From assembly GCA_045603485.1 (NCBI GenBank), contig JAZUMF010000005.1, positions 40,784 through 104,783 of the forward strand: DNA of 64,000 bases, in the 5' to 3' direction. Positions 1 through 64,000 of the stretch are shown in pieces. Position numbers and translations under genes: made by a program. This stretch comes from Kiritimatiellia bacterium. GTDB taxonomy: Bacteria > Verrucomicrobiota > Kiritimatiellia > RFP12 > JAAYLN01. How positions within the stretch are numbered: position 1 is the stretch's first letter; each line of letters begins with the position of its first letter. The notes under the pieces were generated by a model. It ran no database searches, was not told where the DNA came from, and saw only the letters and a program-made list of their open reading frames with translations.

Positions 1-108
1 ATATGATATAGGCGCTGTCGAGGTATATGCGTTAATATTTGATAGATATGTGGAGGGTAATGATTCGGCACATTACCCTCCACACTCTCTTTCTTTTTGG
101 AGGTTTCA

Positions 109-786
109 ATGTTTGGATTGATTAAGAAGATTTTTTTTGGAGAATGCGGTTCAGATAGTGAACTGCAGGAGCGGAGGCTTGCACTTGAGCGGCTTAAGGA
201 GGTCGCTCGGGCGATTGAGTGTGATGTTGCCGTCGTTCGCGCGCGCGAGGAGCGTTTGAGGCTTGAGCGTGAGGAGAAGTTGCGTAAGGAGCGCGAGGAG
301 AGAAAGCTCGTGCTTGAAGATCGGGAGAATGCCGATACTTCGGATGTCCGTTATAGTATTAGCCGTATTTCGGGCGATAGTAGTAGATTTAGTATAGTTT
401 CAAGCCTTGTTCCAGACTATGAGAAGTATCCGCCATTCGGTATTATGCTTGCTCGAATGGTGAAGGACCGGTGCGAAAATAAGGCGAGTCTTTGCTATAG
501 GAGGGCTGGGGTTTCAAAGCAAACTTATTCGAGAATTATTTCTCAGCCGCATTCGGGTGTGAATAAGACGATCGCGATGAGGCTTTGTATTGGGCTTAAG
601 CTGTCGTTTGATGAGGCTAAGGCATTTTTGGCTACGGCAGGTTATGCCTTTTCTGATGCGATTTATGAGGATAGGGTCTTTTCATATTGCCTTCAAAATG
701 CTTTTTATAACATTCTGGATGTTGAGCAGATGATTGCTGAGATTGATAGAATTCAATCGAGGGGGAGTGTAAAAAGTCAATTGTGA
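109..786 (+). CDS. Coiled-coil protein with C-terminal XRE-type helix-turn-helix
   Basis: ORF track 97..786 begins at TTG. An in-frame ATG at 109 follows GGAGG at 99-103. The N-terminal third is a charged E/R/K-rich heptad-like coil. The C-terminal segment GVSKQTYSRI..NKTIAMRLCIGLKLSFDE matches the Cro/C1 (XRE) HTH pattern. Confidence 0.5.
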   Translation: MFGLIKKIFFGECGSDSELQERRLALERLKEVARAIECDVAVVRAREERLRLEREEKLRKEREERKLVLEDRENADTSDVRYSISRISGDSSRFSIVSSLVPDYEKYPPFGIMLARMVKDRCENKASLCYRRAGVSKQTYSRIISQPHSGVNKTIAMRLCIGLKLSFDEAKAFLATAGYAFSDAIYEDRVFSYCLQNAFYNILDVEQMIAEIDRIQSRGSVKSQL

Positions 787-881
787 ATTGACCTTTTATA
801 GGGTAAAAGGTGGTAATATAAAAGGCCTTGCACGCTTCACTCGCTAAAAAGTTTTGTTTATCGGCGCACGGAGTGCGCCTG

Positions 882-1135
882 GCGAGACAACCGGGACAAC
901 CGAGACGACCGGGACGACCGGGACAACCGGGACGACCGAGACGACCGGGACGACCGGGACGACCGGGATGACCGAGACAACCGAGACGACCGGGACAACC
1001 GAGACAGCCGAGACAGCCGGGACAGCCGGGACAGCCGGGACGAACGGGACGACCGAGACGAGTGGGACGAACGGGACGACCGGGACGACGAGACAGCCGA
1101 GACAACCGAGCGGCGAACGGGACAGGCGGGACGAA
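882..1135. repeat. Tandem 9-bp repeat array (consensus CCGGGACGA, about 28 units, degenerating at the 3' end)
   Basis: Read directly from the sequence: ccgggacaa ccgagacga ccgggacga ... in perfect 9-nt register. It lies in the convergent intergenic region between the 109..786 (+) gene and the 1151..1894 (-) gene. Confidence 0.9.
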
Positions 1136-1150
1136 TATTTTGTGGGCGGT

Positions 1151-1894
1151 TTAGATTCCTCGTATTGAGACATTTTTTACATAGTTTTCCATTATTTTAG
1201 CATAGTTTTGGAGTTCCTGCTTTGTGGGGGCGTGGAGGTTGTGGTTTGGTACGGTGTCTCTGTCTACGAAGGGTTGGAGGTAGTAGTTTTTTGCTCCTTT
1301 TATCAATTTTCCTATTGCGTGGAAGGCGTTTTCATCGTGGAATTCTTTAATGACTGTTGTGCGAAATTCGCATTCTATGATTCCGCTATTTAGTATTGAT
1401 ACGCTTTTTTCTATGGTTGATGGGTCGAGGTTTGGTTGGCCTGTTGTTTCTTTGTAGCGGTCGGGGCTGTTTTTTATGTCCATTGCCACATAGTCGAGGA
1501 GATTTTGGTCTATGAGATTTTGGAGTTTTTCTGGGTGTGTGCCGTTTGTGTCTAGCTTGACGGCGTAGCCTAGCTCTTTTATCGATTGTATGAGGGTTTC
1601 CAGATTGGGTCTTAGGAGCGGTTCGCCTCCTGTCAGGCATACTCCTTCAAGGAGTTTTTTTCGCGAGGAGAGGAAATCCAGGAGTTCACGGTCGTCCATT
1701 ATTGCCGGTGCCGTGCCGTCTATCAGCTGTGAGTTGTGGCAGAATGGGCAGCGTAAATCGCAGCCGCCTAGAAAAATTGTTGCGGCTACTTTGCCCGGGA
1801 AGTCGAGCAGGGTCATTTTTTGGAGTCCGTGTATCTGTATCACTTGATTTCTCCTGCGGGATGGTTGTCTTCTTTTTTTGTCTTTTGTCTTCAA
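1151..1894 (-). CDS. Radical SAM activating enzyme, anaerobic ribonucleotide reductase activase (NrdG)-like
   Basis: N-terminal [25 protein letters not shown] resembles the NrdG/PflA-type CxxxCxxC cluster with its preceding DxPG motif. Divergent from mreB. Confidence 0.6.
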
Positions 1895-2011
1895 TAAATT
1901 TTATCTTAATTTTGAATGCTTGACAAATTTTGTAAAATTAGGCAATCTATATATGACACAATTTTGTACCTAGTGTTTAGGTTAAATAACAATCAGAAGT
2001 GGTTACGCATT

Positions 2012-3037
2012 ATGTGGAACAAATTTCTCAATCTTTTCAACAGCGACATCGGCATAGACCTTGGAACGGCAAATACTTTGGTTTATGTTAAGGATGTTGG
2101 TATTGTTTTGCGTGAACCTTCTGTGGTTGCCATCCGTAAGGGGGCTAAGAGCATTTTGGCTGTCGGTGACGAGGCCCGCGCAATGCTTGGCCGTACTCCT
2201 GGCGGTATTGAGGCTATTCGCCCTATGAAGGCCGGCGTCATCGCTGATTACGATATTACCAAGGCGATGCTTAAGTACTTCATTCGTCGTTCGCGTCAGC
2301 ATGTCTGGATGCGTAAGCCGCGTATTGTGATGGCTGTGCCCGGCGATATCACTGAGGTTGAGCGCCGTGCTATTCAGGAGGCCGCAAGGGATGCCGGGGC
2401 GCGTTATGTCTGTCTGATGGACGAGCCTATGGCGGCAGCGATGGGTGTCGGCTTGCCTGTTGAGGAGCCTAAGGGTAATTTAATTGTGGATATCGGCGGC
2501 GGCACTTGTGACGTCGCAATGATCTCGCTTTCGGGTATTGTCTATGCCCGTAGCGTCCGCGTGGGTGGAGATGCGATGGACGAATGCATCTCTCAGTATA
2601 TGCGCCGTGTCTATAACCTTACAATCGGCGAGCGGATGGCGGAAGAGATCAAGGTGAAAATCGGTTCGGCATATAAGCTGCCTGAGGAAAAGACGATGGA
2701 GGTGCGTGGCCGCGATTTGGTCGCCGGCCGCCCCAAGGTTCTTAAGGTGACGAGCGAGGAGATTCGCGGTGCACTTCAGGATCCTATCTCGCAGATTGTT
2801 GCCACTATCGATGATACATTGCGTGAATGCCCACCTGAACTTTCAGCGGACCTTATTGACCAGGGGCTTTTCCTTGCCGGTGGCGGTTCGTTGCTTACTG
2901 GCTTGGATATCCTTATCGGTGAGCGTACCAAGCTTCCTGTTCATATGGCTGATGACCCTCTTAGTGCTGTCGCTCTTGGTACGGGGCGCGCGTTGCGCGG
3001 TCTTGATGACGATAGGCACAATCCTTTCACGACATAA
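2012..3037 (+). CDS. mreB: Rod shape-determining actin homologue MreB
   Basis: IGIDLGTANTLVYV phosphate-1 motif, DIGGGT phosphate-2, and 341 aa from the in-frame ATG at 2012. The ORF track starts earlier at 1916. Confidence 0.95.
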   Translation: MWNKFLNLFNSDIGIDLGTANTLVYVKDVGIVLREPSVVAIRKGAKSILAVGDEARAMLGRTPGGIEAIRPMKAGVIADYDITKAMLKYFIRRSRQHVWMRKPRIVMAVPGDITEVERRAIQEAARDAGARYVCLMDEPMAAAMGVGLPVEEPKGNLIVDIGGGTCDVAMISLSGIVYARSVRVGGDAMDECISQYMRRVYNLTIGERMAEEIKVKIGSAYKLPEEKTMEVRGRDLVAGRPKVLKVTSEEIRGALQDPISQIVATIDDTLRECPPELSADLIDQGLFLAGGGSLLTGLDILIGERTKLPVHMADDPLSAVALGTGRALRGLDDDRHNPFTT

Positions 3038-3105
3038 CCTTGAGGCTTCCGTCGCCGATTGAGTCTCTTGAGGCTGTGCCTGCAGGGGAAGATTGACGAC
3101 TGAAT

Positions 3106-3972
3106 TTGCAGAAGACTTCAAAAATTTGGATATGGGTTTTCGTGATTACGCTGGTGGTTATTTCCATCGGCGCTTTGAGCCGTCGTTTTCATTTGCTTGC
3201 GGCTGAGGCTGTATATCCTTTTGAGAATGGCATTTCTTGGGTTTACAGGGGTGTTGCGCGTAGGGTGGCCCCTTTCTTTAGGGCTCAGAGTATTCTTTCT
3301 GAGATGCGCGCTCTGGAGGACGAGGTTGAGCGTCTCCGTCTTGATGCCGTTATGCTTGAGGGGGTGGCGGCTGAGAATCAGGAGCTTCGCCGCAGGCTTG
3401 GCTTGCCTGTCCTGAATATGTATCACTATGAGCTTTGCACTCCTTTGTCTTGGGGTGGCTCGCTTGGCTGGTGGCAGTCTCTTCGTATCAATAAGGGTAA
3501 GAATTCGGGGATTGCCGTCGGTGATGCGGTTTTGTGTGCGGACGGTCTTGTCGGCCGTATTAAGAGGGTTTATGCCGACACTTCGGATGTTGAGCTTTTG
3601 ACCGATCCGAACAGTCGCATCGCCTGTTCTCTTTTGCTTGCCGATGATATGCCTTCTGTGCGCGGTATTTTGCAGGGCGCGGGGTGGCACTCCGGTGCTG
3701 ATGGCGTTCCCAGCTTTTTATATGTCGCGGATCCGCTTCGTCTTGAATATATGGAGCGTGATTTGCCTAACGGCGGGGTGATTTCCCCGCGGACGAAGGT
3801 TGTTACATCCGGTCTTAGCGGTACTATTCCTGGCGGCATTCTTGTCGGCTGGCTGATTGATTCCGCTGTTGAGCCTAATGGGCTTTATCGGACCGGTAAG
3901 GTGCTTCCCGCAGTTGACTTTGCCAATATTAAGACGCTTTTTGTCTTGACCGGTGTGGGGAGGTTGCGGTGA
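3106..3972 (+). CDS. mreC: Rod shape-determining protein MreC
   Basis: N-terminal TM helix, a coiled-coil (LEDEVERLRLD), and a C-terminal beta domain (GIAVGDAVL..GLVGRI). It lies directly after mreB. The start is an apparent TTG. Confidence 0.8.
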   Translation: MQKTSKIWIWVFVITLVVISIGALSRRFHLLAAEAVYPFENGISWVYRGVARRVAPFFRAQSILSEMRALEDEVERLRLDAVMLEGVAAENQELRRRLGLPVLNMYHYELCTPLSWGGSLGWWQSLRINKGKNSGIAVGDAVLCADGLVGRIKRVYADTSDVELLTDPNSRIACSLLLADDMPSVRGILQGAGWHSGADGVPSFLYVADPLRLEYMERDLPNGGVISPRTKVVTSGLSGTIPGGILVGWLIDSAVEPNGLYRTGKVLPAVDFANIKTLFVLTGVGRLR

Positions 3973-4499
3973 AGCTTGACTATCCTATAATGGTCGCTGC
4001 TTTGGGTGTCGCTGCAGCCGTTCAGGAGGTTCTTCCTGCGATTCCTGTCGGCGAGCCTGCTTTGAAGGCTCAATTTGTCCCTGCCGTGGCTCTCTATTAT
4101 CTTCGTCATAGGCAGTGGCAGCTTTCTCTGACTGCCGCCATGTGGGCAGGGGTGCTTTTGGACGCTCTTGGCTCTTTGCCTTTCGGGACTTCGTCTTTCG
4201 CTTTGCTTTTTATTGGTATCGTTACGATTATTTTCCGCCGCCATGTTGTGAATTCGTCTCCTGTTTCCGCTTTGGTGCCCGGTATGGCGCTTTCGTTGGC
4301 TTTGGGGACGGTTCAGATTTTTGGATATAATCTGTCGGGCGATGTTTTTTGCCGTATCTCTTTTTTTGCGGCTTTTTGGAGTTTTGTCAAGCTGCTTCCT
4401 GTCGCTGCTGTTCTGGCTGTCGTTGCCGATGCAATTCTTGCGCGCGCTGACCGTGATGCCGGGAATATCGAGCTTTCTCATGAGGAGGTTGAGTCATGA
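3969..4499 (+). CDS. mreD: Rod shape-determining protein MreD
   Basis: Small polytopic membrane protein. A GTG start overlaps the mreC stop. It sits between mreC and PBP2. Confidence 0.7.
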   Translation: MKLDYPIMVAALGVAAAVQEVLPAIPVGEPALKAQFVPAVALYYLRHRQWQLSLTAAMWAGVLLDALGSLPFGTSSFALLFIGIVTIIFRRHVVNSSPVSALVPGMALSLALGTVQIFGYNLSGDVFCRISFFAAFWSFVKLLPVAAVLAVVADAILARADRDAGNIELSHEEVES

Positions 4500-6382
4500 G
4501 TGAGGAGCGCGATAGATCGGCTTTTGTGTGGAGAATGGTCTTTTTGGCTTTTCTTTTTGTCTTTTCGCTTTTTGCGCTTGGCAAGAAACTTTACCGTATT
4601 CAGGTTGTCGAGTCGCGAGCCTATTCGTCTTCGCAGCAGCGTCAGAGTGTGAGGCGTGTTCTTTTGCCTGCGCCGCGTGGCCGTATTTTTGACCGCGAGG
4701 GTGTTTGCATGGCCGATAATCGGCCGTCATACTGTATCGCCTTTTTTATCGAGGAGATGCGTAGGCCTGGCAAGTGGAAGAATACTATCGATGCCGTTGA
4801 TGCTAGAATTGACGAGCTTTCGGTCAAGCTGGGTATTCCCCGTCAGATTTCGAGGGAGGATATTGAGAGGCATGTCTACCGTCAATTGCCGCTTCCCCTT
4901 TTGGTGTGGCAGAATGTCGACGATGGGATTCTTGCTCGGTTTTCGGAGTTGATTACGCCTGAGTCGGGAATGGATGTTTATGTGCAGCCAGAGCGTTATT
5001 ATCCATTGGGGCGGGCCGGTGCTCATTTGCTTGGGTATGTGGGCCGCGATAAGCCGGTGTCTCCGACGAATGAGGTGACCCACTATAATATTATGGGTAT
5101 GAAGGGGCGTTCGGGTGTAGAGCTTGCCCGTAACGATGTTTTGTCGGGAATCCCCGGAGGAAAGCTGATTACCGTTGATGTTTCGGGCTATCGCCATAGT
5201 GAGACTAATCGACCTCCTGTTGCCGGCAAGGATGTGCGGCTTACGGTTATTGCGAGGCTGCAGGAGCTTTGTGAGCGTGTCGTTGGCGACCGTAAGGCTT
5301 CGGTTGTTGCGATTGATCCCAGGAATGGTGATGTTTTGGCACTTGTAAGTACGCCGTCTTTTGATCCTAACGAGATGAGTCCTGCCGTTCCGACGGCGCT
5401 TTGGAGGAGGCTTCAGGATGATCCTCTGCGTCCTTTGCTGAATAGGGCGGTGACGGGTATTTATCCTCCAGGGAGTACTTTTAAGCCTGTTGTCGCTTTG
5501 GCTGCGCTTTCTTCCGGGGTTTCTCCGAGTATTACATTTGATTGCTCGGGTGTTTATTCGCTCGGTTCGATGAAGCTTCGTTGTGCAGCCCGTAACGGCC
5601 ATGGCCCAGCTATCGGGATGCGTAAGGCGATTGAGGTTTCGTGCAATCCATATTTTTGCTCGCTTGGCGTTCATGCCGGTATGGATAATATGGCTGCGTT
5701 TATCCGTGAGTTTGGATTTGGCCGCCGCTCCGGTGTCGGCTTGGGCGGTGAGGCTGCCGCACTTCTTCCTGATGACGCTTGGAAGCGCCGCCGTTTTAAG
5801 GGCGAGGGGTGGAGACCTGGCGATACTGCGAATCTTTCCATCGGGCAGGGATATATGCTTGCGACTCCGATTCAGATGGCGATGTATGCCGGCGCATTGG
5901 CTAATTGCGGTACGCTTTTTAAGCCGAGGCTTTATTCCGATGAGGCTGTCGTCGTCGCAAACAAGATTGATGTCCCTAAGAGCCATTGGGAGATTGTCCG
6001 CGGCGGGATGTATGATGTGGTTAATGCTCATCGTGGCGGTGGCCGTAGGGCGCGTGTGCCTGGCATTGCTGTCGCGGCTAAGACCGGTACTGCCGAATAC
6101 GGCCCGCGTTCTAAGAGGAAGAAGCATACTTGGATGATTGCCTTTGCTCCATTTGATAAGCCTACGATTGCCCTTGCTGTTCTGGTTGAGGACGGTGAGA
6201 GTGGCGGTCTGACGGCGGCTCCTGTCGTCGCGGCCGTTTTGCGCGAGTATTTCGGCGTTGATGATGTCGCGCATATCGAGGACGCGAATCTTTCGGAATA
6301 TGACCAGCCTCATGAGGTTGAGGCTGTTGATGGTGATGCGACAGCGCCTGCAGTGGGAGAGGGGGCCGCTAATGAAGATTAA
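4496..6382 (+). CDS. mrdA: Penicillin-binding protein 2 (elongasome transpeptidase)
   Basis: N-terminal anchor, SxxK (GSTFKP), SxN (SCN) and KTG (KTGTA) motifs. Its ATG overlaps the mreD stop. Confidence 0.9.
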   Translation: MSEERDRSAFVWRMVFLAFLFVFSLFALGKKLYRIQVVESRAYSSSQQRQSVRRVLLPAPRGRIFDREGVCMADNRPSYCIAFFIEEMRRPGKWKNTIDAVDARIDELSVKLGIPRQISREDIERHVYRQLPLPLLVWQNVDDGILARFSELITPESGMDVYVQPERYYPLGRAGAHLLGYVGRDKPVSPTNEVTHYNIMGMKGRSGVELARNDVLSGIPGGKLITVDVSGYRHSETNRPPVAGKDVRLTVIARLQELCERVVGDRKASVVAIDPRNGDVLALVSTPSFDPNEMSPAVPTALWRRLQDDPLRPLLNRAVTGIYPPGSTFKPVVALAALSSGVSPSITFDCSGVYSLGSMKLRCAARNGHGPAIGMRKAIEVSCNPYFCSLGVHAGMDNMAAFIREFGFGRRSGVGLGGEAAALLPDDAWKRRRFKGEGWRPGDTANLSIGQGYMLATPIQMAMYAGALANCGTLFKPRLYSDEAVVVANKIDVPKSHWEIVRGGMYDVVNAHRGGGRRARVPGIAVAAKTGTAEYGPRSKRKKHTWMIAFAPFDKPTIALAVLVEDGESGGLTAAPVVAAVLREYFGVDDVAHIEDANLSEYDQPHEVEAVDGDATAPAVGEGAANED

Positions 6383-7574
6383 GCTTCCTTTTGGAATTGG
6401 CAATCTGCGCTATATCAACTGGTTCGCCTTTGCCGCGATGGCTGTTTTGATGATTATCGGCGTTTGCTATGTCTACAGCGCTAACGCCTTTAGGGAGAGC
6501 CCGAGGCTTCAGTCGCTTTATATCGCTCAGGCCCACTTGGCGATTTTGTGTATGGCGATTGGCTTTGTCATGCCGCTTTTTGATTACAATAAGATTCTTA
6601 AATTCAGCTGGCTTTACTATCTTGGCACGATTGCCCTTTTGGTCGCCGTTTTGCTTTTGGGTACTTCTCAGGGAATGGGCGCCAAGCGTTGGGTCTTTGG
6701 AATTCAGCCTTCTGAATTTGCCAAGCTTGCGACCATTATGCTTATCGCTAAGATATTGGGGCGCCGCGACGCTTCGCGCGATTTGTGGGATTTCGCCTTT
6801 GTCGCTTTGGTTGCAATTTTCCCTGTGGCATTGATTTTTATGCAGCCTGATCTTGGCACTTCAATTATTTTTGCTCCGCTTACGGCTGTTCTTCTTTTTG
6901 CATCCGGAACTGCGCCTAAGACGCTTCTTTCACTTGTGCTTGCAGGTGTTTTATCTATTACCGTTGTCCTTGGTTCAATTGCTCTTGAGGCGAGTCCTAA
7001 AACGCCTGAGCCTGTCCGTAAGGCGTGCTCGGTCGCGACTTCTTTTTTGGGTAATTACCAGAAGGGGCGACTTCTTGACTTTGTCTTCCCTGACAGGGAT
7101 CCTCTCGGCGGCGGCTGGAATCGCCGTCAGTCTCAAATTGCCGTCGGCTCAGGCGGACTTTGGGGTAAGGGATTTCTTAAGGGGGATCAAAATATTTTGG
7201 GGTATCTTCCCCAGCAAGTTTCGGCAAATGACTTTATATTCTCTGTCTTTGCAGAGGAAAAGGGATTTGTTGGAGCCGTTTCATTGCTCGTATGCTACGG
7301 AATACTGCTTTTATCCGTTCTCGCAACGGGCGTTGCCGCACCTGATGTATCCGGGCGGCTATTGTGCGTCGGAGTAGCGACGCTGGTATTCTGCCATGTT
7401 TTTGTGAACATTGGCATGACTGTTGGTATGTTGCCGGTTACGGGTTTGCCGCTGCCGTTCGTGAGTTACGGGCGGACTTTTATGGCGACTCTCGGCCTCG
7501 CAATGGGACTTGTGCAGTGTGTTGCAGTGCGCGCTCGCACCCAAAGGAAAGTACAGGACAAAAATGGATTGTGA
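6372..7574 (+). CDS. mrdB: SEDS-family peptidoglycan glycosyltransferase RodA
   Basis: FtsW/RodA-like polytopic membrane protein, 400 aa from ATG 6372. It overlaps the PBP2 stop by 11 nt. Confidence 0.88.
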   Translation: MKIKLPFGIGNLRYINWFAFAAMAVLMIIGVCYVYSANAFRESPRLQSLYIAQAHLAILCMAIGFVMPLFDYNKILKFSWLYYLGTIALLVAVLLLGTSQGMGAKRWVFGIQPSEFAKLATIMLIAKILGRRDASRDLWDFAFVALVAIFPVALIFMQPDLGTSIIFAPLTAVLLFASGTAPKTLLSLVLAGVLSITVVLGSIALEASPKTPEPVRKACSVATSFLGNYQKGRLLDFVFPDRDPLGGGWNRRQSQIAVGSGGLWGKGFLKGDQNILGYLPQQVSANDFIFSVFAEEKGFVGAVSLLVCYGILLLSVLATGVAAPDVSGRLLCVGVATLVFCHVFVNIGMTVGMLPVTGLPLPFVSYGRTFMATLGLAMGLVQCVAVRARTQRKVQDKNGL

Positions 7575-9186
7575 AAGTGTAAGGAAGGGATTGTCTGCGG
7601 CATTTAACTGGTTGCTCGGCAGGCGTTCCGTGAAGCGCGAGCTTCTTATCAGCGCAGAGCGTCTTGAGACGCGGGCCGCTGTTGTGGAGAATGGAAGGGT
7701 TGAAGAGTTTCTCGTAGAGCAAACCTCTAGCGAGAGGCTTGTCGGCTCTATCTTCAAGGGGCGTATACAAAATCTTGAGCATGATTTGCAGGCGGCCTTT
7801 GTTGATATCGGCCTCAAGAAAAACGCCTTTTTGCATTATTGGGATATGTTCCCAGATGATGACTCCCGTCTCGATATTGAGGATATGGAAAGCTCGGGAC
7901 AGCGTCCGCCACGCAAGAAGCGTTATACGAACGAGCAGATTGCAAAGCGTTTCCCCATAGGTTCTGAGATTATCGTTCAGGTTTCGAAGGGGCCTATCGG
8001 CACGAAGGGGCCTCGTGTTACGGCGTCGTTGAGCATTCCAGGAAGATATCTCGTTATGATGCCAGGTTGCCGCCTCCGCGGAGTTTCACGCAAGATTGGC
8101 GATGCGAAGGAGCGTCAGCGTCTTAAAAAGATTCTCGATCGTCTGCCTCTCCCGCAGGAGATTGGTCTTATAGTCCGCACGATTGGCGCTGGCGCTTCAA
8201 AGCGGGCTTTTGTCCGTGATGTAAGGGGGCTCCTCTCAATCTGGCAGGAACTCCACAAGAATATCAAGGAGAAGCCGGCCGCAAGTTGCGTCTATCAGGA
8301 GCCTGATTTGATTGAGCGTGTCGTCCGCGATTATATTACCGAGGATATCGACCGCGTCATGATTGACGACGAAGAGGCTTACAACCGTATCCGTACGGTC
8401 GCTTCGCGCATTTCTCGCCGTTCCTGCGGTCTTATCAATCGCTATTCCGGGCAGCTCCCGATTTTTGACGCCAAGGGTGTCGAGAGTCAGCTTGACGAGG
8501 CCTTCCGCCGTAAGGTTAATCTCAAGAGCGGCGGATACCTTGTCATCGATGAGACGGAGGCTTTGATTGCAATCGATGTGAATACCGGCCGCCATAAGGG
8601 CACAGGCTCGCAGGAGGATGCGATTTTGGAGGTCAACCTTGAGGCGGTGGAGGAGGTTGCCCGCCAGTTGAGGCTCCGTAATGTCGGTGGTTTGGTGGTT
8701 ATCGACCTTATCGATATGAAGTCGCGTAAGCATCAGAATATCGTCTATAAGGCTATGAAGAATGCCGTTAAGCGTGACCGCGCGCGTACTAATGTGCTGC
8801 CGCTCTCTGAGCTTGGTCTTATGGAGATGACCCGTCAGCGTCAGGAGGAGAGTCTTCTTTCGCAGATGTATGAGACTTGCCCATACTGCCATGGTCATGG
8901 CGTTATCCAGTCGGCGCTTTCCGTAAGTGTAAAGATTCAACGCCAGATTGCAAGTGTAATGCGTAAGTGCAAGGCTCAGGGTGATGAGGTCGATTTGCAG
9001 GTTCTGGTGGCTCCGGTTGTCCTTGACCGTATGCGCCGTGAGGACGAGAAGCTTATGGTCGAGCTGCAGCACAGCTACGGCGGGCACCTGAGCTTTAGAT
9101 CTGAGCCTTTGCGTCATCCGGAGACCTTTGAGATTCGCACTTCGGCCGGCAAGACGCTTTATGCAACCGGCGAGTCTACCAGGTAG
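7564..9186 (+). CDS. rng: RNase E/G family ribonuclease (RNase G-like)
   Basis: S1-like N-terminal region, an RNase E/G catalytic-core pattern (DVNTG..., VVIDLIDM), and a zinc-link CPxCxGxG. It overlaps the rodA stop. Confidence 0.85.
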   Translation: MDCESVRKGLSAAFNWLLGRRSVKRELLISAERLETRAAVVENGRVEEFLVEQTSSERLVGSIFKGRIQNLEHDLQAAFVDIGLKKNAFLHYWDMFPDDDSRLDIEDMESSGQRPPRKKRYTNEQIAKRFPIGSEIIVQVSKGPIGTKGPRVTASLSIPGRYLVMMPGCRLRGVSRKIGDAKERQRLKKILDRLPLPQEIGLIVRTIGAGASKRAFVRDVRGLLSIWQELHKNIKEKPAASCVYQEPDLIERVVRDYITEDIDRVMIDDEEAYNRIRTVASRISRRSCGLINRYSGQLPIFDAKGVESQLDEAFRRKVNLKSGGYLVIDETEALIAIDVNTGRHKGTGSQEDAILEVNLEAVEEVARQLRLRNVGGLVVIDLIDMKSRKHQNIVYKAMKNAVKRDRARTNVLPLSELGLMEMTRQRQEESLLSQMYETCPYCHGHGVIQSALSVSVKIQRQIASVMRKCKAQGDEVDLQVLVAPVVLDRMRREDEKLMVELQHSYGGHLSFRSEPLRHPETFEIRTSAGKTLYATGESTR

Positions 9187-9310
9187 GCTTGTGCGCTGGT
9201 GCCGTCAATGCCCAAGGCTGCCAATTCCACTCGGCGGCTTTGGGTGTGGTTAGGTGTGAAGGCGGAGCCGGGACTTATGCCGTTGCGGATTTGTCATACT
9301 ATTTTTTTCC

Positions 9311-9340
9311 TTGACAAAAAGTTGAATGTCTTTTACGATT
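9311..9340 (+). promoter_or_regulatory. Putative sigma70 promoter (TTGACA, 18-nt spacer, TACGAT) upstream of the TPR gene
   Basis: TTGACA at 9311-9316 and TACGAT at 9335-9340. Confidence 0.35.
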
Positions 9341-9413
9341 GAGGAAGAGTGCATAAGGTGTGACAGACTTGTGTGCCGGTTTTGTCTTCCCATTGTTTGT
9401 TTTGATTAATGCC

Positions 9414-12400
9414 ATGCAAAAAAGAAGCCAATGTAATAAATCGCATATCGGGACGCTCGCGGCAATTTGCCTTTGTGCGGCGTCATGTGCGTTTGGGCAG
9501 GCTCAGTTGCCGCCTGAATTGGAACAAGGCCTTCGTTATGTTGAGGGGCTTCAGCAGTTGTTTTTGCTCGATATTGCCGATCAGGTTTTGAAGGATTTGA
9601 CGGCAAAATATCCTGAGGCCGCTGCTAGGGCTGCCACATTGGAGCTTAAGGCGGATTTAGTCCGCGGTAATTTTGATGCCGTCAAGGCTCGCATCGGCAA
9701 GGCACAATCGTCGGGTGAGAAGCCTGAGATTCTTTGGGCTATGAAGCTCGCTTTGGCGGACTCTTACTACACTTATGGTAAGAATGACGAGTGCCGCAGC
9801 CTTTACGAGCTTTTCTTCAAGGAGTATGCCGGCAAGAAGGATGCCAAGGGCAAGTCTGTTCCTATCCCTCCGGCTCTTGAGGGGCTCTTTACCGAGGCTG
9901 CCTATAAGTATGCCCATATGCTTGTGAGCATGAAGAAGCTTGATGCGGCTTTTACAATGTACGAGGTGATGATCGACTCGGGTAAGCTTCCTGACTACTT
10001 TGCCCGTCAATGTATGGCTAATATGGCAGAAATCGGCATCACTTTGGCTGAGGAAGCCGTTTCCGGCGAGAAGAAAAATGTCAAGAAGCGTGACGAGTAT
10101 CTCGCCAAGGTCAACAAGGTTGCCGATAAGCTTCTTTGGGTACAGGATCTTTGGTTCGGCAAGGCTATCGTTTTGAAGGCGCATGCACTTGTCCTGCAGG
10201 ACAAGCCCGAGGAAGCCCAGAAGCTTGTAGATCGCTATATGGGTACATTGACGGCGATTCATCAGGCGCTTGTTGCTCAGGAGGAGGAGACCGGCGATCC
10301 TTTGACGCGCGAAAGTCCTATGGCCGAATGCCGTTATCTTCTTGCCGTTATGTTGAAGGATAAGGCCGAGGAGATTATGAATGGCGAGGGCTTCAACCCA
10401 AGCGACGCAAAGCAGCGCGAGGAAGTTTTGAAGCTTCTTCTTGGCGCCAGGGAGAATGGCCGCAGACGCGGTGATGGCGCTTATAACCACTTTGTCAATG
10501 TTTACCTGCGTTATCCGGAGTCCAACTGGGCTGCCGATGCCGGCGAACAGTCGGAGATTGTCCGTGAGTGGCTTGTCAATACTTTCGGCGGTAATGTCAA
10601 GACTGTTGTGACTGCCGAGCAGACGGCACGCGTTCGCGCAATTCAATATCGTGACGCCCGTACGCTCTTCGCGCAGGGACAGATTGCCTCTGCCAAGGAT
10701 AGGCTTATCAAGGTTCTGAATAGCTTCCCGGATGTGCCGGAATCCATTCCCGCACTCGGCGATTTGGCAAGATGCTATATGCAGACTCTGGTTGAGGATG
10801 CCGACGCTTTGATGTATGCCGAGATGGTGATAGGCCATTTGGCAGAGCGCTTCTGCGCCCGTAAGGATATGATGAACGCTGCCGGCGATGAGCTTATCCG
10901 TATTGCCGAGTATTGGACGGAATGCGGTCGCCCAGATCTTCGTCTTGATACTTATGGTAAATTCTTCAGGCTTTATCCTTCGCATCCGTCATGCGTTTCA
11001 TATCTCTCTTCTTTTGCCGAGAAGGCTTTTCAGGATAAGGACTACCCCCATGCGATCGAGTATTACTCTGTCGTGGCGGAGTCATACACCAACTCTCCTC
11101 GCGCCTTTGACGCGCTTTCGCGTTTGGCGACAATTTTTGAGGAAGAGAAGAATCACGATAAGCTCGTTGCCGTCTTGGACGATTTGATTGCCCGCCTGTC
11201 GGCACAGCCTCGTCCTACACAGCAGCTCTTCTCATCCCGTTATCGCAAGGCTTCCGCTGTCCGCAACCATGCTTTGGAAATTATGCGCAGCGGAACAACC
11301 AATGAGGCGGATATCGCCAAGGCAACCCGTGAGTTGACCTATTCGGTGAAGTACTTTGACGACCTTGCAAACGATCTCAAGAATCCTCCGCCATCGGCTC
11401 AGGTTGATGATAAGGAGCGTGCCCAGAATGCCAAGATTCGCGAGATTGCCATATTTAATAAGGCATTGACCTTGACGCAGCTTCCTGTTGCAGATGAGGT
11501 TCGCCGTGAGAAGATGCGCGATTTGGCAATTGTTACATACGAGGAGTTAATCAAGGACTACCCGAAGGGTGATGCGGCTCCTACGGCTCTTATTCAGGTC
11601 GGTTCTATCTATGCGATGCGTAAGGATGCGGAGAAGGCTGATGCTGCGCTTTCCCGCCTGCGTAAGGATTATCCCGAGTCGGAGCAGGCTAAGAGCGCAT
11701 TGCCTCTGATGGCCGAGAACCTGATGAAGCTCGGTATGCGTGAGCAGGCTGTCGCCCGTTACCGTGAGATGTTTGCATCGTCAGGTGCCGAATATTCCGA
11801 CCGCGATATGCTTAATGCTGCAAATGCTCTTCTTGAGGCTAAGGAATATGACCTGTGCCGTACGGCAATCGATAAGGTGCTTGCAAGGGCTGAGGCCAAG
11901 TCTTCGTCTGCAATTCAGGCGAGATTTGCCGAGTGCCGCCTTCTTGTCGCAACGAAGGACTACACCGGCGCAATCGATAAGCTCAAGGCGTTTGTAAACG
12001 ACTTCTCAAATATGGCGCTCGTCGTCGACGCATATATGCTTTTGAGTCAGGCCGCCTCCGAGGCCGGCCTTGTTGAGAAGGATGAGAATCGCCGCTTTGA
12101 TCTCTTCAACGACTCAATCTCTTCTATGAAGGAGGTTAAGAAGCGTCGCACTAACGATGTCGAGGTTGCCCAGTGCGATATTGAGACCGGTCGTATTATG
12201 GCCCGCAAGGCTAAGGCCGAGGCTGAGTTCGGTAATGCCACCAAGGCTCGCGACTATCGCGGCAAGGCTCTTATTTCGTATCAGAGCTTTATCGACAATA
12301 CGCCCAAGGGCAATGCCAAAATGCTTCCGCTCGTCGAGACCGCCTTCTATGAGTCGATTCCGCTTTTGATCGACCATGGTCAGTGGGAGGTTGTCTCTGA

Positions 12401-12551
12401 CAACTGCTCCGAGTATCTGAAGCGTTTCCCCTCCGGTCGTTATGCAAGCCAGTTTAACGCCTGGAAGAATCAGGCCAGAATTGAGCTTGGAGAGGGCGGT
12501 GAGAAGCCCGCCGCCGAGCCAACAGCCGAGCCCGCCGCGGCGGCTCAATAA
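9414..12551 (+). CDS. Large secreted tetratricopeptide-repeat (TPR) protein
   Basis: Signal peptide (LAAICLCAASCAFGQ) followed by many TPR-like helical repeats. 1045 aa from ATG 9414. Confidence 0.6.
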   Translation: MQKRSQCNKSHIGTLAAICLCAASCAFGQAQLPPELEQGLRYVEGLQQLFLLDIADQVLKDLTAKYPEAAARAATLELKADLVRGNFDAVKARIGKAQSSGEKPEILWAMKLALADSYYTYGKNDECRSLYELFFKEYAGKKDAKGKSVPIPPALEGLFTEAAYKYAHMLVSMKKLDAAFTMYEVMIDSGKLPDYFARQCMANMAEIGITLAEEAVSGEKKNVKKRDEYLAKVNKVADKLLWVQDLWFGKAIVLKAHALVLQDKPEEAQKLVDRYMGTLTAIHQALVAQEEETGDPLTRESPMAECRYLLAVMLKDKAEEIMNGEGFNPSDAKQREEVLKLLLGARENGRRRGDGAYNHFVNVYLRYPESNWAADAGEQSEIVREWLVNTFGGNVKTVVTAEQTARVRAIQYRDARTLFAQGQIASAKDRLIKVLNSFPDVPESIPALGDLARCYMQTLVEDADALMYAEMVIGHLAERFCARKDMMNAAGDELIRIAEYWTECGRPDLRLDTYGKFFRLYPSHPSCVSYLSSFAEKAFQDKDYPHAIEYYSVVAESYTNSPRAFDALSRLATIFEEEKNHDKLVAVLDDLIARLSAQPRPTQQLFSSRYRKASAVRNHALEIMRSGTTNEADIAKATRELTYSVKYFDDLANDLKNPPPSAQVDDKERAQNAKIREIAIFNKALTLTQLPVADEVRREKMRDLAIVTYEELIKDYPKGDAAPTALIQVGSIYAMRKDAEKADAALSRLRKDYPESEQAKSALPLMAENLMKLGMREQAVARYREMFASSGAEYSDRDMLNAANALLEAKEYDLCRTAIDKVLARAEAKSSSAIQARFAECRLLVATKDYTGAIDKLKAFVNDFSNMALVVDAYMLLSQAASEAGLVEKDENRRFDLFNDSISSMKEVKKRRTNDVEVAQCDIETGRIMARKAKAEAEFGNATKARDYRGKALISYQSFIDNTPKGNAKMLPLVETAFYESIPLLIDHGQWEVVSDNCSEYLKRFPSGRYASQFNAWKNQARIELGEGGEKPAAEPTAEPAAAAQ

Positions 12552-12602
12552 TCTGAATTCGTCAATGGATAATTTTTTTGAATTAGCTTGAGAGGTAAAA
12601 AC

Positions 12603-13439
12603 ATGAACATTCGCAAGTCAAAACTCTTCAACTGCATTGCCGTAGCCACATTGGCATTCGGTTTCGCTTTTACCGCCGTTGCCGCTGAGCCGGCAGCTGT
12701 CGCTAAGCCGATGCCAGGTCAAATCACGCGCAAGGATGGAACCAAGATCAGCGGTAATATCCGTTGGATGTCGCAGGGCAGAAAATATATCGTTTCGCAG
12801 AGCAATAAGGACGGCCGTTCTATTTCAACCGATGTCCCGCTTTCGGATGTGGCTCGTGTTGAGACCAGAAAGCCTGAAAAGCTTGATGCTGCGATTCGTG
12901 CGGTTGAAACAGGAAAGGGAGCTGCCGCAATTCCTGTCTTGGCACAGATTGTCAAGCAGTATGAGATGCTTGGCTGGGATGAGCCGGCAACGCGTTATCT
13001 CGCACAGGCGACGCTCGATTCCGGCAAGGCCGATGTGGCTGTCGCAATCTGCGAGAAGATAATCAAGGTCAAGCCCGAGGCCGCTTATCTTGGCGATGTA
13101 GCTCCTATTTACTGGCAGGCTCTTTTGGCTACCAATAAGAAGGCTAAGCTTACAGAGCTTATCGGCAAGGCTATAGCCACTGGCGATCGTTACGCGTCAG
13201 CTTCGGCATTGATTATGCGCGGTGATATGTTTATGGAGCAGAAGGAGCCGATGAATGCGCTCAAGGATGGCTACCTCCGCGTTGTTGTCCTTTACGAGAA
13301 TGTTCGCGCCGTTCAGCCAGAGGCTCTCTTTAAGGCAGCAAAGGCTTTTGAGGCGCTTTCTCAAAATAACAACGCAGAGAAATTCCGCTCTACTCTCCGT
13401 TCAAAATTCCCCAAGAGTTCTTACGCTAAGCAGCTCTAA
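12603..13439 (+). CDS. Secreted TPR-like protein
   Basis: Signal peptide (AVATLAFGFAFTAVAA) and TPR-like helical repeats. Immediately upstream of exbB. Confidence 0.5.
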   Translation: MNIRKSKLFNCIAVATLAFGFAFTAVAAEPAAVAKPMPGQITRKDGTKISGNIRWMSQGRKYIVSQSNKDGRSISTDVPLSDVARVETRKPEKLDAAIRAVETGKGAAAIPVLAQIVKQYEMLGWDEPATRYLAQATLDSGKADVAVAICEKIIKVKPEAAYLGDVAPIYWQALLATNKKAKLTELIGKAIATGDRYASASALIMRGDMFMEQKEPMNALKDGYLRVVVLYENVRAVQPEALFKAAKAFEALSQNNNAEKFRSTLRSKFPKSSYAKQL

Positions 13440-13612
13440 TCTGATTTTACATCATCTTGATTATTTTAGGTTGCTATTTTGCGATAACTTTGCTATTATT
13501 TCGTAAGTCAGTGGAGATTGCATTAGACACCCTAAAGGTTCTTGATGATGATTTCAACAGTTCTTTTTCACCATTAACTTAAACAACTACCCCATACAGG
13601 AAACAAACTAAC

Positions 13613-14443
13613 ATGAACAAGATGCTTAAGATTGCTTTGATGTCTGCCGGTGTTCTCGCTTCCGGTTTTGTATATGCTCAGGAGGATGCTCCTGCAGTGC
13701 CTGATTTTGCAGCACCTGCCGCTCAAGCCGCAGCACCTGCCGCCGACAGCGATGTGTCGATTGAAGAGTCTGCCGATGCGAAGAAGTCCGGCGCCGCAAA
13801 GAGCAAGGATTCAACATCGCTTATAGCTGTTATCTTTGGTTCCGGCTGGCTCGGCGTTATTCTCTGGCTTGCCCTCTTCGGTTCGGGTGTCGCTGCTATC
13901 TACTTTGTCGTTGACTGCGCGATCCTTATGAAGGAGGATAAGATGATTCCCGCTGCCCTTATCGAGAAGGTTTCAGCCGCTATGGGTGAGGGTGATGTCC
14001 TTAAGGCACTCAAGGTTTGCGAGAACGATCCTTGTCCTTTGGCCAATGTTCTTTCGGCAGGCTTCCAGCATGTCGAAGAGGGCTTTGAGGTAATTCAAGA
14101 GGCTGTCAATACCGCTGCCGATATTGAGAACGAGCGTCTCACTCAGCGTATCAACTGGATTTCTGTCTGCGGCAACATCTCGCCTTCACTCGGTCTTCTC
14201 GGTACCGTTCAAGGTATGATTATGGCATTCGCCGGTCTTGCCACCGGCGCACCTGATGTCGGCGCGCTCGCACTTTCAATTTCGCAGGCTCTATGGACGA
14301 CTGCCGGCGGTCTTGTCGTATCTATCCCATCTGTCTGCGCTTACTATGTCATCCGCAACAACGCAGCCCGTTTGGTTCTCCGTATGTCTGCTCTTACCTT
14401 TGAGCTCATCAAGGACCTTCGCCACGTTGAAGTCGTCGAATAG
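13613..14443 (+). CDS. exbB: MotA/TolQ/ExbB proton-channel family protein
   Basis: Signature SPSLGLLGTVQGMIMAF, three C-terminal TM helices, and an N-terminal signal/extension. Confidence 0.8.
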   Translation: MNKMLKIALMSAGVLASGFVYAQEDAPAVPDFAAPAAQAAAPAADSDVSIEESADAKKSGAAKSKDSTSLIAVIFGSGWLGVILWLALFGSGVAAIYFVVDCAILMKEDKMIPAALIEKVSAAMGEGDVLKALKVCENDPCPLANVLSAGFQHVEEGFEVIQEAVNTAADIENERLTQRINWISVCGNISPSLGLLGTVQGMIMAFAGLATGAPDVGALALSISQALWTTAGGLVVSIPSVCAYYVIRNNAARLVLRMSALTFELIKDLRHVEVVE

Positions 14444-14479
14444 TTCTTTACGGTCATCCCCTGAAAAAGGAGAACTTAA

Positions 14480-14929
14480 ATGGCCCGAAAGAGAATAACC
14501 AGCGGCGATGGAGGAGAGATGAATATGACGCCGATGATCGACGTCGTATTCCAGCTCATCATCTTCTTTGTCGTTACGCTTAAGATGACCAAGGAAATCA
14601 ACAAGGAGATTGTCCTTGAAGATGGTCGCCACGGCGAAACGATTACGCAGGAGAATATGCCAATCCAGACGGTTGTCATTGAAGTAGACCGCCGTCGCTT
14701 CGGCCGTAGTCGTGGAAGGGTGTCGATTAACAACGCAACCTTGAATGATACGCAGCTTCGCAATATCATTCAGGCGCGTATCGGCAAGTTCGGTTCTTTC
14801 CCCGTTTTGATTCGTGCAGATAAAAAGGCAAAGCATGACGATGTGAAGCGCGTTATGGATATCTGCACGGCATGCGGATGCTGGAAGATCGGTTTTGTGG
14901 CTATTCAAGAGCATAAGGCTAAGGATTAA
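14480..14929 (+). CDS. exbD: Biopolymer transport protein ExbD/TolR
   Basis: TPMIDVVFQLIIFFVV TM signature plus a periplasmic domain. Confidence 0.8.
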   Translation: MARKRITSGDGGEMNMTPMIDVVFQLIIFFVVTLKMTKEINKEIVLEDGRHGETITQENMPIQTVVIEVDRRRFGRSRGRVSINNATLNDTQLRNIIQARIGKFGSFPVLIRADKKAKHDDVKRVMDICTACGCWKIGFVAIQEHKAKD

Positions 14930-14941
14930 GTGAGGTTTTGA

Positions 14942-15337
14942 ATGGCTAAGCGACTTAAAAGTGATGAAGCCAAGGTCGAGATGACACCGATGATTGATGT
15001 CGTCTTTCAGCTCCTTATTTTCTTCGTCGTAACATTGAAGCAGGAAGATATTCTTTCAAAGCTTATGGCATCTCGCCCGGCTCCCGATCCTAATGCCAAA
15101 AAGGAAGAGCAGCCTGATCTTATCAATATCGAAATCAACAAGTATGGTTTCGTTGTAAAGGGCAATGCCGTATCTTTGGAGGGACTTGATAGGCAGATGC
15201 GCCGTTATGCGGCAATGTCTACATCTGCCAATGTCCTTCTGCGCTGTACTTCTGACTCTCCTCATCAGTTCCTTGTGCAGGCACTTGATATCTGCTCAAA
15301 GTATAAGATGAAGAATTTGTCAATTTTCAGTATGTAG
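14942..15337 (+). CDS. exbD: Biopolymer transport protein ExbD/TolR (second copy)
   Basis: TPMIDVVFQLLIFFVV. Paralogue of the previous gene. Confidence 0.8.
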   Translation: MAKRLKSDEAKVEMTPMIDVVFQLLIFFVVTLKQEDILSKLMASRPAPDPNAKKEEQPDLINIEINKYGFVVKGNAVSLEGLDRQMRRYAAMSTSANVLLRCTSDSPHQFLVQALDICSKYKMKNLSIFSM

Positions 15338-15425
15338 CGTTCTTATATTGAAGCGCGGCCCGTGGTCACGGCTGGCTCCGGGTCAGCTTTGACCATGGGT
15401 CTTTTGTTTATAATGGAGTTTTAAT

Positions 15426-16688
15426 ATGCCCAAGTTTAATTTTATCGCAACAGATGCCACCGGTAAGGAAGTGCGTTCTACCATTGAGGCGACAACGCAG
15501 GCTCAAGCTATTGCACTTATCCGCGCCAAGAATCTCTTCCCGACTGCAATCGGACAAGCCGACGGCAGTAAATCCGCCGCCAAGGTAGAGGCCAAAAAGA
15601 CCGGGATGAATGCCGAGATTAAACTTCCGTCATTCTTAAAACCCCGTGTCAAGCAAAAGGACTTGACGACTACAACGCGCCAGCTTGCAACTCTTATGGC
15701 GGCCGGTTTGCCGTTGCTTCGCAGCCTTCGCGTTCTTGAGCGTCAGTGTGCAAATCAGACGATGAAAGAGACGCTTCATGCGATGGGCGAGTCGGTTGAA
15801 TCCGGTAACTCATTCTCCGAAGCTCTTTCATCGCATCCCAAGATATTCGACAACCTCTATGTAAACATGGTCAAGGCCGGTGAAGCCGGTGGTGTTATCG
15901 AGCTTGTCTTGAACCGTCTGGCAGAGTTTATGGAGAAGTCGCAAAAGATTACCAACAAGGTCAAGAGTGCAATGACCTACCCGATGGTTATTCTTATTGC
16001 GGCTATCGGTATTACCAGTGTCTTGATGCTTACCGTTATTCCAAAGTTCGAGGAAATCTTTACCGACCTTTTGGAGGGTAAGCAGCTACCCGCAATTACC
16101 CGCATGGTTATCGGCATTTCCAATGCCTTGCAGCATTACTTCATCTTTATCGCCATGGGCATTGCGGCTATCGTAATGATCGTTTCTTTGGCTCTCAAGA
16201 CTAAAGCGGGCCGTGATTTGCGCGATCGCCTAAAGGCTAATCTGCCAGGTCTCGGCTCATTGACGAGGCGTACTTGCATTGCCCGTTTGACCCGCACATT
16301 GGGCACTCTTCTTTCGTCAGGCGTTCCTCTTTTGCAGGCTCTTGCGATTGTCCGCGATACGGCAGACAATGTAATTTACTACAACGCTCTGCAGACCGTT
16401 CACGACGGTGTCAAGGAGGGTGAAAATCTCTCTAACCTTATTGAGCAGACAAAGGTCTTTCCTCCGATGGTTGTCGGTATGATTGATGTCGGCGAAGAAA
16501 CTGGTGCTATTGCTGATATGCTTACGCGTATCGCAGATACATACGATGACGAAGTTGATAATGCCGTGTCGGGCTTGACTTCACTCCTTGAGCCTATGGT
16601 TATTATTCTCTTGGCAGGTATTGTCGGTACTATCGTTATCGCTATGTTCTTGCCCCTTATCTCCGTTATCTCCTCACTCAACGGTTAA
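15426..16688 (+). CDS. gspF: Type II secretion / type IV pilus platform protein (GspF/PilC family)
   Basis: Two T2SSF repeats, each with a TM helix. 420 aa, typical of GspF. Confidence 0.85.
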   Translation: MPKFNFIATDATGKEVRSTIEATTQAQAIALIRAKNLFPTAIGQADGSKSAAKVEAKKTGMNAEIKLPSFLKPRVKQKDLTTTTRQLATLMAAGLPLLRSLRVLERQCANQTMKETLHAMGESVESGNSFSEALSSHPKIFDNLYVNMVKAGEAGGVIELVLNRLAEFMEKSQKITNKVKSAMTYPMVILIAAIGITSVLMLTVIPKFEEIFTDLLEGKQLPAITRMVIGISNALQHYFIFIAMGIAAIVMIVSLALKTKAGRDLRDRLKANLPGLGSLTRRTCIARLTRTLGTLLSSGVPLLQALAIVRDTADNVIYYNALQTVHDGVKEGENLSNLIEQTKVFPPMVVGMIDVGEETGAIADMLTRIADTYDDEVDNAVSGLTSLLEPMVIILLAGIVGTIVIAMFLPLISVISSLNG

Positions 16689-16726
16689 TGCCCGTTTTCC
16701 CGGGCAAAAGAGAAAGGTAATAAGCA

Positions 16727-17545
16727 ATGAAGGCTAAAAATAAAGAAGGCTTTACCCTTTTGGAAATTCTCGTTGTTCTCGTCATTATGGCACTTTTGAT
16801 GGGGATAACCTTTCGTCTGACTAATTCGGTTAAGTCTGCACGAGAGGTCAGCGATACGATGAAGAAGCTGCAGAATCTCAATGCCGCGATTTCTGAGTAT
16901 CATGCCGAATACGGAATTTATCCTCCAGTAAAGATGGCTGTCGATAATGACGGTCGCACTTCAGAATGCGACAAATATCCGGGTTCAGAGATTGCGTATT
17001 CTCTCCCTGATGTCACGACAATAAATGGCTTTGATCACAAACTGGGTCTCGTCTCGTATCTTGTCGATAGGACAGATATTTGGGGGAATGGACAGCTTAC
17101 TTTGGGTAGTATCTACAAAAACGCAAGTGAAGCCTTTCTAAAGGATGTTTTCGGTCCAGATAGCGAATGGAGCGAACACGGAAAGGGCCTCTCTGACGAG
17201 GGCGGCATGGCGACTGATTTAAATGATCTCTTAGCTCCATCAAGGCGCGATAGAAACTTTATCAGGAAGATCAGGCCATTTGTCAGGGCTGCAGTGACGG
17301 ATTATGGTTGCCATGATCCAACCAAGAAAGATAAGCTTCATTACAAGTTTTCAGCAGTTGATGCATGGGAGAGGGATCTTGTCTATATTTGCCCGCCTCC
17401 ATATTCTTCCTTCTCGCTCTTTTCACTTGGCAGAGACGGCAGGTGTGTCGCCTCAGATCCTTTGAATCGCGATGCCGAATGTCCCAAATGCGGAGAGCTC
17501 CACAACAAGGATAATATCTATGCAGGAGTTGATGACAATGATTAA
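16727..17545 (+). CDS. Prepilin-type N-terminal cleavage/methylation domain protein (pseudopilin 1)
   Basis: N-terminal KEGFTLLEILVVLVIMALLMGI class-III signal, where G-F is the cleavage site and E sits at +5. Confidence 0.8.
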   Translation: MKAKNKEGFTLLEILVVLVIMALLMGITFRLTNSVKSAREVSDTMKKLQNLNAAISEYHAEYGIYPPVKMAVDNDGRTSECDKYPGSEIAYSLPDVTTINGFDHKLGLVSYLVDRTDIWGNGQLTLGSIYKNASEAFLKDVFGPDSEWSEHGKGLSDEGGMATDLNDLLAPSRRDRNFIRKIRPFVRAAVTDYGCHDPTKKDKLHYKFSAVDAWERDLVYICPPPYSSFSLFSLGRDGRCVASDPLNRDAECPKCGELHNKDNIYAGVDDND

Positions 17546-18080
17546 AAACCAATCTAAAAAGGCGGGCTTTACCCTTGTTGAGATGATTACCGTTATGATA
17601 ATCATCACCCTTTTGATGTCCGTCTCTACAGCTGCAATTATCGGTGCCAAGCGCAATGCCTCGATGACTCGCGCCCGTGATTTAGGCCGTCAGCTTTGTA
17701 TTGCCTGGGGAGCCTACTTGATGGATCAGCGCTCCTTCCCTGCAGAGTCTGAATTTCCCGACAAACCCAATGGCGACAACTATTTTGAAGCTTCTGCCAG
17801 AAATCTCGGTAAAAAACTCAACAGGGTTTACAATAAAAAAGGTAAAATTATCGGTAAAAAGGTCTACTTTGAGCTTTCAGAGGAAGAGTGCGAGCCAAGT
17901 GGCAAGGACGACTTTACCGGAACCGGCCTTTTGAATGATTGGAAGTGGCCGATTTGCTTTACATTGGATTTTGACCTTGACGGCAAGGTCAAAACTATAG
18001 AAAATCAAGATGTCAATGCAAGCGCATGTGCCTATTCGCGGGTTTTGAAGAGCGGTAAGAAGAAGGTTATTTCCTGGTAG
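17532..18080 (+). CDS. Prepilin-type pseudopilin 2
   Basis: KAGFTLVEMITVMIIITLLM. In-frame ATG 17532/17538 follows AGGAG. The ORF track start at 17472 overlaps the previous gene. Confidence 0.75.
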   Translation: MTMIKNQSKKAGFTLVEMITVMIIITLLMSVSTAAIIGAKRNASMTRARDLGRQLCIAWGAYLMDQRSFPAESEFPDKPNGDNYFEASARNLGKKLNRVYNKKGKIIGKKVYFELSEEECEPSGKDDFTGTGLLNDWKWPICFTLDFDLDGKVKTIENQDVNASACAYSRVLKSGKKKVISW

Positions 18081-18090
18081 GGGTTTTAAT

Positions 18091-18639
18091 ATGAAAAAGC
18101 ACGGTGGTTTTACTTTGATTGAACTGTTGGTTGTCATAGCAGTCTTGGCAATTTTATGCACTATCGTTATCGGTGCGTCATCTATGATTACGCAAACATC
18201 AAGGGAACGCCGCTTTACCATTACAAAGGAAGTGCTGAAGGTGGCGATTATGCGCTACCGTACCGAATATGGGGTATGGCCTGTCAGCAAAGAAGATGAT
18301 TTTGACAGGGAAAAAGACGGTGTTTACTATCTGAGCACCAATAATGACAAGGTCCTTAATGCGCTCCGTACTTGCAATCAAGAGAAGAATATGAATCCCG
18401 ACGGAATCCGTTTTATTGACGAAACGACTATCTATACATCGGATGGGGATGATATGATTCCTCTTCACAAGGCAAGCGGAAACAAGGGGCATAAGATTGT
18501 ATACAGGGTGAAGAACGGCCGCATAGAAGGGACATCAAAGAAATGGGCGCTCTATGAGATAGGCTTTAATTTCCGCGATGATACGGTCACTGTTGGACCT
18601 GACACGATGGTTGATGGGAGTGAAGATGATGAGTACTAG
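18091..18639 (+). CDS. Prepilin-type pseudopilin 3
   Basis: HGGFTLIELLVVIAVLAIL. Confidence 0.8.
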   Translation: MKKHGGFTLIELLVVIAVLAILCTIVIGASSMITQTSRERRFTITKEVLKVAIMRYRTEYGVWPVSKEDDFDREKDGVYYLSTNNDKVLNALRTCNQEKNMNPDGIRFIDETTIYTSDGDDMIPLHKASGNKGHKIVYRVKNGRIEGTSKKWALYEIGFNFRDDTVTVGPDTMVDGSEDDEY

Positions 18640-19384
18640 CGGCTCAAAGGGCTTTACACTGATTGAGCTTTTGACTGTGCTTGCTGTGATGATTATCGTC
18701 ACATCAATTGTGGTCACAAGTTCCTTTGGTCTTACTAAGGGCTCGGCTTACACTACGGCTCAGGATGTGCCCTTTAATGTCTTGGCATACGCCCGCCAAA
18801 GAGCATGTATGGATGGCAAGACTACGATTGCCAGGTTCTTTGATGACGGTGGTGAGAAGACTCTTAGCATCTTCCAAGCTTCCGGCGTCGTGACGAGCGC
18901 AAGCGGCAGTGGTATCACCGACAAGTATTCAGGCGTCAATTCTGTCAGCGGAGCGCAATCCGGCGGGATGTTGACAGCCTTAAACTTTGAGTCGGGCGAA
19001 ACTTTTGTCGTTGAGAGTATAAAAAAAGAGGAGAATGCCGGCTTTGTAACGATTGACTCTGATGATGCGGCTGACGGTAAAAAAAATAAATACAGCTTTC
19101 CGGTCCGCTCAATCAAGGCAAAGGGGAGTATCAACAAGGAAAAGTGGAAGACCGGTTCCTCGTATGGATTTGAGATTTCCGAGCGCGTCAGGCTGCCAAA
19201 GGATTTTGATTATTCGATATCGGGAGGTAAGACAAGCGGTGACGCTTTTTGGGTCACATTCTTGCCGGACGGCACCTCTGACAATGCGACGATTACCATT
19301 GCAGACGCTGCCGGTGGTAAGAACTCCCGTAAGATTAAGATTGAAATTGCCGGTGGTCAGGTTACCGTTGACAAGGGCTTCTAG
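18626..19384 (+). CDS. Prepilin-type pseudopilin 4
   Basis: SKGFTLIELLTVLAVMIIV. ATG 18626 overlaps the previous stop. Confidence 0.75.
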   Translation: MMSTSGSKGFTLIELLTVLAVMIIVTSIVVTSSFGLTKGSAYTTAQDVPFNVLAYARQRACMDGKTTIARFFDDGGEKTLSIFQASGVVTSASGSGITDKYSGVNSVSGAQSGGMLTALNFESGETFVVESIKKEENAGFVTIDSDDAADGKKNKYSFPVRSIKAKGSINKEKWKTGSSYGFEISERVRLPKDFDYSISGGKTSGDAFWVTFLPDGTSDNATITIADAAGGKNSRKIKIEIAGGQVTVDKGF

Positions 19385-19396
19385 CTTGGTGATATC

Positions 19397-19987
19397 ATGA
19401 AATTTTTCCTAAATAATAAATCGGCAGGCTTCACCTTAATTGAGATAAGTCTTGTTCTTTTACTCTTTGGCTCGGCTGTCGGCGGGCTTTTAAGCTTTTT
19501 CAGCGTAGGGTTGCGTCAGGAGAACAGCGCGATGTCTGATACGGTTCAGTCCATGTTCGCCTTTGATGTGTTGGGGCAAATAGAGGCCAAGGCCGCAGAG
19601 ATTAACGATCTGTCAATCTGGAACAGTGATATAAAGTCTAAATTGCAAAATAATCTTACCGTAGGTATAGGTACAAATTCAAAGAAGATCAAGTTTACAG
19701 GGATTTATAAGGGAATTGGTAACGATGATAAATTTGCCGATAAGTCCTTTGATATGAGCGTGCTTTTGGAGGACTACCCGAAAGAGCGTTCATATATCCG
19801 CTATAATTTGGATATTGTCAAGGTCCGTAATCCTGTTGATTTTGGAAAGGATGGAGGCCCGTGTCTTTGGCGCGTTTCTATTTGGGTAACAGACAGGCGC
19901 GATGCCATCCCGACTGACAATACGCCTTTTATCGTTGATTTAGCCTATCAGGGCGGCCTTGATGATGTTTTGAATGTTGAGGAGTAG
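19397..19987 (+). CDS. Prepilin-type pseudopilin 5
   Basis: SAGFTLIEISLVLLLFG. Confidence 0.75.
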   Translation: MKFFLNNKSAGFTLIEISLVLLLFGSAVGGLLSFFSVGLRQENSAMSDTVQSMFAFDVLGQIEAKAAEINDLSIWNSDIKSKLQNNLTVGIGTNSKKIKFTGIYKGIGNDDKFADKSFDMSVLLEDYPKERSYIRYNLDIVKVRNPVDFGKDGGPCLWRVSIWVTDRRDAIPTDNTPFIVDLAYQGGLDDVLNVEE

Positions 19988-19991
19988 ATTG

Positions 19992-20633
19992 ATGCAAGTG
20001 AAGCAAATAAAGGGTTCCTCAGGCTTTTCGCTGGTTGAAATTCTCGTTGCGACGACGATTTTGCTCGTTATTGTCGTTTTGGTCTCAATGGTCTTTCAGC
20101 AGCAGAGCGCTGCTTTCCAAGCGGGCGTCGACCGCACTCAGGGGCAATCAGCCCTTCGGAGCGTTATGGGTATGGTTTCCAGGGATTTGTCACTGGCTGT
20201 TGATTCAGAGGATTATTTGGATTTGCCCAAAAATAAGTTTTCATCGACAAGCTTGTCGTTTCTTGCCTTGACTGGAGTGGACGGCAAGGATAATGTTGGC
20301 GCCGACAGCGAAGGAACTTTGTCTCTTCAATTGATTAAATACAGTTATTCAAGCAAGGTTGTCAGTCGTGAAGTTTCCAATATTTCTTTTTCAAAGGGTG
20401 GATGGAAAACAAGCGGCGCAAAGAAGAGTGCCTTAAACAGCAAGAGTAATCCGATTAACGACTTGGAGTTTATTGTTGAGGGTGGAACACTTACGATGCC
20501 GAATAATATCCGCATCTTAGCGTCCACCAAGGCAAATACGACGGCTTCGCCTGTTAGCGGCCATAGTGCCGGGCCAAACAGCTTATGGAACGACGATGAC
20601 GATATTTTTGTCGGCGGTAGGATGAATGAATAG
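19992..20633 (+). CDS. Prepilin-type pseudopilin 6
   Basis: SSGFSLVEILVATTILLV. The ATG at 19992 follows the previous stop. Confidence 0.75.
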   Translation: MQVKQIKGSSGFSLVEILVATTILLVIVVLVSMVFQQQSAAFQAGVDRTQGQSALRSVMGMVSRDLSLAVDSEDYLDLPKNKFSSTSLSFLALTGVDGKDNVGADSEGTLSLQLIKYSYSSKVVSREVSNISFSKGGWKTSGAKKSALNSKSNPINDLEFIVEGGTLTMPNNIRILASTKANTTASPVSGHSAGPNSLWNDDDDIFVGGRMNE

Positions 20634-20646
20634 GAAAGGGAGTAAG

Positions 20647-21120
20647 ATGAAGTTGTTTTCTCATATTACATCCCGTAGAAGTGCGGGTTTTACATTGCCG
20701 GAGCTTTTGGCGGTCGTTTGTATTATTTCTCTTTTGATGACAGCCTCCTTTGGTGCTCTTGCGAGAGCTAGAAAGATGGCGAGAATCACTAAGGCAGAGG
20801 TACAACTGCGTGAGCTTATCAATGCCTGGACTCAGTATTACACGACATACGAGGAGTGGCCATCCAATATGGAGGGCGCGCGTGATGTTGATGCAACGGG
20901 TGTTCTTCTCGCTCCGCTAACCGACGCTAATCATGCTGACAACCCGTACGGTATTGTATTTTTGAATTTTTCGGGCTCTGGCGCATATCGTGATCCATGG
21001 GGGCAGATGTATCGGCTTTCAACGAGCTCAGGTGGTAACTCGTCATCAGGTAGAGAGAAGGGCCTTACAATTCTCGAAACGACTGTTGCTCTGCCTAAGC
21101 GTATTGTCCCAATTCCCTAA
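20647..21120 (+). CDS. Prepilin-type pseudopilin 7
   Basis: SAGFTLPELLAVVCIISLLM. Confidence 0.75.
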   Translation: MKLFSHITSRRSAGFTLPELLAVVCIISLLMTASFGALARARKMARITKAEVQLRELINAWTQYYTTYEEWPSNMEGARDVDATGVLLAPLTDANHADNPYGIVFLNFSGSGAYRDPWGQMYRLSTSSGGNSSSGREKGLTILETTVALPKRIVPIP

Positions 21121-21134
21121 TGGAAGGAATAACG

Positions 21135-24100
21135 ATGAAAAGACTTCCACAATTAGATTCTTCGCGTTCCGGCATGGCTTTGGTTATCGTGCTGGGTTTG
21201 ATTTCTCTTTTGATTATCAGTAGCGTTACCTTTGCAATTTTGATGCGCGTTGAGCGTGCGAGCTCTGCCAATGCGCGCAATACGATGATGGCGCGTCAAA
21301 TAGTCAAAGCCGCATTGTATAATTCAATTGCGACGATTAGTGCCAATATCGGAGACGCTGCTTATCCCGAATGGTATGATTTGGATAAACCTGAAAAGCC
21401 CTACTGGAAAATGTATTCGACAAGAACAGATAAGGCTTTGGGCAAGAAAGAAGGGCGCGAGATACATTTCTGGAAGGATACCTTCGGTTCTATCGATCAT
21501 AACATTGGAACAAGCCCCGAAGGTGCTCGCGCTCCAGCCTTGATAATGACATATTCCGCCGAGCGTTATTTGCCTTATGCAATTCGTCATCGTGCATACG
21601 CAAGGGCTATGTCAGAGGGCGGAAAGTCGACTGGTGGCGTTAGCGGTATCGCACCGGAGTGGATTCCCGTTGCAACAGATGCAGATGATGTCAGCAAGGA
21701 AGGCGACAGCGATCTTAATACTAATGCCAGCAAAAATCAGAATATCGTCGGCCGTTATGCCTTTATGGCATTTAACACGACGGGATATCTTGACCTTTCA
21801 GCTATGATTTCAGAATATGCAAAGGCAAAGGAAAAACCTGTGCGTTTTATGGGTACGAGCGTATCTGAGCTCTCTTTGAGCTCAGCCTTTTTCAGCAAAG
21901 AGACAACTCATCAGAAATTCATTGAGGATAATGAAAATGCCGGTCGCTATGATACGGTCGCTGAGATTCTTGACCATAATCGAAAGAATGCCGACAAAGA
22001 TGGCGAGAATGACTCCGTCTTTGCCGACGGTGCGACATTTTCGGCCTTTTCATATATGCCAAAGGAATATGCACCACACAAGTCCGATGATGTTAATGAT
22101 AAAAAAGAGAATGGCGTAGCCTTCCGTGAAAAGATTTATATAGGTAAATACGATCCGGCAACTCCGGGCGAGGAGTTTAAGGAAAAAGAAGGTCAGGTCG
22201 AGCACATTAAGAAGCACAAGGCTCGCATAATGAAGGCCTTTTATGATAGCGGACTTCGCGCTTCATCGGGAGAGTACAGGAAGAATAAGACTATTTCAGA
22301 AGCAAAGTGCGATATTTGCGGCACTGCGGCATATACTTTGCCGACCAAGTATAATTCAGAGCAGGCACTTTGGGGATATCTTGGTTTGATTGATTATATC
22401 GATGAAGACGGCGAGCCTGCCGGTGATAATGATATGGAGCGCTACGGTCGCCCCGTAACCGAGGCGTCTCCTTTATTCAACGGCTTTATGACAGTTATTC
22501 GCTTGACGCGGGGCGAAGTAGTTGAAGAAAAGGATTATGAGTTGCCCAGCGGCGCAACCGAAAAGCGCAAGGTACTCAAAAGCGGCAAGGTCGGTGTCAC
22601 TGCCGAGGTAGTTGCAAAGATGGCCTTTACCGATCGTTTCGGCGAGAATTCAGGCTCTGATTTATTTGGCGATGCTATCTACGAGGGAAAGATTGCCTTG
22701 AGGTTTGATGGGGGTAAGAAAGAAGTATGGAAGGAGGGAATTGCCGAAGCCGCCAAAACGCTCAACGGCGTAGACAAAGACTTGCTTGATGAAGGTGCAA
22801 TTGTTTGCGTCGGCGAGCTTGATGGGGAGTATCCTGATGTTCCGTTGCTTTTGATTGAAGACTTTAAGTATGAAAGTGAAGTTAATGCTGCAAGCCTTGA
22901 TGAGGTAGAATTCCCAGATATGGTTTATGCCAGTGCCGCAGCCCAGATTGAGATGATTGATGGCATCACTCAGCGTATTCCTGCCGATGAGGCTATCTAT
23001 ATAAATGAAGGGTACGAGGATTGGCTTACTGCGAGTGTCGAGCCTAAACCTTTTGAGATTCAGGGTGAGGAGAAGGTCAGGGTAAATGTCAGCGATGGGG
23101 TCGCAACCTATACTGTTACTACGAATGTCGTTCATTTGGTTATGTGGGGTGAGATGCTTGATCCTCGTTTTTATCACGCAGGAGCCTACTCCGAGACAAT
23201 GCCTAATGCCTTGCCGAAGGTTGCACTTGTAAGTCATGACGAAGATTTTGACGGCGCCGGATTTTTGGATGACTATGAAAAGCTTCCTGTCCTTCCAATC
23301 TTTAACGACATGAAGAGCTTGATGGAAAAAGGCGGGTATCAAGAGTTCATCACGGAGTTTAAAGAATTCAAAAATCCGAAAAAAGAGTATTTCGTCAAAG
23401 ACTATTTTGCAACTGCCGACCTTGATGTGGGCTACTATACAAAATTCCAAAAGGCTTTTCTTGAGAATGCATCCGATATTCTCAAGGATAAGAAATATTT
23501 TGGCGGTCACATTGACGGCTCGCATCTCGGTGTTGAGGTCGGCAAAGACAATAAGGAAACCGATACTCTCGCGAATCAGTGGTTTACGATGCATGTCAAA
23601 AATAAGCCGCTAGATACGGTGGGCGAGCTTGGTCATTTGCCGATTGGCCCATGGGCGACGATTCGTTTGACGGGTTTTGATAGTGAGGTCGCAGAGGGTA
23701 AAAAGTTTGAGAAAGACGATTTCTGGAATAACTTCAACCAGCTCCCCGAAGTGTATAGCCCTGAAGACGGCGAGGATGTGACAATGCCGTTCCATACGGT
23801 ATTAGACCATTTTACCACCCGCGGTGCCACGCGCGGTTTGATCAATTTGAATTCGCCAGATCCTGCAACCTTGGCGATGGCATTTTATGATATGCCTCTT
23901 GATACAGAGACTTTGCCTGCCGTGGACGATAAAGACTGTGATGTTATAGTGACTGATACCGATGCTGAGGATTTCGCCAGTGTGCTTCTTGATTCATGGA
24001 GTCAGCATAATGAAGACGAGGACGAGCCAGTCCCATTTTCGCGTCTCTCTCAATTAGGGTATGCCTTTGAGGCAGGTCCAGAGGTCTTAGGTGGGGTTGC

Positions 24101-24356
24101 CGAGCCTTCCAATTATTATCGCGAGGCGGCAATCCGTAATTCCTGCGGGCTCTTTACGACCCGCGGTATGACCTTTACGATTATTATGCGCGGTGAGGCA
24201 TTTACACCTACATTCGGTCGAATCGCCGTTAGCGATGAGGCCGGTACAACGCATGCAACCCGTACTGCAATAGCACAGGTTTGGCGCGATACTGAAAAGA
24301 ACGAGGACGGTATTTATCCTTTCTTTATTCAGTACTTCAAGATTCTTGACGACTAG
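21135..24356 (+). CDS. Giant GspK-like minor pseudopilin (1073 aa)
   Basis: The N-terminus GMALVIVLGLISLLIISSVTFAILMRVERASSANARN resembles the non-cleaved hydrophobic helix of GspK. It lies immediately after the seven pseudopilin genes. The rest of the protein is acidic and of unknown fold. Confidence 0.55.
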   Translation: MKRLPQLDSSRSGMALVIVLGLISLLIISSVTFAILMRVERASSANARNTMMARQIVKAALYNSIATISANIGDAAYPEWYDLDKPEKPYWKMYSTRTDKALGKKEGREIHFWKDTFGSIDHNIGTSPEGARAPALIMTYSAERYLPYAIRHRAYARAMSEGGKSTGGVSGIAPEWIPVATDADDVSKEGDSDLNTNASKNQNIVGRYAFMAFNTTGYLDLSAMISEYAKAKEKPVRFMGTSVSELSLSSAFFSKETTHQKFIEDNENAGRYDTVAEILDHNRKNADKDGENDSVFADGATFSAFSYMPKEYAPHKSDDVNDKKENGVAFREKIYIGKYDPATPGEEFKEKEGQVEHIKKHKARIMKAFYDSGLRASSGEYRKNKTISEAKCDICGTAAYTLPTKYNSEQALWGYLGLIDYIDEDGEPAGDNDMERYGRPVTEASPLFNGFMTVIRLTRGEVVEEKDYELPSGATEKRKVLKSGKVGVTAEVVAKMAFTDRFGENSGSDLFGDAIYEGKIALRFDGGKKEVWKEGIAEAAKTLNGVDKDLLDEGAIVCVGELDGEYPDVPLLLIEDFKYESEVNAASLDEVEFPDMVYASAAAQIEMIDGITQRIPADEAIYINEGYEDWLTASVEPKPFEIQGEEKVRVNVSDGVATYTVTTNVVHLVMWGEMLDPRFYHAGAYSETMPNALPKVALVSHDEDFDGAGFLDDYEKLPVLPIFNDMKSLMEKGGYQEFITEFKEFKNPKKEYFVKDYFATADLDVGYYTKFQKAFLENASDILKDKKYFGGHIDGSHLGVEVGKDNKETDTLANQWFTMHVKNKPLDTVGELGHLPIGPWATIRLTGFDSEVAEGKKFEKDDFWNNFNQLPEVYSPEDGEDVTMPFHTVLDHFTTRGATRGLINLNSPDPATLAMAFYDMPLDTETLPAVDDKDCDVIVTDTDAEDFASVLLDSWSQHNEDEDEPVPFSRLSQLGYAFEAGPEVLGGVAEPSNYYREAAIRNSCGLFTTRGMTFTIIMRGEAFTPTFGRIAVSDEAGTTHATRTAIAQVWRDTEKNEDGIYPFFIQYFKILDD

Positions 24357-24365
24357 GTTTTGACA

Positions 24366-26153
24366 ATGCCTTCACTTCTTTCTATGCAGGGAGTTTCGCT
24401 TGCCTTTGGCGGAGATCCCCTTCTTGACGGCGTATCCCTTGATATTTCAAAGGGCGATCGCATTGGCCTTGTGGGGCGCAACGGCTCCGGTAAATCTTCA
24501 CTGCTAAAGGTTATTGCCGGGGAGTTGGAGCCCGACAGCGGGACGATTGTCCGTCAGCCATCGTTGCGTATTGCAACCCTGCCTCAGGATGTCCCCGATG
24601 GGCTTAAAGGCTCAGTCCTTGATGTAGTCTTGTCTATCGGAGGTGAGGGCGTCGGGCGCGCGACCGCCGCCTCAGCCATCTCAAGGCTTGGGCTTGATCC
24701 CGATGCCGAGTTTGATACGCTCTCCGGCGGACAGCGCCGCCGTTGTCTTCTTGCTCGGGCTCTTGCCTCCGAACCCGATATTCTAATTCTTGATGAGCCG
24801 ACAAATCATCTTGATATTCCAACTATCGAATGGCTTGAGGATTACCTTTTGAGCCGCATTCCTACATATATTTTTGTCACGCACGACCGTTCGTTTTTGC
24901 AGCATCTTGCCAAGCGTATCGTCGACTTGGATAGGGGCGAGTTGAATGGATGGGATTGCGACTACAATACTTTTCTTCGCCGTAAGCAGCAGGTGCTTGA
25001 GGATGAGGACGCTGTCTTTGAGCGCATGGGTAAGAAGCTGAAGAAGGAGGAGGCTTGGCTTCGCCGCGGCGTAAAGGCCCGAACGACGAGAAATGAGGGG
25101 CGCGTAAGGGCATTGCTTGAGCTTCGTGCGCAATACGCAACAAGGCGTACTGAAATCGGCACCGGCAAGATGGAGATTTTGTCATCAGAACAATCAGGCG
25201 CGCGGGTAATGCGAATTAAGGATGTTTCCTTTGCCTATCCCGATGGCGAGCCTTTGATTGAGAATTTTTCTTTGGATATTCTGCGAGGCGAGCGTATTGG
25301 AATCATCGGGCCGAACGGTGCCGGCAAGTCGACCTTTGTAAAGCTACTCCTTGGTGAGTTGACTCCAAGCAAAGGCGAGGTGATTCCCGGTACAAATCTT
25401 TCTGTCGTCTATTTCGATCAGCTTCGCCGCCAGTTGAATCCGGAACTGTCTGTTGCCGAAAATGTTGCCGACGGTCACGACACGGTTTCTGTCGGAGGTA
25501 CATCAAGGCATGTCCTTTCATACTTGGGCGATTTTCTTTTTAGCCCGGAGAGGGCAAGGTCTCCGGTAAAGGCTTTGTCTGGCGGCGAACGGAGCCGTTT
25601 GCTGCTAGCGCGTCTTTTTTTGAATCGCTGCAATATGCTGATTCTGGACGAGCCTACCAATGACTTGGATGTGGAAACGCTTGATCTCTTGGAAGAACAG
25701 GTGGCGACCTTTGACGGTACTGTTATCGTTATCAGCCACGACAGAGCCTTTCTCGATAATGTGGTTACCAGTACGCTTGTCTTTGAGGATGGCGGTATCC
25801 GTACATACCCAGGGGGATATACCGATTGGAAGCGTGCCGCCGCTGCCAAGGAGGCAAAGGTAAAGGAAGCCAATGCCGCAATCAAGGCGCAAACAGAGCA
25901 GGGTAAAAAGCGCCCTGCCGATGATAAGCCGAAAAAACTCAGCTATAATGAGCGGCGCGAGTATGATTCAATCCCCTCTAAAATAGAGGAGCTTGAAAAG
26001 GAAGAGGCAGAGCTTAACGAGCGGATGCTTGATCCTGAGGTTTACAAGAAGCCGGCGACGGATATTCGTGCATGGCAGGCAAGGCTTGATGCGATTCCCT
26101 CTGAAATCGATGCTCTTATGACCCGCTGGTCGGAATTGGACGAGCGCGCCTAA
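24366..26153 (+). CDS. ABC-F family ATPase (Uup/EttA-like) with two ABC domains and a C-terminal coiled coil
   Basis: Two Walker A motifs (GRNGSGKSS, GPNGAGKST) and two LSGG signatures. No TM domain. Confidence 0.9.
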   Translation: MPSLLSMQGVSLAFGGDPLLDGVSLDISKGDRIGLVGRNGSGKSSLLKVIAGELEPDSGTIVRQPSLRIATLPQDVPDGLKGSVLDVVLSIGGEGVGRATAASAISRLGLDPDAEFDTLSGGQRRRCLLARALASEPDILILDEPTNHLDIPTIEWLEDYLLSRIPTYIFVTHDRSFLQHLAKRIVDLDRGELNGWDCDYNTFLRRKQQVLEDEDAVFERMGKKLKKEEAWLRRGVKARTTRNEGRVRALLELRAQYATRRTEIGTGKMEILSSEQSGARVMRIKDVSFAYPDGEPLIENFSLDILRGERIGIIGPNGAGKSTFVKLLLGELTPSKGEVIPGTNLSVVYFDQLRRQLNPELSVAENVADGHDTVSVGGTSRHVLSYLGDFLFSPERARSPVKALSGGERSRLLLARLFLNRCNMLILDEPTNDLDVETLDLLEEQVATFDGTVIVISHDRAFLDNVVTSTLVFEDGGIRTYPGGYTDWKRAAAAKEAKVKEANAAIKAQTEQGKKRPADDKPKKLSYNERREYDSIPSKIEELEKEEAELNERMLDPEVYKKPATDIRAWQARLDAIPSEIDALMTRWSELDERA

Positions 26154-26563
26154 TTTGCCGGTTGTGTCGAGGCATTCAGATTAAAGGACTTTGGAAGTAA
26201 TTCTTCCAATGTGAATGTTTCACGCTTTTTTCCGTCAAGTGTTAAGCAGCAGACAGTTGTATCTGCATTGCCGAATTCTGAAAGGACCTGTCGGCAGGCA
26301 CCGCAAGGGTAGGCGGGTGTCTTCTCCCCACCAGCTATTGCTATGGCTTTGATTTTGCGCGCTCCTCCGCTGATGGCTTTGTATATGGCGGTGCGTTCAG
26401 CGCACATAGTAAGACCATACGAGCCATTTTCGATATTGCAACCTGTGTAGATGCTTCCGTCTTCTGTAATGACCGCGGCACCAACCTTGAAGTTTGAGTA
26501 CGGTACATACGCATTTCGGGAGGCTTCTATCGCCATTTGAGGGAGAGTATCGTCTATTTCCAT
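26150..26563 (-). CDS. cdd: Cytidine deaminase
   Basis: CAE and PCGxCRQ zinc-binding motifs. 137 aa. Confidence 0.85.
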   Translation of the reverse strand: MEIDDTLPQMAIEASRNAYVPYSNFKVGAAVITEDGSIYTGCNIENGSYGLTMCAERTAIYKAISGGARKIKAIAIAGGEKTPAYPCGACRQVLSEFGNADTTVCCLTLDGKKRETFTLEELLPKSFNLNASTQPAN

Positions 26564-26566
26564 TTG

Positions 26567-27136
26567 TTATCTTCCTTTTAGCATTTCGGAGACTGTTTCC
26601 ATAGGCAGCCCCACTACATTGGTGTAGGAGCCGATAACAGATTCGATGACCATGTCTCCATAGTCAGCCGCATCGTAGGCTCCTGCCCGGTCATATGGCT
26701 CAACGAGTCTTATGTAGGAGTCGATATCTTCGTCCGTCAAATTTTTGAATTTAACTATTGTCGCCTCTACGCGAACTTGCTCTTGCGGCTCATTCGGCGA
26801 TGAGAGAACAACGCCGGTGAATACTGTCTGCTCGTTGCCTGAAAAGGCACGCAAAAATGCCTTTGCTTCGGCTTCGCCTGTGGGCTTGCCGACGAGTTGG
26901 CCTTGAAACCAGACGAGTGTATCGGCGGTCAAAATGATGCCGTCGGGATGTGCAATGCGACATGCGCGGTTTTTCTCCAGTGCATTATGGATGACTGTCC
27001 CGACGGGATTTGCGCTGTCGGAAATTTCGTCGGCGTCGGTGGGTGCCACAGTAAAGTCAAATCCGGCTTCTCGCAGAAGGCGCTGACGCCTCGGAGAGGC
27101 CGAGCCTAATATCAGGTTTTCTATCTTTGCAGCCAT
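26567..27136 (-). CDS. maf: Maf-like nucleoside triphosphate pyrophosphatase
   Basis: N-terminal LILGSASPRRQRLL. 189 aa. Confidence 0.85.
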   Translation of the reverse strand: MAAKIENLILGSASPRRQRLLREAGFDFTVAPTDADEISDSANPVGTVIHNALEKNRACRIAHPDGIILTADTLVWFQGQLVGKPTGEAEAKAFLRAFSGNEQTVFTGVVLSSPNEPQEQVRVEATIVKFKNLTDEDIDSYIRLVEPYDRAGAYDAADYGDMVIESVIGSYTNVVGLPMETVSEMLKGR

Positions 27137-27146
27137 ATCGGTAAGA

Positions 27147-28952
27147 TCAAAAGGTCAAGCGTATGTAGCCTGAGGGTGGAATCGTTATATCAACGGGACC
27201 GGCATGAAGAGACGAGAGGTCGCAAGGCGCTTCAACGCCAAATGTATCAAACGCCGCGGCGCTCTTCGGTGTCGCCATGAGGCGTGCGCAGACCTTGTCG
27301 GTGCCGGTTCCGTTTACTATGTAGACCGTTTTATCGGGTGAGCCTGCATCAATGACAATGGTGTCGCTGTATACGCCAATCACGCGTTCGGTCGCGGACT
27401 CGCCCTCAAGCCATGGGTATTTGAGCTCTGGATGATGTGCTTTGAACGAGCCTTTAAGTAAGGCCTCTTTATGCTCTTTTGTAAAGGCAATCCAATGACG
27501 CATCATTTTGAGGTGCTCTTCGGGAAGGTTACGCAGCATCATTGAATATTGAATGACAGAGAAGATGACATTGATAACTGAGCGTGCGGCGCAAATGGCA
27601 CTTTCCGACGGATGCCATTCAAGCATGTCCGCATGAACTGCCGATTGACCTGATGTCATTCTCAAGGAGGCTGTTCTTTTTCGGTTTTCCGTAAAGTCTC
27701 CTGGGCAATCGGAGGCCCGCATCATATTGCCGTATTTACGGATTGAAGTGCCGATGTAGGCTTGGCGGAATTCAATAAGCATGTCGGGTTTGATTGCCTT
27801 TAAGCGCTTTGCGACATCAAGCATTAAGACATCGACAGCTTCTTGGATTGTCTTAATGTCCCGTCCTGCCCAATTATCCTTTACGGCAGGATCCTCTTTG
27901 CCGTATGGAAGGGTAAAGTTATCGATAAAATCGAGCTTAAATCCATCAAGTCCCCATTCAAGTGCCGCTTTTTCATAGGTCGAGGCTATGAATTCGCGCA
28001 CTTCGGGGAATCGCGGGTCTAGAATAGATGCGGAAAGTCCATCTCGCGTAAAGAGAAATTTTCCCTTGAAGCGTTCATAATTTTCGCTCTTTTCGCCAAC
28101 AAAAGGAACTGAGTACCAAAGCATATACTTAAAGCCCATCTTTTGAATGCGGCGCACATGGGATGCCATATCAGGGAAGCGGCGAGGGGAAATCTTCCAG
28201 TCGCCGCAAAAGGCATATCCGCGAGATGTGTCGTCAGTCTGCCAGCCATCATCGACAATAAGAGTTTTCATTCCAATGGAAGCCGCTATAGCGCACTCTT
28301 CTTCAATTTCCTTATCAAAGACATTTTGATGGAAGCAGTACCATGTGGAATAGAGGGGATTAAAGGCGGCATCGGGTGCCTCGCAGGGAATCGCTCCTGA
28401 TGTGGCGGCTATCCAAGCCACGGCTTCACTTACGGCGTCGCCGTAAAAGATTTCCCTGCGGTCCAAGCGAAACTTCAAGGAATATTCCGTTAATGGCGCT
28501 TCGGCATCGTCAAAAAAGATGAAGCGGCAAGAGGCAGTGCAAGTTTCTTCGTGGATTCCGACTCTAAAGTAGACGGGGCGAAGTGCTTCATTGCAGGCAA
28601 TTGCGAGACGATTTTTTTCGTTTGCGTTTATAAGAAGATGCAGCGGCAAATATTGCGCGATTGCCGATTGCTGTGAGGCTCCCCACATTGGCGGTAGTGA
28701 TGTGTCGGTGCGTGATGGAGCCCAATAATGATTGATGTCGTTCTGCGCAATCGAAAAACTGAACTCAAAGCGGGGTGGCTGCAGAGGAGTCGCTGCATAG
28801 GCTGAAACTGTAAGTATTTCTACATCATCGGATTCTTTATAGGCAGATAAAACAAACGACCAGCCATTAGGCTCGTTACATGAAAGCGTCGCCTCTCCGA
28901 CCAGAGTGCTATTGATTGAAGTTGTAAGCGTCTTTATTACATCGTTGTCCAT
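27147..28952 (-). CDS. Glycoside hydrolase, GH36 (alpha-galactosidase-like)
   Basis: LIVDDGWQ (DDGW melibiase motif) and GFKLDF. About 600 aa. Confidence 0.55.
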   Translation of the reverse strand: MDNDVIKTLTTSINSTLVGEATLSCNEPNGWSFVLSAYKESDDVEILTVSAYAATPLQPPRFEFSFSIAQNDINHYWAPSRTDTSLPPMWGASQQSAIAQYLPLHLLINANEKNRLAIACNEALRPVYFRVGIHEETCTASCRFIFFDDAEAPLTEYSLKFRLDRREIFYGDAVSEAVAWIAATSGAIPCEAPDAAFNPLYSTWYCFHQNVFDKEIEEECAIAASIGMKTLIVDDGWQTDDTSRGYAFCGDWKISPRRFPDMASHVRRIQKMGFKYMLWYSVPFVGEKSENYERFKGKFLFTRDGLSASILDPRFPEVREFIASTYEKAALEWGLDGFKLDFIDNFTLPYGKEDPAVKDNWAGRDIKTIQEAVDVLMLDVAKRLKAIKPDMLIEFRQAYIGTSIRKYGNMMRASDCPGDFTENRKRTASLRMTSGQSAVHADMLEWHPSESAICAARSVINVIFSVIQYSMMLRNLPEEHLKMMRHWIAFTKEHKEALLKGSFKAHHPELKYPWLEGESATERVIGVYSDTIVIDAGSPDKTVYIVNGTGTDKVCARLMATPKSAAAFDTFGVEAPCDLSSLHAGPVDITIPPSGYIRLTF

Positions 28953-29090
28953 GGTGACTCCAAATATGTTTAGGATGTAAGATATTTTACCAAAGAATCA
29001 AATTTTTATCTTGAAAAAGTTGTCGATAAGTAGTAGGATAATAATTTGCTTATTATCATGATGATTTTAGCATTACCTTTAAGGAGAATA

Positions 29091-30230
29091 ATGAAAATGA
29101 AAAATAGTACTTTATTGACCGTTGTCGCTATGGCATCAGCTCTTGCTGCAGTTGGTTGCGGAGCTCAGGAGAACTCTTCAAATCAGAAGGCGCCTGCAGC
29201 AGCTACCGCCGCAGAAGAAATGGCAGGCGAAGTCCTTGCCGCGGCACCTGCACCCTCGTTTGCCGATGATGAGGTGCTCGTCGAGGCTTACGGCGATAAG
29301 TTGACATACGGCAAGGCCATTGAAATGATGAAGCGTATGCTTATGATGCAGGGAGCTCCCGCCGAGCAGATTGATCAGATTGTCAAGCAGATGGCTGGTC
29401 AGGCCATTCCTGAGATTTCTGAGCAGTTTGTTCAGATGGCGGCATTGAAGGATGCGGCGGCAAAGGCAGGCTTCAAGGCAGAGCAGGCCGATGTTGATGA
29501 GATTGTCAGCAATATGGTCTCACGCCTTCCTCCCGGCGCTACTCTTGAGGATATGATGGCAAAGAGCGGAATGACGCTCGATGAGGTTAAGAAAGAGATT
29601 CGCGACTCACTTCCTATCCAGAAGATGTTTGAGAGCCTTACTAAGGATGTTAAGGTTGACGAAGCAAAGGCCAAGGCCTTTTACGACGAAAATAACGCAT
29701 TCTTTGAAGTGCCCGAGCAGATTCGCGCAAGTCACATCCTCATTAAGACTGATGATGCGACGAATGATGTCTTGAAGGCTGCCGCAAGGGCAAAGATCGA
29801 AGGCATCCTAAAGCAAGTCAAGGATGGCGGTGATTTTGCAGCTCTCGCTGCCGCCAACTCCGATTGCCCAAGCAAGAGCAACGGTGGTGATTTAGGTCTC
29901 TTCGGTAAAGGTCAGATGGTTCCTCCATTTGAAGAGGCCGCCTTCGCCCTTTCAACAAACGAAGTAAGCGGTGTCGTCGAGACAAGCTTCGGCTATCATA
30001 TCATTAAGCTCACAGACCGCGTTCCCGCATCAAAGAGGGCCTTTGATGAGGTCAAGGAGCAGATTGTCAGCCGTCTAACCTCTGAAGAGCAGGGTAAGAT
30101 TGTTTCAGAATATGTTGAAAAGATTTCAGCCGACCTCAAGTACAAGGCTAATGACAAGCTCAAGCTCTTTGTTAAGGATGAGATTGCTCCAGAGGCCGAT
30201 GCCGTTGAACCAGCTGCCGATGCTAAATAA
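29091..30230 (+). CDS. PpiC-type peptidyl-prolyl isomerase lipoprotein (PrsA/SurA-like)
   Basis: Lipobox LAAVGC after the signal peptide. The parvulin domain reads ASHILIK...GGDLG...GYHIIK. The AAGGAG RBS sits 5 nt upstream of ATG 29091. Confidence 0.7.
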   Translation: MKMKNSTLLTVVAMASALAAVGCGAQENSSNQKAPAAATAAEEMAGEVLAAAPAPSFADDEVLVEAYGDKLTYGKAIEMMKRMLMMQGAPAEQIDQIVKQMAGQAIPEISEQFVQMAALKDAAAKAGFKAEQADVDEIVSNMVSRLPPGATLEDMMAKSGMTLDEVKKEIRDSLPIQKMFESLTKDVKVDEAKAKAFYDENNAFFEVPEQIRASHILIKTDDATNDVLKAAARAKIEGILKQVKDGGDFAALAAANSDCPSKSNGGDLGLFGKGQMVPPFEEAAFALSTNEVSGVVETSFGYHIIKLTDRVPASKRAFDEVKEQIVSRLTSEEQGKIVSEYVEKISADLKYKANDKLKLFVKDEIAPEADAVEPAADAK

Positions 30231-30290
30231 GCGGCTTGGCGGTAGCTTCATGCATAGCGATTGCATGGAATCCGCTCTAGGCTATGAGTG

Positions 30291-30322
30291 GGGCGGTACT
30301 TAGGTGCCGCCCTTTTGCTTTT
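30291..30322 (+). terminator. Rho-independent terminator after the PpiC gene
   Basis: A 9-bp GC-rich stem (gggcggtac / gtgccgccc) with a 4-nt loop, followed by ttttgcttttg. Confidence 0.75.
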
Positions 30323-30357
30323 GAATTCTGTGTTGTTTCTTATTAGGAGATTTTGTT

Positions 30358-32352
30358 GTGAGTAAGCGTAGAATTGTTGTTACATCAGCACTTCCTTATG
30401 CCAATGGCGCAATCCATATCGGTCATCTTGTTGAGTATCTGCAGACCGACTTCTGGGTACGCTTCCAGAAAATGCGCGGTCATGATTGCGTCTATATTTG
30501 CGCCGACGACACCCATGGCACACCGATTATGGTTCGTGCCCGCAAGGAGGGAATTACTCCAGAAGAGCTTATAGCGCGTAGCCATGAAATGCACTCAAAG
30601 GACTTTGCCGACTTCGGTGTAGCGTTTGACAACTATTACACGACAAACAGTCCTGAGAATAAAGAGTTCTGCCTTTCAATTTATAAGAAGATGGTTGAGG
30701 CAAATGCGCTTTCATCAAAGATGATGCCGCAGATGTACTGTGAGCATGATTCGATGTTTTTGCCAGACCGCTTTATAAAGGGTATTTGCCCCAAGTGCGG
30801 AGCTGAAGACCAATACGGCGACAGCTGCGACAAGTGCGGAACGACCTACGAGCCAACCGATCTCATTAAGCCAAAATGTGCCGTATGCGGAGCAACGCCC
30901 GTAATTCGCGATAGCGAGCATCTTTATTTTGAGCTTGAACCGCAGCGTGATTTTCTCGCAAAGTGGCTGCCGGAGCATACATCGTCCGATGTCGCCAACA
31001 AGCTTATGGAGTGGTTTGGCGAGCCTCTTCGCGGCTGGGATATTTCTCGTGATGCGCCTTACTTCGGTTTTGAAATTCCGGACCACCCCGGCAAGTTCTT
31101 CTATGTCTGGCTTGATGCCCCTGTCGGATACATGGCATCTCTCAAAAATTGGTGCGACAAAAACGGCCATTCATTTGAAGAGTATTGGGGTGATGATTCG
31201 GAAATTTACCATTTTATCGGCAAAGATATCGTCAGATTCCATTGTCTCTTCTGGCCGACTATGCTGAAGGTCGGCGGCTTCCGCGGTCCCTCAAAGGTCT
31301 TCGTACATGGCTTCCTCACCGTAAACGGCGAAAAGATGTCGAAGTCTAAGGGCACTTTCATCAGCGCAAGGACATATCTTGACAATCTAGACCCCATGTA
31401 CTTGCGTTTCTACTACGCCTGCAAGCTTGGTGGCACCACAGATGATATCGACCTTAACCTTGAAGACTTTGTCTTTCGCGTCAATTCCGACCTCGTCGGT
31501 AAGATTACCAACCTAGCTTCCCGTGGAGCGCAAATGCTTCACAAGAACTTTGACGGTATGGCTGGCGAGATGGATGATGAAGGTCATGTGATTTGGCGCG
31601 AGGCCTGCGAAAAGGCCGATGATATAGCTGACTTCTATGAGCGCAGAGAATTTGGTCAAGTCTTGACGACCGTTCGCGAGATCGCTGAAGAGACGAACAA
31701 ATACTTTGACATGAAGAGCCCGTGGAAGCTCGTCAAAACCGATCCAGATGCTGCCCGTCGCGTCCTTACAAGCATTGTAAATATCTTTCGCGTTATGGCG
31801 ATCTACCTAAAGCCGATTCTGCCGGATTATGCAGATAAGGTGGCAAAGCTTTTAGGAGAAGAACCCTATACATGGGATGATATATCAAAGGAATTTGAGA
31901 ATCGTTCTGTCGGCAAGTACGAGTACCTTGCTGTCCGTGTAGACCCTGAAAAGGTCAAGGCCATGGTAGAGGCAAGCAAAGTTGCCGCTGCACCTCAGGC
32001 TCCATCTATTGAACCCATAGCTCCGGAGATAGCCTTTGACGATTTTGCAAAGGTTGATTTGCGAGTGGCAAAAGTTCTCTCAGCCGAATCTGTAGAAGGC
32101 TCTGATAAGCTTTTACGCCTTCAGCTTGATTTAGGTGAAGGCAAGCCTCGCCAAATATTCTCAGGCATCAAGAAGTCAATCGCTCCGGAAACACTAGTTG
32201 GCAAATCGGTTGTCGTAGTAGCCAATTTAGCTCCAAGGAAAATGCGTTTTGGCATTTCCGAAGGTATGGTCGTCTGTGCACAAAATGCAGATGGCTCTCT
32301 AAAGATGATTTTCGCCGACGAAGGTGCACAGCCTGGCGGCCGCATCAGCTAA
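30358..32352 (+). CDS. metG: Methionyl-tRNA synthetase with C-terminal tRNA-binding (EMAP-like) domain
   Basis: HIGH motif (IHIGH), KMSKS, and zinc knuckles (CPKCG...CDKCG). GTG start after AGGAG. Confidence 0.95.
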   Translation: MSKRRIVVTSALPYANGAIHIGHLVEYLQTDFWVRFQKMRGHDCVYICADDTHGTPIMVRARKEGITPEELIARSHEMHSKDFADFGVAFDNYYTTNSPENKEFCLSIYKKMVEANALSSKMMPQMYCEHDSMFLPDRFIKGICPKCGAEDQYGDSCDKCGTTYEPTDLIKPKCAVCGATPVIRDSEHLYFELEPQRDFLAKWLPEHTSSDVANKLMEWFGEPLRGWDISRDAPYFGFEIPDHPGKFFYVWLDAPVGYMASLKNWCDKNGHSFEEYWGDDSEIYHFIGKDIVRFHCLFWPTMLKVGGFRGPSKVFVHGFLTVNGEKMSKSKGTFISARTYLDNLDPMYLRFYYACKLGGTTDDIDLNLEDFVFRVNSDLVGKITNLASRGAQMLHKNFDGMAGEMDDEGHVIWREACEKADDIADFYERREFGQVLTTVREIAEETNKYFDMKSPWKLVKTDPDAARRVLTSIVNIFRVMAIYLKPILPDYADKVAKLLGEEPYTWDDISKEFENRSVGKYEYLAVRVDPEKVKAMVEASKVAAAPQAPSIEPIAPEIAFDDFAKVDLRVAKVLSAESVEGSDKLLRLQLDLGEGKPRQIFSGIKKSIAPETLVGKSVVVVANLAPRKMRFGISEGMVVCAQNADGSLKMIFADEGAQPGGRIS

Positions 32353-32365
32353 TCAAGATATACCA

Positions 32366-33568
32366 ATGGCAATGAATGAGACACCGCAAGGCGAGCGCGT
32401 TAGAATCGTCCTCCTAGGGCGATGCAATGTCGGCAAGTCCAGTTTAATCAATGCCATAGCCGGTCAACCTGTTGCGATAGTTTCTGATGTGCGTGGCACA
32501 ACTACCGACCCCGTCCGCAAGGCAATGGAGATACTTCCCTTGGGGCCGGTCTTGCTATGCGACACTCCAGGACTTGATGATACAGGTGAGCTTGGCGCAC
32601 AGCGAATGGAGCGAACAAGGGCTGAATTGCGTCAAGCGGACCTCGCTCTGCTTGTCGTAGACGCAGAGCGTGGCTTTGACGAACTCGAAAAAAATATCGC
32701 AAGCGAGATTCGAGCCCTTTCCATTCCCGCCATCATCGTATTGAATCGCATAGATACCGTATCGCCCTTATTGCTCAATGAGTTAAAGGCTCAAGTCGAA
32801 GCGGCGAAGCTTCCCTTTTTTGCGACTTCGGCACTTAATGGAGATGGTATTTCGGAATTACGCCTGGCAATGGCAAAGGCCTTGCCCGATGACAAAATGG
32901 GCGTTCATATCGCATCTGATTTTGTCAAGGCGGGAGAAATAGCCATTCTAGTAACCCCGATTGATAAAGCGGCTCCCAAGGGTCGTTTAATTCTTCCGCA
33001 ACAACAGACGATTCGCGATTTGCTCGATGCGGGTGCAATTCCGCTTGTCGTCCGCGATAGCGAGCTAGAGAAGGCCCTTCAGTCGCTCAAAGAGCCGCCT
33101 GCCTTAGTGATTACAGATTCGCAGGCCTTTGCGACGGTTTCAAAAATCGTCCCACCAAATGTGCCGCTAACATCCTTTTCAATCCTCTTTGCGCGCTACA
33201 AGGGAGACCTCAAAGCCCTTATTGAAGGAGCAAAGGCGGTTGCCAACCTCAAGGACGGAGACCGCATTTTAATGGCTGAAGGCTGCACACATCATAGACA
33301 AGACGATGATATAGGAACCATAAAGATTCCAAACCTCCTGCGTAAGAAGACAGGCAAGGAGCTTATCTTTTCGCACGCAGCAGGAATGGGATATCCAGCC
33401 GACCTAAGCGAATATGCCCTCGTCGTCCATTGCGGTGGCTGCATGCTCAATCGTAGAGAGATGCTTCATCGCATCAATGCCGCAAACAATGCGGGCGTCC
33501 CGATTGTAAATTACGGTGTTCTTATTGCCTATCTCAATGGCATTTTAGACCGTACCTTGCCAAATTGA
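32366..33568 (+). CDS. hydF: [FeFe]-hydrogenase maturation GTPase HydF-like
   Basis: G1 GRCNVGKSS, G3 DTPG, G4 NRID. The C-terminal CxH...(about 45 aa)...HCxxC cluster motif reads EGCTHH...VVHCGGC. Confidence 0.7.
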   Translation: MAMNETPQGERVRIVLLGRCNVGKSSLINAIAGQPVAIVSDVRGTTTDPVRKAMEILPLGPVLLCDTPGLDDTGELGAQRMERTRAELRQADLALLVVDAERGFDELEKNIASEIRALSIPAIIVLNRIDTVSPLLLNELKAQVEAAKLPFFATSALNGDGISELRLAMAKALPDDKMGVHIASDFVKAGEIAILVTPIDKAAPKGRLILPQQQTIRDLLDAGAIPLVVRDSELEKALQSLKEPPALVITDSQAFATVSKIVPPNVPLTSFSILFARYKGDLKALIEGAKAVANLKDGDRILMAEGCTHHRQDDDIGTIKIPNLLRKKTGKELIFSHAAGMGYPADLSEYALVVHCGGCMLNRREMLHRINAANNAGVPIVNYGVLIAYLNGILDRTLPN

Positions 33569-33673
33569 GCAACAAACAAGTTTATTTAATCTAAAATCCA
33601 AAAGAGGATGATAGGTTAAAGAATCAAAAGGCCTGTCCCTTAAAAGGAATAATGAATCGTAAAGAACCTAGGG

Positions 33674-36600
33674 TCAGTTGTTAAGTGCTCTAAAAATTGA
33701 GGCGATTTGATTATCAATGGTTTTGCCTTTAAGGCGTGGGAATTTGCCATCGGGTCCTGGCTTTGGCACGCCTGAATGATTATATGGACGAATGACTCCA
33801 TCCTTTACTTCAATCTTTGCGAAGCCTTTGTTTGATGCTGTTATGCGTAGCTCGGCAAGTCGTAAGAGCCTTTTGGTTACGGCGGGCATTTTGCCGAAGC
33901 GTTCATCTAGCTCTACGCCAAGGTTGCGAATTTCGGAAATTTCAGAGGCTTCCGCAATTCGGCGATGAATGTTCATTCGAAGTGTTTCTTCATCGATGTA
34001 GTCTTGCGGTATATATGCGGCAGCATCATTGTCGCTGTCGGGATTTGGACCAATTTCAATAAAATCGAGAAGGAGGTCGACATCAACCATTTTTGGCGGT
34101 TTTTCGCCTTTGAGTCTTGCTACGGTCCGTTTGAGCAGCTGACAGTATAGTCCAAATCCAATTGCCGCAATGTGGCCGCTTTGTTCGGCTCCTAGCATAT
34201 TGCCGGCACCGCGAATCTCTAGGTCTCGCAATGCGAGGTTAAGACCGCCTGAAAGTCCGCCATGGCGTTGTATCGCTTTGATTCGTTCCCGCGCGTCTCC
34301 ATCTATTATGCCTTGCTCTGGGAGAAGCAGGAGCGCATAGCCGCGCCGCGATGAACGACCGACGCGTCCGCGTAGTTGATAAAGCTCGGCAAGGCCAAAG
34401 CGATCTGCGCGATGAATTATGATTGTGTTTGCGCGAGGGATGTCGAGGCCGCTCTCAATGATTGATGTTGAGAGTAGCATGTCGTATTGGCCCGACTCAA
34501 ATTGCTTCATCGTTTCTGAGAGTTCTTTGGGCTTCATCTGCCCGTGTGCAACCGCTATGCGTACCTCCGGGAGAAGGCGCTTTAATCTGTTGTACATGAC
34601 ATTTATCGTAAGAACTCGATTGTGTAAAAAGAAGATTTGCCCTTGCCTGTTGATTTCGCGCATTACGGCTGTACGAATCACAGTATCGTTATCACGCTCA
34701 ACCTTGGTGTTGATTTCCAGACGCTCTTGTGGCGGTGTCTGAAGTAGCGACATATCTCTTGCACCTGTCATGCTCATATAGAGTGTGCGCGGGATCGGGG
34801 TTGCGCTTAGGGTTAGAAGATCGACGGTTTCTCTTACCCGTTTGAGTCTTTCCTTGTGTTCGACACCAAAGCGTTGCTCTTCGTCGATAATGACTAACCC
34901 TAGCTCTTTGAAGCCGATATGTGGCTGTACTATCGCATGTGTGCCAATGAGAATATCAACAGAGCCTTTTGCGGTTTGTGAAAGAATCTTTTCACGGACG
35001 GATGGGGGGCGAAGCCGATTGACTACTTCAATGCGGATAGGATAGGCTCCCATTCGCTCTTTGAATGTCGTGAAATGCTGCTCCGCAAGGACTGTCGTTG
35101 GCGCAAGGACTGCGACCTGCTTGCCATTCATTACGGCAATGAATGCGGCTCGCATTGCGATTTCGGTCTTGCCATAGCCAGCATCTCCGCAAATCAGTCT
35201 GTCCATGGGCCGCTCTGATGCCATGTCTTTTTTTACAGCCTCAATGCATGAGACTTGGTCTTTTGTCTCTTTGTATGGGAATGAGGCTTCGAAGGCTTCC
35301 ATCCATGGGGGATTTACATCAAATGCAGTTCCAGGGATTGAGCTTCTCTTTGCCTGAAGGTCTAAAAGCTGCGAGGCGTAGTCAACAACGGCACGCTCAG
35401 CCTTTACACATTCGGTTTTCCATCGCTTTCCACCGAGCTTGTGAAGCGTGGCGTTTTTGCCGGCAACGCCGATGTAGCGGCTTAGGAGGTGGGTCTGTGA
35501 GACGGGGATATGGAGTGTGACGCCTTCGGCATAGATTACACTTAAAACTTCATGCTCTTTGCCGTCGCGGACGATTTTCTTGACACCCATAAAGCGTCCT
35601 ATGCCATGCTCAATATGGACTACTAGGTCGCCTGGCCGCAAATCGTCAGGGCGTTGTACGCGTTCGCCTTTTGTGGCGATTGATGTTGGGGTGAAGTGGC
35701 GTCCTGTACGCTTGCGAGTCCCGTTGATGTCGGGTTGAGCGAGGACGGTTAGGTTGATTTCTTTCCATGAGAAGCCTCCTGACAGGACAGCTTGATGGAG
35801 AGCTATTTTTGAACCTTCGAGGCATTCGTGTTGAAGCCATTCAATGCCGCCGGCAGTGTCAATGCAGATAACAACAGTCTCGCCGTCAGATGCTTTCTCT
35901 TCTAGCTCCTTGAAGAGTTTTTGCCGCATATCGGAGCGCAATGTAGGGTCGTTGGAGAGACCGCCTATATCGGCGAGGCTTGGAGGATATGTGGGATTAA
36001 GATTGACGGTTGGTGTTGACGGTGGCGCAGGATCACCGGTGAAGAGCTGTAGGCTCGGATTGATGGCATTTAATTTTGAAAGGAGCTCTTCGAAGGCTTC
36101 GGGTGTTGGAATCTCATCGTTAGGGTATCTTGCACTTTGCGATACAAGGTCATGCTCAAGGTAGATTATCTGCGTATGTTGGCGAAGCTTTTCGGTGGGC
36201 TTTACCGTTGGAAGAATTTCGCTTGAGCTTGGAGGAAGCCAAACCTGCGAGATTCGGTCCTGCGAGCGTTGCGTCAGGGGATCAAACTCTCGAATAGTAT
36301 CAACATCATCGCCGAAGAAATCGATTCTTACTGGAAGTGGCGAGGTCGGTGGCCATATGTCAATAAGACCGCCACGGACGGCAAAGGTGGACTTCTCTGT
36401 GACCTCAGGGCGTCTCTGATAGCCGGAGGCTGCTAACTTTTCGGCATAGTCAGAAAATGGAAGAGGGGATTCGCCGATTTTGACGAGAAGACCAGCGGTG
36501 GTGACAGCATCGGGATCGGGCAACGGAGCAAGAAGGGCGGTCGGTGTTGTTATGAAGAGCTGCCCAAGCTGAGTGTCTCCGTTAGAGCCAAAGAGGGCTT

Positions 36601-36922
36601 TGGCTGCGGCAAGGCGCATTCCGTCATAATCAGCCGTTTTGTTGTCGCCAGTTTCGGGCGGCAGAAGAACCAGCGGCTCGCGTGAAGGGTCGGGATCAAA
36701 GGCGTGGATATCGGAATAAAGGGACTCACATTCATGTGCTGACGGTGTAATAATTAAAAGGTCATCCTCAGGATGGAGTCGCCGCAATGCTAATGCGATT
36801 AGTGCTGCGGATGCTCCTGGTAGTGAAGGCGAGGCAACGCTAATACCCTTGGGTAATTCTCCAAGGATATTCTTGGTTGCCTCCTCAATCTTTGAAATTA
36901 TTGTTTCAGGAATGCTCTTCAT
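33674..36922 (-). CDS. mfd: Transcription-repair coupling factor Mfd
   Basis: 1082 aa. Has a UvrB-like N-terminus, an RNAP-interaction domain and an SF2 helicase (GDAGYGKTE, DEEQRFG). Confidence 0.95.
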   Translation of the reverse strand: MKSIPETIISKIEEATKNILGELPKGISVASPSLPGASAALIALALRRLHPEDDLLIITPSAHECESLYSDIHAFDPDPSREPLVLLPPETGDNKTADYDGMRLAAAKALFGSNGDTQLGQLFITTPTALLAPLPDPDAVTTAGLLVKIGESPLPFSDYAEKLAASGYQRRPEVTEKSTFAVRGGLIDIWPPTSPLPVRIDFFGDDVDTIREFDPLTQRSQDRISQVWLPPSSSEILPTVKPTEKLRQHTQIIYLEHDLVSQSARYPNDEIPTPEAFEELLSKLNAINPSLQLFTGDPAPPSTPTVNLNPTYPPSLADIGGLSNDPTLRSDMRQKLFKELEEKASDGETVVICIDTAGGIEWLQHECLEGSKIALHQAVLSGGFSWKEINLTVLAQPDINGTRKRTGRHFTPTSIATKGERVQRPDDLRPGDLVVHIEHGIGRFMGVKKIVRDGKEHEVLSVIYAEGVTLHIPVSQTHLLSRYIGVAGKNATLHKLGGKRWKTECVKAERAVVDYASQLLDLQAKRSSIPGTAFDVNPPWMEAFEASFPYKETKDQVSCIEAVKKDMASERPMDRLICGDAGYGKTEIAMRAAFIAVMNGKQVAVLAPTTVLAEQHFTTFKERMGAYPIRIEVVNRLRPPSVREKILSQTAKGSVDILIGTHAIVQPHIGFKELGLVIIDEEQRFGVEHKERLKRVRETVDLLTLSATPIPRTLYMSMTGARDMSLLQTPPQERLEINTKVERDNDTVIRTAVMREINRQGQIFFLHNRVLTINVMYNRLKRLLPEVRIAVAHGQMKPKELSETMKQFESGQYDMLLSTSIIESGLDIPRANTIIIHRADRFGLAELYQLRGRVGRSSRRGYALLLLPEQGIIDGDARERIKAIQRHGGLSGGLNLALRDLEIRGAGNMLGAEQSGHIAAIGFGLYCQLLKRTVARLKGEKPPKMVDVDLLLDFIEIGPNPDSDNDAAAYIPQDYIDEETLRMNIHRRIAEASEISEIRNLGVELDERFGKMPAVTKRLLRLAELRITASNKGFAKIEVKDGVIRPYNHSGVPKPGPDGKFPRLKGKTIDNQIASIFRALNN

Positions 36923-39375
36923 GAGCGGAAAAGATTGCGTAAGTCGCGTATTGCTATGGTAGAGAATAGTGCAAGCGAAAGGACAAGAATAAGGGCCGAA
37001 GAAACGGCAATTGGAATATTGCGCTTGGCACTCATAATTTCGACTGTATGTTCACCAGCGGGAACTAATACTGCCGTGCCTGCATATCCGCCAATAAAGG
37101 ACTCGGCCTCGACACCGTCAATTAGAACGGTATTCACCTTGTTGTATCCCTGAGTAAACCCAAGGATTTGCTCGGTATCTGCAGTTGTCTTGAAGACCGA
37201 TTTAGAGGCGTTGTGGTTTTGTATGGCAATGACCTCGACATTGCCTGGCACTCCTTTGCCGCTGCAAGGGATATCCTTGCCGATTGTAATTGTGTCGTTG
37301 TCGTGAGCCATTATCTTTGCCGTATTGAGAAGTATCTCATCGCTTTTTACAGAAACCCATTTTGTATATAGCTTGGCTCTAGGCTTTGGAGCGATGACCT
37401 TTGCCAATACATATCCGTTTTGGACAGGACGAGAAATCTTGGTAAAGAGCGCTGGAGGAGGAGCCGGCTTGAAGAAAGATAATGGCGTTATTCGATTGGC
37501 TGGCAGGTGTTGTGCCATTGCAACGGGAGCGAGGATATAGTGCGCCCCGGAAAGTTCTGACATTCTAACAATCGCTTCAATTTCAGGTAGCTGATTGAAA
37601 AATTGCGTATTGTCAATGTCATTTCGAGGAAGCACACCGTATCCTTTGCAATGCAAAGCCTGTGCAAAGGCCTTGTTAAGATTTTGATCTTGAATAAAGT
37701 TCATTATCCGAGGTGCTTCAGTTTGCGAGATTATATTGACAATGGGATTTTTATCCTTGGTATATTCGTATTCACGGTCTTGACCAACGACGAATGGGCG
37801 AGAGACGATTGCAATATCGATTGCCAAGGCTAAAGAAAGAATTGTAATTGCAATCTGGCTGGATACTTTATGCTTTACCGCATAGAATGAGATCGCAGCA
37901 ACGAGGGCGAAACCGATGATAGCATGAGTGAGTGCGTTGCAGGTGTTGGTTGCCATTGTGGGAATGAGCCGAGAAGCACCTAGCTCATTCAATCTGGAGA
38001 GGAAGGCATTTGGCGCGGCATTTACTGCCAATACTCCGATTATCAAAATGGCGGCTATTGCTGCTGTTGTAACGGCAAATCTTTTACGCAACCTGTCTTG
38101 CGTCTCTATTGCAAGAAGCTGCGTTATTCCGATTGCTGCCATTGCGGCAGTTCCAAATTCAACTATGCGTATGAATTTTACAGGTGCTCGCAAGTATGAC
38201 ATATACGGAATAGTGTAGAAAAGCTTGTAAAATGGAGTATATCTGCCAAAGGCAAGGAGTAATGCTAAAAAAGAGACGCAAAGCCAAAAGATAGTTTCGC
38301 GACGAAGTTTTTGATTTTGCTTGGATTCTGCGAAAAATAGCCAGAAGACGGCAAAGAGAGCGAGTGCTACCGGTATCGAGCCAAGATAAACGAGGTGCTG
38401 CCTAAAATTAATGAAGCCTTGATGAGTGACCTCCCACTTCCAGGCTTGACCAAGACGACCCCAGTATGGAATCGTTGGATCACCCGATTGACGGCCAAAA
38501 ACCGCGGGAGCTATAAACTCAAGAATTTCATTGGGAGGAAGAGACCAATTTGTCGCAAAAATCCATTTAGAGTCCTCAGTCTCAGACTCTTTATCGCCGT
38601 TATTTACCTGATTGTCAGCGGCAACAGGTTGGGAGCTTTCAATTTGAGCCTTGCGGTGTGCAAGCGTTGATGTAAGGGTGTTATGGATAGAAGGGAGTGC
38701 CGTTACCAGAAAAACGATTGAGGCAAGGCAAATGCCAATAATGGTATGCTTAATTGAAGGCGCGGCGTTAACCTCGCTTGATGGCTGCCTTCGCTTGTCA
38801 ATTACTTGCCATACAATGTGTGTTATTGTATAGACAGCCGCAAGACCAAAGTATATTACCGCAAAGTCTGGCTGCACACGCAATGCCCATGCACCGCAAA
38901 TAGCAGCCAAAGCATAGTAGGCAATTCCTCTGCCAGCAAGAGCCCGAGCTAGAAAAGCAAAGAGAAATACGGTATAAAGCGTCATAAAGAAAAAGCCGCG
39001 ATGTCCTGCCGAAAACAGCGTAAAGGAATAGCCCATAAAGGCAAAGACGCCACCGCCAAAGAGCGCAGAAAGAGTAGGGATGCCTAAGGCTGTTAGAAAA
39101 TAAGAAAAGCCAATTGCAATAAGCACAGTATCAAGCTGGTAAGTAAAATCTGAATAAACGCACTGCGGAAGCAAGTAAAAAAGGATGTCATGGGGTGCCC
39201 AACTCATCGCTCCTGTAAGAAGATTGGAAGTATAGACAAAGTGATAATAGTCAGGAAGAGGAGGGCTGTCAGGTGATGGCATCATAACAAAAGTGCCCAA
39301 AACGGGGGCAAAAATATATACAACCAATGCCGTCCACAGAAAAACGGGCCAGATATTCATCAAAAACTTTTTCAT
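36919..39375 (-). CDS. Large polytopic membrane protein (YfhO-like; function unknown)
   Basis: 818 aa with many TM helices across its length. Its 3' end overlaps the mfd start codon. Confidence 0.4.
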   Translation of the reverse strand: MKKFLMNIWPVFLWTALVVYIFAPVLGTFVMMPSPDSPPLPDYYHFVYTSNLLTGAMSWAPHDILFYLLPQCVYSDFTYQLDTVLIAIGFSYFLTALGIPTLSALFGGGVFAFMGYSFTLFSAGHRGFFFMTLYTVFLFAFLARALAGRGIAYYALAAICGAWALRVQPDFAVIYFGLAAVYTITHIVWQVIDKRRQPSSEVNAAPSIKHTIIGICLASIVFLVTALPSIHNTLTSTLAHRKAQIESSQPVAADNQVNNGDKESETEDSKWIFATNWSLPPNEILEFIAPAVFGRQSGDPTIPYWGRLGQAWKWEVTHQGFINFRQHLVYLGSIPVALALFAVFWLFFAESKQNQKLRRETIFWLCVSFLALLLAFGRYTPFYKLFYTIPYMSYLRAPVKFIRIVEFGTAAMAAIGITQLLAIETQDRLRKRFAVTTAAIAAILIIGVLAVNAAPNAFLSRLNELGASRLIPTMATNTCNALTHAIIGFALVAAISFYAVKHKVSSQIAITILSLALAIDIAIVSRPFVVGQDREYEYTKDKNPIVNIISQTEAPRIMNFIQDQNLNKAFAQALHCKGYGVLPRNDIDNTQFFNQLPEIEAIVRMSELSGAHYILAPVAMAQHLPANRITPLSFFKPAPPPALFTKISRPVQNGYVLAKVIAPKPRAKLYTKWVSVKSDEILLNTAKIMAHDNDTITIGKDIPCSGKGVPGNVEVIAIQNHNASKSVFKTTADTEQILGFTQGYNKVNTVLIDGVEAESFIGGYAGTAVLVPAGEHTVEIMSAKRNIPIAVSSALILVLSLALFSTIAIRDLRNLFRS

Positions 39376-39604
39376 AACATAGTAAGTATATCATAAATTA
39401 CAGACTTTTAGTTTTTTTAATTGTTGCTGCTCTGCCTGTAGCAGTGTTATGAAAGAATGACATTTATCAGATTCAAATCCGATAGGCGATTATAGGTGAC
39501 TTTGAGTAAAAAGTAGTGTGAAAAGGCGATAAGATGAATGTAATCACGGATGCAGGAGAAAGTGATTTGAATTTGTCAGGATAACGATAAAAATGGAAAA
39601 GTAC

Positions 39605-39633
39605 TTGCCAAAAGCTTTTTTTTAAGGTATAAT
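39605..39633 (+). promoter_or_regulatory. Consensus sigma70 promoter for the tRNA operon (TTGCCA, 17-nt spacer, TATAAT)
   Basis: TTGCCA at 39605-39610 and TATAAT at 39628-39633. tRNA-Lys starts 16 nt downstream. Confidence 0.7.
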
Positions 39634-39649
39634 AATTGACAATGAGTTT

Positions 39650-39725
39650 AGGCTGTTAGCTCAGTTGGTAGAGCATGTGACTTTTAATCACAGGGTCGCG
39701 GGTCCGAATCCCGCACGGCCTACCA
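39650..39725 (+). tRNA. tRNA-Lys (anticodon TTT)
   Basis: Hand-folded cloverleaf: acceptor AGGCTGT/ACGGCCT, D-arm GCTC..GAGC, anticodon loop CTTTTAA, T-arm GCGGG-TCCGAAT-CCCGC, and an encoded CCA. Confidence 0.9.
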
Positions 39726-39735
39726 AATTTTTAAT

Positions 39736-39812
39736 CGGGGTGTAGCGCAGTCTGGTAGCGCGTCTGCCTTGGGCGCAGAAGGTCGTGGGTTCGAATCCCG
39801 CCGCCCCGACCA
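39736..39812 (+). tRNA. tRNA-Pro (anticodon TGG)
   Basis: Acceptor CGGGGTG/CGCCCCG, anticodon loop CTTGGGC, T-arm GTGGG-TTCGAAT-CCCGC, and an encoded CCA. Confidence 0.9.
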
Positions 39813-40379
39813 TTTAAAATCCCGCTGAAACGGAGAATGGTTCATTCTGCGTGTATGCGGAAACAAGAAAATTCCCAGTAATTTGGGGATTTTTCGTTTT
39901 TCTCCCCTTTCGTTTTTCTCTCCTCTCCTCTTTTCAGGGAGCGATTTCTTCCATCTCCCGGCAAAACAGCCCCGACTTTCTCTGCGTGGATTGTCATAGG
40001 TTCATTCTACGCTTCGCCCAATGTTTACAGGGGTGAAATGCGTGTCACGCTCGTTCTCGGCGCGTTTTTCGGCGCGGGTTGTCATGTTTATCATAGAGAA
40101 CGGTGTGCTTCTTTGCGCACTTTTACGTCGTCTGGCGATAAAACTCCGAACGCATCTTGAACGGGCAGCGCATCGGAAGTCGAGCGACCCCGGAATGCCG
40201 CTTATGAAAAAGTCCGTTAATTCATGTAACGCTGCATCGTATAAGCGTCTGGAGAGGAATAAAATCGTCGCGTCGAGGCGGGTCTAGAAAAGATGAAAAT
40301 AGTCGTCTATTCCCGCTTGACTGTATGCGACATACTACGGCATCATATGCCCGGAAAATCGTAATGGTGACAATAGGAG

Positions 40380-40808
40380 ATGGAAACGCTGCCAAAGGCA
40401 TTGGCCGACGAAATCGAGTGCCTCGAAGAGCTGGATGCGAGGGCTCTCAAGAGAAAGTATCCGGCATTGCTTTCCGATGCTGGTGATTGCTCGGCGAGCG
40501 GGATTCTGCGCTCCATTGTCGCATACAGGCTTCAGGAGAAGCACTACGGACGCCCGCTCGCGGAGGATGCCAAGTCATGGCTTGATGCCGACGACGGAGG
40601 CGACGGCCCGCGTCTGCGCACGGCGGTGTCCGGATCGGGCGCGAGGGCGCGTCTGGTGCGCGTATGGAAAGGCGTGAGACATGAGGCGGTCGTCAGGAAT
40701 GACAGCCGCTTCGAGTACAACGGGGAGATATTCAATTCGCTTTCCGCGATAGCCAAGGTCATCACGGGAACCCACTGGAACGGGAGACTGTTCTTCGGAA
40801 TCAAGTAG
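40380..40808 (+). CDS. DUF2924 family protein (accessory gene of serine-recombinase integrative elements)
   Basis: The C-terminal region VWKGVRHEAVV..FEYNGEIFNSLSAIAKVITGTHWNGRLFFG matches the DUF2924 signature. An RBS (TAGGAG) precedes it. Confidence 0.75.
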   Translation: METLPKALADEIECLEELDARALKRKYPALLSDAGDCSASGILRSIVAYRLQEKHYGRPLAEDAKSWLDADDGGDGPRLRTAVSGSGARARLVRVWKGVRHEAVVRNDSRFEYNGEIFNSLSAIAKVITGTHWNGRLFFGIK

Positions 40809-40820
40809 GAGACGGACGCC

Positions 40821-41214
40821 ATGACGAGAATAGACGCTAAGACGATGGAAAGCCTTGTCGCGCTCCTTTCGAGCGTGGTGGAGAGGCTGCGGCCTGACGC
40901 TGTGCGCCGAGCCAGGGACGGAGGTGCGGGATGAGGCAGATGCAGGAGATGAAGCGGTGCGCGCCCTGCAAAAGTGCCACAAATTGGCAGACCTGCTCAC
41001 GACTGGCACATACCACGAAAAGAAGGCGCTCGCGGACGCCCTTGGCCTCAGCAACTCCTACCTCGGCAAGATGCTGCGCCTCGCATACCTCTCGCCGAGG
41101 ATCGTGGAGACGATCATGCCCGGCGAACTTCCGTCAATATCCGTGACGAAGCTGCAGGAACTCGACACTCCGATATGGGAGGAGCAGGAGCGGATGCTGG
41201 GGATGCGGAGATAG
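40821..41214 (+). pseudogene. Frameshifted ParB-like HTH protein remnant
   Basis: ATG 40821 opens a 37-codon frame. The ParB-type HTH (ALGLSNSYLGKMLRLAYLSPRIVETI) lies in the +1 frame 40855..41214, which has no ATG ahead of the HTH. Confidence 0.45.
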
Positions 41215-41419
41215 GTGGCCTTGGGACAAGGGCTGTCAGACGATGGAGTGGTTGAGACAGCTACTCCCTCGCCACTTCAGAGGCAGTATGCAATAAAGCC
41301 ATGCCGATTCCGCGAAAGCAAAGTTCAAATCGCAAAGTTTTGAAGTTTACCATTGACATTGTAATCAGAATTATAATACAATATCCAGCCATAGGGCTAA
41401 CTATGCCCTTGAACAGGGA

Positions 41420-42002
41420 TTGGAAATGATAGAAGCGAAAAAGCCGACGGCACAGAGGAGCATCTTTGCGCAATGGCGTGAAGGTGTAGTTGGGCGTTGT
41501 CATTTTCCGTGGCTGACGTTACGGCGGATGGTCTTTGTTCTTGCATCTGCTGTGGCTGTCTGGGTGCATGTCGCCGAAGCCAGTATTCCGCTGACGGTAA
41601 AATGTCGATGTGAACGGGCTGATGCCGATCGTGACATTGGGAGCAAGACGGAAACGCTTTGGATATTTGTGCTTGATCACTCTGGTTCAATGGGTAATCA
41701 TCGAGATGCCTACAGTATCAAGCGAGGGACGGGATCTGGTTTGCGTTGGACGGCTCTTAAAGATAGTTTTGAGGAAACTGTGCAATCAATCCCGATTGGA
41801 GCGAGCGTTCAAGTTCCTCCTGTTCCTCGGTATCGTTGGCGCGATTGGATATGTTTGCGTAACGGCCAATGTCGATTGGAGCAACTACAAGGAGCGCTTT
41901 GCCAACATCAAGGAGACTGCGCAGGAGGCCAAGGAGTGGGTCCAGCAGCACGGCGAGAAGCTGCATGTCATCCTTGAAACAGCACTGGAGTCCGACGATT
42001 AA
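41420..42002 (+). pseudogene. Possible frameshifted gene: vWA-like N-terminal fragment joined to a small TM/coiled C-terminus
   Basis: Frame 1 carries FVLDHSGSM, a MIDAS-like DxSxS motif, and then degenerates. Frame 2 (41610..42002) carries a clean TM helix and a helical tail. The two frames overlap near 41800. Confidence 0.3.
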
Positions 42003-42004
42003 AG

Positions 42005-42889
42005 ATGAACCTGTTCTTGCAGCTACTTGGGAATGGCCTTGTACAAGGCGCGGTCGCGATGCTCTACGCGGCCGGTTTTGGCATTGTCTACAGGTCATTT
42101 CGCGTGTTTCACATAGCGATGGGAGCGCAGTTTGTCTTTTCGTGCTATGCGTTCTACACGTGCGCAGCGGTGTGTAAACTTCCGCTGACGGTTTCGGTGC
42201 CGGCGGTGCTGGCGCTGTCGGCTATTTTCGCCGTGCTGATTGAACGTGCCGTCTATCATCCGTTTGCCCGGAAGCGCTGCTCGTCCGGCGTTATGATGAT
42301 CGCTTCGCTCGGTATCATGATTGTTATTGAAAATGTCATCGCGCTCATTTACGGGAATGAGGTGAAAACGATTTCAAATCAATTGGAGCCGTCCGTCGTG
42401 TTTGCAGGACTTCGCTTTACCCGCATTCAGGTTCTTCAGTTCCTTGTCGGGTTTGGTGTGTTCACCTTCGTCGGTATGGCGGTGCGCTACGGCAAATGGT
42501 TCAAGGCGTTGTGGGCAATGGGCGACCAGCCCGAACTCTTGGCCGTTCTTGGGCTGCCTGTGCGTCGGTTGCGTCTTGGTGTGATGATGCTTGGCGGTGT
42601 GCTGGTGGCGATTCCGGCGATGTTGATTTCATGGGATATCGGAATGGATCCGCATGTCGGTATGCACTATCTTCTGCTCGGTTCGGTAGCGGTGTTTTTC
42701 GGAGGCGCCGACAGATATTGGGCCTGGGGCGCGGGTGCGTTGCTCCTCTCTGCGTTGCAAAGCCTTGCCGTTTGGCAGCTTTCGGCACGGTGGACCGATC
42801 TTGTGACGTTCGGCGTCTTGATTTTCGTTCTGATGTTCCGTCCGCAGGGGCTTTTCGGCGTGAGCAAACGACTGGAGGAGTCCAAATGA
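42005..42889 (+). CDS. livH: Branched-chain amino acid ABC transporter permease LivH
   Basis: LivH-like N-terminus LLGNGLVQGAVAMLYAAGFGIVY. Polytopic. Confidence 0.85.
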   Translation: MNLFLQLLGNGLVQGAVAMLYAAGFGIVYRSFRVFHIAMGAQFVFSCYAFYTCAAVCKLPLTVSVPAVLALSAIFAVLIERAVYHPFARKRCSSGVMMIASLGIMIVIENVIALIYGNEVKTISNQLEPSVVFAGLRFTRIQVLQFLVGFGVFTFVGMAVRYGKWFKALWAMGDQPELLAVLGLPVRRLRLGVMMLGGVLVAIPAMLISWDIGMDPHVGMHYLLLGSVAVFFGGADRYWAWGAGALLLSALQSLAVWQLSARWTDLVTFGVLIFVLMFRPQGLFGVSKRLEESK

Positions 42890-43755
42890 ATTATCTTCTC
42901 CATATCGGCGTGATGCTGGGCATCTACGGGATGTTGGCTCTTTCGACCAATCTGCTGATCGGGTTCGGCGGGCTTCTTACGATGGCGCAGGCCGCCTTTT
43001 ACGGACTTGGTGCTTACACATACGCGCTTTTGTCGCTTAAATTGGGGCTTCCGTTCTATGTGACGCTTCCCGCTGCTGTCGCGCTTTGCGCGCTCGTCGG
43101 CTGGCTGTTCGGACACGCCGCGCTCAGATTCCGCAATGAAGCATTCGTTCTGGCGACGATAGGATTTCAGATGATCGTCTATGTCGTTCTTTACAACTGG
43201 ACCGATCTGACGCGCGGACCGTATGGAATCTCGGGGATCCCACGTCCGTCGCTTTTCGGCATGAGTATAGAATCCGTGCCTGCATATTTCGTGTTCACTC
43301 TCGTTCTCTTCGCCCTCGTTCTCGCTTTTGTGCATCTTGTCGTCCAAAGTCCGTTCGCGCTTTCGCTCAAAGCCCTGCGCGACGACGAGGCCGCGGCGCA
43401 GACCTTGGGCATCTGTCCCAAGGGGCAGTATATCAAGGCCATGGTTTTTTCGTCTGCGGTCGCCGCGGTGCCGGGCGTATGTTTCGCAAGTTACATTACC
43501 TACATCGATCCGACAAGTTTCACGCTTTCAGAGTCGATTTTCATAGCCTGCATTCTGCTTGTCGGCGGATCGGGCAATATCGCAGGCCCTATGTCCGGCG
43601 TTGTGTTCATGATTGTTCTTCCTGAACTTTTGAGGTTTGTCGGCCTTCCGGATGCGGTCGCGGCGAATCTGCGCGAGATAATCTACGGCGTGTTGCTGAT
43701 CGTTCTTGTGTACATGAAACCTAAAGGATTGGCAGGTGCATATGCAGTCAAGTAA
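42886..43755 (+). CDS. livM: Branched-chain amino acid ABC transporter permease LivM
   Basis: The N-terminus MNYLLHIGVMLGIYGMLALSTNLLIGFGGLL is LivM-like. The upstream extension in the ORF track (from 42496) is rejected. Confidence 0.85.
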   Translation: MNYLLHIGVMLGIYGMLALSTNLLIGFGGLLTMAQAAFYGLGAYTYALLSLKLGLPFYVTLPAAVALCALVGWLFGHAALRFRNEAFVLATIGFQMIVYVVLYNWTDLTRGPYGISGIPRPSLFGMSIESVPAYFVFTLVLFALVLAFVHLVVQSPFALSLKALRDDEAAAQTLGICPKGQYIKAMVFSSAVAAVPGVCFASYITYIDPTSFTLSESIFIACILLVGGSGNIAGPMSGVVFMIVLPELLRFVGLPDAVAANLREIIYGVLLIVLVYMKPKGLAGAYAVK

Positions 43756-44551
43756 GAGCGATCCGCGCATAATAGAGCCTGTCGAGCTGCGGGTTGAAAA
43801 CGTCGGGAAGCGCTTCGGCGACTTCGTGGCGTTGCACGATGTGAACATCACCTGCGCACTTGGGAAAGTGACAGCGCTCGTCGGTCCGAACGGCGCTGGT
43901 AAGACAACGTTTTTTCACGTCATCGCCGGGAGCCTCAAGCCCGACGGCGGTAAAGTCTATCTCGGCGATAAGGAGATAACCGGAATGCCACCGTATAAGA
44001 TCGCGCGTCGGCATGTCGGTCGTCTTTTTCAGGATATTCGCATATTCCCTGATTTGACCGTCTTGGAGAATGTGCAGGTTTCGCTCCTGCACGCGTCGGA
44101 TTATTCGTTTGCGTCCACATTTGCGTTTTGGCGGTTTGCCGCGCGTGATGCCGACCGCTACGAACGCTCGATGAAGTGGCTTGATTTTGTAGGGTTGTCG
44201 GATGACGCCGCCAAGCCGGCGCTCGAGCTCTCGTATGGTCAGCAGAAACTTCTCGCTTTTGCGCGTCTTGCGGCACTTCGCCCGGCCGTACTTTTATTGG
44301 ACGAGCCTACGGCGGCATTATCGCCCGCAATGGCGAGTAAGATGGTAGGTCTAATAAAGCGCCTTGTCTCTGAGCAAGGTTTGACGGTTGCGTTGATCGA
44401 GCATAATATGGGTGTAGTAAGGGAGCTCGCGGATTATATCTATTTTCTTCATGAAGGATCCGTTTATATGCAGGGTACACAGAAAGAGGTTCTTGAAAAT
44501 CCTTTAGTCCGTAAACTCTATATGGGGCTGGGAGGTGCTGCATGCTGCTGA
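43736..44551 (+). CDS. livG: Branched-chain amino acid ABC transporter ATPase LivG
   Basis: Walker A GPNGAGKTT, LSYGQQK signature, and Walker B LLLDEP. Confidence 0.85.
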   Translation: MHMQSSKSDPRIIEPVELRVENVGKRFGDFVALHDVNITCALGKVTALVGPNGAGKTTFFHVIAGSLKPDGGKVYLGDKEITGMPPYKIARRHVGRLFQDIRIFPDLTVLENVQVSLLHASDYSFASTFAFWRFAARDADRYERSMKWLDFVGLSDDAAKPALELSYGQQKLLAFARLAALRPAVLLLDEPTAALSPAMASKMVGLIKRLVSEQGLTVALIEHNMGVVRELADYIYFLHEGSVYMQGTQKEVLENPLVRKLYMGLGGAACC

Positions 44552-45249
44552 CGATGGAGCATATCTTTTGCGGCTACGGCGATAGACCTGTACTCAATGA
44601 TGTCAGCCTTTCCGTTAATGAAGGTGAGGCTGTGCTGATCGCCGGGCCGAATGGCTGCGGAAAGTCTACGCTTTTGAAAGCTGTTTCAGGGGTGCTTAAG
44701 TTGTCTGCTGGCAATATCAAACTATCCGGAGAATCGCTCGCGGGACTTTCGGTCGAGCGGCGTATTCGATCGGGTATCGGTTATTTGCGCCAAAGCGATA
44801 ACATCTTTCCCGGTCAGACGGTCGAGGAGAATCTTGGGCTCGCCGGGATGATGCTTTCAAGAGCGATATATTTGTCCGCGAGAGATGAGATGTTGGAACT
44901 TTTCCCTTTTCTTAAAGCGAAACTTAACGATCGGGCAGGCTCATTATCTGGTGGGCAGCGTCAGGCACTCGCATTAGCGATGGTATTCCTAAGCCCTAAA
45001 AAGCTCTATCTTCTTGATGAGCCGACGGCAGGGCTTTCGCCTGCAGCCGCACAGGATATTATGGGTCGGGTACGTCAATTCGTGAAGGACGATGCGATGC
45101 GCTCGGTTCTTATGGTGGAGCATCGGCTTGATCTTTTGTCGTGGGTCGATCGTGCGGTCTTTCTTTCGCAGGGCAAGGTCAAATCCGAAATCGAGAATAT
45201 CGCGCTTCTTCAGGATGCCGAATGGCTCGCGAAGAATTATTTTGAGTAA
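44542..45249 (+). CDS. livF: Branched-chain amino acid ABC transporter ATPase LivF
   Basis: GPNGCGKST, LSGGQRQ, and LYLLDEP. Confidence 0.85.
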   Translation: MLLTMEHIFCGYGDRPVLNDVSLSVNEGEAVLIAGPNGCGKSTLLKAVSGVLKLSAGNIKLSGESLAGLSVERRIRSGIGYLRQSDNIFPGQTVEENLGLAGMMLSRAIYLSARDEMLELFPFLKAKLNDRAGSLSGGQRQALALAMVFLSPKKLYLLDEPTAGLSPAAAQDIMGRVRQFVKDDAMRSVLMVEHRLDLLSWVDRAVFLSQGKVKSEIENIALLQDAEWLAKNYFE

Positions 45250-45265
45250 AGTGGGAGAAGGCTGT

Positions 45266-46702
45266 ATGACGATGACACGGTTAGATGAATTACTGAGAAA
45301 CGGCGAAGGACTCGCCACAGAGTTCAAGCGGTGCTCGGGTAGAGTTGAGCACGATGTGTTTGAGTCTATCTGCGCATTCCTTAACAGGTTTGGCGGCGAT
45401 GTGTTACTTGGGGTCGAGGATGACGGGACTGTTGTCGGGATAAAAGGCGATCCGGTCGCATTGCGCAATAATATTATGAATATTGCGAATGACGGGAATG
45501 TTTTTGATCCGGTTGCATATATCGCGCCTGAGATTGTCGAGTATGATGGTAAGACGATTATCAGTGTTCATGTTCCTGCAAGCGGCGAGATTCATGCTTA
45601 TAAGGGCGTTGTTTATGATCGCAACGGCGATGCGGATGTGCGTGTGCGCTCGACGGCGGCCAAGGGTATGATGTTGCTGCGCAAACAGGGTGTTTTCACT
45701 GAACAGCGGATATATCCGTATGTTACAAAGGCCGATTTGAATCTTGCCGATCTAAAGCGGCTTCGCATTCGTGCGCAGAATAACAGCCGTGATGAAAGCC
45801 GCCATCCGTGGATGGATATGGATGATGATCAGCTTCTGCGTAGTGCCAAGCTGGTTGGCACAGATCGTGAATCTGGTAAGAGTGGTTTTAACCTTGCGGC
45901 CGTTATGCTGCTTGGAACGGAAGATGTTATAAAAGATATTTGCCCCGCATATGTTACGGATGCCATTTTGCGTGTTAAAGACATTGATCGTTATGACGAT
46001 CGCGATGTGGTCGGTGTTAATTTGATTGCGGCATACGACAGATTGATGGATTTTGCGAGAAAGCATCTTCCGGATCCGTTTTTTCTTGAAGGGGATATCC
46101 GTAAAAGTCTTCGTGAAATTATCGTCCGTGAAATGGTGGCAAATACGCTCATTCATCGCGAATTTACGAGTTCGCGCCCGGCGCGGTTTGTCATTGAACG
46201 CAGCCGAATGTATGTTGAGAATGCATGTCGAGCATCCTGCGGTGATGCATTGACGCCCGAGAATTTTGTCCCCGACCCAAGAAATCCCATAATAGCCAAC
46301 TTCTTCAGGGTGATTGGCTACGCTGACCAACTCGGCTCTGGTGTTAGGAATCTTTTCAAGTACGCCAAGGCATACGGCGGTTCTGATCCTAAGTTGAAGG
46401 ACGGAGACATATTTCGGATTGAGGTGTCGCTTCAGTCTGTAAAGGTGGGGGCGACTATGGAGAAAATGTCTGCTACTAGGGAGAAAACTAGGGAGGAAAC
46501 GACAGCTACTAGGGAGAAAACTAGGGAGAAAATCATTGCCTTCCTTTCAGATCATCCAAGTGCTACACAGGATGTCATAGCGAATTCGGTAGGGTTGTCA
46601 GTGAAAGGTGTGGAGTGGAACATAAAGGCGTTGAAGGATTCAGGACGCATCCGCCGTGTTGGCCCAGACAAAGGTGGACATTGGGAGGTTGTCTCGCAAT
46701 GA
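45266..46702 (+). CDS. AlbA_2 (Schlafen-like divergent AAA) / HATPase_c_4 / winged-helix ATP-binding regulator
   Basis: The N-terminus RLDELLRNGEGLATEFKRC...GGDVLLGVEDDGTVVGI matches the AlbA_2 (AAA_4) fold pattern. A C-terminal wHTH is present. An internal tandem duplication reads ATREKTREETT/ATREKTREK. Confidence 0.55.
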   Translation: MTMTRLDELLRNGEGLATEFKRCSGRVEHDVFESICAFLNRFGGDVLLGVEDDGTVVGIKGDPVALRNNIMNIANDGNVFDPVAYIAPEIVEYDGKTIISVHVPASGEIHAYKGVVYDRNGDADVRVRSTAAKGMMLLRKQGVFTEQRIYPYVTKADLNLADLKRLRIRAQNNSRDESRHPWMDMDDDQLLRSAKLVGTDRESGKSGFNLAAVMLLGTEDVIKDICPAYVTDAILRVKDIDRYDDRDVVGVNLIAAYDRLMDFARKHLPDPFFLEGDIRKSLREIIVREMVANTLIHREFTSSRPARFVIERSRMYVENACRASCGDALTPENFVPDPRNPIIANFFRVIGYADQLGSGVRNLFKYAKAYGGSDPKLKDGDIFRIEVSLQSVKVGATMEKMSATREKTREETTATREKTREKIIAFLSDHPSATQDVIANSVGLSVKGVEWNIKALKDSGRIRRVGPDKGGHWEVVSQ

Positions 46703-46934
46703 AAAAGCAGAAAGACATAGCTTTGCCGATGGATGGTGCGAAAGACTATCGCAAGTGGTGGTTTTGCGTTCTATAAGTATCGTTACGTTCTTTGCGTTAA
46801 AAAATCGAAGGCGGTGGAATGTGCGACATTATGAAGATTTTTGATATAATGTGCAACCGTAGACCGTCCTTTACGAGGCCCGCGAGTGGCGGGCAAAGGC
46901 GCTGGGAATCATTTAAGAATAAGGAGAAAGAAAG

Positions 46935-47333
46935 ATGAAAAATGGCATTAATCGTTCGACTGAGAAATTGCAGCATTATCCGTCGCCATTCTCAAAGCTT
47001 TTGCTCGTTCCGCAGGACAGTACGCTTTCGGTTGAGTCGGATCTTACTGGTGCAGTGGGCGTTTGCAAGAACGCGACTCTGGTCTGTGGCGGCTCTTGTT
47101 TCATTAACGTGGAGATTGGCGAGAAGGCTAAATTTATTTGCCGAGGAGCGTGTCTTGGAAATGTTGTGATTAAAGAGGGAGGCTTCTTTAAGTGTGATGG
47201 AGAAATGAGCGGCGACATCACAAACAACGGCGGTCGGTACGATATTCACGGATCCTTCTCCGGCGAGGTGTACGGTGAATTGGAAGAGGACGAAGAAGAT
47301 GATGATGATTACGACATAGATGAAGACAATTAA
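46935..47333 (+). CDS. Cys-rich beta-helix (bactofilin-like) protein with polyacidic tail
   Basis: Repeating G-x-V/C motifs (VCGGSCFINVEIGEKAKFICRGACLGNVVIKEGG). C-terminal EEDEEDDDDYDIDEDN. Confidence 0.35.
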   Translation: MKNGINRSTEKLQHYPSPFSKLLLVPQDSTLSVESDLTGAVGVCKNATLVCGGSCFINVEIGEKAKFICRGACLGNVVIKEGGFFKCDGEMSGDITNNGGRYDIHGSFSGEVYGELEEDEEDDDDYDIDEDN

Positions 47334-47352
47334 CGGGTACAAGAAAAGAACT

Positions 47353-47381
47353 TATTTTGATCCTCAACCGGCATGAGATTT
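47353..47381 (+). promoter_or_regulatory. Putative promoter with extended -10 (TGgTATAAT) upstream of ybjN
   Basis: tgg-tataat at 47373-47381. The -35 (tcaacc) is weak. Confidence 0.35.
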
Positions 47382-47551
47382 TTGGTATAATATTAGCCAA
47401 ACGATGAAACGCGGATTGACAGATTCTCGTACTTGGCATCATGCCGGCCTTGGCAAGGGCGGGCATTGGGAGACCGTGGTGCCATGAGACGAGATTGTCA
47501 AATGAACTCATTCTCTAAAACTAAAACCACAAACAAAAAGGATAAACAAAA

Positions 47552-48040
47552 ATGGATAAAATGGGTCAGGAACAGATAGTTGACGCAGTGCGCAACTGGC
47601 TTAAAGCTAACGACTGGTATTACGATTACAATGCCGAGAAGCATATGTTCAATATGAGCATCAGCCTCAAGAGCAAATTACAGTCAGGCAGGATATTCGT
47701 AGATGTCAAGGAAGACTGTTACGCGGTGTACATTTACGCGCCAATTAGGGGCAAGGACAATCTCGCCGAACTCACCAAGTACCTGACGATGGCCAACTAC
47801 GGCCTGCTCAACGGGAACTTCGAGCTGGACGTAGACGACGGCGAAATCCGCTACAAGACCTACGTGAATTGCGATGGGTTGCAGGAGCTCTCTTCAGCGG
47901 TTATCGAGGACAGCATTTACGTCGGCTGTGTTATGATGGATCGCTATGGCGACGGCATCGCCGCGCTTGCGCTTGGGTTCTCCGATGCCGACACGGAAAT
48001 CAAGAAGGCAGAAAAAAAGGACGAGTCTTCTGCTTCGTGA
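47552..48040 (+). CDS. YbjN-family protein (T3SS-chaperone-like putative sensory transduction regulator)
   Basis: A 162-aa acidic protein with the YbjN-like pattern: the DWYYDY region, then YAVYIYAP...LNGNFELD. Confidence 0.55.
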   Translation: MDKMGQEQIVDAVRNWLKANDWYYDYNAEKHMFNMSISLKSKLQSGRIFVDVKEDCYAVYIYAPIRGKDNLAELTKYLTMANYGLLNGNFELDVDDGEIRYKTYVNCDGLQELSSAVIEDSIYVGCVMMDRYGDGIAALALGFSDADTEIKKAEKKDESSAS

Positions 48041-48077
48041 AAGAATCTATTTTCTTTAGAAAGAAAGGTATGCAACG

Positions 48078-49199
48078 ATGAAGATTAAGAAGAACCTGTT
48101 ACTGGTCGTTATCCCAACGGTCACTGTTTTGGCATTTGTCATATTTTTTGCATGCCGAAACAGACAACCAGCTTCTGCCGATAATGCTGTCCAAGTTGGT
48201 GTGATTCTGCCTTTGACGGGCTCGCTTGGATATGAAGGAACTCGTATGAAAGATGCGATGGACTTGGCATTGTCCCAATTAGATGGTGAAAAACAACAAT
48301 GTTTAAAACTCAATTACGAAGACGGGAAGTTTTTGGTTCGCGATTCCATATCGGCGTTCAACAAATTAAACGAGAAGGGGATGGATGCATGGGTCATTTT
48401 TGGTGATACGCCGTTGTTAGGCATGAAAACTTTACTTGAGAAGACTGGAAAACCAGTTTTGTGCCTCATTGGAGCTCAGGATCTAGTCAAAGATTCGCAA
48501 ACGTTCTTCCATTTTTCGGGATCTATAACGTTGCCGGCTATTGAGAATGCTAAGTTTGCCAAGCGCAAGGGCGTGAAGACGGTCTCTTTAATTTATTTAA
48601 ATGAACAGATTGGTTTGGAGGTGAAGGGTGCTTTTGAACGGGAGTTTATAGACGAAGCACATAAGGTAGTCGCGTCAGAGGGATTTGACATGGGGCAACG
48701 AGCAATGAAGAGTTTGGTTGCGAAAGCTATTGCGCCTAATCCTGACGCAGTATTTGTTTATGGATATGCGACTCCATATATTGAAATCTTAAACGAAATA
48801 AAAAATGTTGGCTACCGTGGAATTGTTTTGACAGATGGAAATCTTGCCGCTGTAAAACCCGATCTTATCGATGGTGGGGAGGGCGTTTGGTATGCAGATT
48901 TTGATTTTGGCGATGGATGTGAGAACCCAGAGACTAAAAAGTTTCTGCATGACATGCATGACATCTATGGGGAGACTGCGAGTTCCTTTTCCGCATTTGC
49001 CTATGAAACGGTACGTGTGCTGTCGACAATTATCCATGATAAGGGTAAAACCCCTGCCGATATTCATAGCGGATTGTTGGCAATTAAGGACTACCACTCT
49101 ATTTTTGGTGTGATATCGTATCGTGACAATAGGGAACTTGAAATCCCAGTAGTGATTAAAAAGGCAACACGGGATAGCGCACAAGTTGTTAATGATTAA
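48078..49199 (+). CDS. Leu/Ile/Val-binding-protein-like periplasmic binding protein (ABC substrate-binding or sensor PBP)
   Basis: N-terminal TM/signal anchor, then a type-I PBP fold pattern (VQVGVILPLTGSLGYEG...). It lies immediately upstream of the giant gene and is coupled to it. Confidence 0.75.
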   Translation: MKIKKNLLLVVIPTVTVLAFVIFFACRNRQPASADNAVQVGVILPLTGSLGYEGTRMKDAMDLALSQLDGEKQQCLKLNYEDGKFLVRDSISAFNKLNEKGMDAWVIFGDTPLLGMKTLLEKTGKPVLCLIGAQDLVKDSQTFFHFSGSITLPAIENAKFAKRKGVKTVSLIYLNEQIGLEVKGAFEREFIDEAHKVVASEGFDMGQRAMKSLVAKAIAPNPDAVFVYGYATPYIEILNEIKNVGYRGIVLTDGNLAAVKPDLIDGGEGVWYADFDFGDGCENPETKKFLHDMHDIYGETASSFSAFAYETVRVLSTIIHDKGKTPADIHSGLLAIKDYHSIFGVISYRDNRELEIPVVIKKATRDSAQVVND

Positions 49200-49212
49200 G
49201 GAGGCTCCGCTC

Positions 49213-52200
49213 ATGGATGCAGGACCGGATGCACAGCATGGTGTAAATACAGGCGTTGTGGAATCCAAATACTATGTGGATGTATGGTTGCCGGACGCTA
49301 AAGACTATCCGGGGTTGAGAGGAGCAAGTCCCAAAGTCCAAGAGGCATTGGGTCTAGGCCTTGGACTTCCAGATAAACCTACAGTTGTTCCACTTGGTGA
49401 AATAGAAATTAATCTTAAGCCTCGGTTCTATAAGCGAAACGAAAAGAATCTTGATATTGATAGTGAATCGGTCGCGGCCATTTCGTTTTCGGAAGATTTC
49501 GCGAAGCAGTGTAATTCCAATGATGTGGCCGTTCTTGCAATGATGGGTGGGGTTCTTCCTGCAGGGAAGAATTTCTTTAGAATGGGTTTTTCCGTTGAAA
49601 CTATTGCGGCCATCATTGGAGATCAGATTATTAATGATAATGACGGACGGGTGTCTCATGTTTTTTTGATTCGTGTGGATAATGATCTTGGAAATGAATT
49701 TGAACGAGCATTCTCAAGGGCGGTGAATGCCCCAAACCAAGGGCGTTCTTTGGATATACTCAAGATTGATGAGAACGGTACCCCCATTACTAAGAAGATA
49801 CAAATTACGCCGACGGACGAACAGGTGGCACGGAATACCTCAACGAATGAGGGTGTTATTAGTAAATGGTTGACTAGTTGTATTAAAAATCCGGAACACC
49901 CAAGAAATCAAGGCCTGAGATCTGTTGTCATATATGGATATTGGGAGCAATATTGGAATTTCGTAATAGAAGTATTAAGATGCAAAGCCTTTTGTAACGA
50001 CGAAGATTGGTTATATGTTGAGTCAAATTACCCGCTACATTATCCCTTTATTCTTTATGAAGCACGACATGTAGATGATTTAGATCAAGATGATTTGCAA
50101 AATTTTACTAAAGAACGCACTGATGATATTATTCCGAGATCGGTGGAAATTACGAGTTCGGGAAAAAATAATAAAAGGATAATGGGAGATAAAAAACAAG
50201 AGAAAACAGGAGGTGAAAGTCCAGAGAAACCGCCGGAGAGTGTGTTTCACCCTCAGAAGGGGAATTTGCAAAACAACAATGAAGACGAAAGGGATTTCAA
50301 TATATTTAATGAAAAGAAAATGGCTCATGCGAGTACGATAGCTCATGCGATCAAGAATAGGGATGAACCTGAAGAAGAGCATCAAAAAGAATCTAAGGAA
50401 CTCAGTCAAGAAAAGCTTATGCCGAGGGAACTTAAGCGAATTCGTTGTATAACGGGTAGACTCGTTAATGATGGTGAAAGTAGTTTCATTACATTTGCGA
50501 AGGAAACGGTTCGCCTGCTTCGTGCTGCTATTAGGGACGCTCATGAAAAAAAGGGAAAAGCGCAAGATCGGACCATCAAATCTATACGAGAATGCATATG
50601 CAAGTTTTTGGCAAATAGTAAGTTCTATGCAGCGGAACATCTAGGGTCTTTCTTTTTTCGAAAAGATGGTGAATTGTTTTTCCCTCTCTACCTCTATAAC
50701 GGAAAGCTTGAGCGACAAAGAATCGTCAGAGAGTCTTGTTGTAAGGGTGATGAATTCACAAAGGAGGCTATAGCCGATCAATTACTACAACTATCTAATT
50801 CTCTGAACAAGATAACGCGGGCTGAAATCCCCCGCAACCTTAAGGTAGGCAATTCGGATGGTGCTAAGAAGGTATTTGAGGAATTCAGTAAAATAATTGC
50901 TGACATCTCAAAGGGAATTGAGATTAAGTTTGTAAGCTATTATCCTAATACAGAGCACCTGTTCTATACATGGACAGATACGCAGGAGGGAAATGTTGAT
51001 AAGACGGAGCGATTTATCAATGTTAGCATTTTTGATGATGTTTGTAAAAAAATACAAGGTGTAATCCAGATTAACTTAAAAGATTTTGATTTGGAAGATA
51101 ACGATGCATATAGAGTATATTTGGTCTACGAGAGGACTGAAAAAGTTTTTGATGCATTAACTCTGGCGGAGTGGTGGAATACACAAAGCAATGATTGCCA
51201 GGCGACGATTATAGCTGGGAATAAAGGTTGGGAGAGATGTCTATTGCCTGTTAAGGCGGTTGTGTTTGCCAAATCAAGGATTGGGAAACAAGACGGTCAG
51301 ACGGATGAGGGTATGTCTGAAAACGAGTATAAAGATATTATAGACAATGCCAATTATGCACACTACTACCGCGACTGCGACGGCCATGAAAGCAAGTTCA
51401 AGTTTGATGAGATTTTAAGTGGTCTTTGTAAACTTCTTGGGTGTAGTGGAGACAACGGCAATTCAGAATCAGATGCCCGTTTTTTATATTATATTCCTGA
51501 ATATATTCCGGAAGACAACAAACCTGAAGGCAATAATAGTTACAAGATAGGTGGGCAAGGCGGAATCGTTATGGCGACTTGTTGCAAGTTGTCTTTGTTT
51601 GATTTGCAAATTGTTGAGAATATGGTCTCCCACATTTTTTCTAAGCTAAAAACATGTTTGGCAGAACATGATGTCCTCCTTTCAAATATAAAATCTGCCA
51701 TTGGCTCCATAATGTCTCGCAATGGTTCTCATAACATTGGTAGCCATGTATTGGCGGCACTGTCGCACAATGTGGGAACATTGCCGGATGATAGGGTGTT
51801 ATATCAGTATATTCAGCAGCGGATGGATTATATTGCAACGGTGACGACGGACTTTCCGACATGGACGCAACCGACAATGTTTGTAGCCGATATGATGAAA
51901 ACTTTTTTATCGCAGAGGCATTTATTAGATCATATTGTGGAGAGCGAAGGGTTGCATGCATTTCAGTTTCAAAATCCTAATATGACGGATGAGGAGTGGG
52001 CGGCTCAAGAAAACTGTGTAAAGATTTATGTTAGGAAGTTAGATGGTGATGGAAGTGTAAAGGACTTCATTGAATATGAAAAGGGTAAACGAGAACTTCC
52101 CATTGATTTGACTAATGATGTTGATTTAGCAATTCCCGGGGGAATAATTGGTGAACATGCGTTCTATACGATTCTTGAAAATATAATTCGGAATGCCGCG

Positions 52201-54687
52201 AAACATTCTTGGGCGAAGATTAAACAATGGCAAATAAGGCAAAACGAAATTGAGTTGCAGTATAATAATTTGGAGCTTTTCATTGATTTTGAAGAAAAGG
52301 ATGATGAGGTTAAGTATAACGTTTATGCAAAGTTGCCGATGGCTCAGGTAGTTGTGGAAAAATCTAAAGCTGACAATAAATTATGTCAGAAGGTGATTGC
52401 TTCAGAACAACTGATTAAATGGAAGGAAAAGTTTGATGATATGGGTGTAGTGAAAGCAAAGGAGGAAAATGCTTTTAAGGAGCTGCCAGATTATGAACAG
52501 GAACAGGTCAAACTACATTTGGCTAATCTCAAAGACGATCCACTTAAAAAATGGGTAGATAGATATGACAAACAAGGCGGATTGACATCTGATGAGCAGA
52601 AGGAGTTTGATTCATTGGCGATTCATCATAAGCAACAAGTTATGTTGGCGAGGCCTTTTATTGATTCGCAGGGAGCACTTCGTCGTGAGAATTGGGGTAT
52701 GGCAGAAATGAAGATATCGGCAGGATATCTCGCTGGCGAATCTATTGAGGCGATAGGGGGTATTGGAGACAAAAAAGGAAGTAATGAAATTATAACGCCA
52801 CGCATCAAATCAGAAAAGGTCAAGAGGAAATGTATAGAATCAGGGGAAAAAGTAACAGAAATTGAGGTCGAAGAACTATATTTAGGCTATGAATTTTCTA
52901 TTGCCAAACCCAAGGAAATATTGATTATAGTTGCGGAGGAGCTGAATAGGGAAGGAAAAGACGATGAATGGGGTAGTGAAAATATTCGTAATGAATTAAA
53001 AAAGCATGGGATTTTTGTTAAGACAGTTAGCGAGATAAAACAGGAGAACCGTCTTAATTACAGGTATGTAGTTCATTATAATGCACGTGAGTTGTTTGAT
53101 AAAAATTATCATGTTAAAGATGATGTTTTATTGCCGTTTAGAGTGTTAAGTGTGGCGGATATTGAGGATGAAAGGCTTAAAGATTTTATTCCGACAATAG
53201 ATATAAGTAAACTAAAAGAGTGTTTCGAGAAGGGCACTGAAGATCCGAAAAACGGAATTCAAAAACTTGTCTACGATACTTATCTTAAACATTTTTTGTC
53301 ACAACGGAGTGTAGATAATATTGGTCTTTTGGTTGCGATAAATGAAAATGAGAAATCTGGCGGAAATAGTTTGATTTCGGATGCGGATATTCTTGAATTG
53401 ATGCTTGAGCAGAATTTTGCTGTGTGCGTAGCTCAATACAAGGAATTTGCAGCTAACGAAGATAAGATTATTAAGTGTTTAGAATCGATTCGTCATAAAA
53501 GTAGTGCTAAAGATACAGTAATAAAGTTTAAGCACTTCTCAAATAAGACGATAAGGGAATTGATTGCACAACGTATGTGCGATTGGGCTGGAAAGTCTAA
53601 TGATTCATGGATTCCAATAGTTGAACATTTGCGTAAAAAGTATTTCGTATCAGATGCTGAGAGCGAAACTTCCAATGAGCTTAAGCCAAGTAATAATGAA
53701 ATATCAGTTGATTTTGCAGCAAGTGTAAATTCTCTGTCGCAAAAACATCCGATTGATGATTTTATCCGTTATGTGGAATCGATTTTTGAAAATACAAAGA
53801 AACTGTTTAAACAGTATGAAGAGCAGATTGTGACGTTGCCGGCAGGGTATAAGGTTCAATCTTCTGATGTTGGAGAAGGGGCGTCGCTTATAGACGGGAT
53901 TAAGATTATTACATCAGCAGAGAAAGAAGAACTTGAAAAAGAAAAAGATCGCCACTGGATTGGGTATCGCCGTCATGCTCATACGCTACCTGTTGATGAT
54001 TCCAAGAGACTTTATGTTGAGCCGTTAAGCGGAACTCAGACATACTTGTCACAATTGGCGAGAGTAAAAACCGATCTTGGATTGCAAATGCGTCTTATAG
54101 AAAATGGCCTTATGCGTATTCTTGTTCTTGATGAACGAGTTGCGAAGTTCCTTCGTGAGCATCAAAAGGAAGTTGGCCCGCATTATAAGTCGATGAATAT
54201 CCATGTCATTGATCACGAATGGGTTGTTGCTGGTGGAGAAACTCCTCCTGAGGGTTTTTACGGAAAGTTTACTTCTGTGCACAAAGAAGCGTTGAAATCA
54301 TTTGTAAAACCGAAAGATTCTAATGATGGTGAGAATAACCAAAATGGGAATGCCGATGTGAGCTCGAATTCGAACCTTACTATGTTTGATGATGTTGACA
54401 TCTTAATCGTTCATCAGGGGATTCTGGATAAATGGTACCCTGAATTCAAAAATCGTAAGGATATGTGGAAGTTATTGGAAGGGTTCAAGAAATTAGTGAA
54501 ATATGTTGTCGTGACTACTGGTCGAGGGACTCCGGAGAACATACCTGAAGAGACTCATCTGTTGCCGTTCGCCGTCGTTGAATCTACACTCTTTAAGAAA
54601 TATCCAGAGAAGTTGATCTTAACAGATACTATCATGAATGTCCTTCCTGTTGGGAAGAAGAACGACAACTCTGGAGGCCAAAAATGA
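49213..54687 (+). CDS. Giant (1824 aa) cytoplasmic protein with a histidine-kinase-type GHKL ATPase N-box and a degenerate receiver-like C-terminus; AT-rich
   Basis: ATG 49213 lies 10 nt after AAGGAGG, which overlaps the PBP stop. N-box-like LENIIRNAAKHS at about 52176-52210. An upstream H-rich motif SRNGSHNIGSHVLAALSH at about 51712-51765. C-terminus RILVLDERV...DILIVHQGILD...YVVVTTGRG. No Walker A and no TM helices found. The nucleotide composition is visibly AT-rich compared with the flanks. Confidence 0.6.
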   Translation: MDAGPDAQHGVNTGVVESKYYVDVWLPDAKDYPGLRGASPKVQEALGLGLGLPDKPTVVPLGEIEINLKPRFYKRNEKNLDIDSESVAAISFSEDFAKQCNSNDVAVLAMMGGVLPAGKNFFRMGFSVETIAAIIGDQIINDNDGRVSHVFLIRVDNDLGNEFERAFSRAVNAPNQGRSLDILKIDENGTPITKKIQITPTDEQVARNTSTNEGVISKWLTSCIKNPEHPRNQGLRSVVIYGYWEQYWNFVIEVLRCKAFCNDEDWLYVESNYPLHYPFILYEARHVDDLDQDDLQNFTKERTDDIIPRSVEITSSGKNNKRIMGDKKQEKTGGESPEKPPESVFHPQKGNLQNNNEDERDFNIFNEKKMAHASTIAHAIKNRDEPEEEHQKESKELSQEKLMPRELKRIRCITGRLVNDGESSFITFAKETVRLLRAAIRDAHEKKGKAQDRTIKSIRECICKFLANSKFYAAEHLGSFFFRKDGELFFPLYLYNGKLERQRIVRESCCKGDEFTKEAIADQLLQLSNSLNKITRAEIPRNLKVGNSDGAKKVFEEFSKIIADISKGIEIKFVSYYPNTEHLFYTWTDTQEGNVDKTERFINVSIFDDVCKKIQGVIQINLKDFDLEDNDAYRVYLVYERTEKVFDALTLAEWWNTQSNDCQATIIAGNKGWERCLLPVKAVVFAKSRIGKQDGQTDEGMSENEYKDIIDNANYAHYYRDCDGHESKFKFDEILSGLCKLLGCSGDNGNSESDARFLYYIPEYIPEDNKPEGNNSYKIGGQGGIVMATCCKLSLFDLQIVENMVSHIFSKLKTCLAEHDVLLSNIKSAIGSIMSRNGSHNIGSHVLAALSHNVGTLPDDRVLYQYIQQRMDYIATVTTDFPTWTQPTMFVADMMKTFLSQRHLLDHIVESEGLHAFQFQNPNMTDEEWAAQENCVKIYVRKLDGDGSVKDFIEYEKGKRELPIDLTNDVDLAIPGGIIGEHAFYTILENIIRNAAKHSWAKIKQWQIRQNEIELQYNNLELFIDFEEKDDEVKYNVYAKLPMAQVVVEKSKADNKLCQKVIASEQLIKWKEKFDDMGVVKAKEENAFKELPDYEQEQVKLHLANLKDDPLKKWVDRYDKQGGLTSDEQKEFDSLAIHHKQQVMLARPFIDSQGALRRENWGMAEMKISAGYLAGESIEAIGGIGDKKGSNEIITPRIKSEKVKRKCIESGEKVTEIEVEELYLGYEFSIAKPKEILIIVAEELNREGKDDEWGSENIRNELKKHGIFVKTVSEIKQENRLNYRYVVHYNARELFDKNYHVKDDVLLPFRVLSVADIEDERLKDFIPTIDISKLKECFEKGTEDPKNGIQKLVYDTYLKHFLSQRSVDNIGLLVAINENEKSGGNSLISDADILELMLEQNFAVCVAQYKEFAANEDKIIKCLESIRHKSSAKDTVIKFKHFSNKTIRELIAQRMCDWAGKSNDSWIPIVEHLRKKYFVSDAESETSNELKPSNNEISVDFAASVNSLSQKHPIDDFIRYVESIFENTKKLFKQYEEQIVTLPAGYKVQSSDVGEGASLIDGIKIITSAEKEELEKEKDRHWIGYRRHAHTLPVDDSKRLYVEPLSGTQTYLSQLARVKTDLGLQMRLIENGLMRILVLDERVAKFLREHQKEVGPHYKSMNIHVIDHEWVVAGGETPPEGFYGKFTSVHKEALKSFVKPKDSNDGENNQNGNADVSSNSNLTMFDDVDILIVHQGILDKWYPEFKNRKDMWKLLEGFKKLVKYVVVTTGRGTPENIPEETHLLPFAVVESTLFKKYPEKLILTDTIMNVLPVGKKNDNSGGQK

Positions 54688-55280
54688 AATATTATGTCTT
54701 TATCGCAAGAGACGAGGAAGAGTTTTCGCGCTATCCTCAAAGTGGGTTTCAGGAGCTGAAGAGGGATTTTGCAAAAACGATTCGCCATAAGGAGATGGGA
54801 GACTCATATTTATTGATTATATCAAGCGATGTGAAGCCTAAGAATGCAGAATCGGATGAAGATGTTAAGATGATGTGTTTTAAGGTTGCAGCTGCGATAA
54901 AGTTAGTAAATACAAATTACGATTATGCAGCAGGTAATGATTGTGTGCATATTTTTGTTCATGTGGGTGGAGAAGGTAGTTGTGGCTTAGGGAAAATGGA
55001 GGAAAGTCTAAAAAAGAAGGTTGGAGAAATAAAGGAAAATTGGAAAGTTTTTCTTTTAAGTTCAAGCTGGCGCTGGAGAATTGATGTCAAGCAGTCTATG
55101 ATTAGATTGCCTAATAGAGAAGGGGAACTTGATGTTCTTGTAAAGCGGTGCGAGATGGACATTGCCGCTGAGATTTTAAAAGGATTTAAGGCTCGTTATA
55201 GTACTACTGAGAAAAAAGATTGCTATGATAAAATCTGTGAAAAGCTTTCCATTGTTAAGATTGAGGAGAAGAGAAAATGA
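54684..55280 (+). CDS. Small hypothetical protein (198 aa), possibly a degenerate receiver/flavodoxin-like fold
   Basis: ATGA overlap with the upstream and downstream genes. Alternating beta-alpha pattern: YYVFIARDEE, YLLIISSD, VHIFVHVGG. No recognisable catalytic motif. Confidence 0.45.
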   Translation: MKYYVFIARDEEEFSRYPQSGFQELKRDFAKTIRHKEMGDSYLLIISSDVKPKNAESDEDVKMMCFKVAAAIKLVNTNYDYAAGNDCVHIFVHVGGEGSCGLGKMEESLKKKVGEIKENWKVFLLSSSWRWRIDVKQSMIRLPNREGELDVLVKRCEMDIAAEILKGFKARYSTTEKKDCYDKICEKLSIVKIEEKRK

Positions 55281-58200
55281 GCAATGGCAGAAAATTAAAT
55301 CTTTTTATTTTTGACTTGGCACAGCATGGAGAACTGACAAACCTAGTACTGTGGCAAGTAGCTAAGATGTTTGAGATGAGGTGTGGTATCTGTGTTGCTT
55401 CTTATTCATGGTGTGCGCCTTTAAAGAAAGAGAAATTTATTCCTCTATTTCTTTGCAATTCGTATGATGAGATTAGGGCGCATGGTTTTAATGTGCCAAG
55501 AGAATTTGTCTTTGAGGTTGGATTGAATCCTAATCCTAATTATATTGATGATCCAGATAATCAACCAGAGATGTTGTGTGAGATCTTAGGGGATAAGATA
55601 GAAGATCGGTTAAGTCTGTATAAGGAGTTAGAAATAGGTGTAAGTTTTGAGGATGTTAAAGACTGGTGTGTCGGTGCGTTTCGTAGATATTTGTTTATGG
55701 ATGATGATGTTCACGGAACATCGGGGACTTTTTCTATTTCGGAATTAATGAAATGCAACAAAGAAACAGGCTTGAATGTTGATGATAAATATTGGCAAAA
55801 ATGGTTTGGGGAATTCGGTGATGACAAAAATAAATTTAACAGAGAGATGTTGCGGGCTAGATTCGGAGTTGGCGTGAAAAATTCAAGTGACAGTACAACG
55901 CAAAATCCAAAGGAAGATGATCCGCTCAGAAATTATAAGGATGTATTGTCGGTTGTGTTTGAGGAAGAATTTAGGTGCATAAAAGCAGACGTTATTGAGA
56001 ATCCGGGCGAAAGCTATCAAAGAGTAAAAGATTTTTTTGAGAAGAAGTTTCCAAGTCAGCAAGGTCTTGCATTAAAATTTATTTCTCCATGCGGAAAGAT
56101 ACGTGTACTTGTTGTAGATGATAATGCTACAGCCGAAGTTGAAAGTCTTAAAAGTAAAGAATCGTTGTCTAATATTTTTGATTTTGCTCCGTTGGATTTG
56201 AAGAAGCGAGATGATGAATCTTCGAATCAGTTTATAAAAAGATCCATAGGCGAGATAAAAAATAAATCTAAGGAATGTGTTGATGTAATTTTATTAGATC
56301 TAAGCTTAGGCGAGGCGACAGGTTCTGATTTGACTGGCTATCATCTGATTAAGAGATTTAAGCAATGGATGCCGACGGCCTATATCATTATTTATTCTGA
56401 ACATGAGGATATGGGGCATATTGTTCGTGCGTTCAGAGAGGGTGCCGATTGGTTTTTGAAAAAGAGCGAAGCTCAAGAAAAACTTGCGCGTCATTTTATT
56501 TCGTTGATGGCGAATCGCAAATGGAGAAAAGAATTCGGCGTCATCAGACCGAAATATGTTCTTGATATAAAAGGCAAGGATGAAAATTTTATCGCCAAAT
56601 TCAATGTAAAAGAGGTATGGCAATATTTGACAATAAAAAGTCTGGAATTATTGCCGGGACATTATATCAAGATAAATAAGATGGGGGGCGGTATCAGTTC
56701 GGCTGTCACATTCCGAGCGCAGAAAGGCATTACAAGAGATACTGAAGATAATCAGGCGCCCGTAATCATCAAGATAGATTCTGTTTTTAATACGAGGATG
56801 GAATATGAGCGTTATTTCCGCTTCATTCGACCGTATATTGCCAATGAGTCGGGGCGGATAGAGAAGCGTGAAATAGTTCTCAATAGGGATAGCGCCGCGA
56901 TTGTTTATACATTTACAGGGCGGCGAGATGCTGCACATGAACTTAACACCTTGGACGAACTGCTGCGCCGCGATATGTTATCGCGTGAAACTTGCGATTA
57001 TGAAAAATATCGCAAGATGTTTAATGCGCTGTTTGATGAGATCACAGCGCGTCTGCACAGGGTGACTCCAGTCGCAGAATTCAGGGATTTAAAGACAGAT
57101 CCGGAAGAGTTGTCGGAGTTTTCTGATTATCCCAATCGCACATTTGGAGAATTGGAGAGTGATTCTATATCATCCTCCGATCAAGGTCATAAATCTTGGT
57201 TTTTCTCGAATTTTACATATAGAATGCCGATAGAGAGTGTTGCTGAAAAGTTTATAATAAGTGAAGGCTCAAGCAATCCGAATGAGGTATATGAAGTTTA
57301 TGGTATCCAGAAGGATGACTTAGGTAAGAATTCCGCTAAATACCCTTATACTTATGTTATTGAATGTCAGCGATATAAGATTAAAACTGAAAATGATAAT
57401 AAAGAGTTGCATCAAAAGGTGTTGCTGAAAGGCGATTTAGCGTCATATTACGCCCGTTTTAGGACACATCTTTGGCCGGGAATGTTGCTGTCGATAAAAC
57501 TGGGGGAAGGTCAAACATTAAATGAGAACGAACTTATGTCTTGGTGCTTTTGTTTCTGCGCCAATAAGAATTTATATCAAATCCGCGCTGAAAAGACAGA
57601 AGATGGCTCTAAACAAGAGGGATGTTTCCGGATATCTAAAAAGCTTTATAATAAGATGGCCGGATGGTTTAAGGATAAAGAAAACCGATACTTAATAACA
57701 GTTCGTGACGCGCTGAAAAAACTTGTCGATGAGGAGCCGCACAGATTTGTGTGTCCGGTTGGTATTGTGCACGGCGATTTAAATCTTAAGAACATTATGA
57801 TTGAATCCCGGGTCAATCCACCGAAAGAAATTCAAGCAGACATAACGAAGGTTTTGTCTGATGTGTGGCTTATAGACTTTGCTCGGACGCGGCGAGATGT
57901 CGTAGCACATGATTTCAATGTCGCTTTTACATCAGTACTTCCGTTGCTCTTTCAGCCGGATCTCGTTGGGACGCATGAGAAGGGTAAACCGTTTGAGCAG
58001 AATGATGAGCAGAAGAAATACGTCGAAGAATTAGATGAAAAACTTGAACCGTATTTGCGCCATGTTCTCTTTGACAAGTATGATACTTTGTCGGATTTGT
58101 TTGCGGAAGATCAGCGACTTGTTTTCATGTACAAGATATTAAGAAGAATCCGTAAAGCGGCACTTGCGACGGGGATGTCGGAGGATATGTATCTACTGAC

Positions 58201-58354
58201 GACAGCACTGACATGTTTGTATTCGTTTAAACTGTATTTAAAACAAGGAATGCCGGAAGCCGCAACAGCACTTGTAATGGCGGGATTGCTTTGCGTGGAG
58301 AAGTTGAATCCGCCAGATGACTGTTTCGAAGCATCTAATCAGAAAACATTATGA
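55277..58354 (+). CDS. Receiver (REC) domain fused to a eukaryotic-like Ser/Thr protein-kinase-like domain (1025 aa)
   Basis: REC: VLVVDDN (56101-56127), VILLDLSL, IIIYSEHED, DWFLKKS. Kinase: G-loop KMGGGISSAV, beta3 VIIKI, catalytic loop HGDLNLKNIMI (57769-57803), and DFG-like LIDFARTR. Confidence 0.7.
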   Translation: MSNGRKLNLFIFDLAQHGELTNLVLWQVAKMFEMRCGICVASYSWCAPLKKEKFIPLFLCNSYDEIRAHGFNVPREFVFEVGLNPNPNYIDDPDNQPEMLCEILGDKIEDRLSLYKELEIGVSFEDVKDWCVGAFRRYLFMDDDVHGTSGTFSISELMKCNKETGLNVDDKYWQKWFGEFGDDKNKFNREMLRARFGVGVKNSSDSTTQNPKEDDPLRNYKDVLSVVFEEEFRCIKADVIENPGESYQRVKDFFEKKFPSQQGLALKFISPCGKIRVLVVDDNATAEVESLKSKESLSNIFDFAPLDLKKRDDESSNQFIKRSIGEIKNKSKECVDVILLDLSLGEATGSDLTGYHLIKRFKQWMPTAYIIIYSEHEDMGHIVRAFREGADWFLKKSEAQEKLARHFISLMANRKWRKEFGVIRPKYVLDIKGKDENFIAKFNVKEVWQYLTIKSLELLPGHYIKINKMGGGISSAVTFRAQKGITRDTEDNQAPVIIKIDSVFNTRMEYERYFRFIRPYIANESGRIEKREIVLNRDSAAIVYTFTGRRDAAHELNTLDELLRRDMLSRETCDYEKYRKMFNALFDEITARLHRVTPVAEFRDLKTDPEELSEFSDYPNRTFGELESDSISSSDQGHKSWFFSNFTYRMPIESVAEKFIISEGSSNPNEVYEVYGIQKDDLGKNSAKYPYTYVIECQRYKIKTENDNKELHQKVLLKGDLASYYARFRTHLWPGMLLSIKLGEGQTLNENELMSWCFCFCANKNLYQIRAEKTEDGSKQEGCFRISKKLYNKMAGWFKDKENRYLITVRDALKKLVDEEPHRFVCPVGIVHGDLNLKNIMIESRVNPPKEIQADITKVLSDVWLIDFARTRRDVVAHDFNVAFTSVLPLLFQPDLVGTHEKGKPFEQNDEQKKYVEELDEKLEPYLRHVLFDKYDTLSDLFAEDQRLVFMYKILRRIRKAALATGMSEDMYLLTTALTCLYSFKLYLKQGMPEAATALVMAGLLCVEKLNPPDDCFEASNQKTL

Positions 58355-59031
58355 CACCTAAACGCATAATCCTTGTTCGCCACGGTGAATCGGAGGCGAA
58401 TGTCGATCCGACGGTGTATGCCCGCGTGCCGGATTGGCGGATTGCACTTACAGCAACTGGTGTTGAGCAGGCTCGGGATGCTGGGCGGAAGATTGCGGGA
58501 TTGATTGGCGGCGAGTCGTTCGGGGTGTTCAGCTCGCCGTATGTGCGAACGGAACAGACCAAGGACGCGATGCTGGAGGGAATGGGGCGCGAGCCGGTGT
58601 TTGACTACCAAGATCCAACTTTGCGCGAACAGGAATACGGCAACATGCCGCCGACAGATGAGAACAATGCGAACCGTGAGTTCCGCAAGAAGTTCGGCTA
58701 CTTTTTCTACCGTTTCCCGAACGGTGAATCGTGCGCCGATGTCTCGGATCGTATCACGCTCTTCCTTGACTCCCTCTATCGCCGGTTTGAGCGCGACACG
58801 TGTCCCGAGAACATCATCATCGTTTCCCACGGCACGGCTATCAAGTGCTTCCTTGCTAGATGGTATCATTGGTCGATTGCAAAGTTTGATACCATTCCCC
58901 AGTTGCCAAACTGCCATGTTAGTGTGATGAGACGAATTGATGGGGATGTGCAACGCGCTTCTTCGCAGTTTGAATTGCATGAACCATTTGAAACAGTATG
59001 CTGTTTCTCAATGAAAGGTAAAGAACAATGA
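58351..59031 (+). CDS. Histidine phosphatase superfamily (PGM/SixA branch) protein
   Basis: N-terminal RIILVRHGESEANV (RHG catalytic motif) and a downstream SHG. ATGA overlap with the kinase gene. GC-rich, like the host. Confidence 0.75.
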   Translation: MTPKRIILVRHGESEANVDPTVYARVPDWRIALTATGVEQARDAGRKIAGLIGGESFGVFSSPYVRTEQTKDAMLEGMGREPVFDYQDPTLREQEYGNMPPTDENNANREFRKKFGYFFYRFPNGESCADVSDRITLFLDSLYRRFERDTCPENIIIVSHGTAIKCFLARWYHWSIAKFDTIPQLPNCHVSVMRRIDGDVQRASSQFELHEPFETVCCFSMKGKEQ

Positions 59032-60935
59032 CAATTGTTCAAGATCAGTTTGACGCATCGTCCTTCCAAGTTCCGCCGAAAGTCGGGAAGTCTGGAATGT
59101 TGGGCGACCTGTCGGGTGCCCTGCAGGTGTTAAACCGTGTTGCGTTTAGCATTGGATGGATACTGTTGGCCATAGCGGCTCCGCTTGCATGGGGCTTCTT
59201 GCCGTTTGGTTATGAGAAACTTAAGGAGAGCGCCGAAATCAGCGCGGTGCCATCGCTGACAGTGTGTATGCGAATGACTTTCGCTGCTTTATTCTCGCTT
59301 GCTGTGCTTGCCGTCTGGGTGGCTATAGGCAAGGCTGTGTATCGTGGGTGTGACGGAGACGTGCCTTGGTTTAAGAAGATGTTACGAGAAACGCGGGAAG
59401 CCTTAAAGCGTCATTGGCGGCCACTCCTTGCGTTGCCGGTTCTTTATGTTGTCGCGCGCATATTGGAAATGGAATTGTTGTTGAACGCATCGCGGATTGG
59501 GGTGGAAGGACCATTCGGCGGCGCATTGGAGCAATACGGATATTTTCTGGGATTGCTTTTGATAATACTTTTGCCTACGGCCAGATTGCGTAATTTTTCC
59601 ATCGTGGATATGCTTGTGTGGACAGTTACTGTGGTTATGGTTTTCGCTAGCGCAGTTCTGAATCTGACTGCTCGCGTCCATGTTGCCCACTGGAATTCTG
59701 TTTACATAATGACCGTCATGGCGTTTGCCGTGGCTGTGATAGGGCTTTTCTCTGCACTTGTAAAGACGGCAAGTGGCTTTGCGGCGGAGTTCTCGGAAGA
59801 TGTCAGCAAACATCGTTTTGCTCCAGCCATATTTGCCAGCATGGTCGTGAACATGGTAATGGCTGCAGGGGCGGCTGTGTTGTCTATTCTGTATCTGATT
59901 GTCTATTTTGCTGCAAAGGGCTGGAAGTGGATGTCGTATGGCGATAAGATCAAATATTCGATGAGCGATGCATTGCCCGCATATTTCTCAGATGGAAAAT
60001 GGTTCTGGTTTTTGATTGTAATTGTTGTTGTGGGATCGTTGGTTGCGCCGATTTGCCAGTTGGCGGGTGTAGCGCTACACGATGCGGCAATAAGGAATCG
60101 CAAATTATCGAAATATGGCATATCTGGCAGGGACTGGCTGATAGTGTGTGGCGGATTTGAGCCTATGTTTGTGGTCCTGATCGGCATTTGTTCTGGTGCA
60201 ACATTCATAAGCAATTTCTCGATAGCGCTCTCGTTTGGCCTTGTGCTTGCGATTGGCTTGCTCAGGGTCGTGAAGGTGTGGAGTGCGAAGAATACAGTCC
60301 TCAGGAATGGTATCTTTACCCATATTCGTGGCAGTTCAAGAGGCCCTGATTCGACCATGTCTGAGGATGATTTGCTTCTGCGCGCGGAAAAACTAGCTCT
60401 CCTGAAATTCTATGACAAGCGCCGCGAATTTAGGGGAACAAGGTTGGGTGTGTGGCCCAAACCCGCTTTGCTGCGTGATCTTATCGACAGGCATGATGCG
60501 GTTAAGGATTTCTTATCTGCTGCTACAACGCAGGAAGTTCTATGTGGGAGAGAGCCTTTTTATACGCCGCTTATAGGCGGTGAAGTCTTCTTCACGCAGG
60601 ACGATCCTTTCACTCATGATGTTCTCTCTGCCCAATTCGCTTGGCTCAAACGGCGGCATCCGGATGTTGATGTGACGTCCTTCAGCTATTTGCTAAAGCG
60701 TTTTTGCAGTGAATCCGCTGGATGGAATGGCAAGTTGGGGTTGAAGAGCCTGGCTTGTGCTGGCGAACCGAATGCAACGCCATATATAATCATCCCGAGA
60801 AACCTGAAGGCGGCGACGGGCTTTTGTAGTGACTGGAACAAACTCCTTGCAGTCCTTCATGGAATCGTTGACAGAGAGGAAATACCTCAATATGTCAACG
60901 CCTTGATGTTGGATGCAAAGAACATTGATGACTGA
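59028..60935 (+). CDS. Polytopic membrane protein (about 8 TM) with a 300-aa C-terminal cytoplasmic domain of unknown function
   Basis: Hydrophobic helices throughout the first 330 aa. ATGA overlap with the phosphatase gene. Confidence 0.5.
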   Translation: MTIVQDQFDASSFQVPPKVGKSGMLGDLSGALQVLNRVAFSIGWILLAIAAPLAWGFLPFGYEKLKESAEISAVPSLTVCMRMTFAALFSLAVLAVWVAIGKAVYRGCDGDVPWFKKMLRETREALKRHWRPLLALPVLYVVARILEMELLLNASRIGVEGPFGGALEQYGYFLGLLLIILLPTARLRNFSIVDMLVWTVTVVMVFASAVLNLTARVHVAHWNSVYIMTVMAFAVAVIGLFSALVKTASGFAAEFSEDVSKHRFAPAIFASMVVNMVMAAGAAVLSILYLIVYFAAKGWKWMSYGDKIKYSMSDALPAYFSDGKWFWFLIVIVVVGSLVAPICQLAGVALHDAAIRNRKLSKYGISGRDWLIVCGGFEPMFVVLIGICSGATFISNFSIALSFGLVLAIGLLRVVKVWSAKNTVLRNGIFTHIRGSSRGPDSTMSEDDLLLRAEKLALLKFYDKRREFRGTRLGVWPKPALLRDLIDRHDAVKDFLSAATTQEVLCGREPFYTPLIGGEVFFTQDDPFTHDVLSAQFAWLKRRHPDVDVTSFSYLLKRFCSESAGWNGKLGLKSLACAGEPNATPYIIIPRNLKAATGFCSDWNKLLAVLHGIVDREEIPQYVNALMLDAKNIDD

Positions 60936-60954
60936 CGGCGCAAGGAGTGTTATC

Positions 60955-62436
60955 ATGCGATTCTCATGGATTAAGATTTTTTTCACGCCGTTGAGGGGGA
61001 TTAAGAACCTCTTTGGGCTGCTTACGACGTGCCTGTTTTGTCAGCAGACGCTTACGCTGCTTTTTCTGATGTTTTCCATCTGGACTCTAGGTGCTGCATA
61101 TGCCTTCTTTTATCTTCACGATCCGAATTGGGGTCAATGGAGTTTTGTGCATCTTTTTGATTTGACAGAGACACGTCGAACGCTTAATGAGTCATCTGGA
61201 GTCGGGAAAGCGGTCGCCGTTCTGCTATATGGCGTGACATGGCTTATTGGTGGCGGCATCCTGTTGGGCGTTATTGTGGACAGAAGTGCGCGTTTCATGT
61301 CAACGGTAAGAGATGGCCATGTCCGTTATCGTCGTGCATTGCGCGATCATTTTGTGATATTGGGATGGGAGCCAAATGTAGTATCCCTTTTGCGCAACCT
61401 TTCTGGAGGTGGTCGACTGCTATCTTTTTTTTCGTTGCGCGCTTTGTTCCGGCCGAGGATTGTCATCTTGTCAGAATGCCCTGCGGTGGAAATTCACCAG
61501 CAGATAGCAGAGGCATTTGGCCGCAGTTTCTTTAAGGTACTTCCTTTTGGGCTGATTGTGTACAATGGGGCTTATGATGCGAAAGACGAGTTCAAGATGC
61601 TGGTTTTGCGCTATGCGCGCAAGATATATGTGACAGGAGAGGAACCAGAGGCCTCGCATGATTCAAGAGTGTTGCTGTTCCTTGCAAGCCTTGAGGCTTT
61701 TTTGGGGAAATATAAACCGAGACAGCGTATTAACTGCCATGTTCGCATTGCTTCTTATTCGCTTTTCAGGCTTTTGGTGTTGTCGATAAACAAGGGATCG
61801 CCCGTTGGCAATCATAAGTACGAGTATCTGACCGTCCGCTTTTTCAACTTCTACGAGAATTGGGCCAAACGACTATTCTCGGAAAACCCTGCGAATGGTC
61901 GTGCATATCCATCAGTGGTGTTTAGACCTGACGATGGTCAGAGCCGTGTTCGTGTTGTTGTCGTAGGGTTTGGCAAAATGGGGCAGGCGTTGATTGTGGA
62001 GATCCTTCGTTCCCATCCGCAAAGGAAAGGACGAATGATTGACATTGTGGTTGTTGATCCCGATGTAAATGTTCTCCGAAAGCAGTTCATGATGTCGCAT
62101 AGTGACATAGCGACGGGCGAGTACATGAAGCACGCGACTCTTAGATTTGCCAAGGCGATGCGAGTGGAGGATGCCGCATTTCGCAACATGATCAAGCGTT
62201 TCGAGGCGGAAGGAGACCAAATTACTGTCATGTTGACATACAACAGCCCTGACGATGTAGTCGTGAGGGCGGTTGCGCTTGCCTCCAAATATAAATCTGC
62301 CAATATCTTTGCTCGGCTAAACATCGCCGTACCAGATGTGGACAAGTGCAGAGATGTTGTTGCAGAAAGCTACAATTTGAACCGGCTTTACCTGTATGGA
62401 TTTAAGGATGGTGCTGGGTTTGGGAAGGAGATTTAG
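60955..62436 (+). CDS. Membrane-anchored protein with two TrkA-N/RCK-like Rossmann domains
   Basis: Two N-terminal TM helices, then HFVILGWEPNVV and later VRVVVVGFGKMGQALIVEIL...IDIVVVDPD, both glycine-rich beta-alpha-beta NAD(P)-binding-like motifs. The ATG at 60955 follows AGGAG; the ORF track start at 60913 overlaps the previous gene. Confidence 0.5.
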   Translation: MRFSWIKIFFTPLRGIKNLFGLLTTCLFCQQTLTLLFLMFSIWTLGAAYAFFYLHDPNWGQWSFVHLFDLTETRRTLNESSGVGKAVAVLLYGVTWLIGGGILLGVIVDRSARFMSTVRDGHVRYRRALRDHFVILGWEPNVVSLLRNLSGGGRLLSFFSLRALFRPRIVILSECPAVEIHQQIAEAFGRSFFKVLPFGLIVYNGAYDAKDEFKMLVLRYARKIYVTGEEPEASHDSRVLLFLASLEAFLGKYKPRQRINCHVRIASYSLFRLLVLSINKGSPVGNHKYEYLTVRFFNFYENWAKRLFSENPANGRAYPSVVFRPDDGQSRVRVVVVGFGKMGQALIVEILRSHPQRKGRMIDIVVVDPDVNVLRKQFMMSHSDIATGEYMKHATLRFAKAMRVEDAAFRNMIKRFEAEGDQITVMLTYNSPDDVVVRAVALASKYKSANIFARLNIAVPDVDKCRDVVAESYNLNRLYLYGFKDGAGFGKEI

Positions 62437-62437
62437 G

Positions 62438-63094
62438 ATGCAAAAGCTTGAAGAGCGTGTTGAAAAAATACGAAATCCTATGACATCCCGACTAAGGGAG
62501 TTTGCCGATGCCATGGGGCGGGAACTTGCGGAAGCGTGTAGCATTCCTGGCGCACATTATATCCTTGGCGGGGCGTTAGGGTATAACGCGTCTTTGGTGG
62601 GAAACTATGATATTGACTTGCGATTGTTGATTCCCAACGCGGGGAAGAGCCATGAGGAAGTGCGGCGGCAGATTGACGCGGTGAAGGACTTGCTGGCGGC
62701 GCGGGCGAAGGACGATCCAACATTCAAGATAAAGTTCATCGATGAGGGCGGAACGAACTACATCTGGCACACGAAACAGATCGTGAAGGTTCCGGGCATC
62801 CCTGGCAATCCAGATGTTGAGTTGACGTGGAACATCCAAGCAGAAAGTACGTACAAGAGTATCGCCGAGATGGCGGCGCGTCTGCCGAAGAGGGTAATCG
62901 ACCGCTATGTTGTCGAGAAGTGGAACGCGCAGCAGGCAGGCAAGGAGGCTTACAAAGCCCTCAAGGGCGAATGGAAGGGGATGATCAACCGTTTGATCGA
63001 TAAAGGCGCTCGAAAGATGGATGATGAGTCCTTGCGTGAGTTGCTGGATTCAGTAGCCAGTCAATATTCAAAGTTTTTGAAAGAAAGGAAATGA
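62438..63094 (+). CDS. Minimal nucleotidyltransferase (Pol-beta superfamily) with helical C-terminal domain
   Basis: LGGALGYNASLVGNYDIDLRLLIP fits the G[GS]x(9-13)DxD nucleotidyltransferase signature (62564-62633). ATG 62438 lies 2 nt after the previous stop, with an RBS (GGAAGGAG). Confidence 0.55.
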   Translation: MQKLEERVEKIRNPMTSRLREFADAMGRELAEACSIPGAHYILGGALGYNASLVGNYDIDLRLLIPNAGKSHEEVRRQIDAVKDLLAARAKDDPTFKIKFIDEGGTNYIWHTKQIVKVPGIPGNPDVELTWNIQAESTYKSIAEMAARLPKRVIDRYVVEKWNAQQAGKEAYKALKGEWKGMINRLIDKGARKMDDESLRELLDSVASQYSKFLKERK

Positions 63095-63174
63095 CAAGAT
63101 GAAAGCAATGATGACGGCAATGGAATGTCTATCGATGGAGGTTTGCAAAAGCCACAATTAACCGGAGATCAATA

Positions 63175-63705
63175 ATGAAAAAGACAATTGACCGAATCTT
63201 GTTGTTTGTACTCGGAACGCTGGCAGGGCCCGCAGTCTCGTCGTTCTTCCCTGCCTACACCGCTTTTTTCGAGCGCCATCCATGGTGGGGGATTGGTTCT
63301 GTGCTTTTGCTTGTACTTGGTTTGTTTTGGTATTGGAGAACGGCCGAAAAGCAGGATCAGAGAGACATCAAGACTGTTGTTGAGGATGTGAAAAATATTT
63401 TACATTTGCCGGGGCGTTGTTTAACAGAAACGAATGTGTCGCGAATCGAAGGTGCCCCAAGTTTGATGACTTTATTAAATAGTAAAGTCGGAGTTACAAG
63501 TCGTGTGATGAACAAGAGACAAAGAATCGACTTGCCGGAGTCATCATGTGTATTACAGGTTTCGTTTATTCCTATTGATAAAAACGGAAATACAATCCTC
63601 TGGAAACGGATGCCAAAAAATCATGTGTTTAGAAGTGGGGGATGGTTCTATCTTGATTTCATTCTCGCCGTATGCGCGCAAGTTTGCAGATGTGTTTGTC
63701 TTTGA
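63175..63705 (+). CDS. Small membrane protein (2 TM) with soluble C-terminal domain
   Basis: Coordinates from the ORF track. Hydrophobic helices ILLFVLGTLAGPAV and WWGIGSVLLLVLGLFWYW. Confidence 0.4.
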   Translation: MKKTIDRILLFVLGTLAGPAVSSFFPAYTAFFERHPWWGIGSVLLLVLGLFWYWRTAEKQDQRDIKTVVEDVKNILHLPGRCLTETNVSRIEGAPSLMTLLNSKVGVTSRVMNKRQRIDLPESSCVLQVSFIPIDKNGNTILWKRMPKNHVFRSGGWFYLDFILAVCAQVCRCVCL

Positions 63706-63736
63706 CAGAAAGGATATTGGGGTTAGAGATAGAGGT

Positions 63737-64000
63737 ATGCTTAGTTCGTTGGGAATTACATGTGTGGGATTGCGAGATATCTACTCCAGAGAGGTTCCAA
63801 ATGTTTCTATGGGCGACATTGTCCCAGTTGGGGCTTATTGGTTACCGAGGCAAAAAGATTCTCATGGCTGTTGCAGGGCACCAGCGTACTGCTTTTGGGT
63901 TTTTGCTGTGAAATATGATGTAGATTTTAATGATAAAGATGTCGTGGACGCTATTTTTGGCCGTAAACTTGATAATGGTAAGACCGTTTATCTGAAAAAA
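63737..64000 (+). CDS. Hypothetical protein, 5' partial (runs off the window end)
   Basis: The open frame from ATG 63737 continues to the window edge. No recognisable motifs. Confidence 0.25.
   Translation, partial: MLSSLGITCVGLRDIYSREVPNVSMGDIVPVGAYWLPRQKDSHGCCRAPAYCFWVFAVKYDVDFNDKDVVDAIFGRKLDNGKTVYLKK

Follow-up and report, generated by a model that had tools for sequence, protein, structure and literature searches.

A receiver–TCAD9 kinase protein encoded in a hypervariable four-gene cassette of gut Kiritimatiellia

Genes and features of the locus

In the analysed window, a 64,000-nucleotide stretch from a Kiritimatiellia bacterium, four translationally coupled genes form a cassette that is set into a Liv-type ABC-importer operon of gut Kiritimatiellia. 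The cassette encodes an anchored solute-binding protein (SBP), a giant protein, a small protein and a protein that joins a response-regulator receiver (REC) to a kinase-like domain (REC-kinase). In the window, consecutive genes overlap at their start and stop codons, beginning with the SBP gene and continuing into the downstream genes. The following features were identified:

42005..45249, + strand: livH/livM/livG/livF-type ABC importer genes (two BPD_transp_2 permeases, two ABC_tran ATPases)
45092..46702, + strand: gene with Schlafen/AlbA_2, HATPase_c_4 and winged-helix domains (Pfam), a variable insertion outside the core cassette
48078..49199, + strand: membrane-anchored SBP (Peripla_BP_6, Pfam E 6.2e-26), first cassette gene
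49186..54687, + strand: cytosolic giant, 1833 aa from a TTG start (ATG at 49192), with a variable N-terminal region of ~790 aa, a core that resembles histidine kinases and an alpha/beta domain conserved at the C-terminus
51595..52908, + strand: histidine-kinase-like core of the giant, made up of a long DHp-like helical hairpin and, after it, a GHKL alpha/beta domain
51685..51980, + strand: hyper-conserved motif of the giant, SAIGSIMSRNGSHNIGSHVLAALSHNVGTMPDDRVLYQYIQHRMDYIA, with three invariant His
53896..54648, + strand: C-terminal flavodoxin-like alpha/beta domain of the giant, with invariant polar motifs YxEPLSGxQ, RILVLDER, ILIVHQG, VVVTTGRG and PEK
54684..55280, + strand: small alpha/beta protein of 198 aa, third cassette gene, with an invariant His in a 'FIHWGGG'-type motif (IFVHVGGEG in the window)
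55277..58354, + strand: REC-kinase gene, ATG start, 1025 aa (N-domain, REC and TCAD9 kinase)
55277..56062, + strand: N-terminal conserved domain, aa 1-262, with motifs IPLFLC, PREFV.E and RDW..GAFR.Y.F.D..VHGTSG
56078..56512, + strand: REC domain, aa 268-412, with D281/D282, acceptor D341 (codon 56297-56299), S374 and K396
56663..58312, + strand: protein-kinase-like domain (TCAD9; APH/choline-kinase branch), aa 463-1012, catalytic features intact
58351..59031, + strand: histidine-phosphatase-superfamily (branch 1) enzyme, His_Phos_1 E 2.6e-30, translationally coupled to the kinase gene
59028..63094, + strand: three overlapping downstream genes of the same transcription unit, a conserved flank 76-98% identical to loci L001 and L009

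Pfam matches were obtained for three of the four liv ORFs, namely the permease at 42005-42889 and both ATPases; the second permease (42886-43755) was assigned from the BPD_transp_2 genes of related loci that it matched by tblastn. In every related locus with a gene table that extends far enough, the livHMGF genes adjoin the cassette, and in L018 they form a tightly overlapping operon with it. The SBP, which begins with the hydrophobic anchor MKIKKNLLLVVIPTVTVLAFVIFFAC, is encoded upstream of the giant under the same limit of coverage and directly adjacent to it in most loci. At the position of the Schlafen-type insertion, other loci carry DUF1016/YhcG, ATPase_2/DUF234, ADP-ribosylglycohydrolase or radical SAM genes.

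The small-protein gene sits between the giant and kinase genes in 12 loci. L003-5, L010, L012 and homologues P0014/17/18/23/26/28 have the protein fused ahead of the REC-kinase, at its N-terminus. No Pfam match was obtained for the small protein, and it has no detectable similarity to REC.

Of the 14 loci with gene tables, 10 have the His_Phos_1 gene directly 3′ of the kinase gene (L001, L002, L006, L007, L009, L014-L016, L018 and the window); it is absent in L003-5, L008, L017 and L019. Its product, a candidate antagonist phosphatase, is 68-92% identical between loci and thus belongs to the conserved flank. Of the products of the three genes that follow, one is a membrane protein with 9 TM segments, another has 2 TM segments and a pair of Rossmann-like GxGxxG motifs, and the remaining one is small and resembles Pol-beta-type nucleotidyltransferases. 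None has a Pfam match, and they are tied to the cassette by position only.

Domains of the REC-kinase

The ORF at 55277-58354 is real. Its start codon overlaps the stop codon of the preceding ORF within the sequence ATGA, and at the other end its stop codon overlaps the start of the ORF that follows. As judged from its sequence, the product is a cytosolic three-domain protein composed of an N-domain, a receiver with a canonical phospho-acceptor site and a TCAD9 kinase whose catalytic residues are intact. The fusion of a receiver to a kinase, proposed in the original prediction, is borne out to the extent that a phospho-acceptor-competent REC is joined to a kinase-fold domain with intact catalytic residues. 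The architecture is rare, as had been suggested: a search of 1.84 billion cluster representatives gave only 82 matches at E ≤ 1e-30.

The REC domain is genuine, with D282, D341, S374 and K396 invariant across 29 homologues; PorX and RssB were the top structural matches of this region. The kinase does not start about 250 aa after the receiver, as first stated; the Gly-rich loop follows the REC end by ~57 aa and the catalytic loop by ~420 aa. Ahead of the REC, the ~260 N-terminal residues, initially described as a ~250-aa region of no assignable function, did remain without a match in family searches including Pfam. However, they form a conserved domain with five residues invariant across the REC-kinase family (W130, R136, D142, H146 and G147). 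This domain also occurs in the short stand-alone proteins P0230, P0233 and P0238, which have no Pfam matches.

The full set of kinase catalytic signatures is present and invariant across the family. It includes a Gly-rich loop KMGGGISSAV (469-478), the ATP-binding K499 (VIIKID), a helix-C Glu at E509/E511, the catalytic loop HGDLNLKN (832-839, with HGD 832-834 at 57770-57778, and N839) and the metal-binding D867 (IDFA). A variable, partly beta-rich stretch of ~225 aa (601-825) joins the N-lobe to the catalytic loop. Conservation is highest in the N-lobe and catalytic core (0.70-0.72, compared with 0.36 in the N-domain and the variable stretch), which, at the level of sequence, argues for an active enzyme.

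The kinase domain scored 73.3 bits against Pfam TCAD9 (PF19974; cutoff 40). Among the 29 family members, TCAD9 was matched by all 29, and weaker matches were obtained to APH (27), EcKL (20), Kdo (12) and Choline_kinase (9). The window protein itself scores below the gathering cut-offs of the APH, choline kinase, EcKL and Kdo-kinase families (for APH, 13.7 against 23.2). Its closest relatives by both sequence and fold are choline kinase and aminoglycoside phosphotransferases, which are small-molecule kinases, and no Hanks-type Ser/Thr kinase is found among the nearest ones. The AF2 models used in the analysis were of moderate quality (pLDDT 76 and 79). TCAD9 belongs to the aminoglycoside-phosphotransferase/choline-kinase branch of the protein-kinase-like fold.

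These results do not support the assignment as a eukaryotic-like Ser/Thr kinase. The complete and invariant catalytic motif set and a very weak catalytic-loop match to AAK1 in a PDB-sequence profile search (E ~0.8) would fit a Hanks-type kinase, triggered by D341 phosphorylation and acting on cellular or phage proteins as a toxic or regulatory effector. However, Pkinase and PK_Tyr_Ser-Thr were matched by none of the 29 members even at E ≤ 1, the catalytic loop is of the Brenner type (H-G-D-x4-N) rather than HRDLKxxN, and an APE motif or activation-segment signature is absent, the DFA being followed by an APH/ChoK-like RTRRDxxAHDFN. We consider this alternative improbable. An APH-like fold in an antibiotic-resistance context had been named at the outset as evidence against the prediction; the fold is indeed APH-like, but no such context surrounds the gene. 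The APH fold also occurs in enzymes that are genuine kinases of peptides and proteins.

The giant protein and the putative relay

The giant has no transmembrane segments and no match in Pfam, NCBIfam or PADLOC. Across loci it aligns only over its C-terminal ~1040 aa. At least 797 homologues carry variable N-termini, including SAM and DNA methyltransferases. The SAIGSIMSRNGSHNIGSHVLAALSHNVGTMPDDRVLYQYIQHRMDYIA region is the sole part of the giant conserved at the nucleotide level (72-84%) in all 18 loci. Its residues H849, H854 and H861 (TTG-start numbering) are invariant columns in 75 to 120 giants and are candidate phospho-His residues.

The giant, small protein and REC/TCAD9 protein co-occur in 17 of the 18 related loci. 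In L017, which lacks REC/TCAD9, the neighbours of the giant are REC proteins of other kinds, namely an NtrC-like regulator and a single-domain REC.

A different reading is that the giant is a GHKL ATPase, a Ser-kinase (PDK/BCK- or SpoIIAB-like) or a scaffold rather than a histidine kinase, with the REC phosphorylated by an unlinked kinase or acetyl-phosphate, or serving as a phosphorylation-independent dimerisation or docking module. This would agree with the lack of HisKA matches, a best HATPase_c E-value of 0.24 in one of 13 members, the missing G1 DxGxG box, low AF2 confidence over the His motif (pLDDT <50) and the His that occupies the receiver Asp position in the flavodoxin-like domain (ILIVHQG). 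However, the invariance of the acceptor Asp and all four remaining receiver active-site residues is unexpected for a phosphorylation-independent pseudo-receiver, and the giant is the only kinase-like gene that co-occurs with REC across loci. We therefore regard such a pseudo-relay as rather unlikely.

Variability, possible role and comparison with known systems

The cassette is mosaic, hypervariable and highly divergent between genomes that share 82-98% identity in their flanking genes. Between loci, protein identity is 22-27% for the SBP, about 32% for the giant and 33-51% for the kinase, compared with 92% for His_Phos_1 and 82-98% for the downstream genes. LivH/M are 98% identical to those of L014, and livG/F only about 72%. 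Recombination breakpoints were located at 57743 (within the kinase gene), 58351 and 44536, and the GC content is 0.37-0.43 over the cassette against about 0.49 in the flanks. The distant relatives P0192, P0216 and P0221 carry Sa_NUDIX (SMODS-associated NUDIX), and P0246 carries the nucleoside-phosphorylase domains Glycos_transf_3 and PYNP_C. Overall, this is a rare, uncharacterised and fast-diversifying four-gene signalling cassette of gut Kiritimatiellia.

Choline, N-acetylhexosamine and methylthioribose kinases phosphorylate nutrients for trapping or catabolism. By a metabolic reading, the importer and SBP would take up a nutrient (an amino compound, sugar derivative or osmolyte) for phosphorylation by the APH/ChoK-like kinase, with His_Phos_1 as a pathway phosphatase or mutase, REC and the giant only tuning the process, and variability reflecting between-strain substrate diversification. 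The strict livHMGF and SBP linkage, the overlapping operon in L018, small-molecule kinases as closest structural neighbours, the coupled phosphatase/mutase-family gene and the exclusively chromosomal location without defence-database matches all favour it. In contrast, a giant of 1.1-1.9k aa whose N-terminus is swappable and may be a methyltransferase or DNA methylase, a three-domain kinase of 1000 aa and Sa_NUDIX-fused relatives are atypical of a catabolic pathway, and the operon contains no other conserved catabolic enzymes. Furthermore, the extreme divergence (22-51% protein identity) and the intragenic breakpoints suggest diversifying selection rather than a simple change of substrate. The metabolic alternative appears unlikely, though not remote.

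The reading we favour, at a probability of roughly 0.55, is that His-Asp phosphotransfer controls the APH-like kinase, within a system that is diversifying and may be related to conflict. A cue would be read by the variable N-terminal region of the giant and/or relayed from the SBP and ABC transporter, in a manner comparable to BceS. The giant would then autophosphorylate on H849, H854 or H861, and the phosphoryl group would pass to D341 of the receiver, which may release or re-orient the kinase domain. The kinase could use ATP to phosphorylate a substrate that is likelier to be a small molecule, nucleotide or peptide than a protein Ser/Thr in the Hanks sense, and the co-transcribed His_Phos_1 phosphatase may return the product or the relay to its initial state. 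Against this reading stand the absence of a histidine-kinase signature in the sequence of the giant, for which a PDB sequence search also gave no matches, and the low modelling confidence over its His motif.

Compared with housekeeping, a diversifying role in recognition or conflict (defence-like) appears more likely; hypervariability, domain swapping, adjacent defence-type insertions such as Schlafen/AlbA_2 and DUF1016, and relatives with Sa_NUDIX or nucleoside-phosphorylase domains point in this direction. The defence reading proper is weak, because the PADLOC search gave no defence-system matches, no plasmid or phage copies were found, the chromosomal locus is fixed and the linkage to the ABC importer and SBP is strict. 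Such linkage is unusual for anti-phage systems.

Literature searches returned no experimental work on TCAD9 and no description of a response regulator with an APH/ChoK-type kinase output. Like CheB, PleD, RssB and PorX, the REC-kinase fuses a receiver with a complete active site to an enzyme domain, but it has an extra N-terminal domain ahead of the REC. It differs from the APH, choline kinase, EcKL and Kdo-kinase families in its ~225-aa variable stretch, its REC and N-domain fusion and the lack of resistance-gene context. In the BceAB-BceS type, the small membrane histidine kinase BceS works with a DNA-binding regulator and an ABC transporter of the exporter class. In contrast, the cassette combines a soluble giant with a Liv/HAAT-type importer and its SBP, and a kinase serves as the output; any physical coupling of the giant to the transporter is putative.

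TCAD9 (PF19974), 'ternary complex associated domain 9', was defined from vWA-MoxR-VMAP NTP-dependent conflict systems (Kaur, Burroughs, Iyer & Aravind 2020, PMC7159879), an association reflected in its name (PMC7159879, PMC10910872). Rare active APH-superfamily kinases and sporadic receiver domains are mentioned among the effectors of these systems (PMC7159879), and KINtaro counts TCAD9 as a protein-kinase-like family. The kinase domain in the window is a clear TCAD9 member, but it is wired to a histidine-kinase-like giant, a small protein and an ABC importer, and no vWA, MoxR or VMAP genes lie near the cassette in the window or in loci with gene tables.

The defensive two-component system Detocs comprises the histidine kinase DtcA, the stand-alone receiver DtcB and the receiver-effector DtcC, with swappable effector modules that include a nucleotide-directed PNP effector, an ATP nucleosidase (Rousset et al., bioRxiv 10.1101/2023.01.24.525353). 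No sequence relationship to Detocs was found (no PADLOC match); the middle protein of the cassette has no detectable receiver domain, the cassette has a kinase as effector where Detocs has an ATP nucleosidase, and it is tied to an ABC importer and SBP. Both share a three-gene logic of large sensor kinase, small middle protein and REC-effector, and the NUDIX and nucleoside-phosphorylase domains in cassette relatives recall the Detocs PNP effector.

A receiver domain fused to a kinase of the APH/choline-kinase branch

The predicted open reading frame was recovered at 55277-58354 on the forward strand, with an ATG start and a length of 1025 aa; at its 5' end it overlaps the stop of the 198-aa ORF before it, and at its 3' end the start of the ORF that follows. 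Pfam searches assigned two domains to the encoded protein (REC-kinase), Response_reg at residues 332-404 (36.2 bits) and TCAD9 at residues 469-881 (73.3 bits). The Response_reg match (PF00072; gathering threshold 30.2 bits, E = 7.6e-9) is limited to profile positions 40-107, owing to divergence in the domain's first third, and was obtained in 29 of 29 homologues. The domain has the (beta-alpha)5 fold of a CheY-like receiver, and every receiver residue originally named was found, giving a complete active-site quintet: the acidic pair D281/D282 after beta1 (LVVDDN), the acceptor D341 after beta3 (VILLDLSL), S374 after beta4 and K396 after beta5. In an alignment of the 29 homologues (33-90% identity), D282, D341, S374 and K396 were invariant and D281 was at least 90% conserved.

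The kinase catalytic signatures were also present and invariant across the family. They comprise a glycine-rich loop (KMGGGISSAV), the ATP-binding residues K499 (VIIKID) and E509/E511, the catalytic loop HGDLNLKN (residues 832-839) and the metal-binding D867 (IDFA). The original prediction placed the kinase about 250 aa after the receiver; the domain in fact begins approximately 57 aa past it, and between its N-lobe and the catalytic loop stands a variable, partly beta-rich stretch (residues 601-825), which puts the loop far downstream. The N-lobe and catalytic core were the most conserved parts (0.70-0.72), the N-terminal domain and variable stretch the least (0.36), a pattern that fits an active enzyme with variable recognition surfaces. 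A Pfam scan of stand-alone N-domain proteins gave no matches.

The assignment to eukaryotic-like Ser/Thr kinases did not hold. Hanks-type kinases carry an HRDLKxxN catalytic loop and a DFG...APE activation segment. In REC-kinase the loop reads HGDLNLKN, IDFA is followed by RTRRDVVAHDFN (RTRRDxxAHDFN), and no APE is present. The Pkinase and PK_Tyr_Ser-Thr profiles of Pfam matched none of the 29 family members even at E <= 1, NCBIfam gave no Hanks-type match for REC-kinase, and no Hanks kinase appeared within the top 60 structural neighbours of the domain. The Hanks-type class was thus rejected by profile, motifs and structural neighbours alike.

The TCAD9 match (PF19974), by contrast with these profiles, passed its gathering threshold of 40 bits. 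The catalytic loop corresponds to the Brenner motif HxDxxxxN (H832-G-D834...N839), and the predicted structure shows a bilobal protein-kinase-like fold with a helical C-terminal subdomain, nearest to APH/ChoK structures; ChoK, APH, LxmK and TvaE were the only kinase-domain neighbours within the top 60. Secondary Pfam matches among the 29 members were to APH (27), EcKL (20), Kdo (12), Choline_kinase (9) and RIO1 (6). For REC-kinase itself, none of the APH, Choline_kinase and EcKL profiles reached its gathering threshold (APH 13.7 against a cutoff of 23.2; EcKL 15.1 against 22), so these matches are weak yet recurrent across the family. NCBIfam returned only sub-threshold REC matches and a faint Kdo-kinase match, and a PDB sequence search with the kinase family profile gave only weak REC matches and a chance-level match to the AAK1 loop.

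An aminoglycoside-phosphotransferase-like enzyme in a resistance context had been named as the competing reading. Its fold was borne out, being of the APH/ChoK type, and its context was not: the neighbourhood holds neither antibiotic-resistance genes nor genes of a known small-molecule pathway, and tblastn searches of plasmid and phage collections found no copy of the kinase. The empty searches likewise give no support to a mobile-element origin. The REC-TCAD9 family is small, with 82 matches at E <= 1e-30 among 1.84 billion cluster representatives, and exact look-up of the window proteins returned neither names nor accessions. REC-kinase is a receiver with a complete, invariant active site fused to an intact kinase of the APH/ChoK branch.

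Genomic context and linkage of the cassette

The gene is the last of a four-gene cassette located within a Liv-type ABC importer operon.

Genes of the cassette and its neighbourhood
Upstream of the cassette: livH, livM, livG and livF, followed by the inserted gene
45092-46702, forward strand: inserted gene between livF and the SBP gene, with Schlafen/AlbA_2, HATPase_c_4 and winged-helix domains
48078-49199, forward strand: solute-binding protein (SBP; Peripla_BP_6) with an N-terminal hydrophobic anchor
49186-54687, forward strand: giant, a soluble protein of 1833 aa
54684-55280, forward strand: small protein of 198 aa, no family match
55277-58354, forward strand: REC-kinase
58351-59031, forward strand: phosphatase-family gene (His_Phos_1)
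59028-62436, forward strand: two membrane proteins downstream of His_Phos_1, one with 9 TM segments and a soluble C-terminal domain, the other with 2 TM segments and two Rossmann-like GxGxxG motifs
62396-63094, forward strand: nucleotidyltransferase-like protein of 232 aa with the Pol-beta-type motif GGALGYNASLVGNYDIDLRLL

Start-to-stop overlaps run throughout 48078-63094, indicating that these genes form one transcription unit. A role of the SBP as a cytoplasmic AmiC-like sensor was considered and rejected, since the hydrophobic anchor was present in 7 of 7 SBPs (the window and six related loci). The 9-TM and 2-TM proteins had no Pfam match, and the latter, with its GxGxxG motifs, may be RCK/TrkA-like; in one related locus (L006) they seem to be joined in one protein of 1104 aa. 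The 232-aa protein gave a faint NCBIfam match to a CBASS oligonucleotide cyclase (E = 0.075); each related locus checked that extends far enough downstream has a homologue of it (49-82% identity).

The gap between livF and the SBP gene is occupied in other loci by DUF1016/YhcG, ATPase_2/DUF234, ADP-ribosylglycohydrolase or radical SAM genes, and in locus L014 a Schlafen/AlbA_2 homologue lies between livG and livF. The gap looks like an insertion hot spot for genes of the defence-island type. PADLOC matched none of the eight proteins scanned from the cassette and its surroundings. Elsewhere the window carries housekeeping genes, among them the transcription-repair coupling factor Mfd/TRCF (33674-36922, reverse strand) and the [FeFe]-hydrogenase maturase HydF (32324-33568, forward strand).

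Linkage was assessed from the contexts of homologues of the kinase, homologues of the giant and four genome hits. In an HMM scan, the giant, the small protein and REC/TCAD9 co-occurred in 17 of 18 related loci, including L018 and L019. A gene of its own encodes the small protein in 12 loci; in five (L003-5, L010 and L012), as well as in six database proteins, the small protein is fused to the N-terminus of REC-kinase. One of the fused proteins (P0026) begins MKYYVFIARDEEEFSRY, exactly as the small ORF of the window does. The small ORF is thereby linked to REC-kinase by a Rosetta-stone fusion. The single exception is L017, where two unrelated proteins (278 and 736 aa) stand after the giant and small protein in place of REC-TCAD9, with an NtrC-like regulator and a single-domain REC alongside. 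In every locus with a far-reaching gene table, livHM(GF) and an SBP gene lay upstream of the giant, the SBP gene mostly directly adjacent; in the two most distant loci, L017 and L019, livHM(GF) and an NtrC-type sigma-54 response regulator are transcribed divergently from the SBP-giant genes. All genome hits were Kiritimatiellia MAGs from animal guts. REC-kinase is therefore genetically locked to the HK-like giant, the small protein, the anchored SBP and the Liv-type ABC importer. At the end of the Kiritimatiellae locus L010, the family profile finds its REC part again in a second ORF (22218-22784; E = 1e-49), which may be a second copy of the system, approximately 9 kb downstream of the first.

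The giant and the mosaic structure of the cassette

The giant had no Pfam, NCBIfam or PADLOC match, and only its C-terminal ~1040 residues are conserved across loci. A profile of this part retrieved at least 797 proteins with differing N-termini, which were class I SAM methyltransferases, an N6_N4 DNA methylase or none recognisable; one homologue carries a Lentisphaerae label. Sequence signal for a histidine kinase was absent: HATPase_c matched one of 13 giants, with a best E of 0.24, and a PDB sequence search with the giant profile returned nothing meaningful. The predicted structure nevertheless has the histidine kinase fold, a DHp helical hairpin and, after it, a GHKL (Bergerat) ATP-binding domain. 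Among the matches listed for this core were NifL (9.3), CheA (9.0), BceS (9.0, 212 residues across DHp and CA), PDK2 (8.4) and BCKDK (7.8), with PrrB, KdpD, ThkA and HK853 as further matches.

The motifs are partly canonical. The N-box ENxxRNAxKH (ENIIRNAAKH in the window) is invariant, as is a G2-like motif, NWGxAEM. In place of the G1 DxGxG box there is just an Asp (YIDF), and a variable insert occupies the ATP-lid region. A hyper-conserved motif at the hairpin, SRNGSHNIGSHVLAALSH / SAIGSIMSRNGSHNIGSHVLAALSHNVGTMPDDRVLYQYIQHRMDYIA, holds three invariant histidines (H849, H854 and H861, numbered from the TTG start) and had no HisKA-family match. The ~300 nt encoding it (51685-51980) keep 72-84% nucleotide identity in all 18 related loci and are the sole stretch of the giant conserved at the nucleotide level in all of them; the motif is the most conserved of the giant, yet its local AF2 pLDDT is below 50. 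The HK-like label thus has the backing of fold and motifs but not of family membership.

The C-terminus of the giant (53896-54648) forms a flavodoxin-like domain with invariant YxEPLSGxQ, DER, HQGxxDK, TTGRG and PEK motifs. Its strand order is receiver-like, but a His (ILIVHQG) stands at the position of the receiver's acceptor Asp. It may be an uncharacterised enzymatic domain or a pseudo-receiver. A shared REC ancestry of the small protein, the kinase N-domain and the giant C-domain, or kinship among them, was considered and dropped, as profile-profile comparisons were all insignificant; the best, giant C-domain versus REC, had a P-value of 0.0036 and 9% probability, and hhalign found no REC similarity in the small protein (probability 0.3%). 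The N-terminal ~790 aa of the giant (49192-51500) had no family match. No more than a handful of giants (P0034-P0039) share this part, at ~60-80% identity; their C-terminal halves diverge far more, implying shuffling between the two halves.

Identity between the window and loci L001/L009 differs sharply between flank and cassette.

Protein identity, window versus L001/L009
His_Phos_1 (flank): 89-92%
Three downstream genes (flank): 76-98%
SBP (cassette): 22-23%
Giant (cassette): ~32%
Kinase (cassette): 33-51%

Compared with L014, livH and livM were 98% identical and livG and livF merely ~72%. Nucleotide comparison revealed recombination-like breakpoints at 44536 (versus L014), 57743 (versus L001) and 58351 (versus L009). 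The second lies inside the kinase gene, just upstream of the HGD catalytic loop, where identity to L001 rises to 91%; the kinase C-lobe thus travels with the conserved flank, while the remainder of the gene is divergent. Block 54397-58930, whose start is a further such breakpoint, is common to the window and L018, in which livG and livF are fused and the giant is otherwise shorter and unlike that of the window. The GC content is 0.37-0.43 over the cassette versus ~0.49 in the flanks. Taken together, the identity split, breakpoints and GC drop establish the cassette as hypervariable and mosaic, a recombining, fast-diverging unit at a fixed chromosomal site.

Proposed role and comparison with known systems

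The original observation proved essentially correct. The interpretation built on it holds in outline, with a phosphorelay that would gate a kinase and a partner that is HK-like, but its kinase class does not hold. The giant would autophosphorylate on one of the invariant histidines (H849, H854 or H861), and the phosphoryl group would pass to D341 of the receiver, whose phosphorylation would gate the kinase. A small molecule, nucleotide or peptide is the likelier candidate substrate than proteins in general, and His_Phos_1 could reset the system. Input may come through the variable N-terminus of the giant and/or the transporter. The cytosolic subunits LivG and LivF lie in the variable block, and transporter-coupled kinases of the BceS type are the best structural matches across DHp and CA. 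We rate the system as a relay of the two-component type whose output is unprecedented and whose kinase partner is atypical.

Among more distant REC-TCAD9 proteins, P0192, P0216 and P0221 carry a C-terminal SMODS-associated NUDIX domain, and P0246 ends in Glycos_transf_3 and PYNP_C, which is nucleoside-phosphorylase-like. Such additions are nucleotide-directed and typical of conflict systems. P0192 belongs to L019, where the SBP, giant, small protein and REC/TCAD9 are arranged as in the cassette.

A diversifying recognition or conflict function is favoured over nutrient metabolism; the strict importer link, the empty PADLOC scan and the fixed chromosomal position call for caution. Our fullest reading, to which we give a probability of roughly one in four, is that the cassette might represent a new type of diversifying system, for conflict or for self/non-self recognition, in gut bacteria of the PVC group. 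The atypical HK giant would read a strain-specific cue, imported or sensed through the ABC importer or a swappable N-terminus, and a His-Asp relay would pass it to an APH-type kinase acting on a nucleotide, small molecule or peptide. The logic would be Detocs-like, with the kinase in place of the NUDIX and nucleoside-phosphorylase effectors of relatives, and allelic cassettes would be exchanged by recombination at the fixed locus.

The system is uncharacterised, rare and anatomically unusual. Receiver-controlled enzymes are known, but to our knowledge a receiver controlling an APH/choline-kinase-type phosphotransferase has not been characterised before, nor has the TCAD9 family itself. The giant would widen the sequence space of HK-like proteins: it has at least 797 homologues, and Pfam HK models recognise none of them. 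The cassette shows extreme, mosaic divergence while staying at a fixed locus, is strictly paired with an ABC importer and SBP, and has relatives with nucleotide-directed effector domains. These three properties make it tractable as a candidate new signalling or conflict system, in a gut phylum that has been little studied. Should the kinase's substrate be a nucleotide or imported compound, transporter-coupled sensing, phosphorelay and small-molecule phosphorylation would be joined in an undescribed way.

REC-kinase differs from Hanks-type Ser/Thr kinases in each of the three respects compared, namely profile, motifs and structural neighbours. It resembles APH/ChoK enzymes in fold and catalytic motifs, but it scores below their family thresholds and lacks a resistance context. 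KINtaro, in its family listing, gives TCAD9 as a protein-kinase-like family, and a figure legend in PMC10910872 derives the name from vWA-MoxR-VMAP conflict systems. The paper on those systems describes rare active APH-superfamily kinases and sporadic receiver domains (PMC7159879); the accessible supplement text does not mention TCAD. Our search found no experimental study of TCAD9, and for TCAD9/PF19974 it turned up only that legend and a database listing. REC-kinase is a bona fide Pfam member of the family but comes without the ternary-system partners: no vWA, MoxR or AAA+ genes were found near the cassette in the window or in loci with gene tables.

Detocs consists of a sensor HK, a stand-alone REC 'buffer' and a REC-effector, mostly PNP (bioRxiv 10.1101/2023.01.24.525353). 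PADLOC gave no Detocs match for the cassette, in a release that may not include Detocs models. No homology between the two systems was found, the middle protein of the cassette is not detectably a receiver, and its effector is a kinase. The likeness lies in the order of an HK-like protein, a small protein and a REC-effector, and in the swapping of effectors among relatives of the cassette.

What the first reader, a model, noticed from the sequence alone, without database searches (positions are those of the whole stretch)
58351..59031. RHG histidine phosphatase coupled to the kinase cassette (possible phosphorelay reset enzyme)
A PGM/SixA-branch histidine phosphatase starts on the stop codon of the REC-kinase gene. 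SixA-type enzymes are known to dephosphorylate phospho-His on HPt domains. A phosphatase placed here fits a module that needs an off-switch, acting on the phospho-His/Asp relay or on the Ser/Thr kinase substrates.
Basis: partly seen in the sequence, partly recalled or inferred. Interest (0 to 1): 0.55.

Follow-up and report, generated by a model that had tools for sequence, protein, structure and literature searches.

The report
Histidine phosphatase partnered with defence-type kinase

Summary
ORF 58351-59031 encodes a 226-aa branch-1 histidine phosphatase (Pfam E 2.6e-30) with RHG, Arg66, Glu93 and His160 intact. Its ATG overlaps the stop of the upstream gene (ATGA).

- The upstream gene is REC + TCAD9, an APH/EcKL-like (small-molecule-type) kinase, not a Ser/Thr kinase.
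- The phosphatase is not SixA-like and not a dPGM. Its nearest solved relatives are sugar-bisphosphatases (Shb17, TIGAR).
- In all 10 independent places where a phosphatase at least 60% identical was found, a TCAD9 kinase gene ends within 14 nt of its start, although those kinases share only 33-39% identity.

Three distant REC-TCAD9 relatives carry a SMODS-associated NUDIX domain fused where the phosphatase gene sits here. Slightly more distant phosphatase relatives lie in TIR/STAND islands.

Best reading (about 0.45): a product-level off-switch for a Detocs-like two-component conflict system, acting on a small, possibly nucleotide-like phosphoester. Nothing has been tested biochemically.

The parts
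58351..59031 (+). Histidine phosphatase (HP), 226 aa, His_Phos_1 branch 1. Catalytic R10-H11-G12, R66, E93 and H160 are all present.
   Evidence: Purifying selection: dN/dS 0.12-0.16 in four of the five comparisons with unsaturated dS below 1.3, 0.26 in the fifth (L091). GC3 is 0.59 against 0.36-0.38 for the three genes upstream.
55277..58354 (+). REC-TCAD9 kinase, 1025 aa. It has a variable N-terminal region. Its receiver is canonical (DD281-282, the acceptor Asp in ILLDLSL, S374, K396). Its APH/EcKL-like kinase domain has a G-loop MGGGISSAVTF, K499, HGDLNxxN (H832, D834, N839) and IDF (D867).
49186..54687 (+). Large protein, 1833 aa. The N-terminal ~800 aa are hypervariable. Residues ~815-1260 form a divergent histidine-kinase DHp+CA core. 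The C-terminal receiver-like module is invariant.
54684..55280 (+). Small ORF, 198 aa, of unknown fold. It is hypervariable, and in L089 and L173 no separate small gene lies between the histidine-kinase and REC-TCAD9 genes.
   Evidence: weak motif match YVFIARD..RY to the L001 counterpart. In L089 and L173 the REC-TCAD9 gene directly follows the large gene; L089's N-terminal extension shows no significant similarity to the 198-aa ORF, so a fusion is not shown.
59028..60935 (+). Multi-pass membrane protein, 635 aa, in the variable module downstream of HP.
   Evidence: hydrophobic sequence. 32-33% identity by tblastn (36-37% in the codon alignments) to the L001 and L089 counterparts. No family hit.
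60913..62436 (+). Membrane protein, 507 aa, with two Rossmann-like segments and a weak TrkA_N hint.
   Evidence: TrkA_N E 0.017, below cutoff. 60% identity to L001 and L089.
62438..63094 (+). Minimal Pol-beta-fold nucleotidyltransferase, 218 aa from Met15 of ORF 62396..63094. Motifs GG[AS]-x11-DIDL and FIDE.
   Evidence: P0124 is 100% identical and starts at this Met. Alignment A4. AF2 pLDDT 94.3. Foldseek top hits are OAS1 (E 6e-7), Cid1, GLD-2 and CdnC.
48078..49199 (+). Peripla_BP_6 lipoprotein. It lies directly upstream of the cassette at all seven places where that flank could be read (the window, six fetched loci and the GCA_016648615.1 contig). Whether it belongs to the cassette is uncertain.
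   Evidence: 95.5% identical to L089 but only 20-28% to the other loci.

Best explanation
The gene encodes a catalytically intact branch-1 histidine phosphatase. It is the fixed, translationally coupled partner of a REC-TCAD9 kinase.

Both genes sit in a hypervariable, mosaic cassette built like a defensive two-component system:
- a divergent histidine kinase with a rapidly changing N-terminal region (presumed sensor);
- a receiver-regulated APH/EcKL-like kinase;
- the phosphatase;
- variable membrane proteins;
- a small OAS-like nucleotidyltransferase.

Proposed mechanism (inferred, not shown). On a trigger, the histidine kinase phosphorylates the receiver. That switches on the TCAD9 kinase, which phosphorylates a small, probably nucleotide-like molecule. 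The phosphatase hydrolyses that phosphomonoester. This would keep the output below threshold in unstimulated cells and reset it afterwards. It would be an anti-autoimmunity device at the level of the product, comparable in purpose to the DtcB buffer of Detocs.

Shown: gene, fold, catalytic residues, coupling, co-occurrence, mosaicism, and the folds of the partner proteins. Inferred: the substrate, the direction of regulation and the defensive role.
For: 1. Identity. Pfam His_Phos_1 E 2.6e-30. Catalytic residues are invariant in the family.
2. Coupling. ATGA overlap in the window. In the eight fetched loci read at sequence level, HP starts 0-14 nt inside or right after the TCAD9 gene's stop. 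The same holds in GCA_016648615.1 and L173 (3-nt gap).
3. Co-occurrence across deep divergence. HP is 60-86% identical between these places, while the adjacent kinases are only 33-39% identical with saturated dS. An HMM of the kinase finds it in none of the other 160 HP-family loci held when that search was run (all 60% identity or less).
4. The pair persists outside the full cassette. L171 has REC-TCAD9 (561 aa) followed by HP, inside a TIR/STING island and without the large histidine kinase.
5. Both enzymes look like small-molecule enzymes. The kinase region hits EcKL, APH, Kdo and choline-kinase models. APH matches 28 of 53 relatives and Pkinase 1 of 53. The HP profile's best solved relatives are Shb17, TIGAR, a phosphoserine phosphatase, PhoE and PFKFB.
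6. Positional analogue. Three distant REC-TCAD9 proteins (P0396, P0414, P0409) carry a C-terminal SMODS-associated NUDIX domain exactly where HP is encoded here.
7. Two-component frame. The large protein has a histidine-kinase fold, and the receiver has all phospho-acceptor residues.
8. Conflict-system signature. The window and L089 share a 95.5% identical flanking gene (dS 0.17). Across the cassette itself, aa identity to L089 is only 32-43% by tblastn for the large protein, the kinase and the 635-aa membrane protein. The N-termini are variable, some with methyltransferase domains. A Schlafen-HK-wHTH gene lies 2.5 kb upstream.
Against: - No biochemical or genetic test exists, and the kinase's substrate is unknown.
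- HP relatives at 54-63% identity occur without any TCAD9 gene, next to TIR, nSTAND1, RyR and ADP-ribosylglycohydrolase genes. They also occur in an ICE and in a housekeeping context. The clade is therefore not tied exclusively to this kinase.
- L001 and L089 share near-identical downstream genes (HP 91%, membrane proteins 92-96%) but unrelated kinase alleles (36%). A recombination breakpoint thus lies at the kinase|HP junction, and HP does not co-evolve with a given kinase.
- No kinase-phosphatase fusion was found.
- No cassette gene matches PADLOC, so a defence role is by analogy only.
- A constitutive phosphatase opposite a kinase could instead make a futile cycle.
Confidence: 0.45

Rival explanations
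1. Phosphorelay reset. HP removes phosphate from the phospho-His of the histidine kinase, or from the phospho-Asp of the receiver, as SixA does for ArcB and NPr.
For: - A real histidine-kinase fold and a canonical receiver lie just upstream.
- The H-box region SRNGSHNIGSHVLAALSHNVGT is invariant across alleles that are otherwise 30-50% identical in the same alignment. A constant partner could explain that.
- HP is likewise constant.
- Detocs needs a device against stray phosphorylation.
Against: - The SixA model scores 16 bits against a cutoff of 74.5.
- No SixA chain appears among the 60 rows shown of the 65 PDB hits to the family profile.
- HP is 226 aa, with a dPGM/PhoE-type stretch between the Glu93 and His160 motifs that the 154-position SixA model lacks (the cap reading is my inference).
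- In L171 the acceptor Asp is replaced by Gly and no large histidine kinase was detected, yet HP remains coupled.
- Relatives in TIR/STAND operons have no two-component genes.
Confidence: 0.12
2. Protein phosphatase. HP reverses Ser/Thr/Tyr (or other) phosphorylation of proteins by the TCAD9 kinase, as PGAM5 or Sts-1 do within the same superfamily. This would protect host proteins or reset a phosphorylated effector.
For: - Kinase-phosphatase pairs are a known theme in conflict systems, for example the kinase + PP2C + vWA triads in Kaur et al. 2020.
- The coupling and co-occurrence are tight.
- The kinase has a hypervariable insert between its lobes that could recognise proteins.
- OspG_kinase and RIO1 models hit 3 relatives each.
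Against: - The kinase's affinities are mainly with small-molecule kinases: APH in 28 of 53 relatives, EcKL in 12, Pkinase in 1.
- HP's nearest solved relatives are metabolite phosphatases, and neither PGAM5 nor Sts appears among the 60 rows shown of the 65 PDB hits at E <= 0.01.
- A NUDIX domain, which acts on nucleotides rather than proteins, occupies the equivalent position in distant relatives.
Confidence: 0.15
3. Nucleotide-signal processing independent of the kinase. HP trims or destroys a phosphorylated nucleotide made by the cassette's OAS-like nucleotidyltransferase. In the relatives, the source would be neighbouring TIR enzymes. Examples would be a 5' or 2'/3' phosphate on a linear oligonucleotide or on an ADP-ribose derivative.
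For: - HP and the nucleotidyltransferase are the two conserved, GC3-rich anchors of the cassette.
- The nucleotidyltransferase has an intact GG[AS]..DxD..D/E site and an OAS/CD-NTase-like fold.
- HP relatives sit in TIR, ADP-ribosylglycohydrolase and STING islands.
- Sa_NUDIX fusions tie the kinase family to nucleotide signalling.
Against: - The nucleotidyltransferase family is confined to the full cassette. It is absent from L171, where HP still follows the kinase.
- HP's start is locked to the kinase gene, not to the nucleotidyltransferase gene, which lies 3.4 kb downstream.
Confidence: 0.15
4. Ordinary metabolic enzyme. HP would be a phosphoglycerate mutase or a general sugar-phosphate phosphatase that merely neighbours an inserted island.
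For: - The broader family (40-47% identity) is common in Streptomyces, Chloroflexi and Bacteroidota, in housekeeping-looking contexts.
- HP has a genome-like or higher GC content, while the three genes upstream are AT-rich.
Against: - dPGM equivalogs fall far below their cutoffs, and SHGTA replaces the HGN motif (that HGN marks dPGMs is from my own knowledge).
- Between the window and L089, HP has dS 0.70 while the flanking gene has dS 0.17. HP therefore belongs to the exchanged cassette and not to the backbone.
- The tight or overlapping junction with a kinase gene is kept in 10 places, even though the kinases are only 33-39% identical.
- No glycolytic neighbours were found.
Confidence: 0.03

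Closest known systems
Detocs (DtcA histidine kinase, DtcB buffer receiver, DtcC receiver-effector; Rousset et al., bioRxiv 10.1101/2023.01.24.525353)
   Same: - An operon built like a two-component system, in which the response regulator's DNA-binding domain is replaced by an enzyme.
- The kinase's N-terminal region is variable (inferred here to be the sensor).
- There is an extra component whose proposed job is to stop stray activation.
- Here a histidine-kinase fold and a canonical receiver fused to an enzyme are present in the same order.
   Different: - The effector is an APH-like TCAD9 kinase, not the PNP ATP nucleosidase.
- No standalone receiver was detected (the 198-aa ORF has no family match).
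- The candidate safety device is a histidine phosphatase.
- Extra membrane-protein and nucleotidyltransferase genes follow.
- There are no PADLOC matches.
- Anti-phage activity is untested.
SixA phosphohistidine phosphatase (ArcB HPt / NPr)
   Same: The same superfamily branch and the same RHG nucleophile chemistry. The idea of a histidine-phosphatase-fold enzyme damping a phosphorelay is also shared.
   Different: - The sequence model is not met (16 bits against 74.5).
- HP is about 70 residues longer than the 154-position SixA model.
- No HPt-domain or NPr family match was found in the cassette proteins.
- The coupling survives loss of the receiver's acceptor Asp.
Kinase plus phosphohydrolase modules in Aravind-type NTP-dependent conflict systems (APH kinase + HAD operons; kinase + PP2C + vWA triads; Kaur et al. 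2020, PMC7159879)
   Same: [quoted passage not shown]
   Different: - No vWA, MoxR or VMAP gene is in this cassette.
- The phosphohydrolase is His_Phos_1, not HAD or PP2C.
- That paper mentions neither histidine phosphatases nor phosphoglycerate mutase.
REC-TCAD9-Sa_NUDIX fusion proteins (P0396, P0414, P0409)
   Same: The same receiver + TCAD9 core, with a phosphoester or pyrophosphate hydrolase immediately C-terminal to the kinase. That is the position HP occupies here as a translationally coupled gene.
   Different: The hydrolase is a NUDIX domain, fused rather than separate. These proteins are distant relatives (E 1e-13 to 1e-28), and their genomic contexts were not examined.
Shb17 / TIGAR / PhoE-type metabolite phosphatases
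   Same: These are the nearest solved relatives by profile search (E 3.7e-14 to 3e-9). They share the same catalytic core and a substrate-capping insert.
   Different: Similarity to them is low: only marginal scores of 39-56 bits. The family has its own invariant motifs: DPxLREQ[ED][YW]G, FFYRFPxGESCADVxDR and PNCH. Those enzymes are not known to be gene-coupled to kinases of this type.

Membership tests
Histidine phosphatase superfamily, branch 1 (His_Phos_1) | Sequence match above the curated Pfam threshold | tested here: met
   106 bits against a cutoff of 21.7, E 2.6e-30, covering profile positions 1-184 of 194.
Histidine phosphatase superfamily, branch 1 (His_Phos_1) | RHG nucleophile motif, second Arg, acid Glu and second His | tested here: met
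   R10-H11-G12, R66, E93 and H160 are invariant in 24 family members and align to S. pombe PGM and Shb17.
Histidine phosphatase superfamily, branch 1 (His_Phos_1) | Phosphomonoesterase activity through a phospho-His intermediate | not testable with these tools
   Needs an enzyme assay.
SixA phosphohistidine phosphatase | Match to the SixA equivalog model (TIGR00249) | tested here: not met
   16.1 bits against a cutoff of 74.5, with no stretch passing on its own.
SixA phosphohistidine phosphatase | Compact protein of about 155-160 aa without a large substrate cap | tested here: not met
   HP is 226 aa, with a conserved stretch between the Glu93 and His160 motifs that aligns to dPGM/Shb17-type proteins. 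The SixA model is only 154 positions long.
SixA phosphohistidine phosphatase | An HPt or NPr phospho-His substrate encoded nearby or known | tested here: inconclusive
   No HPt or NPr family match in the cassette proteins. A histidine kinase DHp His is present but was not tested as a substrate.
Cofactor-dependent phosphoglycerate mutase (dPGM) | Match to dPGM equivalog models | tested here: not met
   The best dPGM models score 17-50 bits against cutoffs of 225-421.
Cofactor-dependent phosphoglycerate mutase (dPGM) | HGN motif at the second catalytic His, and paired Arg in the cap (family knowledge) | tested here: not met
   The sequence reads VSHGTAIK. Only one Arg (R121) aligns with the RR of S. 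pombe PGM.
Cofactor-dependent phosphoglycerate mutase (dPGM) | Conserved linkage to glycolytic genes in relatives | tested here: not met
   The neighbours are kinase, TIR and STAND genes or unrelated housekeeping genes.
Detocs-type defensive two-component system | Sensor histidine kinase gene | tested here: met
   [not shown]
Detocs-type defensive two-component system | Response regulator with a receiver fused to a non-DNA-binding effector | tested here: met
   Response_reg + TCAD9 kinase with the acceptor residues present. The effector type differs from PNP.
Detocs-type defensive two-component system | Standalone receiver 'buffer' protein (DtcB) | tested here: not met
   The 198-aa ORF matches no receiver model. 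HP occupies the extra-gene role instead.
Detocs-type defensive two-component system | Homology to DtcA/B/C profiles, and anti-phage activity | tested here: inconclusive
   No PADLOC hit for any cassette protein, but I could not confirm that this PADLOC version holds Detocs models. Activity is not testable here.
vWA-MoxR-VMAP ternary system (source of the name TCAD9) | vWA, MoxR ATPase and VMAP genes in the neighbourhood | tested here: not met
   None among the proteins encoded between 41 and 64 kb, nor in the related loci's gene tables.
   There is no Pkinase hit in the window protein, even at E <= 10. Among 53 relatives, APH matches 28, EcKL 12 and Pkinase 1.

The most novel reading that the evidence does not exclude
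The kinase and the phosphatase together are the weapon. Once the receiver is phosphorylated, the TCAD9 kinase and the co-translated phosphatase would cycle one abundant small molecule between its phosphorylated and free forms. That futile cycle would burn ATP and starve an invader, reaching by other means the ATP depletion that Detocs achieves with its nucleosidase. The evidence neither supports nor excludes this beyond the strict pairing of the two enzymes.
Probability: 0.07. Interest if true: 0.8.

Novelty: new variant of a known kind. Interest (0 to 1): 0.55.

Why it matters
If the reading is right, this is an undescribed multi-gene conflict system, seen here mainly in metagenome contigs whose few named relatives are Kiritimatiellae MAGs. 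A two-component relay would drive a small-molecule kinase rather than a nuclease or NADase, and a histidine-phosphatase-fold enzyme would serve as the built-in eraser.

It would extend the Detocs principle to a new effector chemistry. It would also give the first functional context for Pfam TCAD9 kinases outside vWA-MoxR systems, and for a distinct His_Phos_1 subfamily that also turns up in TIR/STAND islands.

The mosaic structure, with conserved phosphatase and nucleotidyltransferase anchors between freely exchanged sensor and membrane modules, is a clear natural example of module shuffling at an immune-like locus.

If the reading is wrong, the phosphatase is still a well-defined member of an uncharacterised subfamily with unusually informative gene neighbourhoods.

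Tried and rejected
- Sequence searches against PDB chains with single proteins and with profiles found nothing beyond receiver domains. This covers the large protein, the nucleotidyltransferase and the kinase. Only structure prediction plus fold search resolved the large protein and the nucleotidyltransferase.
- Lenient Pfam scans of segments of the large protein, the 198-aa ORF and the membrane proteins gave no usable hit.
- PADLOC gave no hit for any cassette protein.
- NCBIfam gave no equivalog for HP.
- Literature searches for a histidine phosphatase or phosphoglycerate-mutase-like enzyme in TIR, STAND or anti-phage contexts found nothing relevant. TCAD9 appears in one figure legend only.
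- Cluster look-up gave no organism names for HP homologues. The Kiritimatiellae assignment rests on names attached to three homologues of the other cassette proteins.
- Neighbour clustering around the 40-47% identity clade was dominated by spurious high-GC ORFs and core-genome synteny in Streptomyces, and gave no functional lead.
- The promoter and terminator scan was uninformative: counts were near shuffled expectation.
- A search for kinase-phosphatase fusion proteins was negative.
- I considered that the GC step at 58351 marks a simple island insertion next to a backbone phosphatase, and rejected it. HP's dS to L089 (0.70) is four times that of the flanking gene (0.17), and the junction is conserved in 10 places.
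- From memory, HP resembles plant AT74-type proteins. I could not test this and it is not used.
Full report
**1. Observation**

The ORF 58351..59031 (+) exists as described.
- Its ATG overlaps the TGA of the preceding 1025-aa ORF (…acatt ATG A cacc…). Its own stop overlaps the start of the next ORF at 59028.
- Pfam His_Phos_1 matches at E 2.6e-30 (106 bits, cutoff 21.7) over residues 6-198.
- A 24-sequence family alignment shows R10, H11, G12, R66, E93 and H160 invariant. It also shows family-specific motifs: DPxLREQ[ED][YW]G, FFYRFPxGESCADVxDR and PNCH.

**2. What kind of histidine phosphatase it is**

- No NCBIfam equivalog reaches its cutoff. The best is a putative phosphomutase subfamily (58 bits against 204). 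dPGM models score 17-50 bits against 225-421, and SixA scores 16 against 74.5.
- Against PDB sequences, the single protein finds S. pombe PGM, Shb17/YKR043C, TIGAR, PFKFB, PhoE and CobC at E 5e-9 to 1e-3.
- The family profile ranks Shb17 (3.7e-14), TIGAR (5e-14), a Plasmodium PGM-like protein, phosphoserine phosphatase PspA, PhoE and PFKFB highest. No SixA, Sts or PGAM5 chain appears among the 60 rows shown of the 65 hits at E <= 0.01.
- It is therefore a PGM-branch enzyme of its own subfamily, nearest to metabolite phosphatases. It is neither SixA-like nor a mutase; VSHGTA replaces the HGN motif.

**3. The neighbour**

- The 1025-aa upstream protein has a receiver domain with the acidic pair, acceptor Asp, Ser and Lys all present.
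- It also has a Pfam TCAD9 domain with a Gly-rich loop, a conserved Lys, HGDLNxxN and IDF. All of these are invariant across seven alleles that are only 34-39% identical.
- The catalytic-loop region hits EcKL, APH, Kdo/WaaP and choline-kinase models near or above their cutoffs, and never Pkinase.
- Among 53 representatives of the family, TCAD9 matches 53, Response_reg 36, APH 28 (best 1.2e-9), EcKL 12 and Pkinase 1.
- The family is rare. A search of 1.84 billion representative proteins found 91 clusters.
- Kaur et al. [quoted passage not shown] 'Ser/Thr kinase' is therefore not supported.

**4. Co-occurrence**

- HP has 656 detectable homologues.
- I examined every place where a homologue at least 60% identical had upstream sequence available. 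These were L001, L002/L003, L089, L090, L091, L169, L171, L173 and a contig of GCA_016648615.1. Each carries a TCAD9 gene directly upstream.
- Counting the window itself, that makes 10 independent places.
- The junctions are ATGA (four fetched loci read directly, of which L002 and L003 are one place, plus the window and the same 4-nt overlap by coordinates in GCA_016648615.1), TAATG, TGAATG, 11- and 14-nt overlaps, and one 3-nt gap.
- An HMM built from these kinases finds no match in any of the other 160 HP-family loci held when that search was run, all at 60% identity or less.

**5. The cassette and its evolution**

The conserved order is: Peripla_BP_6 lipoprotein, a 1500-1865-aa protein, a small ORF (not called separately in L089 and L173, where the kinase gene directly follows the large gene), REC-TCAD9, HP, one or two membrane proteins, and a protein of about 215 aa.

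Identity between the window and L089 (tblastn; the codon alignments give 51%, 39% and 36% for the large protein, the kinase and the membrane protein):

| Gene | aa identity | dS |
|---|---|---|
| Flanking lipoprotein | 95.5% | 0.17 |
| Large protein | 43%, mosaic (one 1.5-kb block at 87% nt) | not uniform |
| REC-TCAD9 kinase | 36% | saturated |
| HP | 83% | 0.70 |
| Membrane protein (635 aa) | 32% | saturated |
| 507-aa protein | 60% | saturated |
| Last gene (nucleotidyltransferase) | 77% | 1.32 |

- L001 and L089 share nearly identical downstream genes (HP 91%, membrane proteins 92-96%). Their large proteins and kinases are only 34-36% identical, which puts a recombination breakpoint at the kinase|HP junction.
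- HP is under purifying selection (dN/dS 0.12-0.16 in four of five unsaturated comparisons, 0.26 against L091).
- HP and the last gene have higher GC3 (0.55-0.83) than the variable genes around them in all five loci measured.
- HP therefore belongs to the exchanged cassette. It is one of its two conserved anchors.

**6. The partner proteins**

- *Large protein.* It has an almost invariant core: SRNGSHNIGSHVLAALSHNVGT…, ENIIRNAAKH, RRENWGxAEMKISAGYL, and a C-terminal RILxxDER…HQGIxDK…TTGRGTPxNIP module. This follows a hypervariable N-terminal ~800 aa. Its 424 homologues have varied N-termini, some carrying SAM- or N6/N4-methyltransferase domains.
- *Last gene.* Its true start is Met15 at 62438, because P0124 is 100% identical from that residue. 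It models at pLDDT 94 and matches OAS1, Cid1, GLD-2 and CdnC. GG[AS]-x11-DxD and FIDE are conserved. It is a minimal Pol-beta-fold nucleotidyltransferase.
- *Organism.* Named homologues of these proteins come from Kiritimatiellae MAGs. That the samples are rumen metagenomes is my inference from the sample codes alone.

**7. Beyond the cassette**

- L171 (HP 63% identical) has a shorter REC-TCAD9 gene followed by HP, inside an island with TIR-STING and TIR_2 genes. Its receiver has Gly in place of the acceptor Asp.
- HP relatives at 54-63% identity lie without TCAD9 in three kinds of place:
  - operons of the type RyR, TIR/SIR2, nSTAND1, HP, TIR-FGE-sulfatase (L005/L009 and L174);
  - a TIR_2 plus ADP-ribosylglycohydrolase island with two HP paralogues (L170);
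  - an ICE with CYTH and Imm5 genes.
- One relative at 56% identity and the large clade at 40-47% identity sit in housekeeping contexts.
- Three distant REC-TCAD9 proteins carry a C-terminal SMODS-associated NUDIX domain at the position that HP occupies here as a separate gene.

**8. Interpretation**

- The closest validated system is Detocs. It has a histidine kinase, a buffer receiver that prevents autoimmunity, and a receiver-effector.
- Here the effector is a small-molecule-type kinase. The extra component is a phosphatase of the metabolite-phosphatase type.
- The simplest model is that HP erases the kinase's product, setting a threshold and resetting the system.
- For a small, possibly nucleotide-like substrate, the arguments are the kinase's and HP's family affinities, the NUDIX displacement, the nucleotidyltransferase, and the TIR/ARH contexts of HP relatives.
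- Against a phosphorelay reset, the arguments are the failed SixA membership and L171.
- Against the whole scheme: there is no experiment, HP relatives occur without the kinase, and there is no allele-specific co-evolution.
- I put the product-level off-switch at about 0.45. The rivals are a protein phosphatase (0.15), processing of a nucleotide signal independently of the kinase (0.15), a phosphorelay reset (0.12) and a plain metabolic enzyme (0.03).

**9. Novelty**

- The gene itself is a new member of a known superfamily.
- The cassette appears undescribed: a histidine kinase, a REC-TCAD9 kinase, His_Phos_1, membrane proteins and an OAS-like nucleotidyltransferase.
- It has no PADLOC hit, and the searches I ran found no literature on it.
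- It is best classed as a new variant of the defensive two-component and kinase-phosphatase themes.

Noticed in passing
window 62438-63094 (+), within ORF 62396-63094: The conserved last gene of the cassette is a minimal nucleotidyltransferase of 218 aa. AF2 gives pLDDT 94, and the Foldseek top hits are OAS1, Cid1, GLD-2 and CdnC. It has an intact GG[AS]-x11-DxD + FIDE site. The family has only 98 clusters, and the one named member is from a Kiritimatiellae MAG.
   Followed up: yes
[not shown]
   Followed up: partly
window 49-63 kb compared with L089, L001, L002, L169: The locus is mosaic. The window and L089 share a 94% identical flank, but the cassette alleles are 32-83% identical. Recombination breakpoints lie at the kinase|HP junction and inside the large gene (an 87% identical block at 50441-51972). 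HP and the nucleotidyltransferase have higher GC3 than the variable genes around them in all five loci measured.
   Followed up: yes
P0396, P0414, P0409 (representative proteins; no locus): Distant REC-TCAD9 relatives carry a C-terminal SMODS-associated NUDIX domain (E down to 1.7e-32). This ties the rare kinase family (91 clusters in 1.84 billion proteins) to nucleotide-signalling conflict systems. Their gene neighbourhoods were not examined.
   Followed up: partly
window 48078-49199 (+), with L001, L002, L089, L169, L173 and the GCA_016648615.1 contig: A Peripla_BP_6 lipoprotein (signal peptide with Cys) lies directly upstream of the cassette at all seven places where that flank could be read. 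These proteins are only 20-28% identical to one another, except the window against L089 (95.5%). It is not clear whether this marks a conserved insertion hot spot or a variable cassette component.
   Followed up: no
window 45092-46702 (+): This gene combines Schlafen/AlbA_2, HATPase_c_4 and a winged helix. A 2026 NAR paper (PMC12839542) reports this architecture as widely linked to BREX-type defence loci. It gives weak PADLOC hits to Aga_SIR2-PNTD models and lies 2.5 kb upstream of the cassette.
   Followed up: partly
L171 8316-10633: A short REC-TCAD9 (561 aa) whose receiver has Gly in place of the phospho-acceptor Asp still overlaps the HP start by one base. It sits in an island with TIR-STING, TIR_2-Fe-hydrogenase-like, TIR_2, Peptidase_M24 and FGE-sulfatase genes.
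   Followed up: partly
L170 5637-6317 and 10001-10654; L005 and L174 around the HP gene: Two paralogous copies of this HP clade (84% identical to each other) lie in one island with three TIR_2 and two ADP-ribosylglycohydrolase genes. In L005 and L174 the HP sits after an nSTAND1 NTPase. In L174 it overlaps a downstream TIR-FGE-sulfatase gene by 4 nt, while in L005 a TIR gene lies just upstream. L005 also has a second, unrelated His_Phos_1 gene.
   Followed up: partly
window 59028-60935 and 60913-62436 (+): Two membrane proteins follow HP. The first is multi-pass with a soluble C-terminal part. The second has two Rossmann-like segments and a sub-threshold TrkA_N hit (E 0.017). In other loci they are replaced by unrelated or distantly related proteins. 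They may be effectors.
   Followed up: no
window 39650-39809 (+); 24360-26153 (+); 32324-33568 (+): There is a pair of tRNA genes. An ABC-type ATPase scores 186 bits to the PADLOC model mad3, and a GTPase gives weak hits to the LeoA and LeoBC models. The last two may simply be housekeeping ABC-F and GTPase genes.
   Followed up: no
window 54684-55280 (+): The 198-aa ORF between the histidine kinase and the REC-kinase has no family match. It shares only short motifs (YVFIARD..RY; hFhHhGG) with the 322-aa counterpart in L001. In L089 and L173 there is no separate small gene at this position; L089's kinase has an N-terminal extension with no significant similarity to it.
   Followed up: partly

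Follow-up and report, generated by a model that had tools for sequence, protein, structure and literature searches.

We report a small protein of 218 residues with a Pol-beta nucleotidyltransferase (NTase) fold, encoded by a Kiritimatiellia bacterium, which is an obligate neighbour or the C-terminal domain of a homologue of RCK-gated channels. The gene lies in a stretch of 64,000 nucleotides (the window), which is chromosomal and contains genes for PBP2, RNase G, MetRS, Mfd, T2SS-F and ABC-F. We read the protein as an Mg-NTP-binding enzyme module that serves as the dedicated cytosolic partner of the channel homologue, and we put the probability of this reading at roughly 45%. Nucleotide-gated RCK channels and signalling nucleotidyltransferases are each well studied; no description of a pairing of an NTase with an RCK channel, whether adjacent or fused, was found in the literature, and none of the operon that encodes the pair. 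The features are listed in Table 1.

Table 1. Features of the operon and of the NTase gene (positions in the window).
Feature	Position	Strand	Remarks
Peripla_BP_6 exported periplasmic binding protein	48078..49199	+	Signal or lipobox-like N-terminus; 5' end of operon
Giant protein, ~1833 aa, no recognisable domain	49186..54687	+	Region 830-1040 highly conserved
198-aa protein, no assigned fold	54684..55280	+	Weak homologue in L016
REC + TCAD9 kinase-like protein, 1025 aa	55277..58354	+	TCAD9 2.9e-20, Response_reg 7.6e-9
Histidine phosphatase, PGAM-like, His_Phos_1	58351..59031	+	E 2.6e-30; optional operon component
Polytopic membrane protein, 635 aa	59028..60935	+	~9-10 hydrophobic segments; no Pfam match; fused to channel in L001
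Channel homologue, 507 aa, 2-TM pore + tandem RCK/KTN	60913..62436	+	Directly upstream of NTase
Gene junction	62426..62436	+	AGGAG 62426-62430 within channel gene end; channel TAG 62434-62436
NTase-like protein, 218 aa, Pol-beta fold	62438..63094	+	ORF; AF2; fold matches; predicted cytosolic
Motif LGGALGYNASLVGNYDIDL, residues 43-61	62564..62620	+	G44-G45 turn and D58-x-D60 strand, predicted to bind metal
D102-E103 (beta3-beta4 turn) through H111 (beta4)	62741..62770	+	H111 conserved in channel-linked clade
Strand beta5, T130-W-N132-I-Q134	62825..62839	+	Sister clade has Glu/Asp in the column of T130; N132 and Q134 clade-specific and invariant
C-terminal helices with K161, Y172, K176	62918..62965	+	Invariant or nearly so family-wide

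Fold and active site of the nucleotidyltransferase

The 218-aa open reading frame described in an earlier note on this DNA is real: an AGGAG ribosome-binding site is located 7 nt 5' of its ATG, and a single nucleotide separates the channel stop codon from that ATG. The note had also called the gene stand-alone, which does not hold, since the reading frame that ends 1 nt before it is fused to the NTase in relatives. No transmembrane or hydrophobic segment is predicted in the protein. Its core motif (GGALGYNASLVGNYDIDL, residues 44-61) belongs to a match to the pattern hG[GS]x9-13Dh[DE]h at nt 62564, the only one among the 127,996 residues obtained by translating the window in all six frames. 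The GS-x-DxD core claimed in the note is present, unique in the window and invariant in its DxD, but the turn reads GGA here and not GS, the majority of relatives having GGS. Every full-length homologue tabulated has G44, G45, D58 and D60, and D58-I-D60-L aligns in the family profile with the DxD of CdnD and of the CCA-adding enzyme.

The AF2 model, predicted from a 35-sequence alignment (pLDDT 94.6, pTM 0.87), matches Pol-beta-fold nucleotidyltransferases. Helix 16-33, strand 40-44, the G44-G45 turn, strand 58-65 (with D58 and D60) and helix 72-89 are followed by a three-stranded beta meander (97-101, 109-117, 126-135) and about 75 residues of helices (142-214), and not by the roughly 110 aa of helices that had been expected after the motif. 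In a Foldseek search of the PDB the best match was OAS1 (E 4e-7), followed by Cid1, GLD-2, NF90 and CdnC, with TM-scores of about 0.47; the structural matches also include NF45, which like NF90 is an inactive NTase fold. The profile of the wider-family alignment (A2) retrieved only nucleotidyltransferases from the PDB sequences, all aligned on GGS...DxD (CdnD, E 0.023; archaeal CCA-adding enzyme, 0.054; also OAS2 and CdnC). NTP_transf_2 (PF01909) matched 12 of 26 family members at E<=0.1, the distant member P0146 reaching 28.7 bits against a gathering cut-off of 21. The window NTase itself had no match to this family, its link to Pfam being transitive only, and no significant match in Pfam as a whole, NCBIfam, PADLOC, PHROGs or a phmmer search of the PDB. 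Because the Foldseek, A2 and NTP_transf_2 matches agree, the NTase fold of the 218-aa protein is well supported. Of the traits of the superfamily, the alpha/beta/alpha palm, the strand-turn-helix with hG[GS] and the [DE]h[DE]h carboxylate pair on strand 2 were all found; the third carboxylate (h[DE]h) beside the DxD strand appears to be missing, as judged from alignment and topology.

In a further fold comparison GrpB was the top structural match, and GrpB/UPF0157 (PDB 2nrk; also the GrpB-type domain of mycobacterial CoaE, 6n39) is structurally the nearest known system. Neither the window NTase nor 26 relatives match the GrpB family in Pfam (PF04229), however, and the genomic partners differ. 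We know of no function for GrpB, and for that reason the match gives no mechanism. Searches for a sequence-level match of the window NTase to GrpB, aminoglycoside or AbiEii-type NTases were negative. Relative to OAS1 and the CD-NTases the protein is about 100-150 residues shorter (the earlier note had called it too short for a typical CD-NTase), and the third carboxylate is probably replaced by Thr. It has no SMODS, CD_NTase_C or PADLOC match, and hhalign against a genuine SMODS protein aligned the GS-DxD stretch only, with a probability of 0.5%. CD-NTase effectors are separate proteins reached by a diffusing signal, whereas the partner here is an RCK channel homologue that is often fused. Unlike Cid1, GLD-2 and TUT7, the window NTase has no PAP-associated domain or RNA-binding modules, and its clade seems to have no 3'-OH-activating carboxylate.

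An HMM alignment of all retrieved homologues yielded two clades, in both of which N13, G44, G45, D58, D60, P150, K161, Y172 and K176 are essentially invariant. Clade I, which contains the window NTase, has H111, N132, Q134 and W179, with Thr or Ser at column 130 in nearly all members, and is channel-linked in every context that could be examined; D102-E103 is invariant only in the closest subclade and is not kept in the remainder of clade I. Clade II, the sister clade, has Glu or Asp at column 130, lacks H111, N132 and Q134, and has as fusion partner an HTH/P-loop region with Csx3, a P-loop domain or a DEAH helicase. Its NTase domain is homologous to the window NTase (profile E 1e-5 to 1e-15), with N13, DxD, P150, K161, Y172 and K176 in common and GGS at the turn.

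At the sole sister-clade context examined (L014; GCA_043798355.1, JAZDOT010000010.1), no channel gene was called and the neighbours are of defence type. P0135 (HTH, P-loop, Csx3, NTase) is encoded there beside a 1263-aa DEAD-box helicase and a second Csx3 gene, in an island that also encodes a Fic protein, a serine recombinase, a SMODS CD-NTase, a LexA-like repressor and an Eco57I-type methyltransferase. The locus looks like an uncharacterised Csx3-NTase-helicase defence module.

Column 130 is located in strand beta5 (126-135), 70 residues past D60. OAS1 has its third catalytic Asp (D148) in the corresponding strand, the third one past the helix, at a distance of 71 residues from D77. From this strand position and spacing we infer that Thr130 takes the place of the canonical third carboxylate in the window NTase. 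Both the A2 profile against the PDB and hhalign against the SMODS protein aligned the GS-DxD region only, so the assignment of Thr130 rests on the family alignment and on the strand position. The earlier note had named the absence of the third catalytic acid as evidence against a nucleotidyltransferase; the acid is probably absent from its canonical column, and the NTase fold itself is upheld. H111, N132 and Q134 co-vary with the change to Thr130. Thr or Ser at the third acidic position could mean that transferase activity has been lost. GG, DxD and the K/Y/K residues are strictly conserved and have been joined by a new His/Asn/Gln set that is conserved as well, from which we argue that the nucleotide site of clade I has probably been remodelled under selection and has not decayed; K161, Y172 and K176 may contact the phosphates or the base of an NTP.

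The channel homologue and its operon

The partner combines a 2-TM pore fold with RCK domains, as is typical of tetrameric RCK/KTN cation channels. It shares the 2-TM pore, the tandem RCK domains and an intact GxGxxG...D fingerprint with GsuK, KtrA/TrkA, MthK and CASTOR, and BK and Slo2.2 may be named beside it. The inner helix carries an invariant TWLIGGG; in the second RCK domain the fingerprint consists of G352-x-G354-x-x-G357 and D382; G354 is kept in at least 90% of the sequences, and G352, G357 and D382 in all of them. The solved RCK channels that were matched carry no NTase domain, and the partner differs from them in the absence of the TVGYG K+ filter, the region between pore helix and inner helix (NESSGVGK) being variable. 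Because the pore has no K+ selectivity filter, a function as an ion channel is suggested by the fold only.

Nine further contexts (eight loci and L021) extend as far as the gene before the NTase, and in all nine a channel homologue is encoded immediately 5' of the NTase or in one protein with it; two divergent channel homologues among the eight loci were confirmed by hhalign (E 1e-27 and 1e-28). In the fusion protein P0106 the NTase forms the C-terminus of the channel (39% identity over 503 aa), and further channel-NTase fusions were found in P0124, P0163, P0165, P0171 and P0113, as well as in an 840-aa reading frame of the MAG RGIG2266 (locus L012). The channel of L021 ends in a RyR-like domain, and the NTase is encoded there by a gene of its own that comes next. 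A RyR-like C-terminal domain was also seen on the channel homologues P0172, P0173 and P0174, in addition to that of L021 (L021:1-1146); Pfam RyR was significant for P0174 only, the others having been recognised by eye. At L003 a separate gene for an 80-aa RyR-domain protein (L003:12717-12959) is located downstream.

The NTase gene is the last in a run of abutting or overlapping reading frames on the + strand (48078-63094). Where the contig reaches far enough, the conserved order is giant protein, REC-TCAD9 protein, optional His_Phos_1 phosphatase, polytopic membrane protein, channel and NTase. The REC-TCAD9 protein is kept in every locus that extends that far upstream, the homologues of the giant protein have about 1,200-1,800 aa across loci, and a Peripla_BP_6 protein is also first in the operon of L016. 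TCAD9 is a protein-kinase-like family that was named from vWA-MoxR-VMAP conflict systems. Membership in such a ternary system was rejected: TCAD9 alone is common to both, and no vWA or MoxR domain was found in the operon or in the subset of other window reading frames that was scanned.

The gene 3' of the NTase is not conserved and encodes a Lon_C protease, transglutaminases, TPR proteins or a small membrane protein, depending on the locus. Promoter-like sites in the operon were no more frequent than in shuffled sequences, and terminator-like sites were weak and modestly above that level, none of them in the spacer after the NTase gene. The G + C content is about 37-43% over 48-58 kb (the genes for the binding protein, the giant protein and the REC-TCAD9 protein) against about 50% nearby, and about 47-49% for the phosphatase, membrane protein, channel and NTase genes (58-64 kb). 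This drop, which affects the upstream genes only, suggests that the operon is composite or horizontally acquired.

Several further observations concern the operon and its surroundings. The most conserved stretch of the giant protein (residues ~830-1040; window 51600-52400) contains IMSRNGSHNIGSHVLAALSH and, some 150 residues on, FYTILENIIRNAAKHSW. By eye only, these (SHNIGSH and ENIIRNAAKH) resemble the H-box of histidine kinases and the N-box of GHKL proteins, and a REC-domain gene follows two genes downstream, past the 198-aa reading frame; an assignment of the giant protein as a histidine kinase or GHKL protein found no support in Pfam, in phmmer against the PDB or in a three-sequence profile against the PDB. 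At 63175-64000 a 176-aa reading frame with an N-terminal hydrophobic segment overlaps a second frame (ISFSPYARKFADVFVFDRKD...) that runs out of the window end; these are two overlapping genes or one gene frameshifted near 63640, and related loci do not share them. Genes for a Schlafen AlbA_2 + HATPase_c_4 + wHTH protein (45092-46702) and a YbjN-like protein (47552-48040) lie between the operon and a Liv-type ABC transporter (42005-45249), and may mark an island boundary. A gene for an FtsH-like AAA+/Peptidase_M41 protein of about 985 aa is located within 3-6 kb of the NTase in L001, L003 and L012, on either strand, and the Lon_C protease directly 3' of the NTase occurs in L007-L009; the system may have a loose link to membrane or ATP-dependent proteases. 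At L019 and L020 a 231-aa clade-I NTase (P0120) overlaps the start of a HAD-family phosphatase gene by 4 nt, and the two are translationally coupled.

Possible functions of the NTase-channel pair

As the partner enzyme of the channel homologue, the NTase would bind an NTP via G44-G45, D58/D60, K161, Y172 and K176, and would either make an adenylate-containing ligand or transfer a nucleotidyl group. The target would be the GxGxxG...D dinucleotide pocket in the second RCK domain of the channel (RCK2), or the gating ring. The pair would then form the output end of a path that converts upstream phospho-signalling into ion flux, the NTase acting as a separate subunit in some relatives and as the C-terminal domain of the channel in others. 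Given Thr130, the chemistry would be non-canonical, involving H111, N132, Q134 and possibly D102/E103, or would be reduced to nucleotide sensing. Csx3 is a family of cyclic-oligoadenylate phosphodiesterases, and hydrolases repeatedly accompany the NTase (Csx3 fused to it in the sister clade, the HAD phosphatase coupled to P0120, and His_Phos_1 in this operon); these observations lean towards a nucleotide product that is made and then turned over. The exported binding protein favours environmental signalling, while the variable downstream cargo and the low upstream G + C content are compatible with a mobile conflict system. A more tentative proposal, which we offer as possible but doubtful in its entirety, is a signalling or defence module in which the remodelled NTase (Thr and a His/Asn/Gln set for the third carboxylate) is tethered to the RCK channel and opens the pore by way of a nucleotide that it makes, attaches or senses, driven by the exported binding protein, the giant kinase-like protein and the REC-TCAD9 kinase.

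The same data can be read differently. Second-messenger systems normally amplify by diffusion, and a synthase tethered to its own receptor is unusual, which counts against a synthase, as does the RyR-like domain, which fits a purely regulatory NTase equally well. The protein may be a pseudo-enzyme, an NTase fold that has lost transfer chemistry with Thr130 and serves the channel as a regulatory domain that binds Mg-NTP or a nucleotide. We take this possibility seriously without considering it probable. Column 130 is Thr or Ser across nearly all of the channel-linked clade, against Glu or Asp in the sister clade; some channels have a non-enzymatic RyR-like domain at the C-terminus, where others have the NTase; and the inactive folds NF90 and NF45 are among the structural matches. 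The first two of these points, an apparently lost third carboxylate and an alternative C-terminal domain, lean towards a role in sensing only. Strictly invariant GG, DxD, K161, Y172 and K176 and the new H111/N132/Q134 set speak instead for remodelling over decay, and the Csx3, HAD and His_Phos_1 hydrolases beside relatives suggest a product that is turned over. An AMPylase-like NTase, whose covalent target would be the RCK ring, the REC-kinase or a metabolite and which would produce no diffusible ligand, seems unlikely: no acceptor has been identified, and the structural likeness is to GrpB, itself of no known function, with no sequence match to GrpB, aminoglycoside or AbiEii-type NTases.

We consider it distinctly improbable that the protein tails RNA 3' ends or senses RNA in the manner of TUTases or OAS, with the channel next to it by coincidence. 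The top Foldseek matches (OAS1, Cid1, GLD-2) and the DEAD/DEAH helicases and Csx3 that are fused to or next to the sister clade would fit such an enzyme, but the nine of nine further contexts and the several independent fusions show that the adjacency to the channel is not incidental. Moreover, the TM-scores reach only about 0.47, the larger C-terminal domains of OAS1, Cid1 and GLD-2 are absent, and the third carboxylate needed for 3'-OH activation is apparently missing in the clade. An MNT-type antitoxin or a CBASS-type cyclase of a known defence system would have the GG...DxD motif, and a weak match to CBASS_cyclase_a was obtained (E 0.069, but 12.2 bits against a 200-bit cut-off); the low G + C content might also be cited, although it marks the upstream half of the operon (~48-58 kb) and not the NTase (58-64 kb). 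PADLOC gave no match for six operon proteins, however, and no HEPN, SAVED, STING or other known effector was found among the operon and neighbour proteins scanned. The earlier note had likewise seen no HEPN-like partner nearby, which agrees with the lack of any HEPN family in the neighbours examined and with a regular-expression search for Rx4-6H that returned trivial matches only. It had also judged the protein too long for an MNT antitoxin, and rightly so: 218 aa with a helical C-terminal domain and channel and membrane neighbours contrast with the ~100-140 aa of MNTs. With no phage relatives found either, membership tests effectively refute this reading.

Distribution and significance

The family is small. 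A word-indexed search returned 105 clusters, all unnamed or hypothetical, one of them labelled Kiritimatiellae, and when all of 1.84 billion representatives were searched with a profile, only 49 reached E<=0.001. The profile matches P0130, P0144 and P0148 were rejected as false positives that arise from short repeats (LRLYDIDLREL) in very long repetitive proteins. A scan of 185,579 species genomes with the close alignment (A1) yielded four loci, all in Kiritimatiellae/Kiritimatiellia MAGs from goat gut or rumen. A third homology search, with the A2 profile, added essentially nothing to the set of close homologues. The operon is restricted to Kiritimatiellae of the rumen and gut. A phage origin of the NTase was rejected on the absence of matches in PHROGs and, by tblastn, in 50,697 phage records.

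The NTase-channel pair is a first point of entry to the function of a 15-kb operon whose proteins are almost wholly unannotated. If the module proposed above is real, the synthase of a nucleotide signal and its receptor would be fused into one membrane effector, and if the NTase feeds or reads the dinucleotide pocket of the channel, a nucleotide signal would be wired directly to membrane conductance in a new way. The split between a clade with what appears to be the canonical triad, associated with Csx3 and helicases, and a clade with Thr130, His111, Asn132 and Gln134, associated with a channel, is a natural experiment on the repurposing of an NTase active site.
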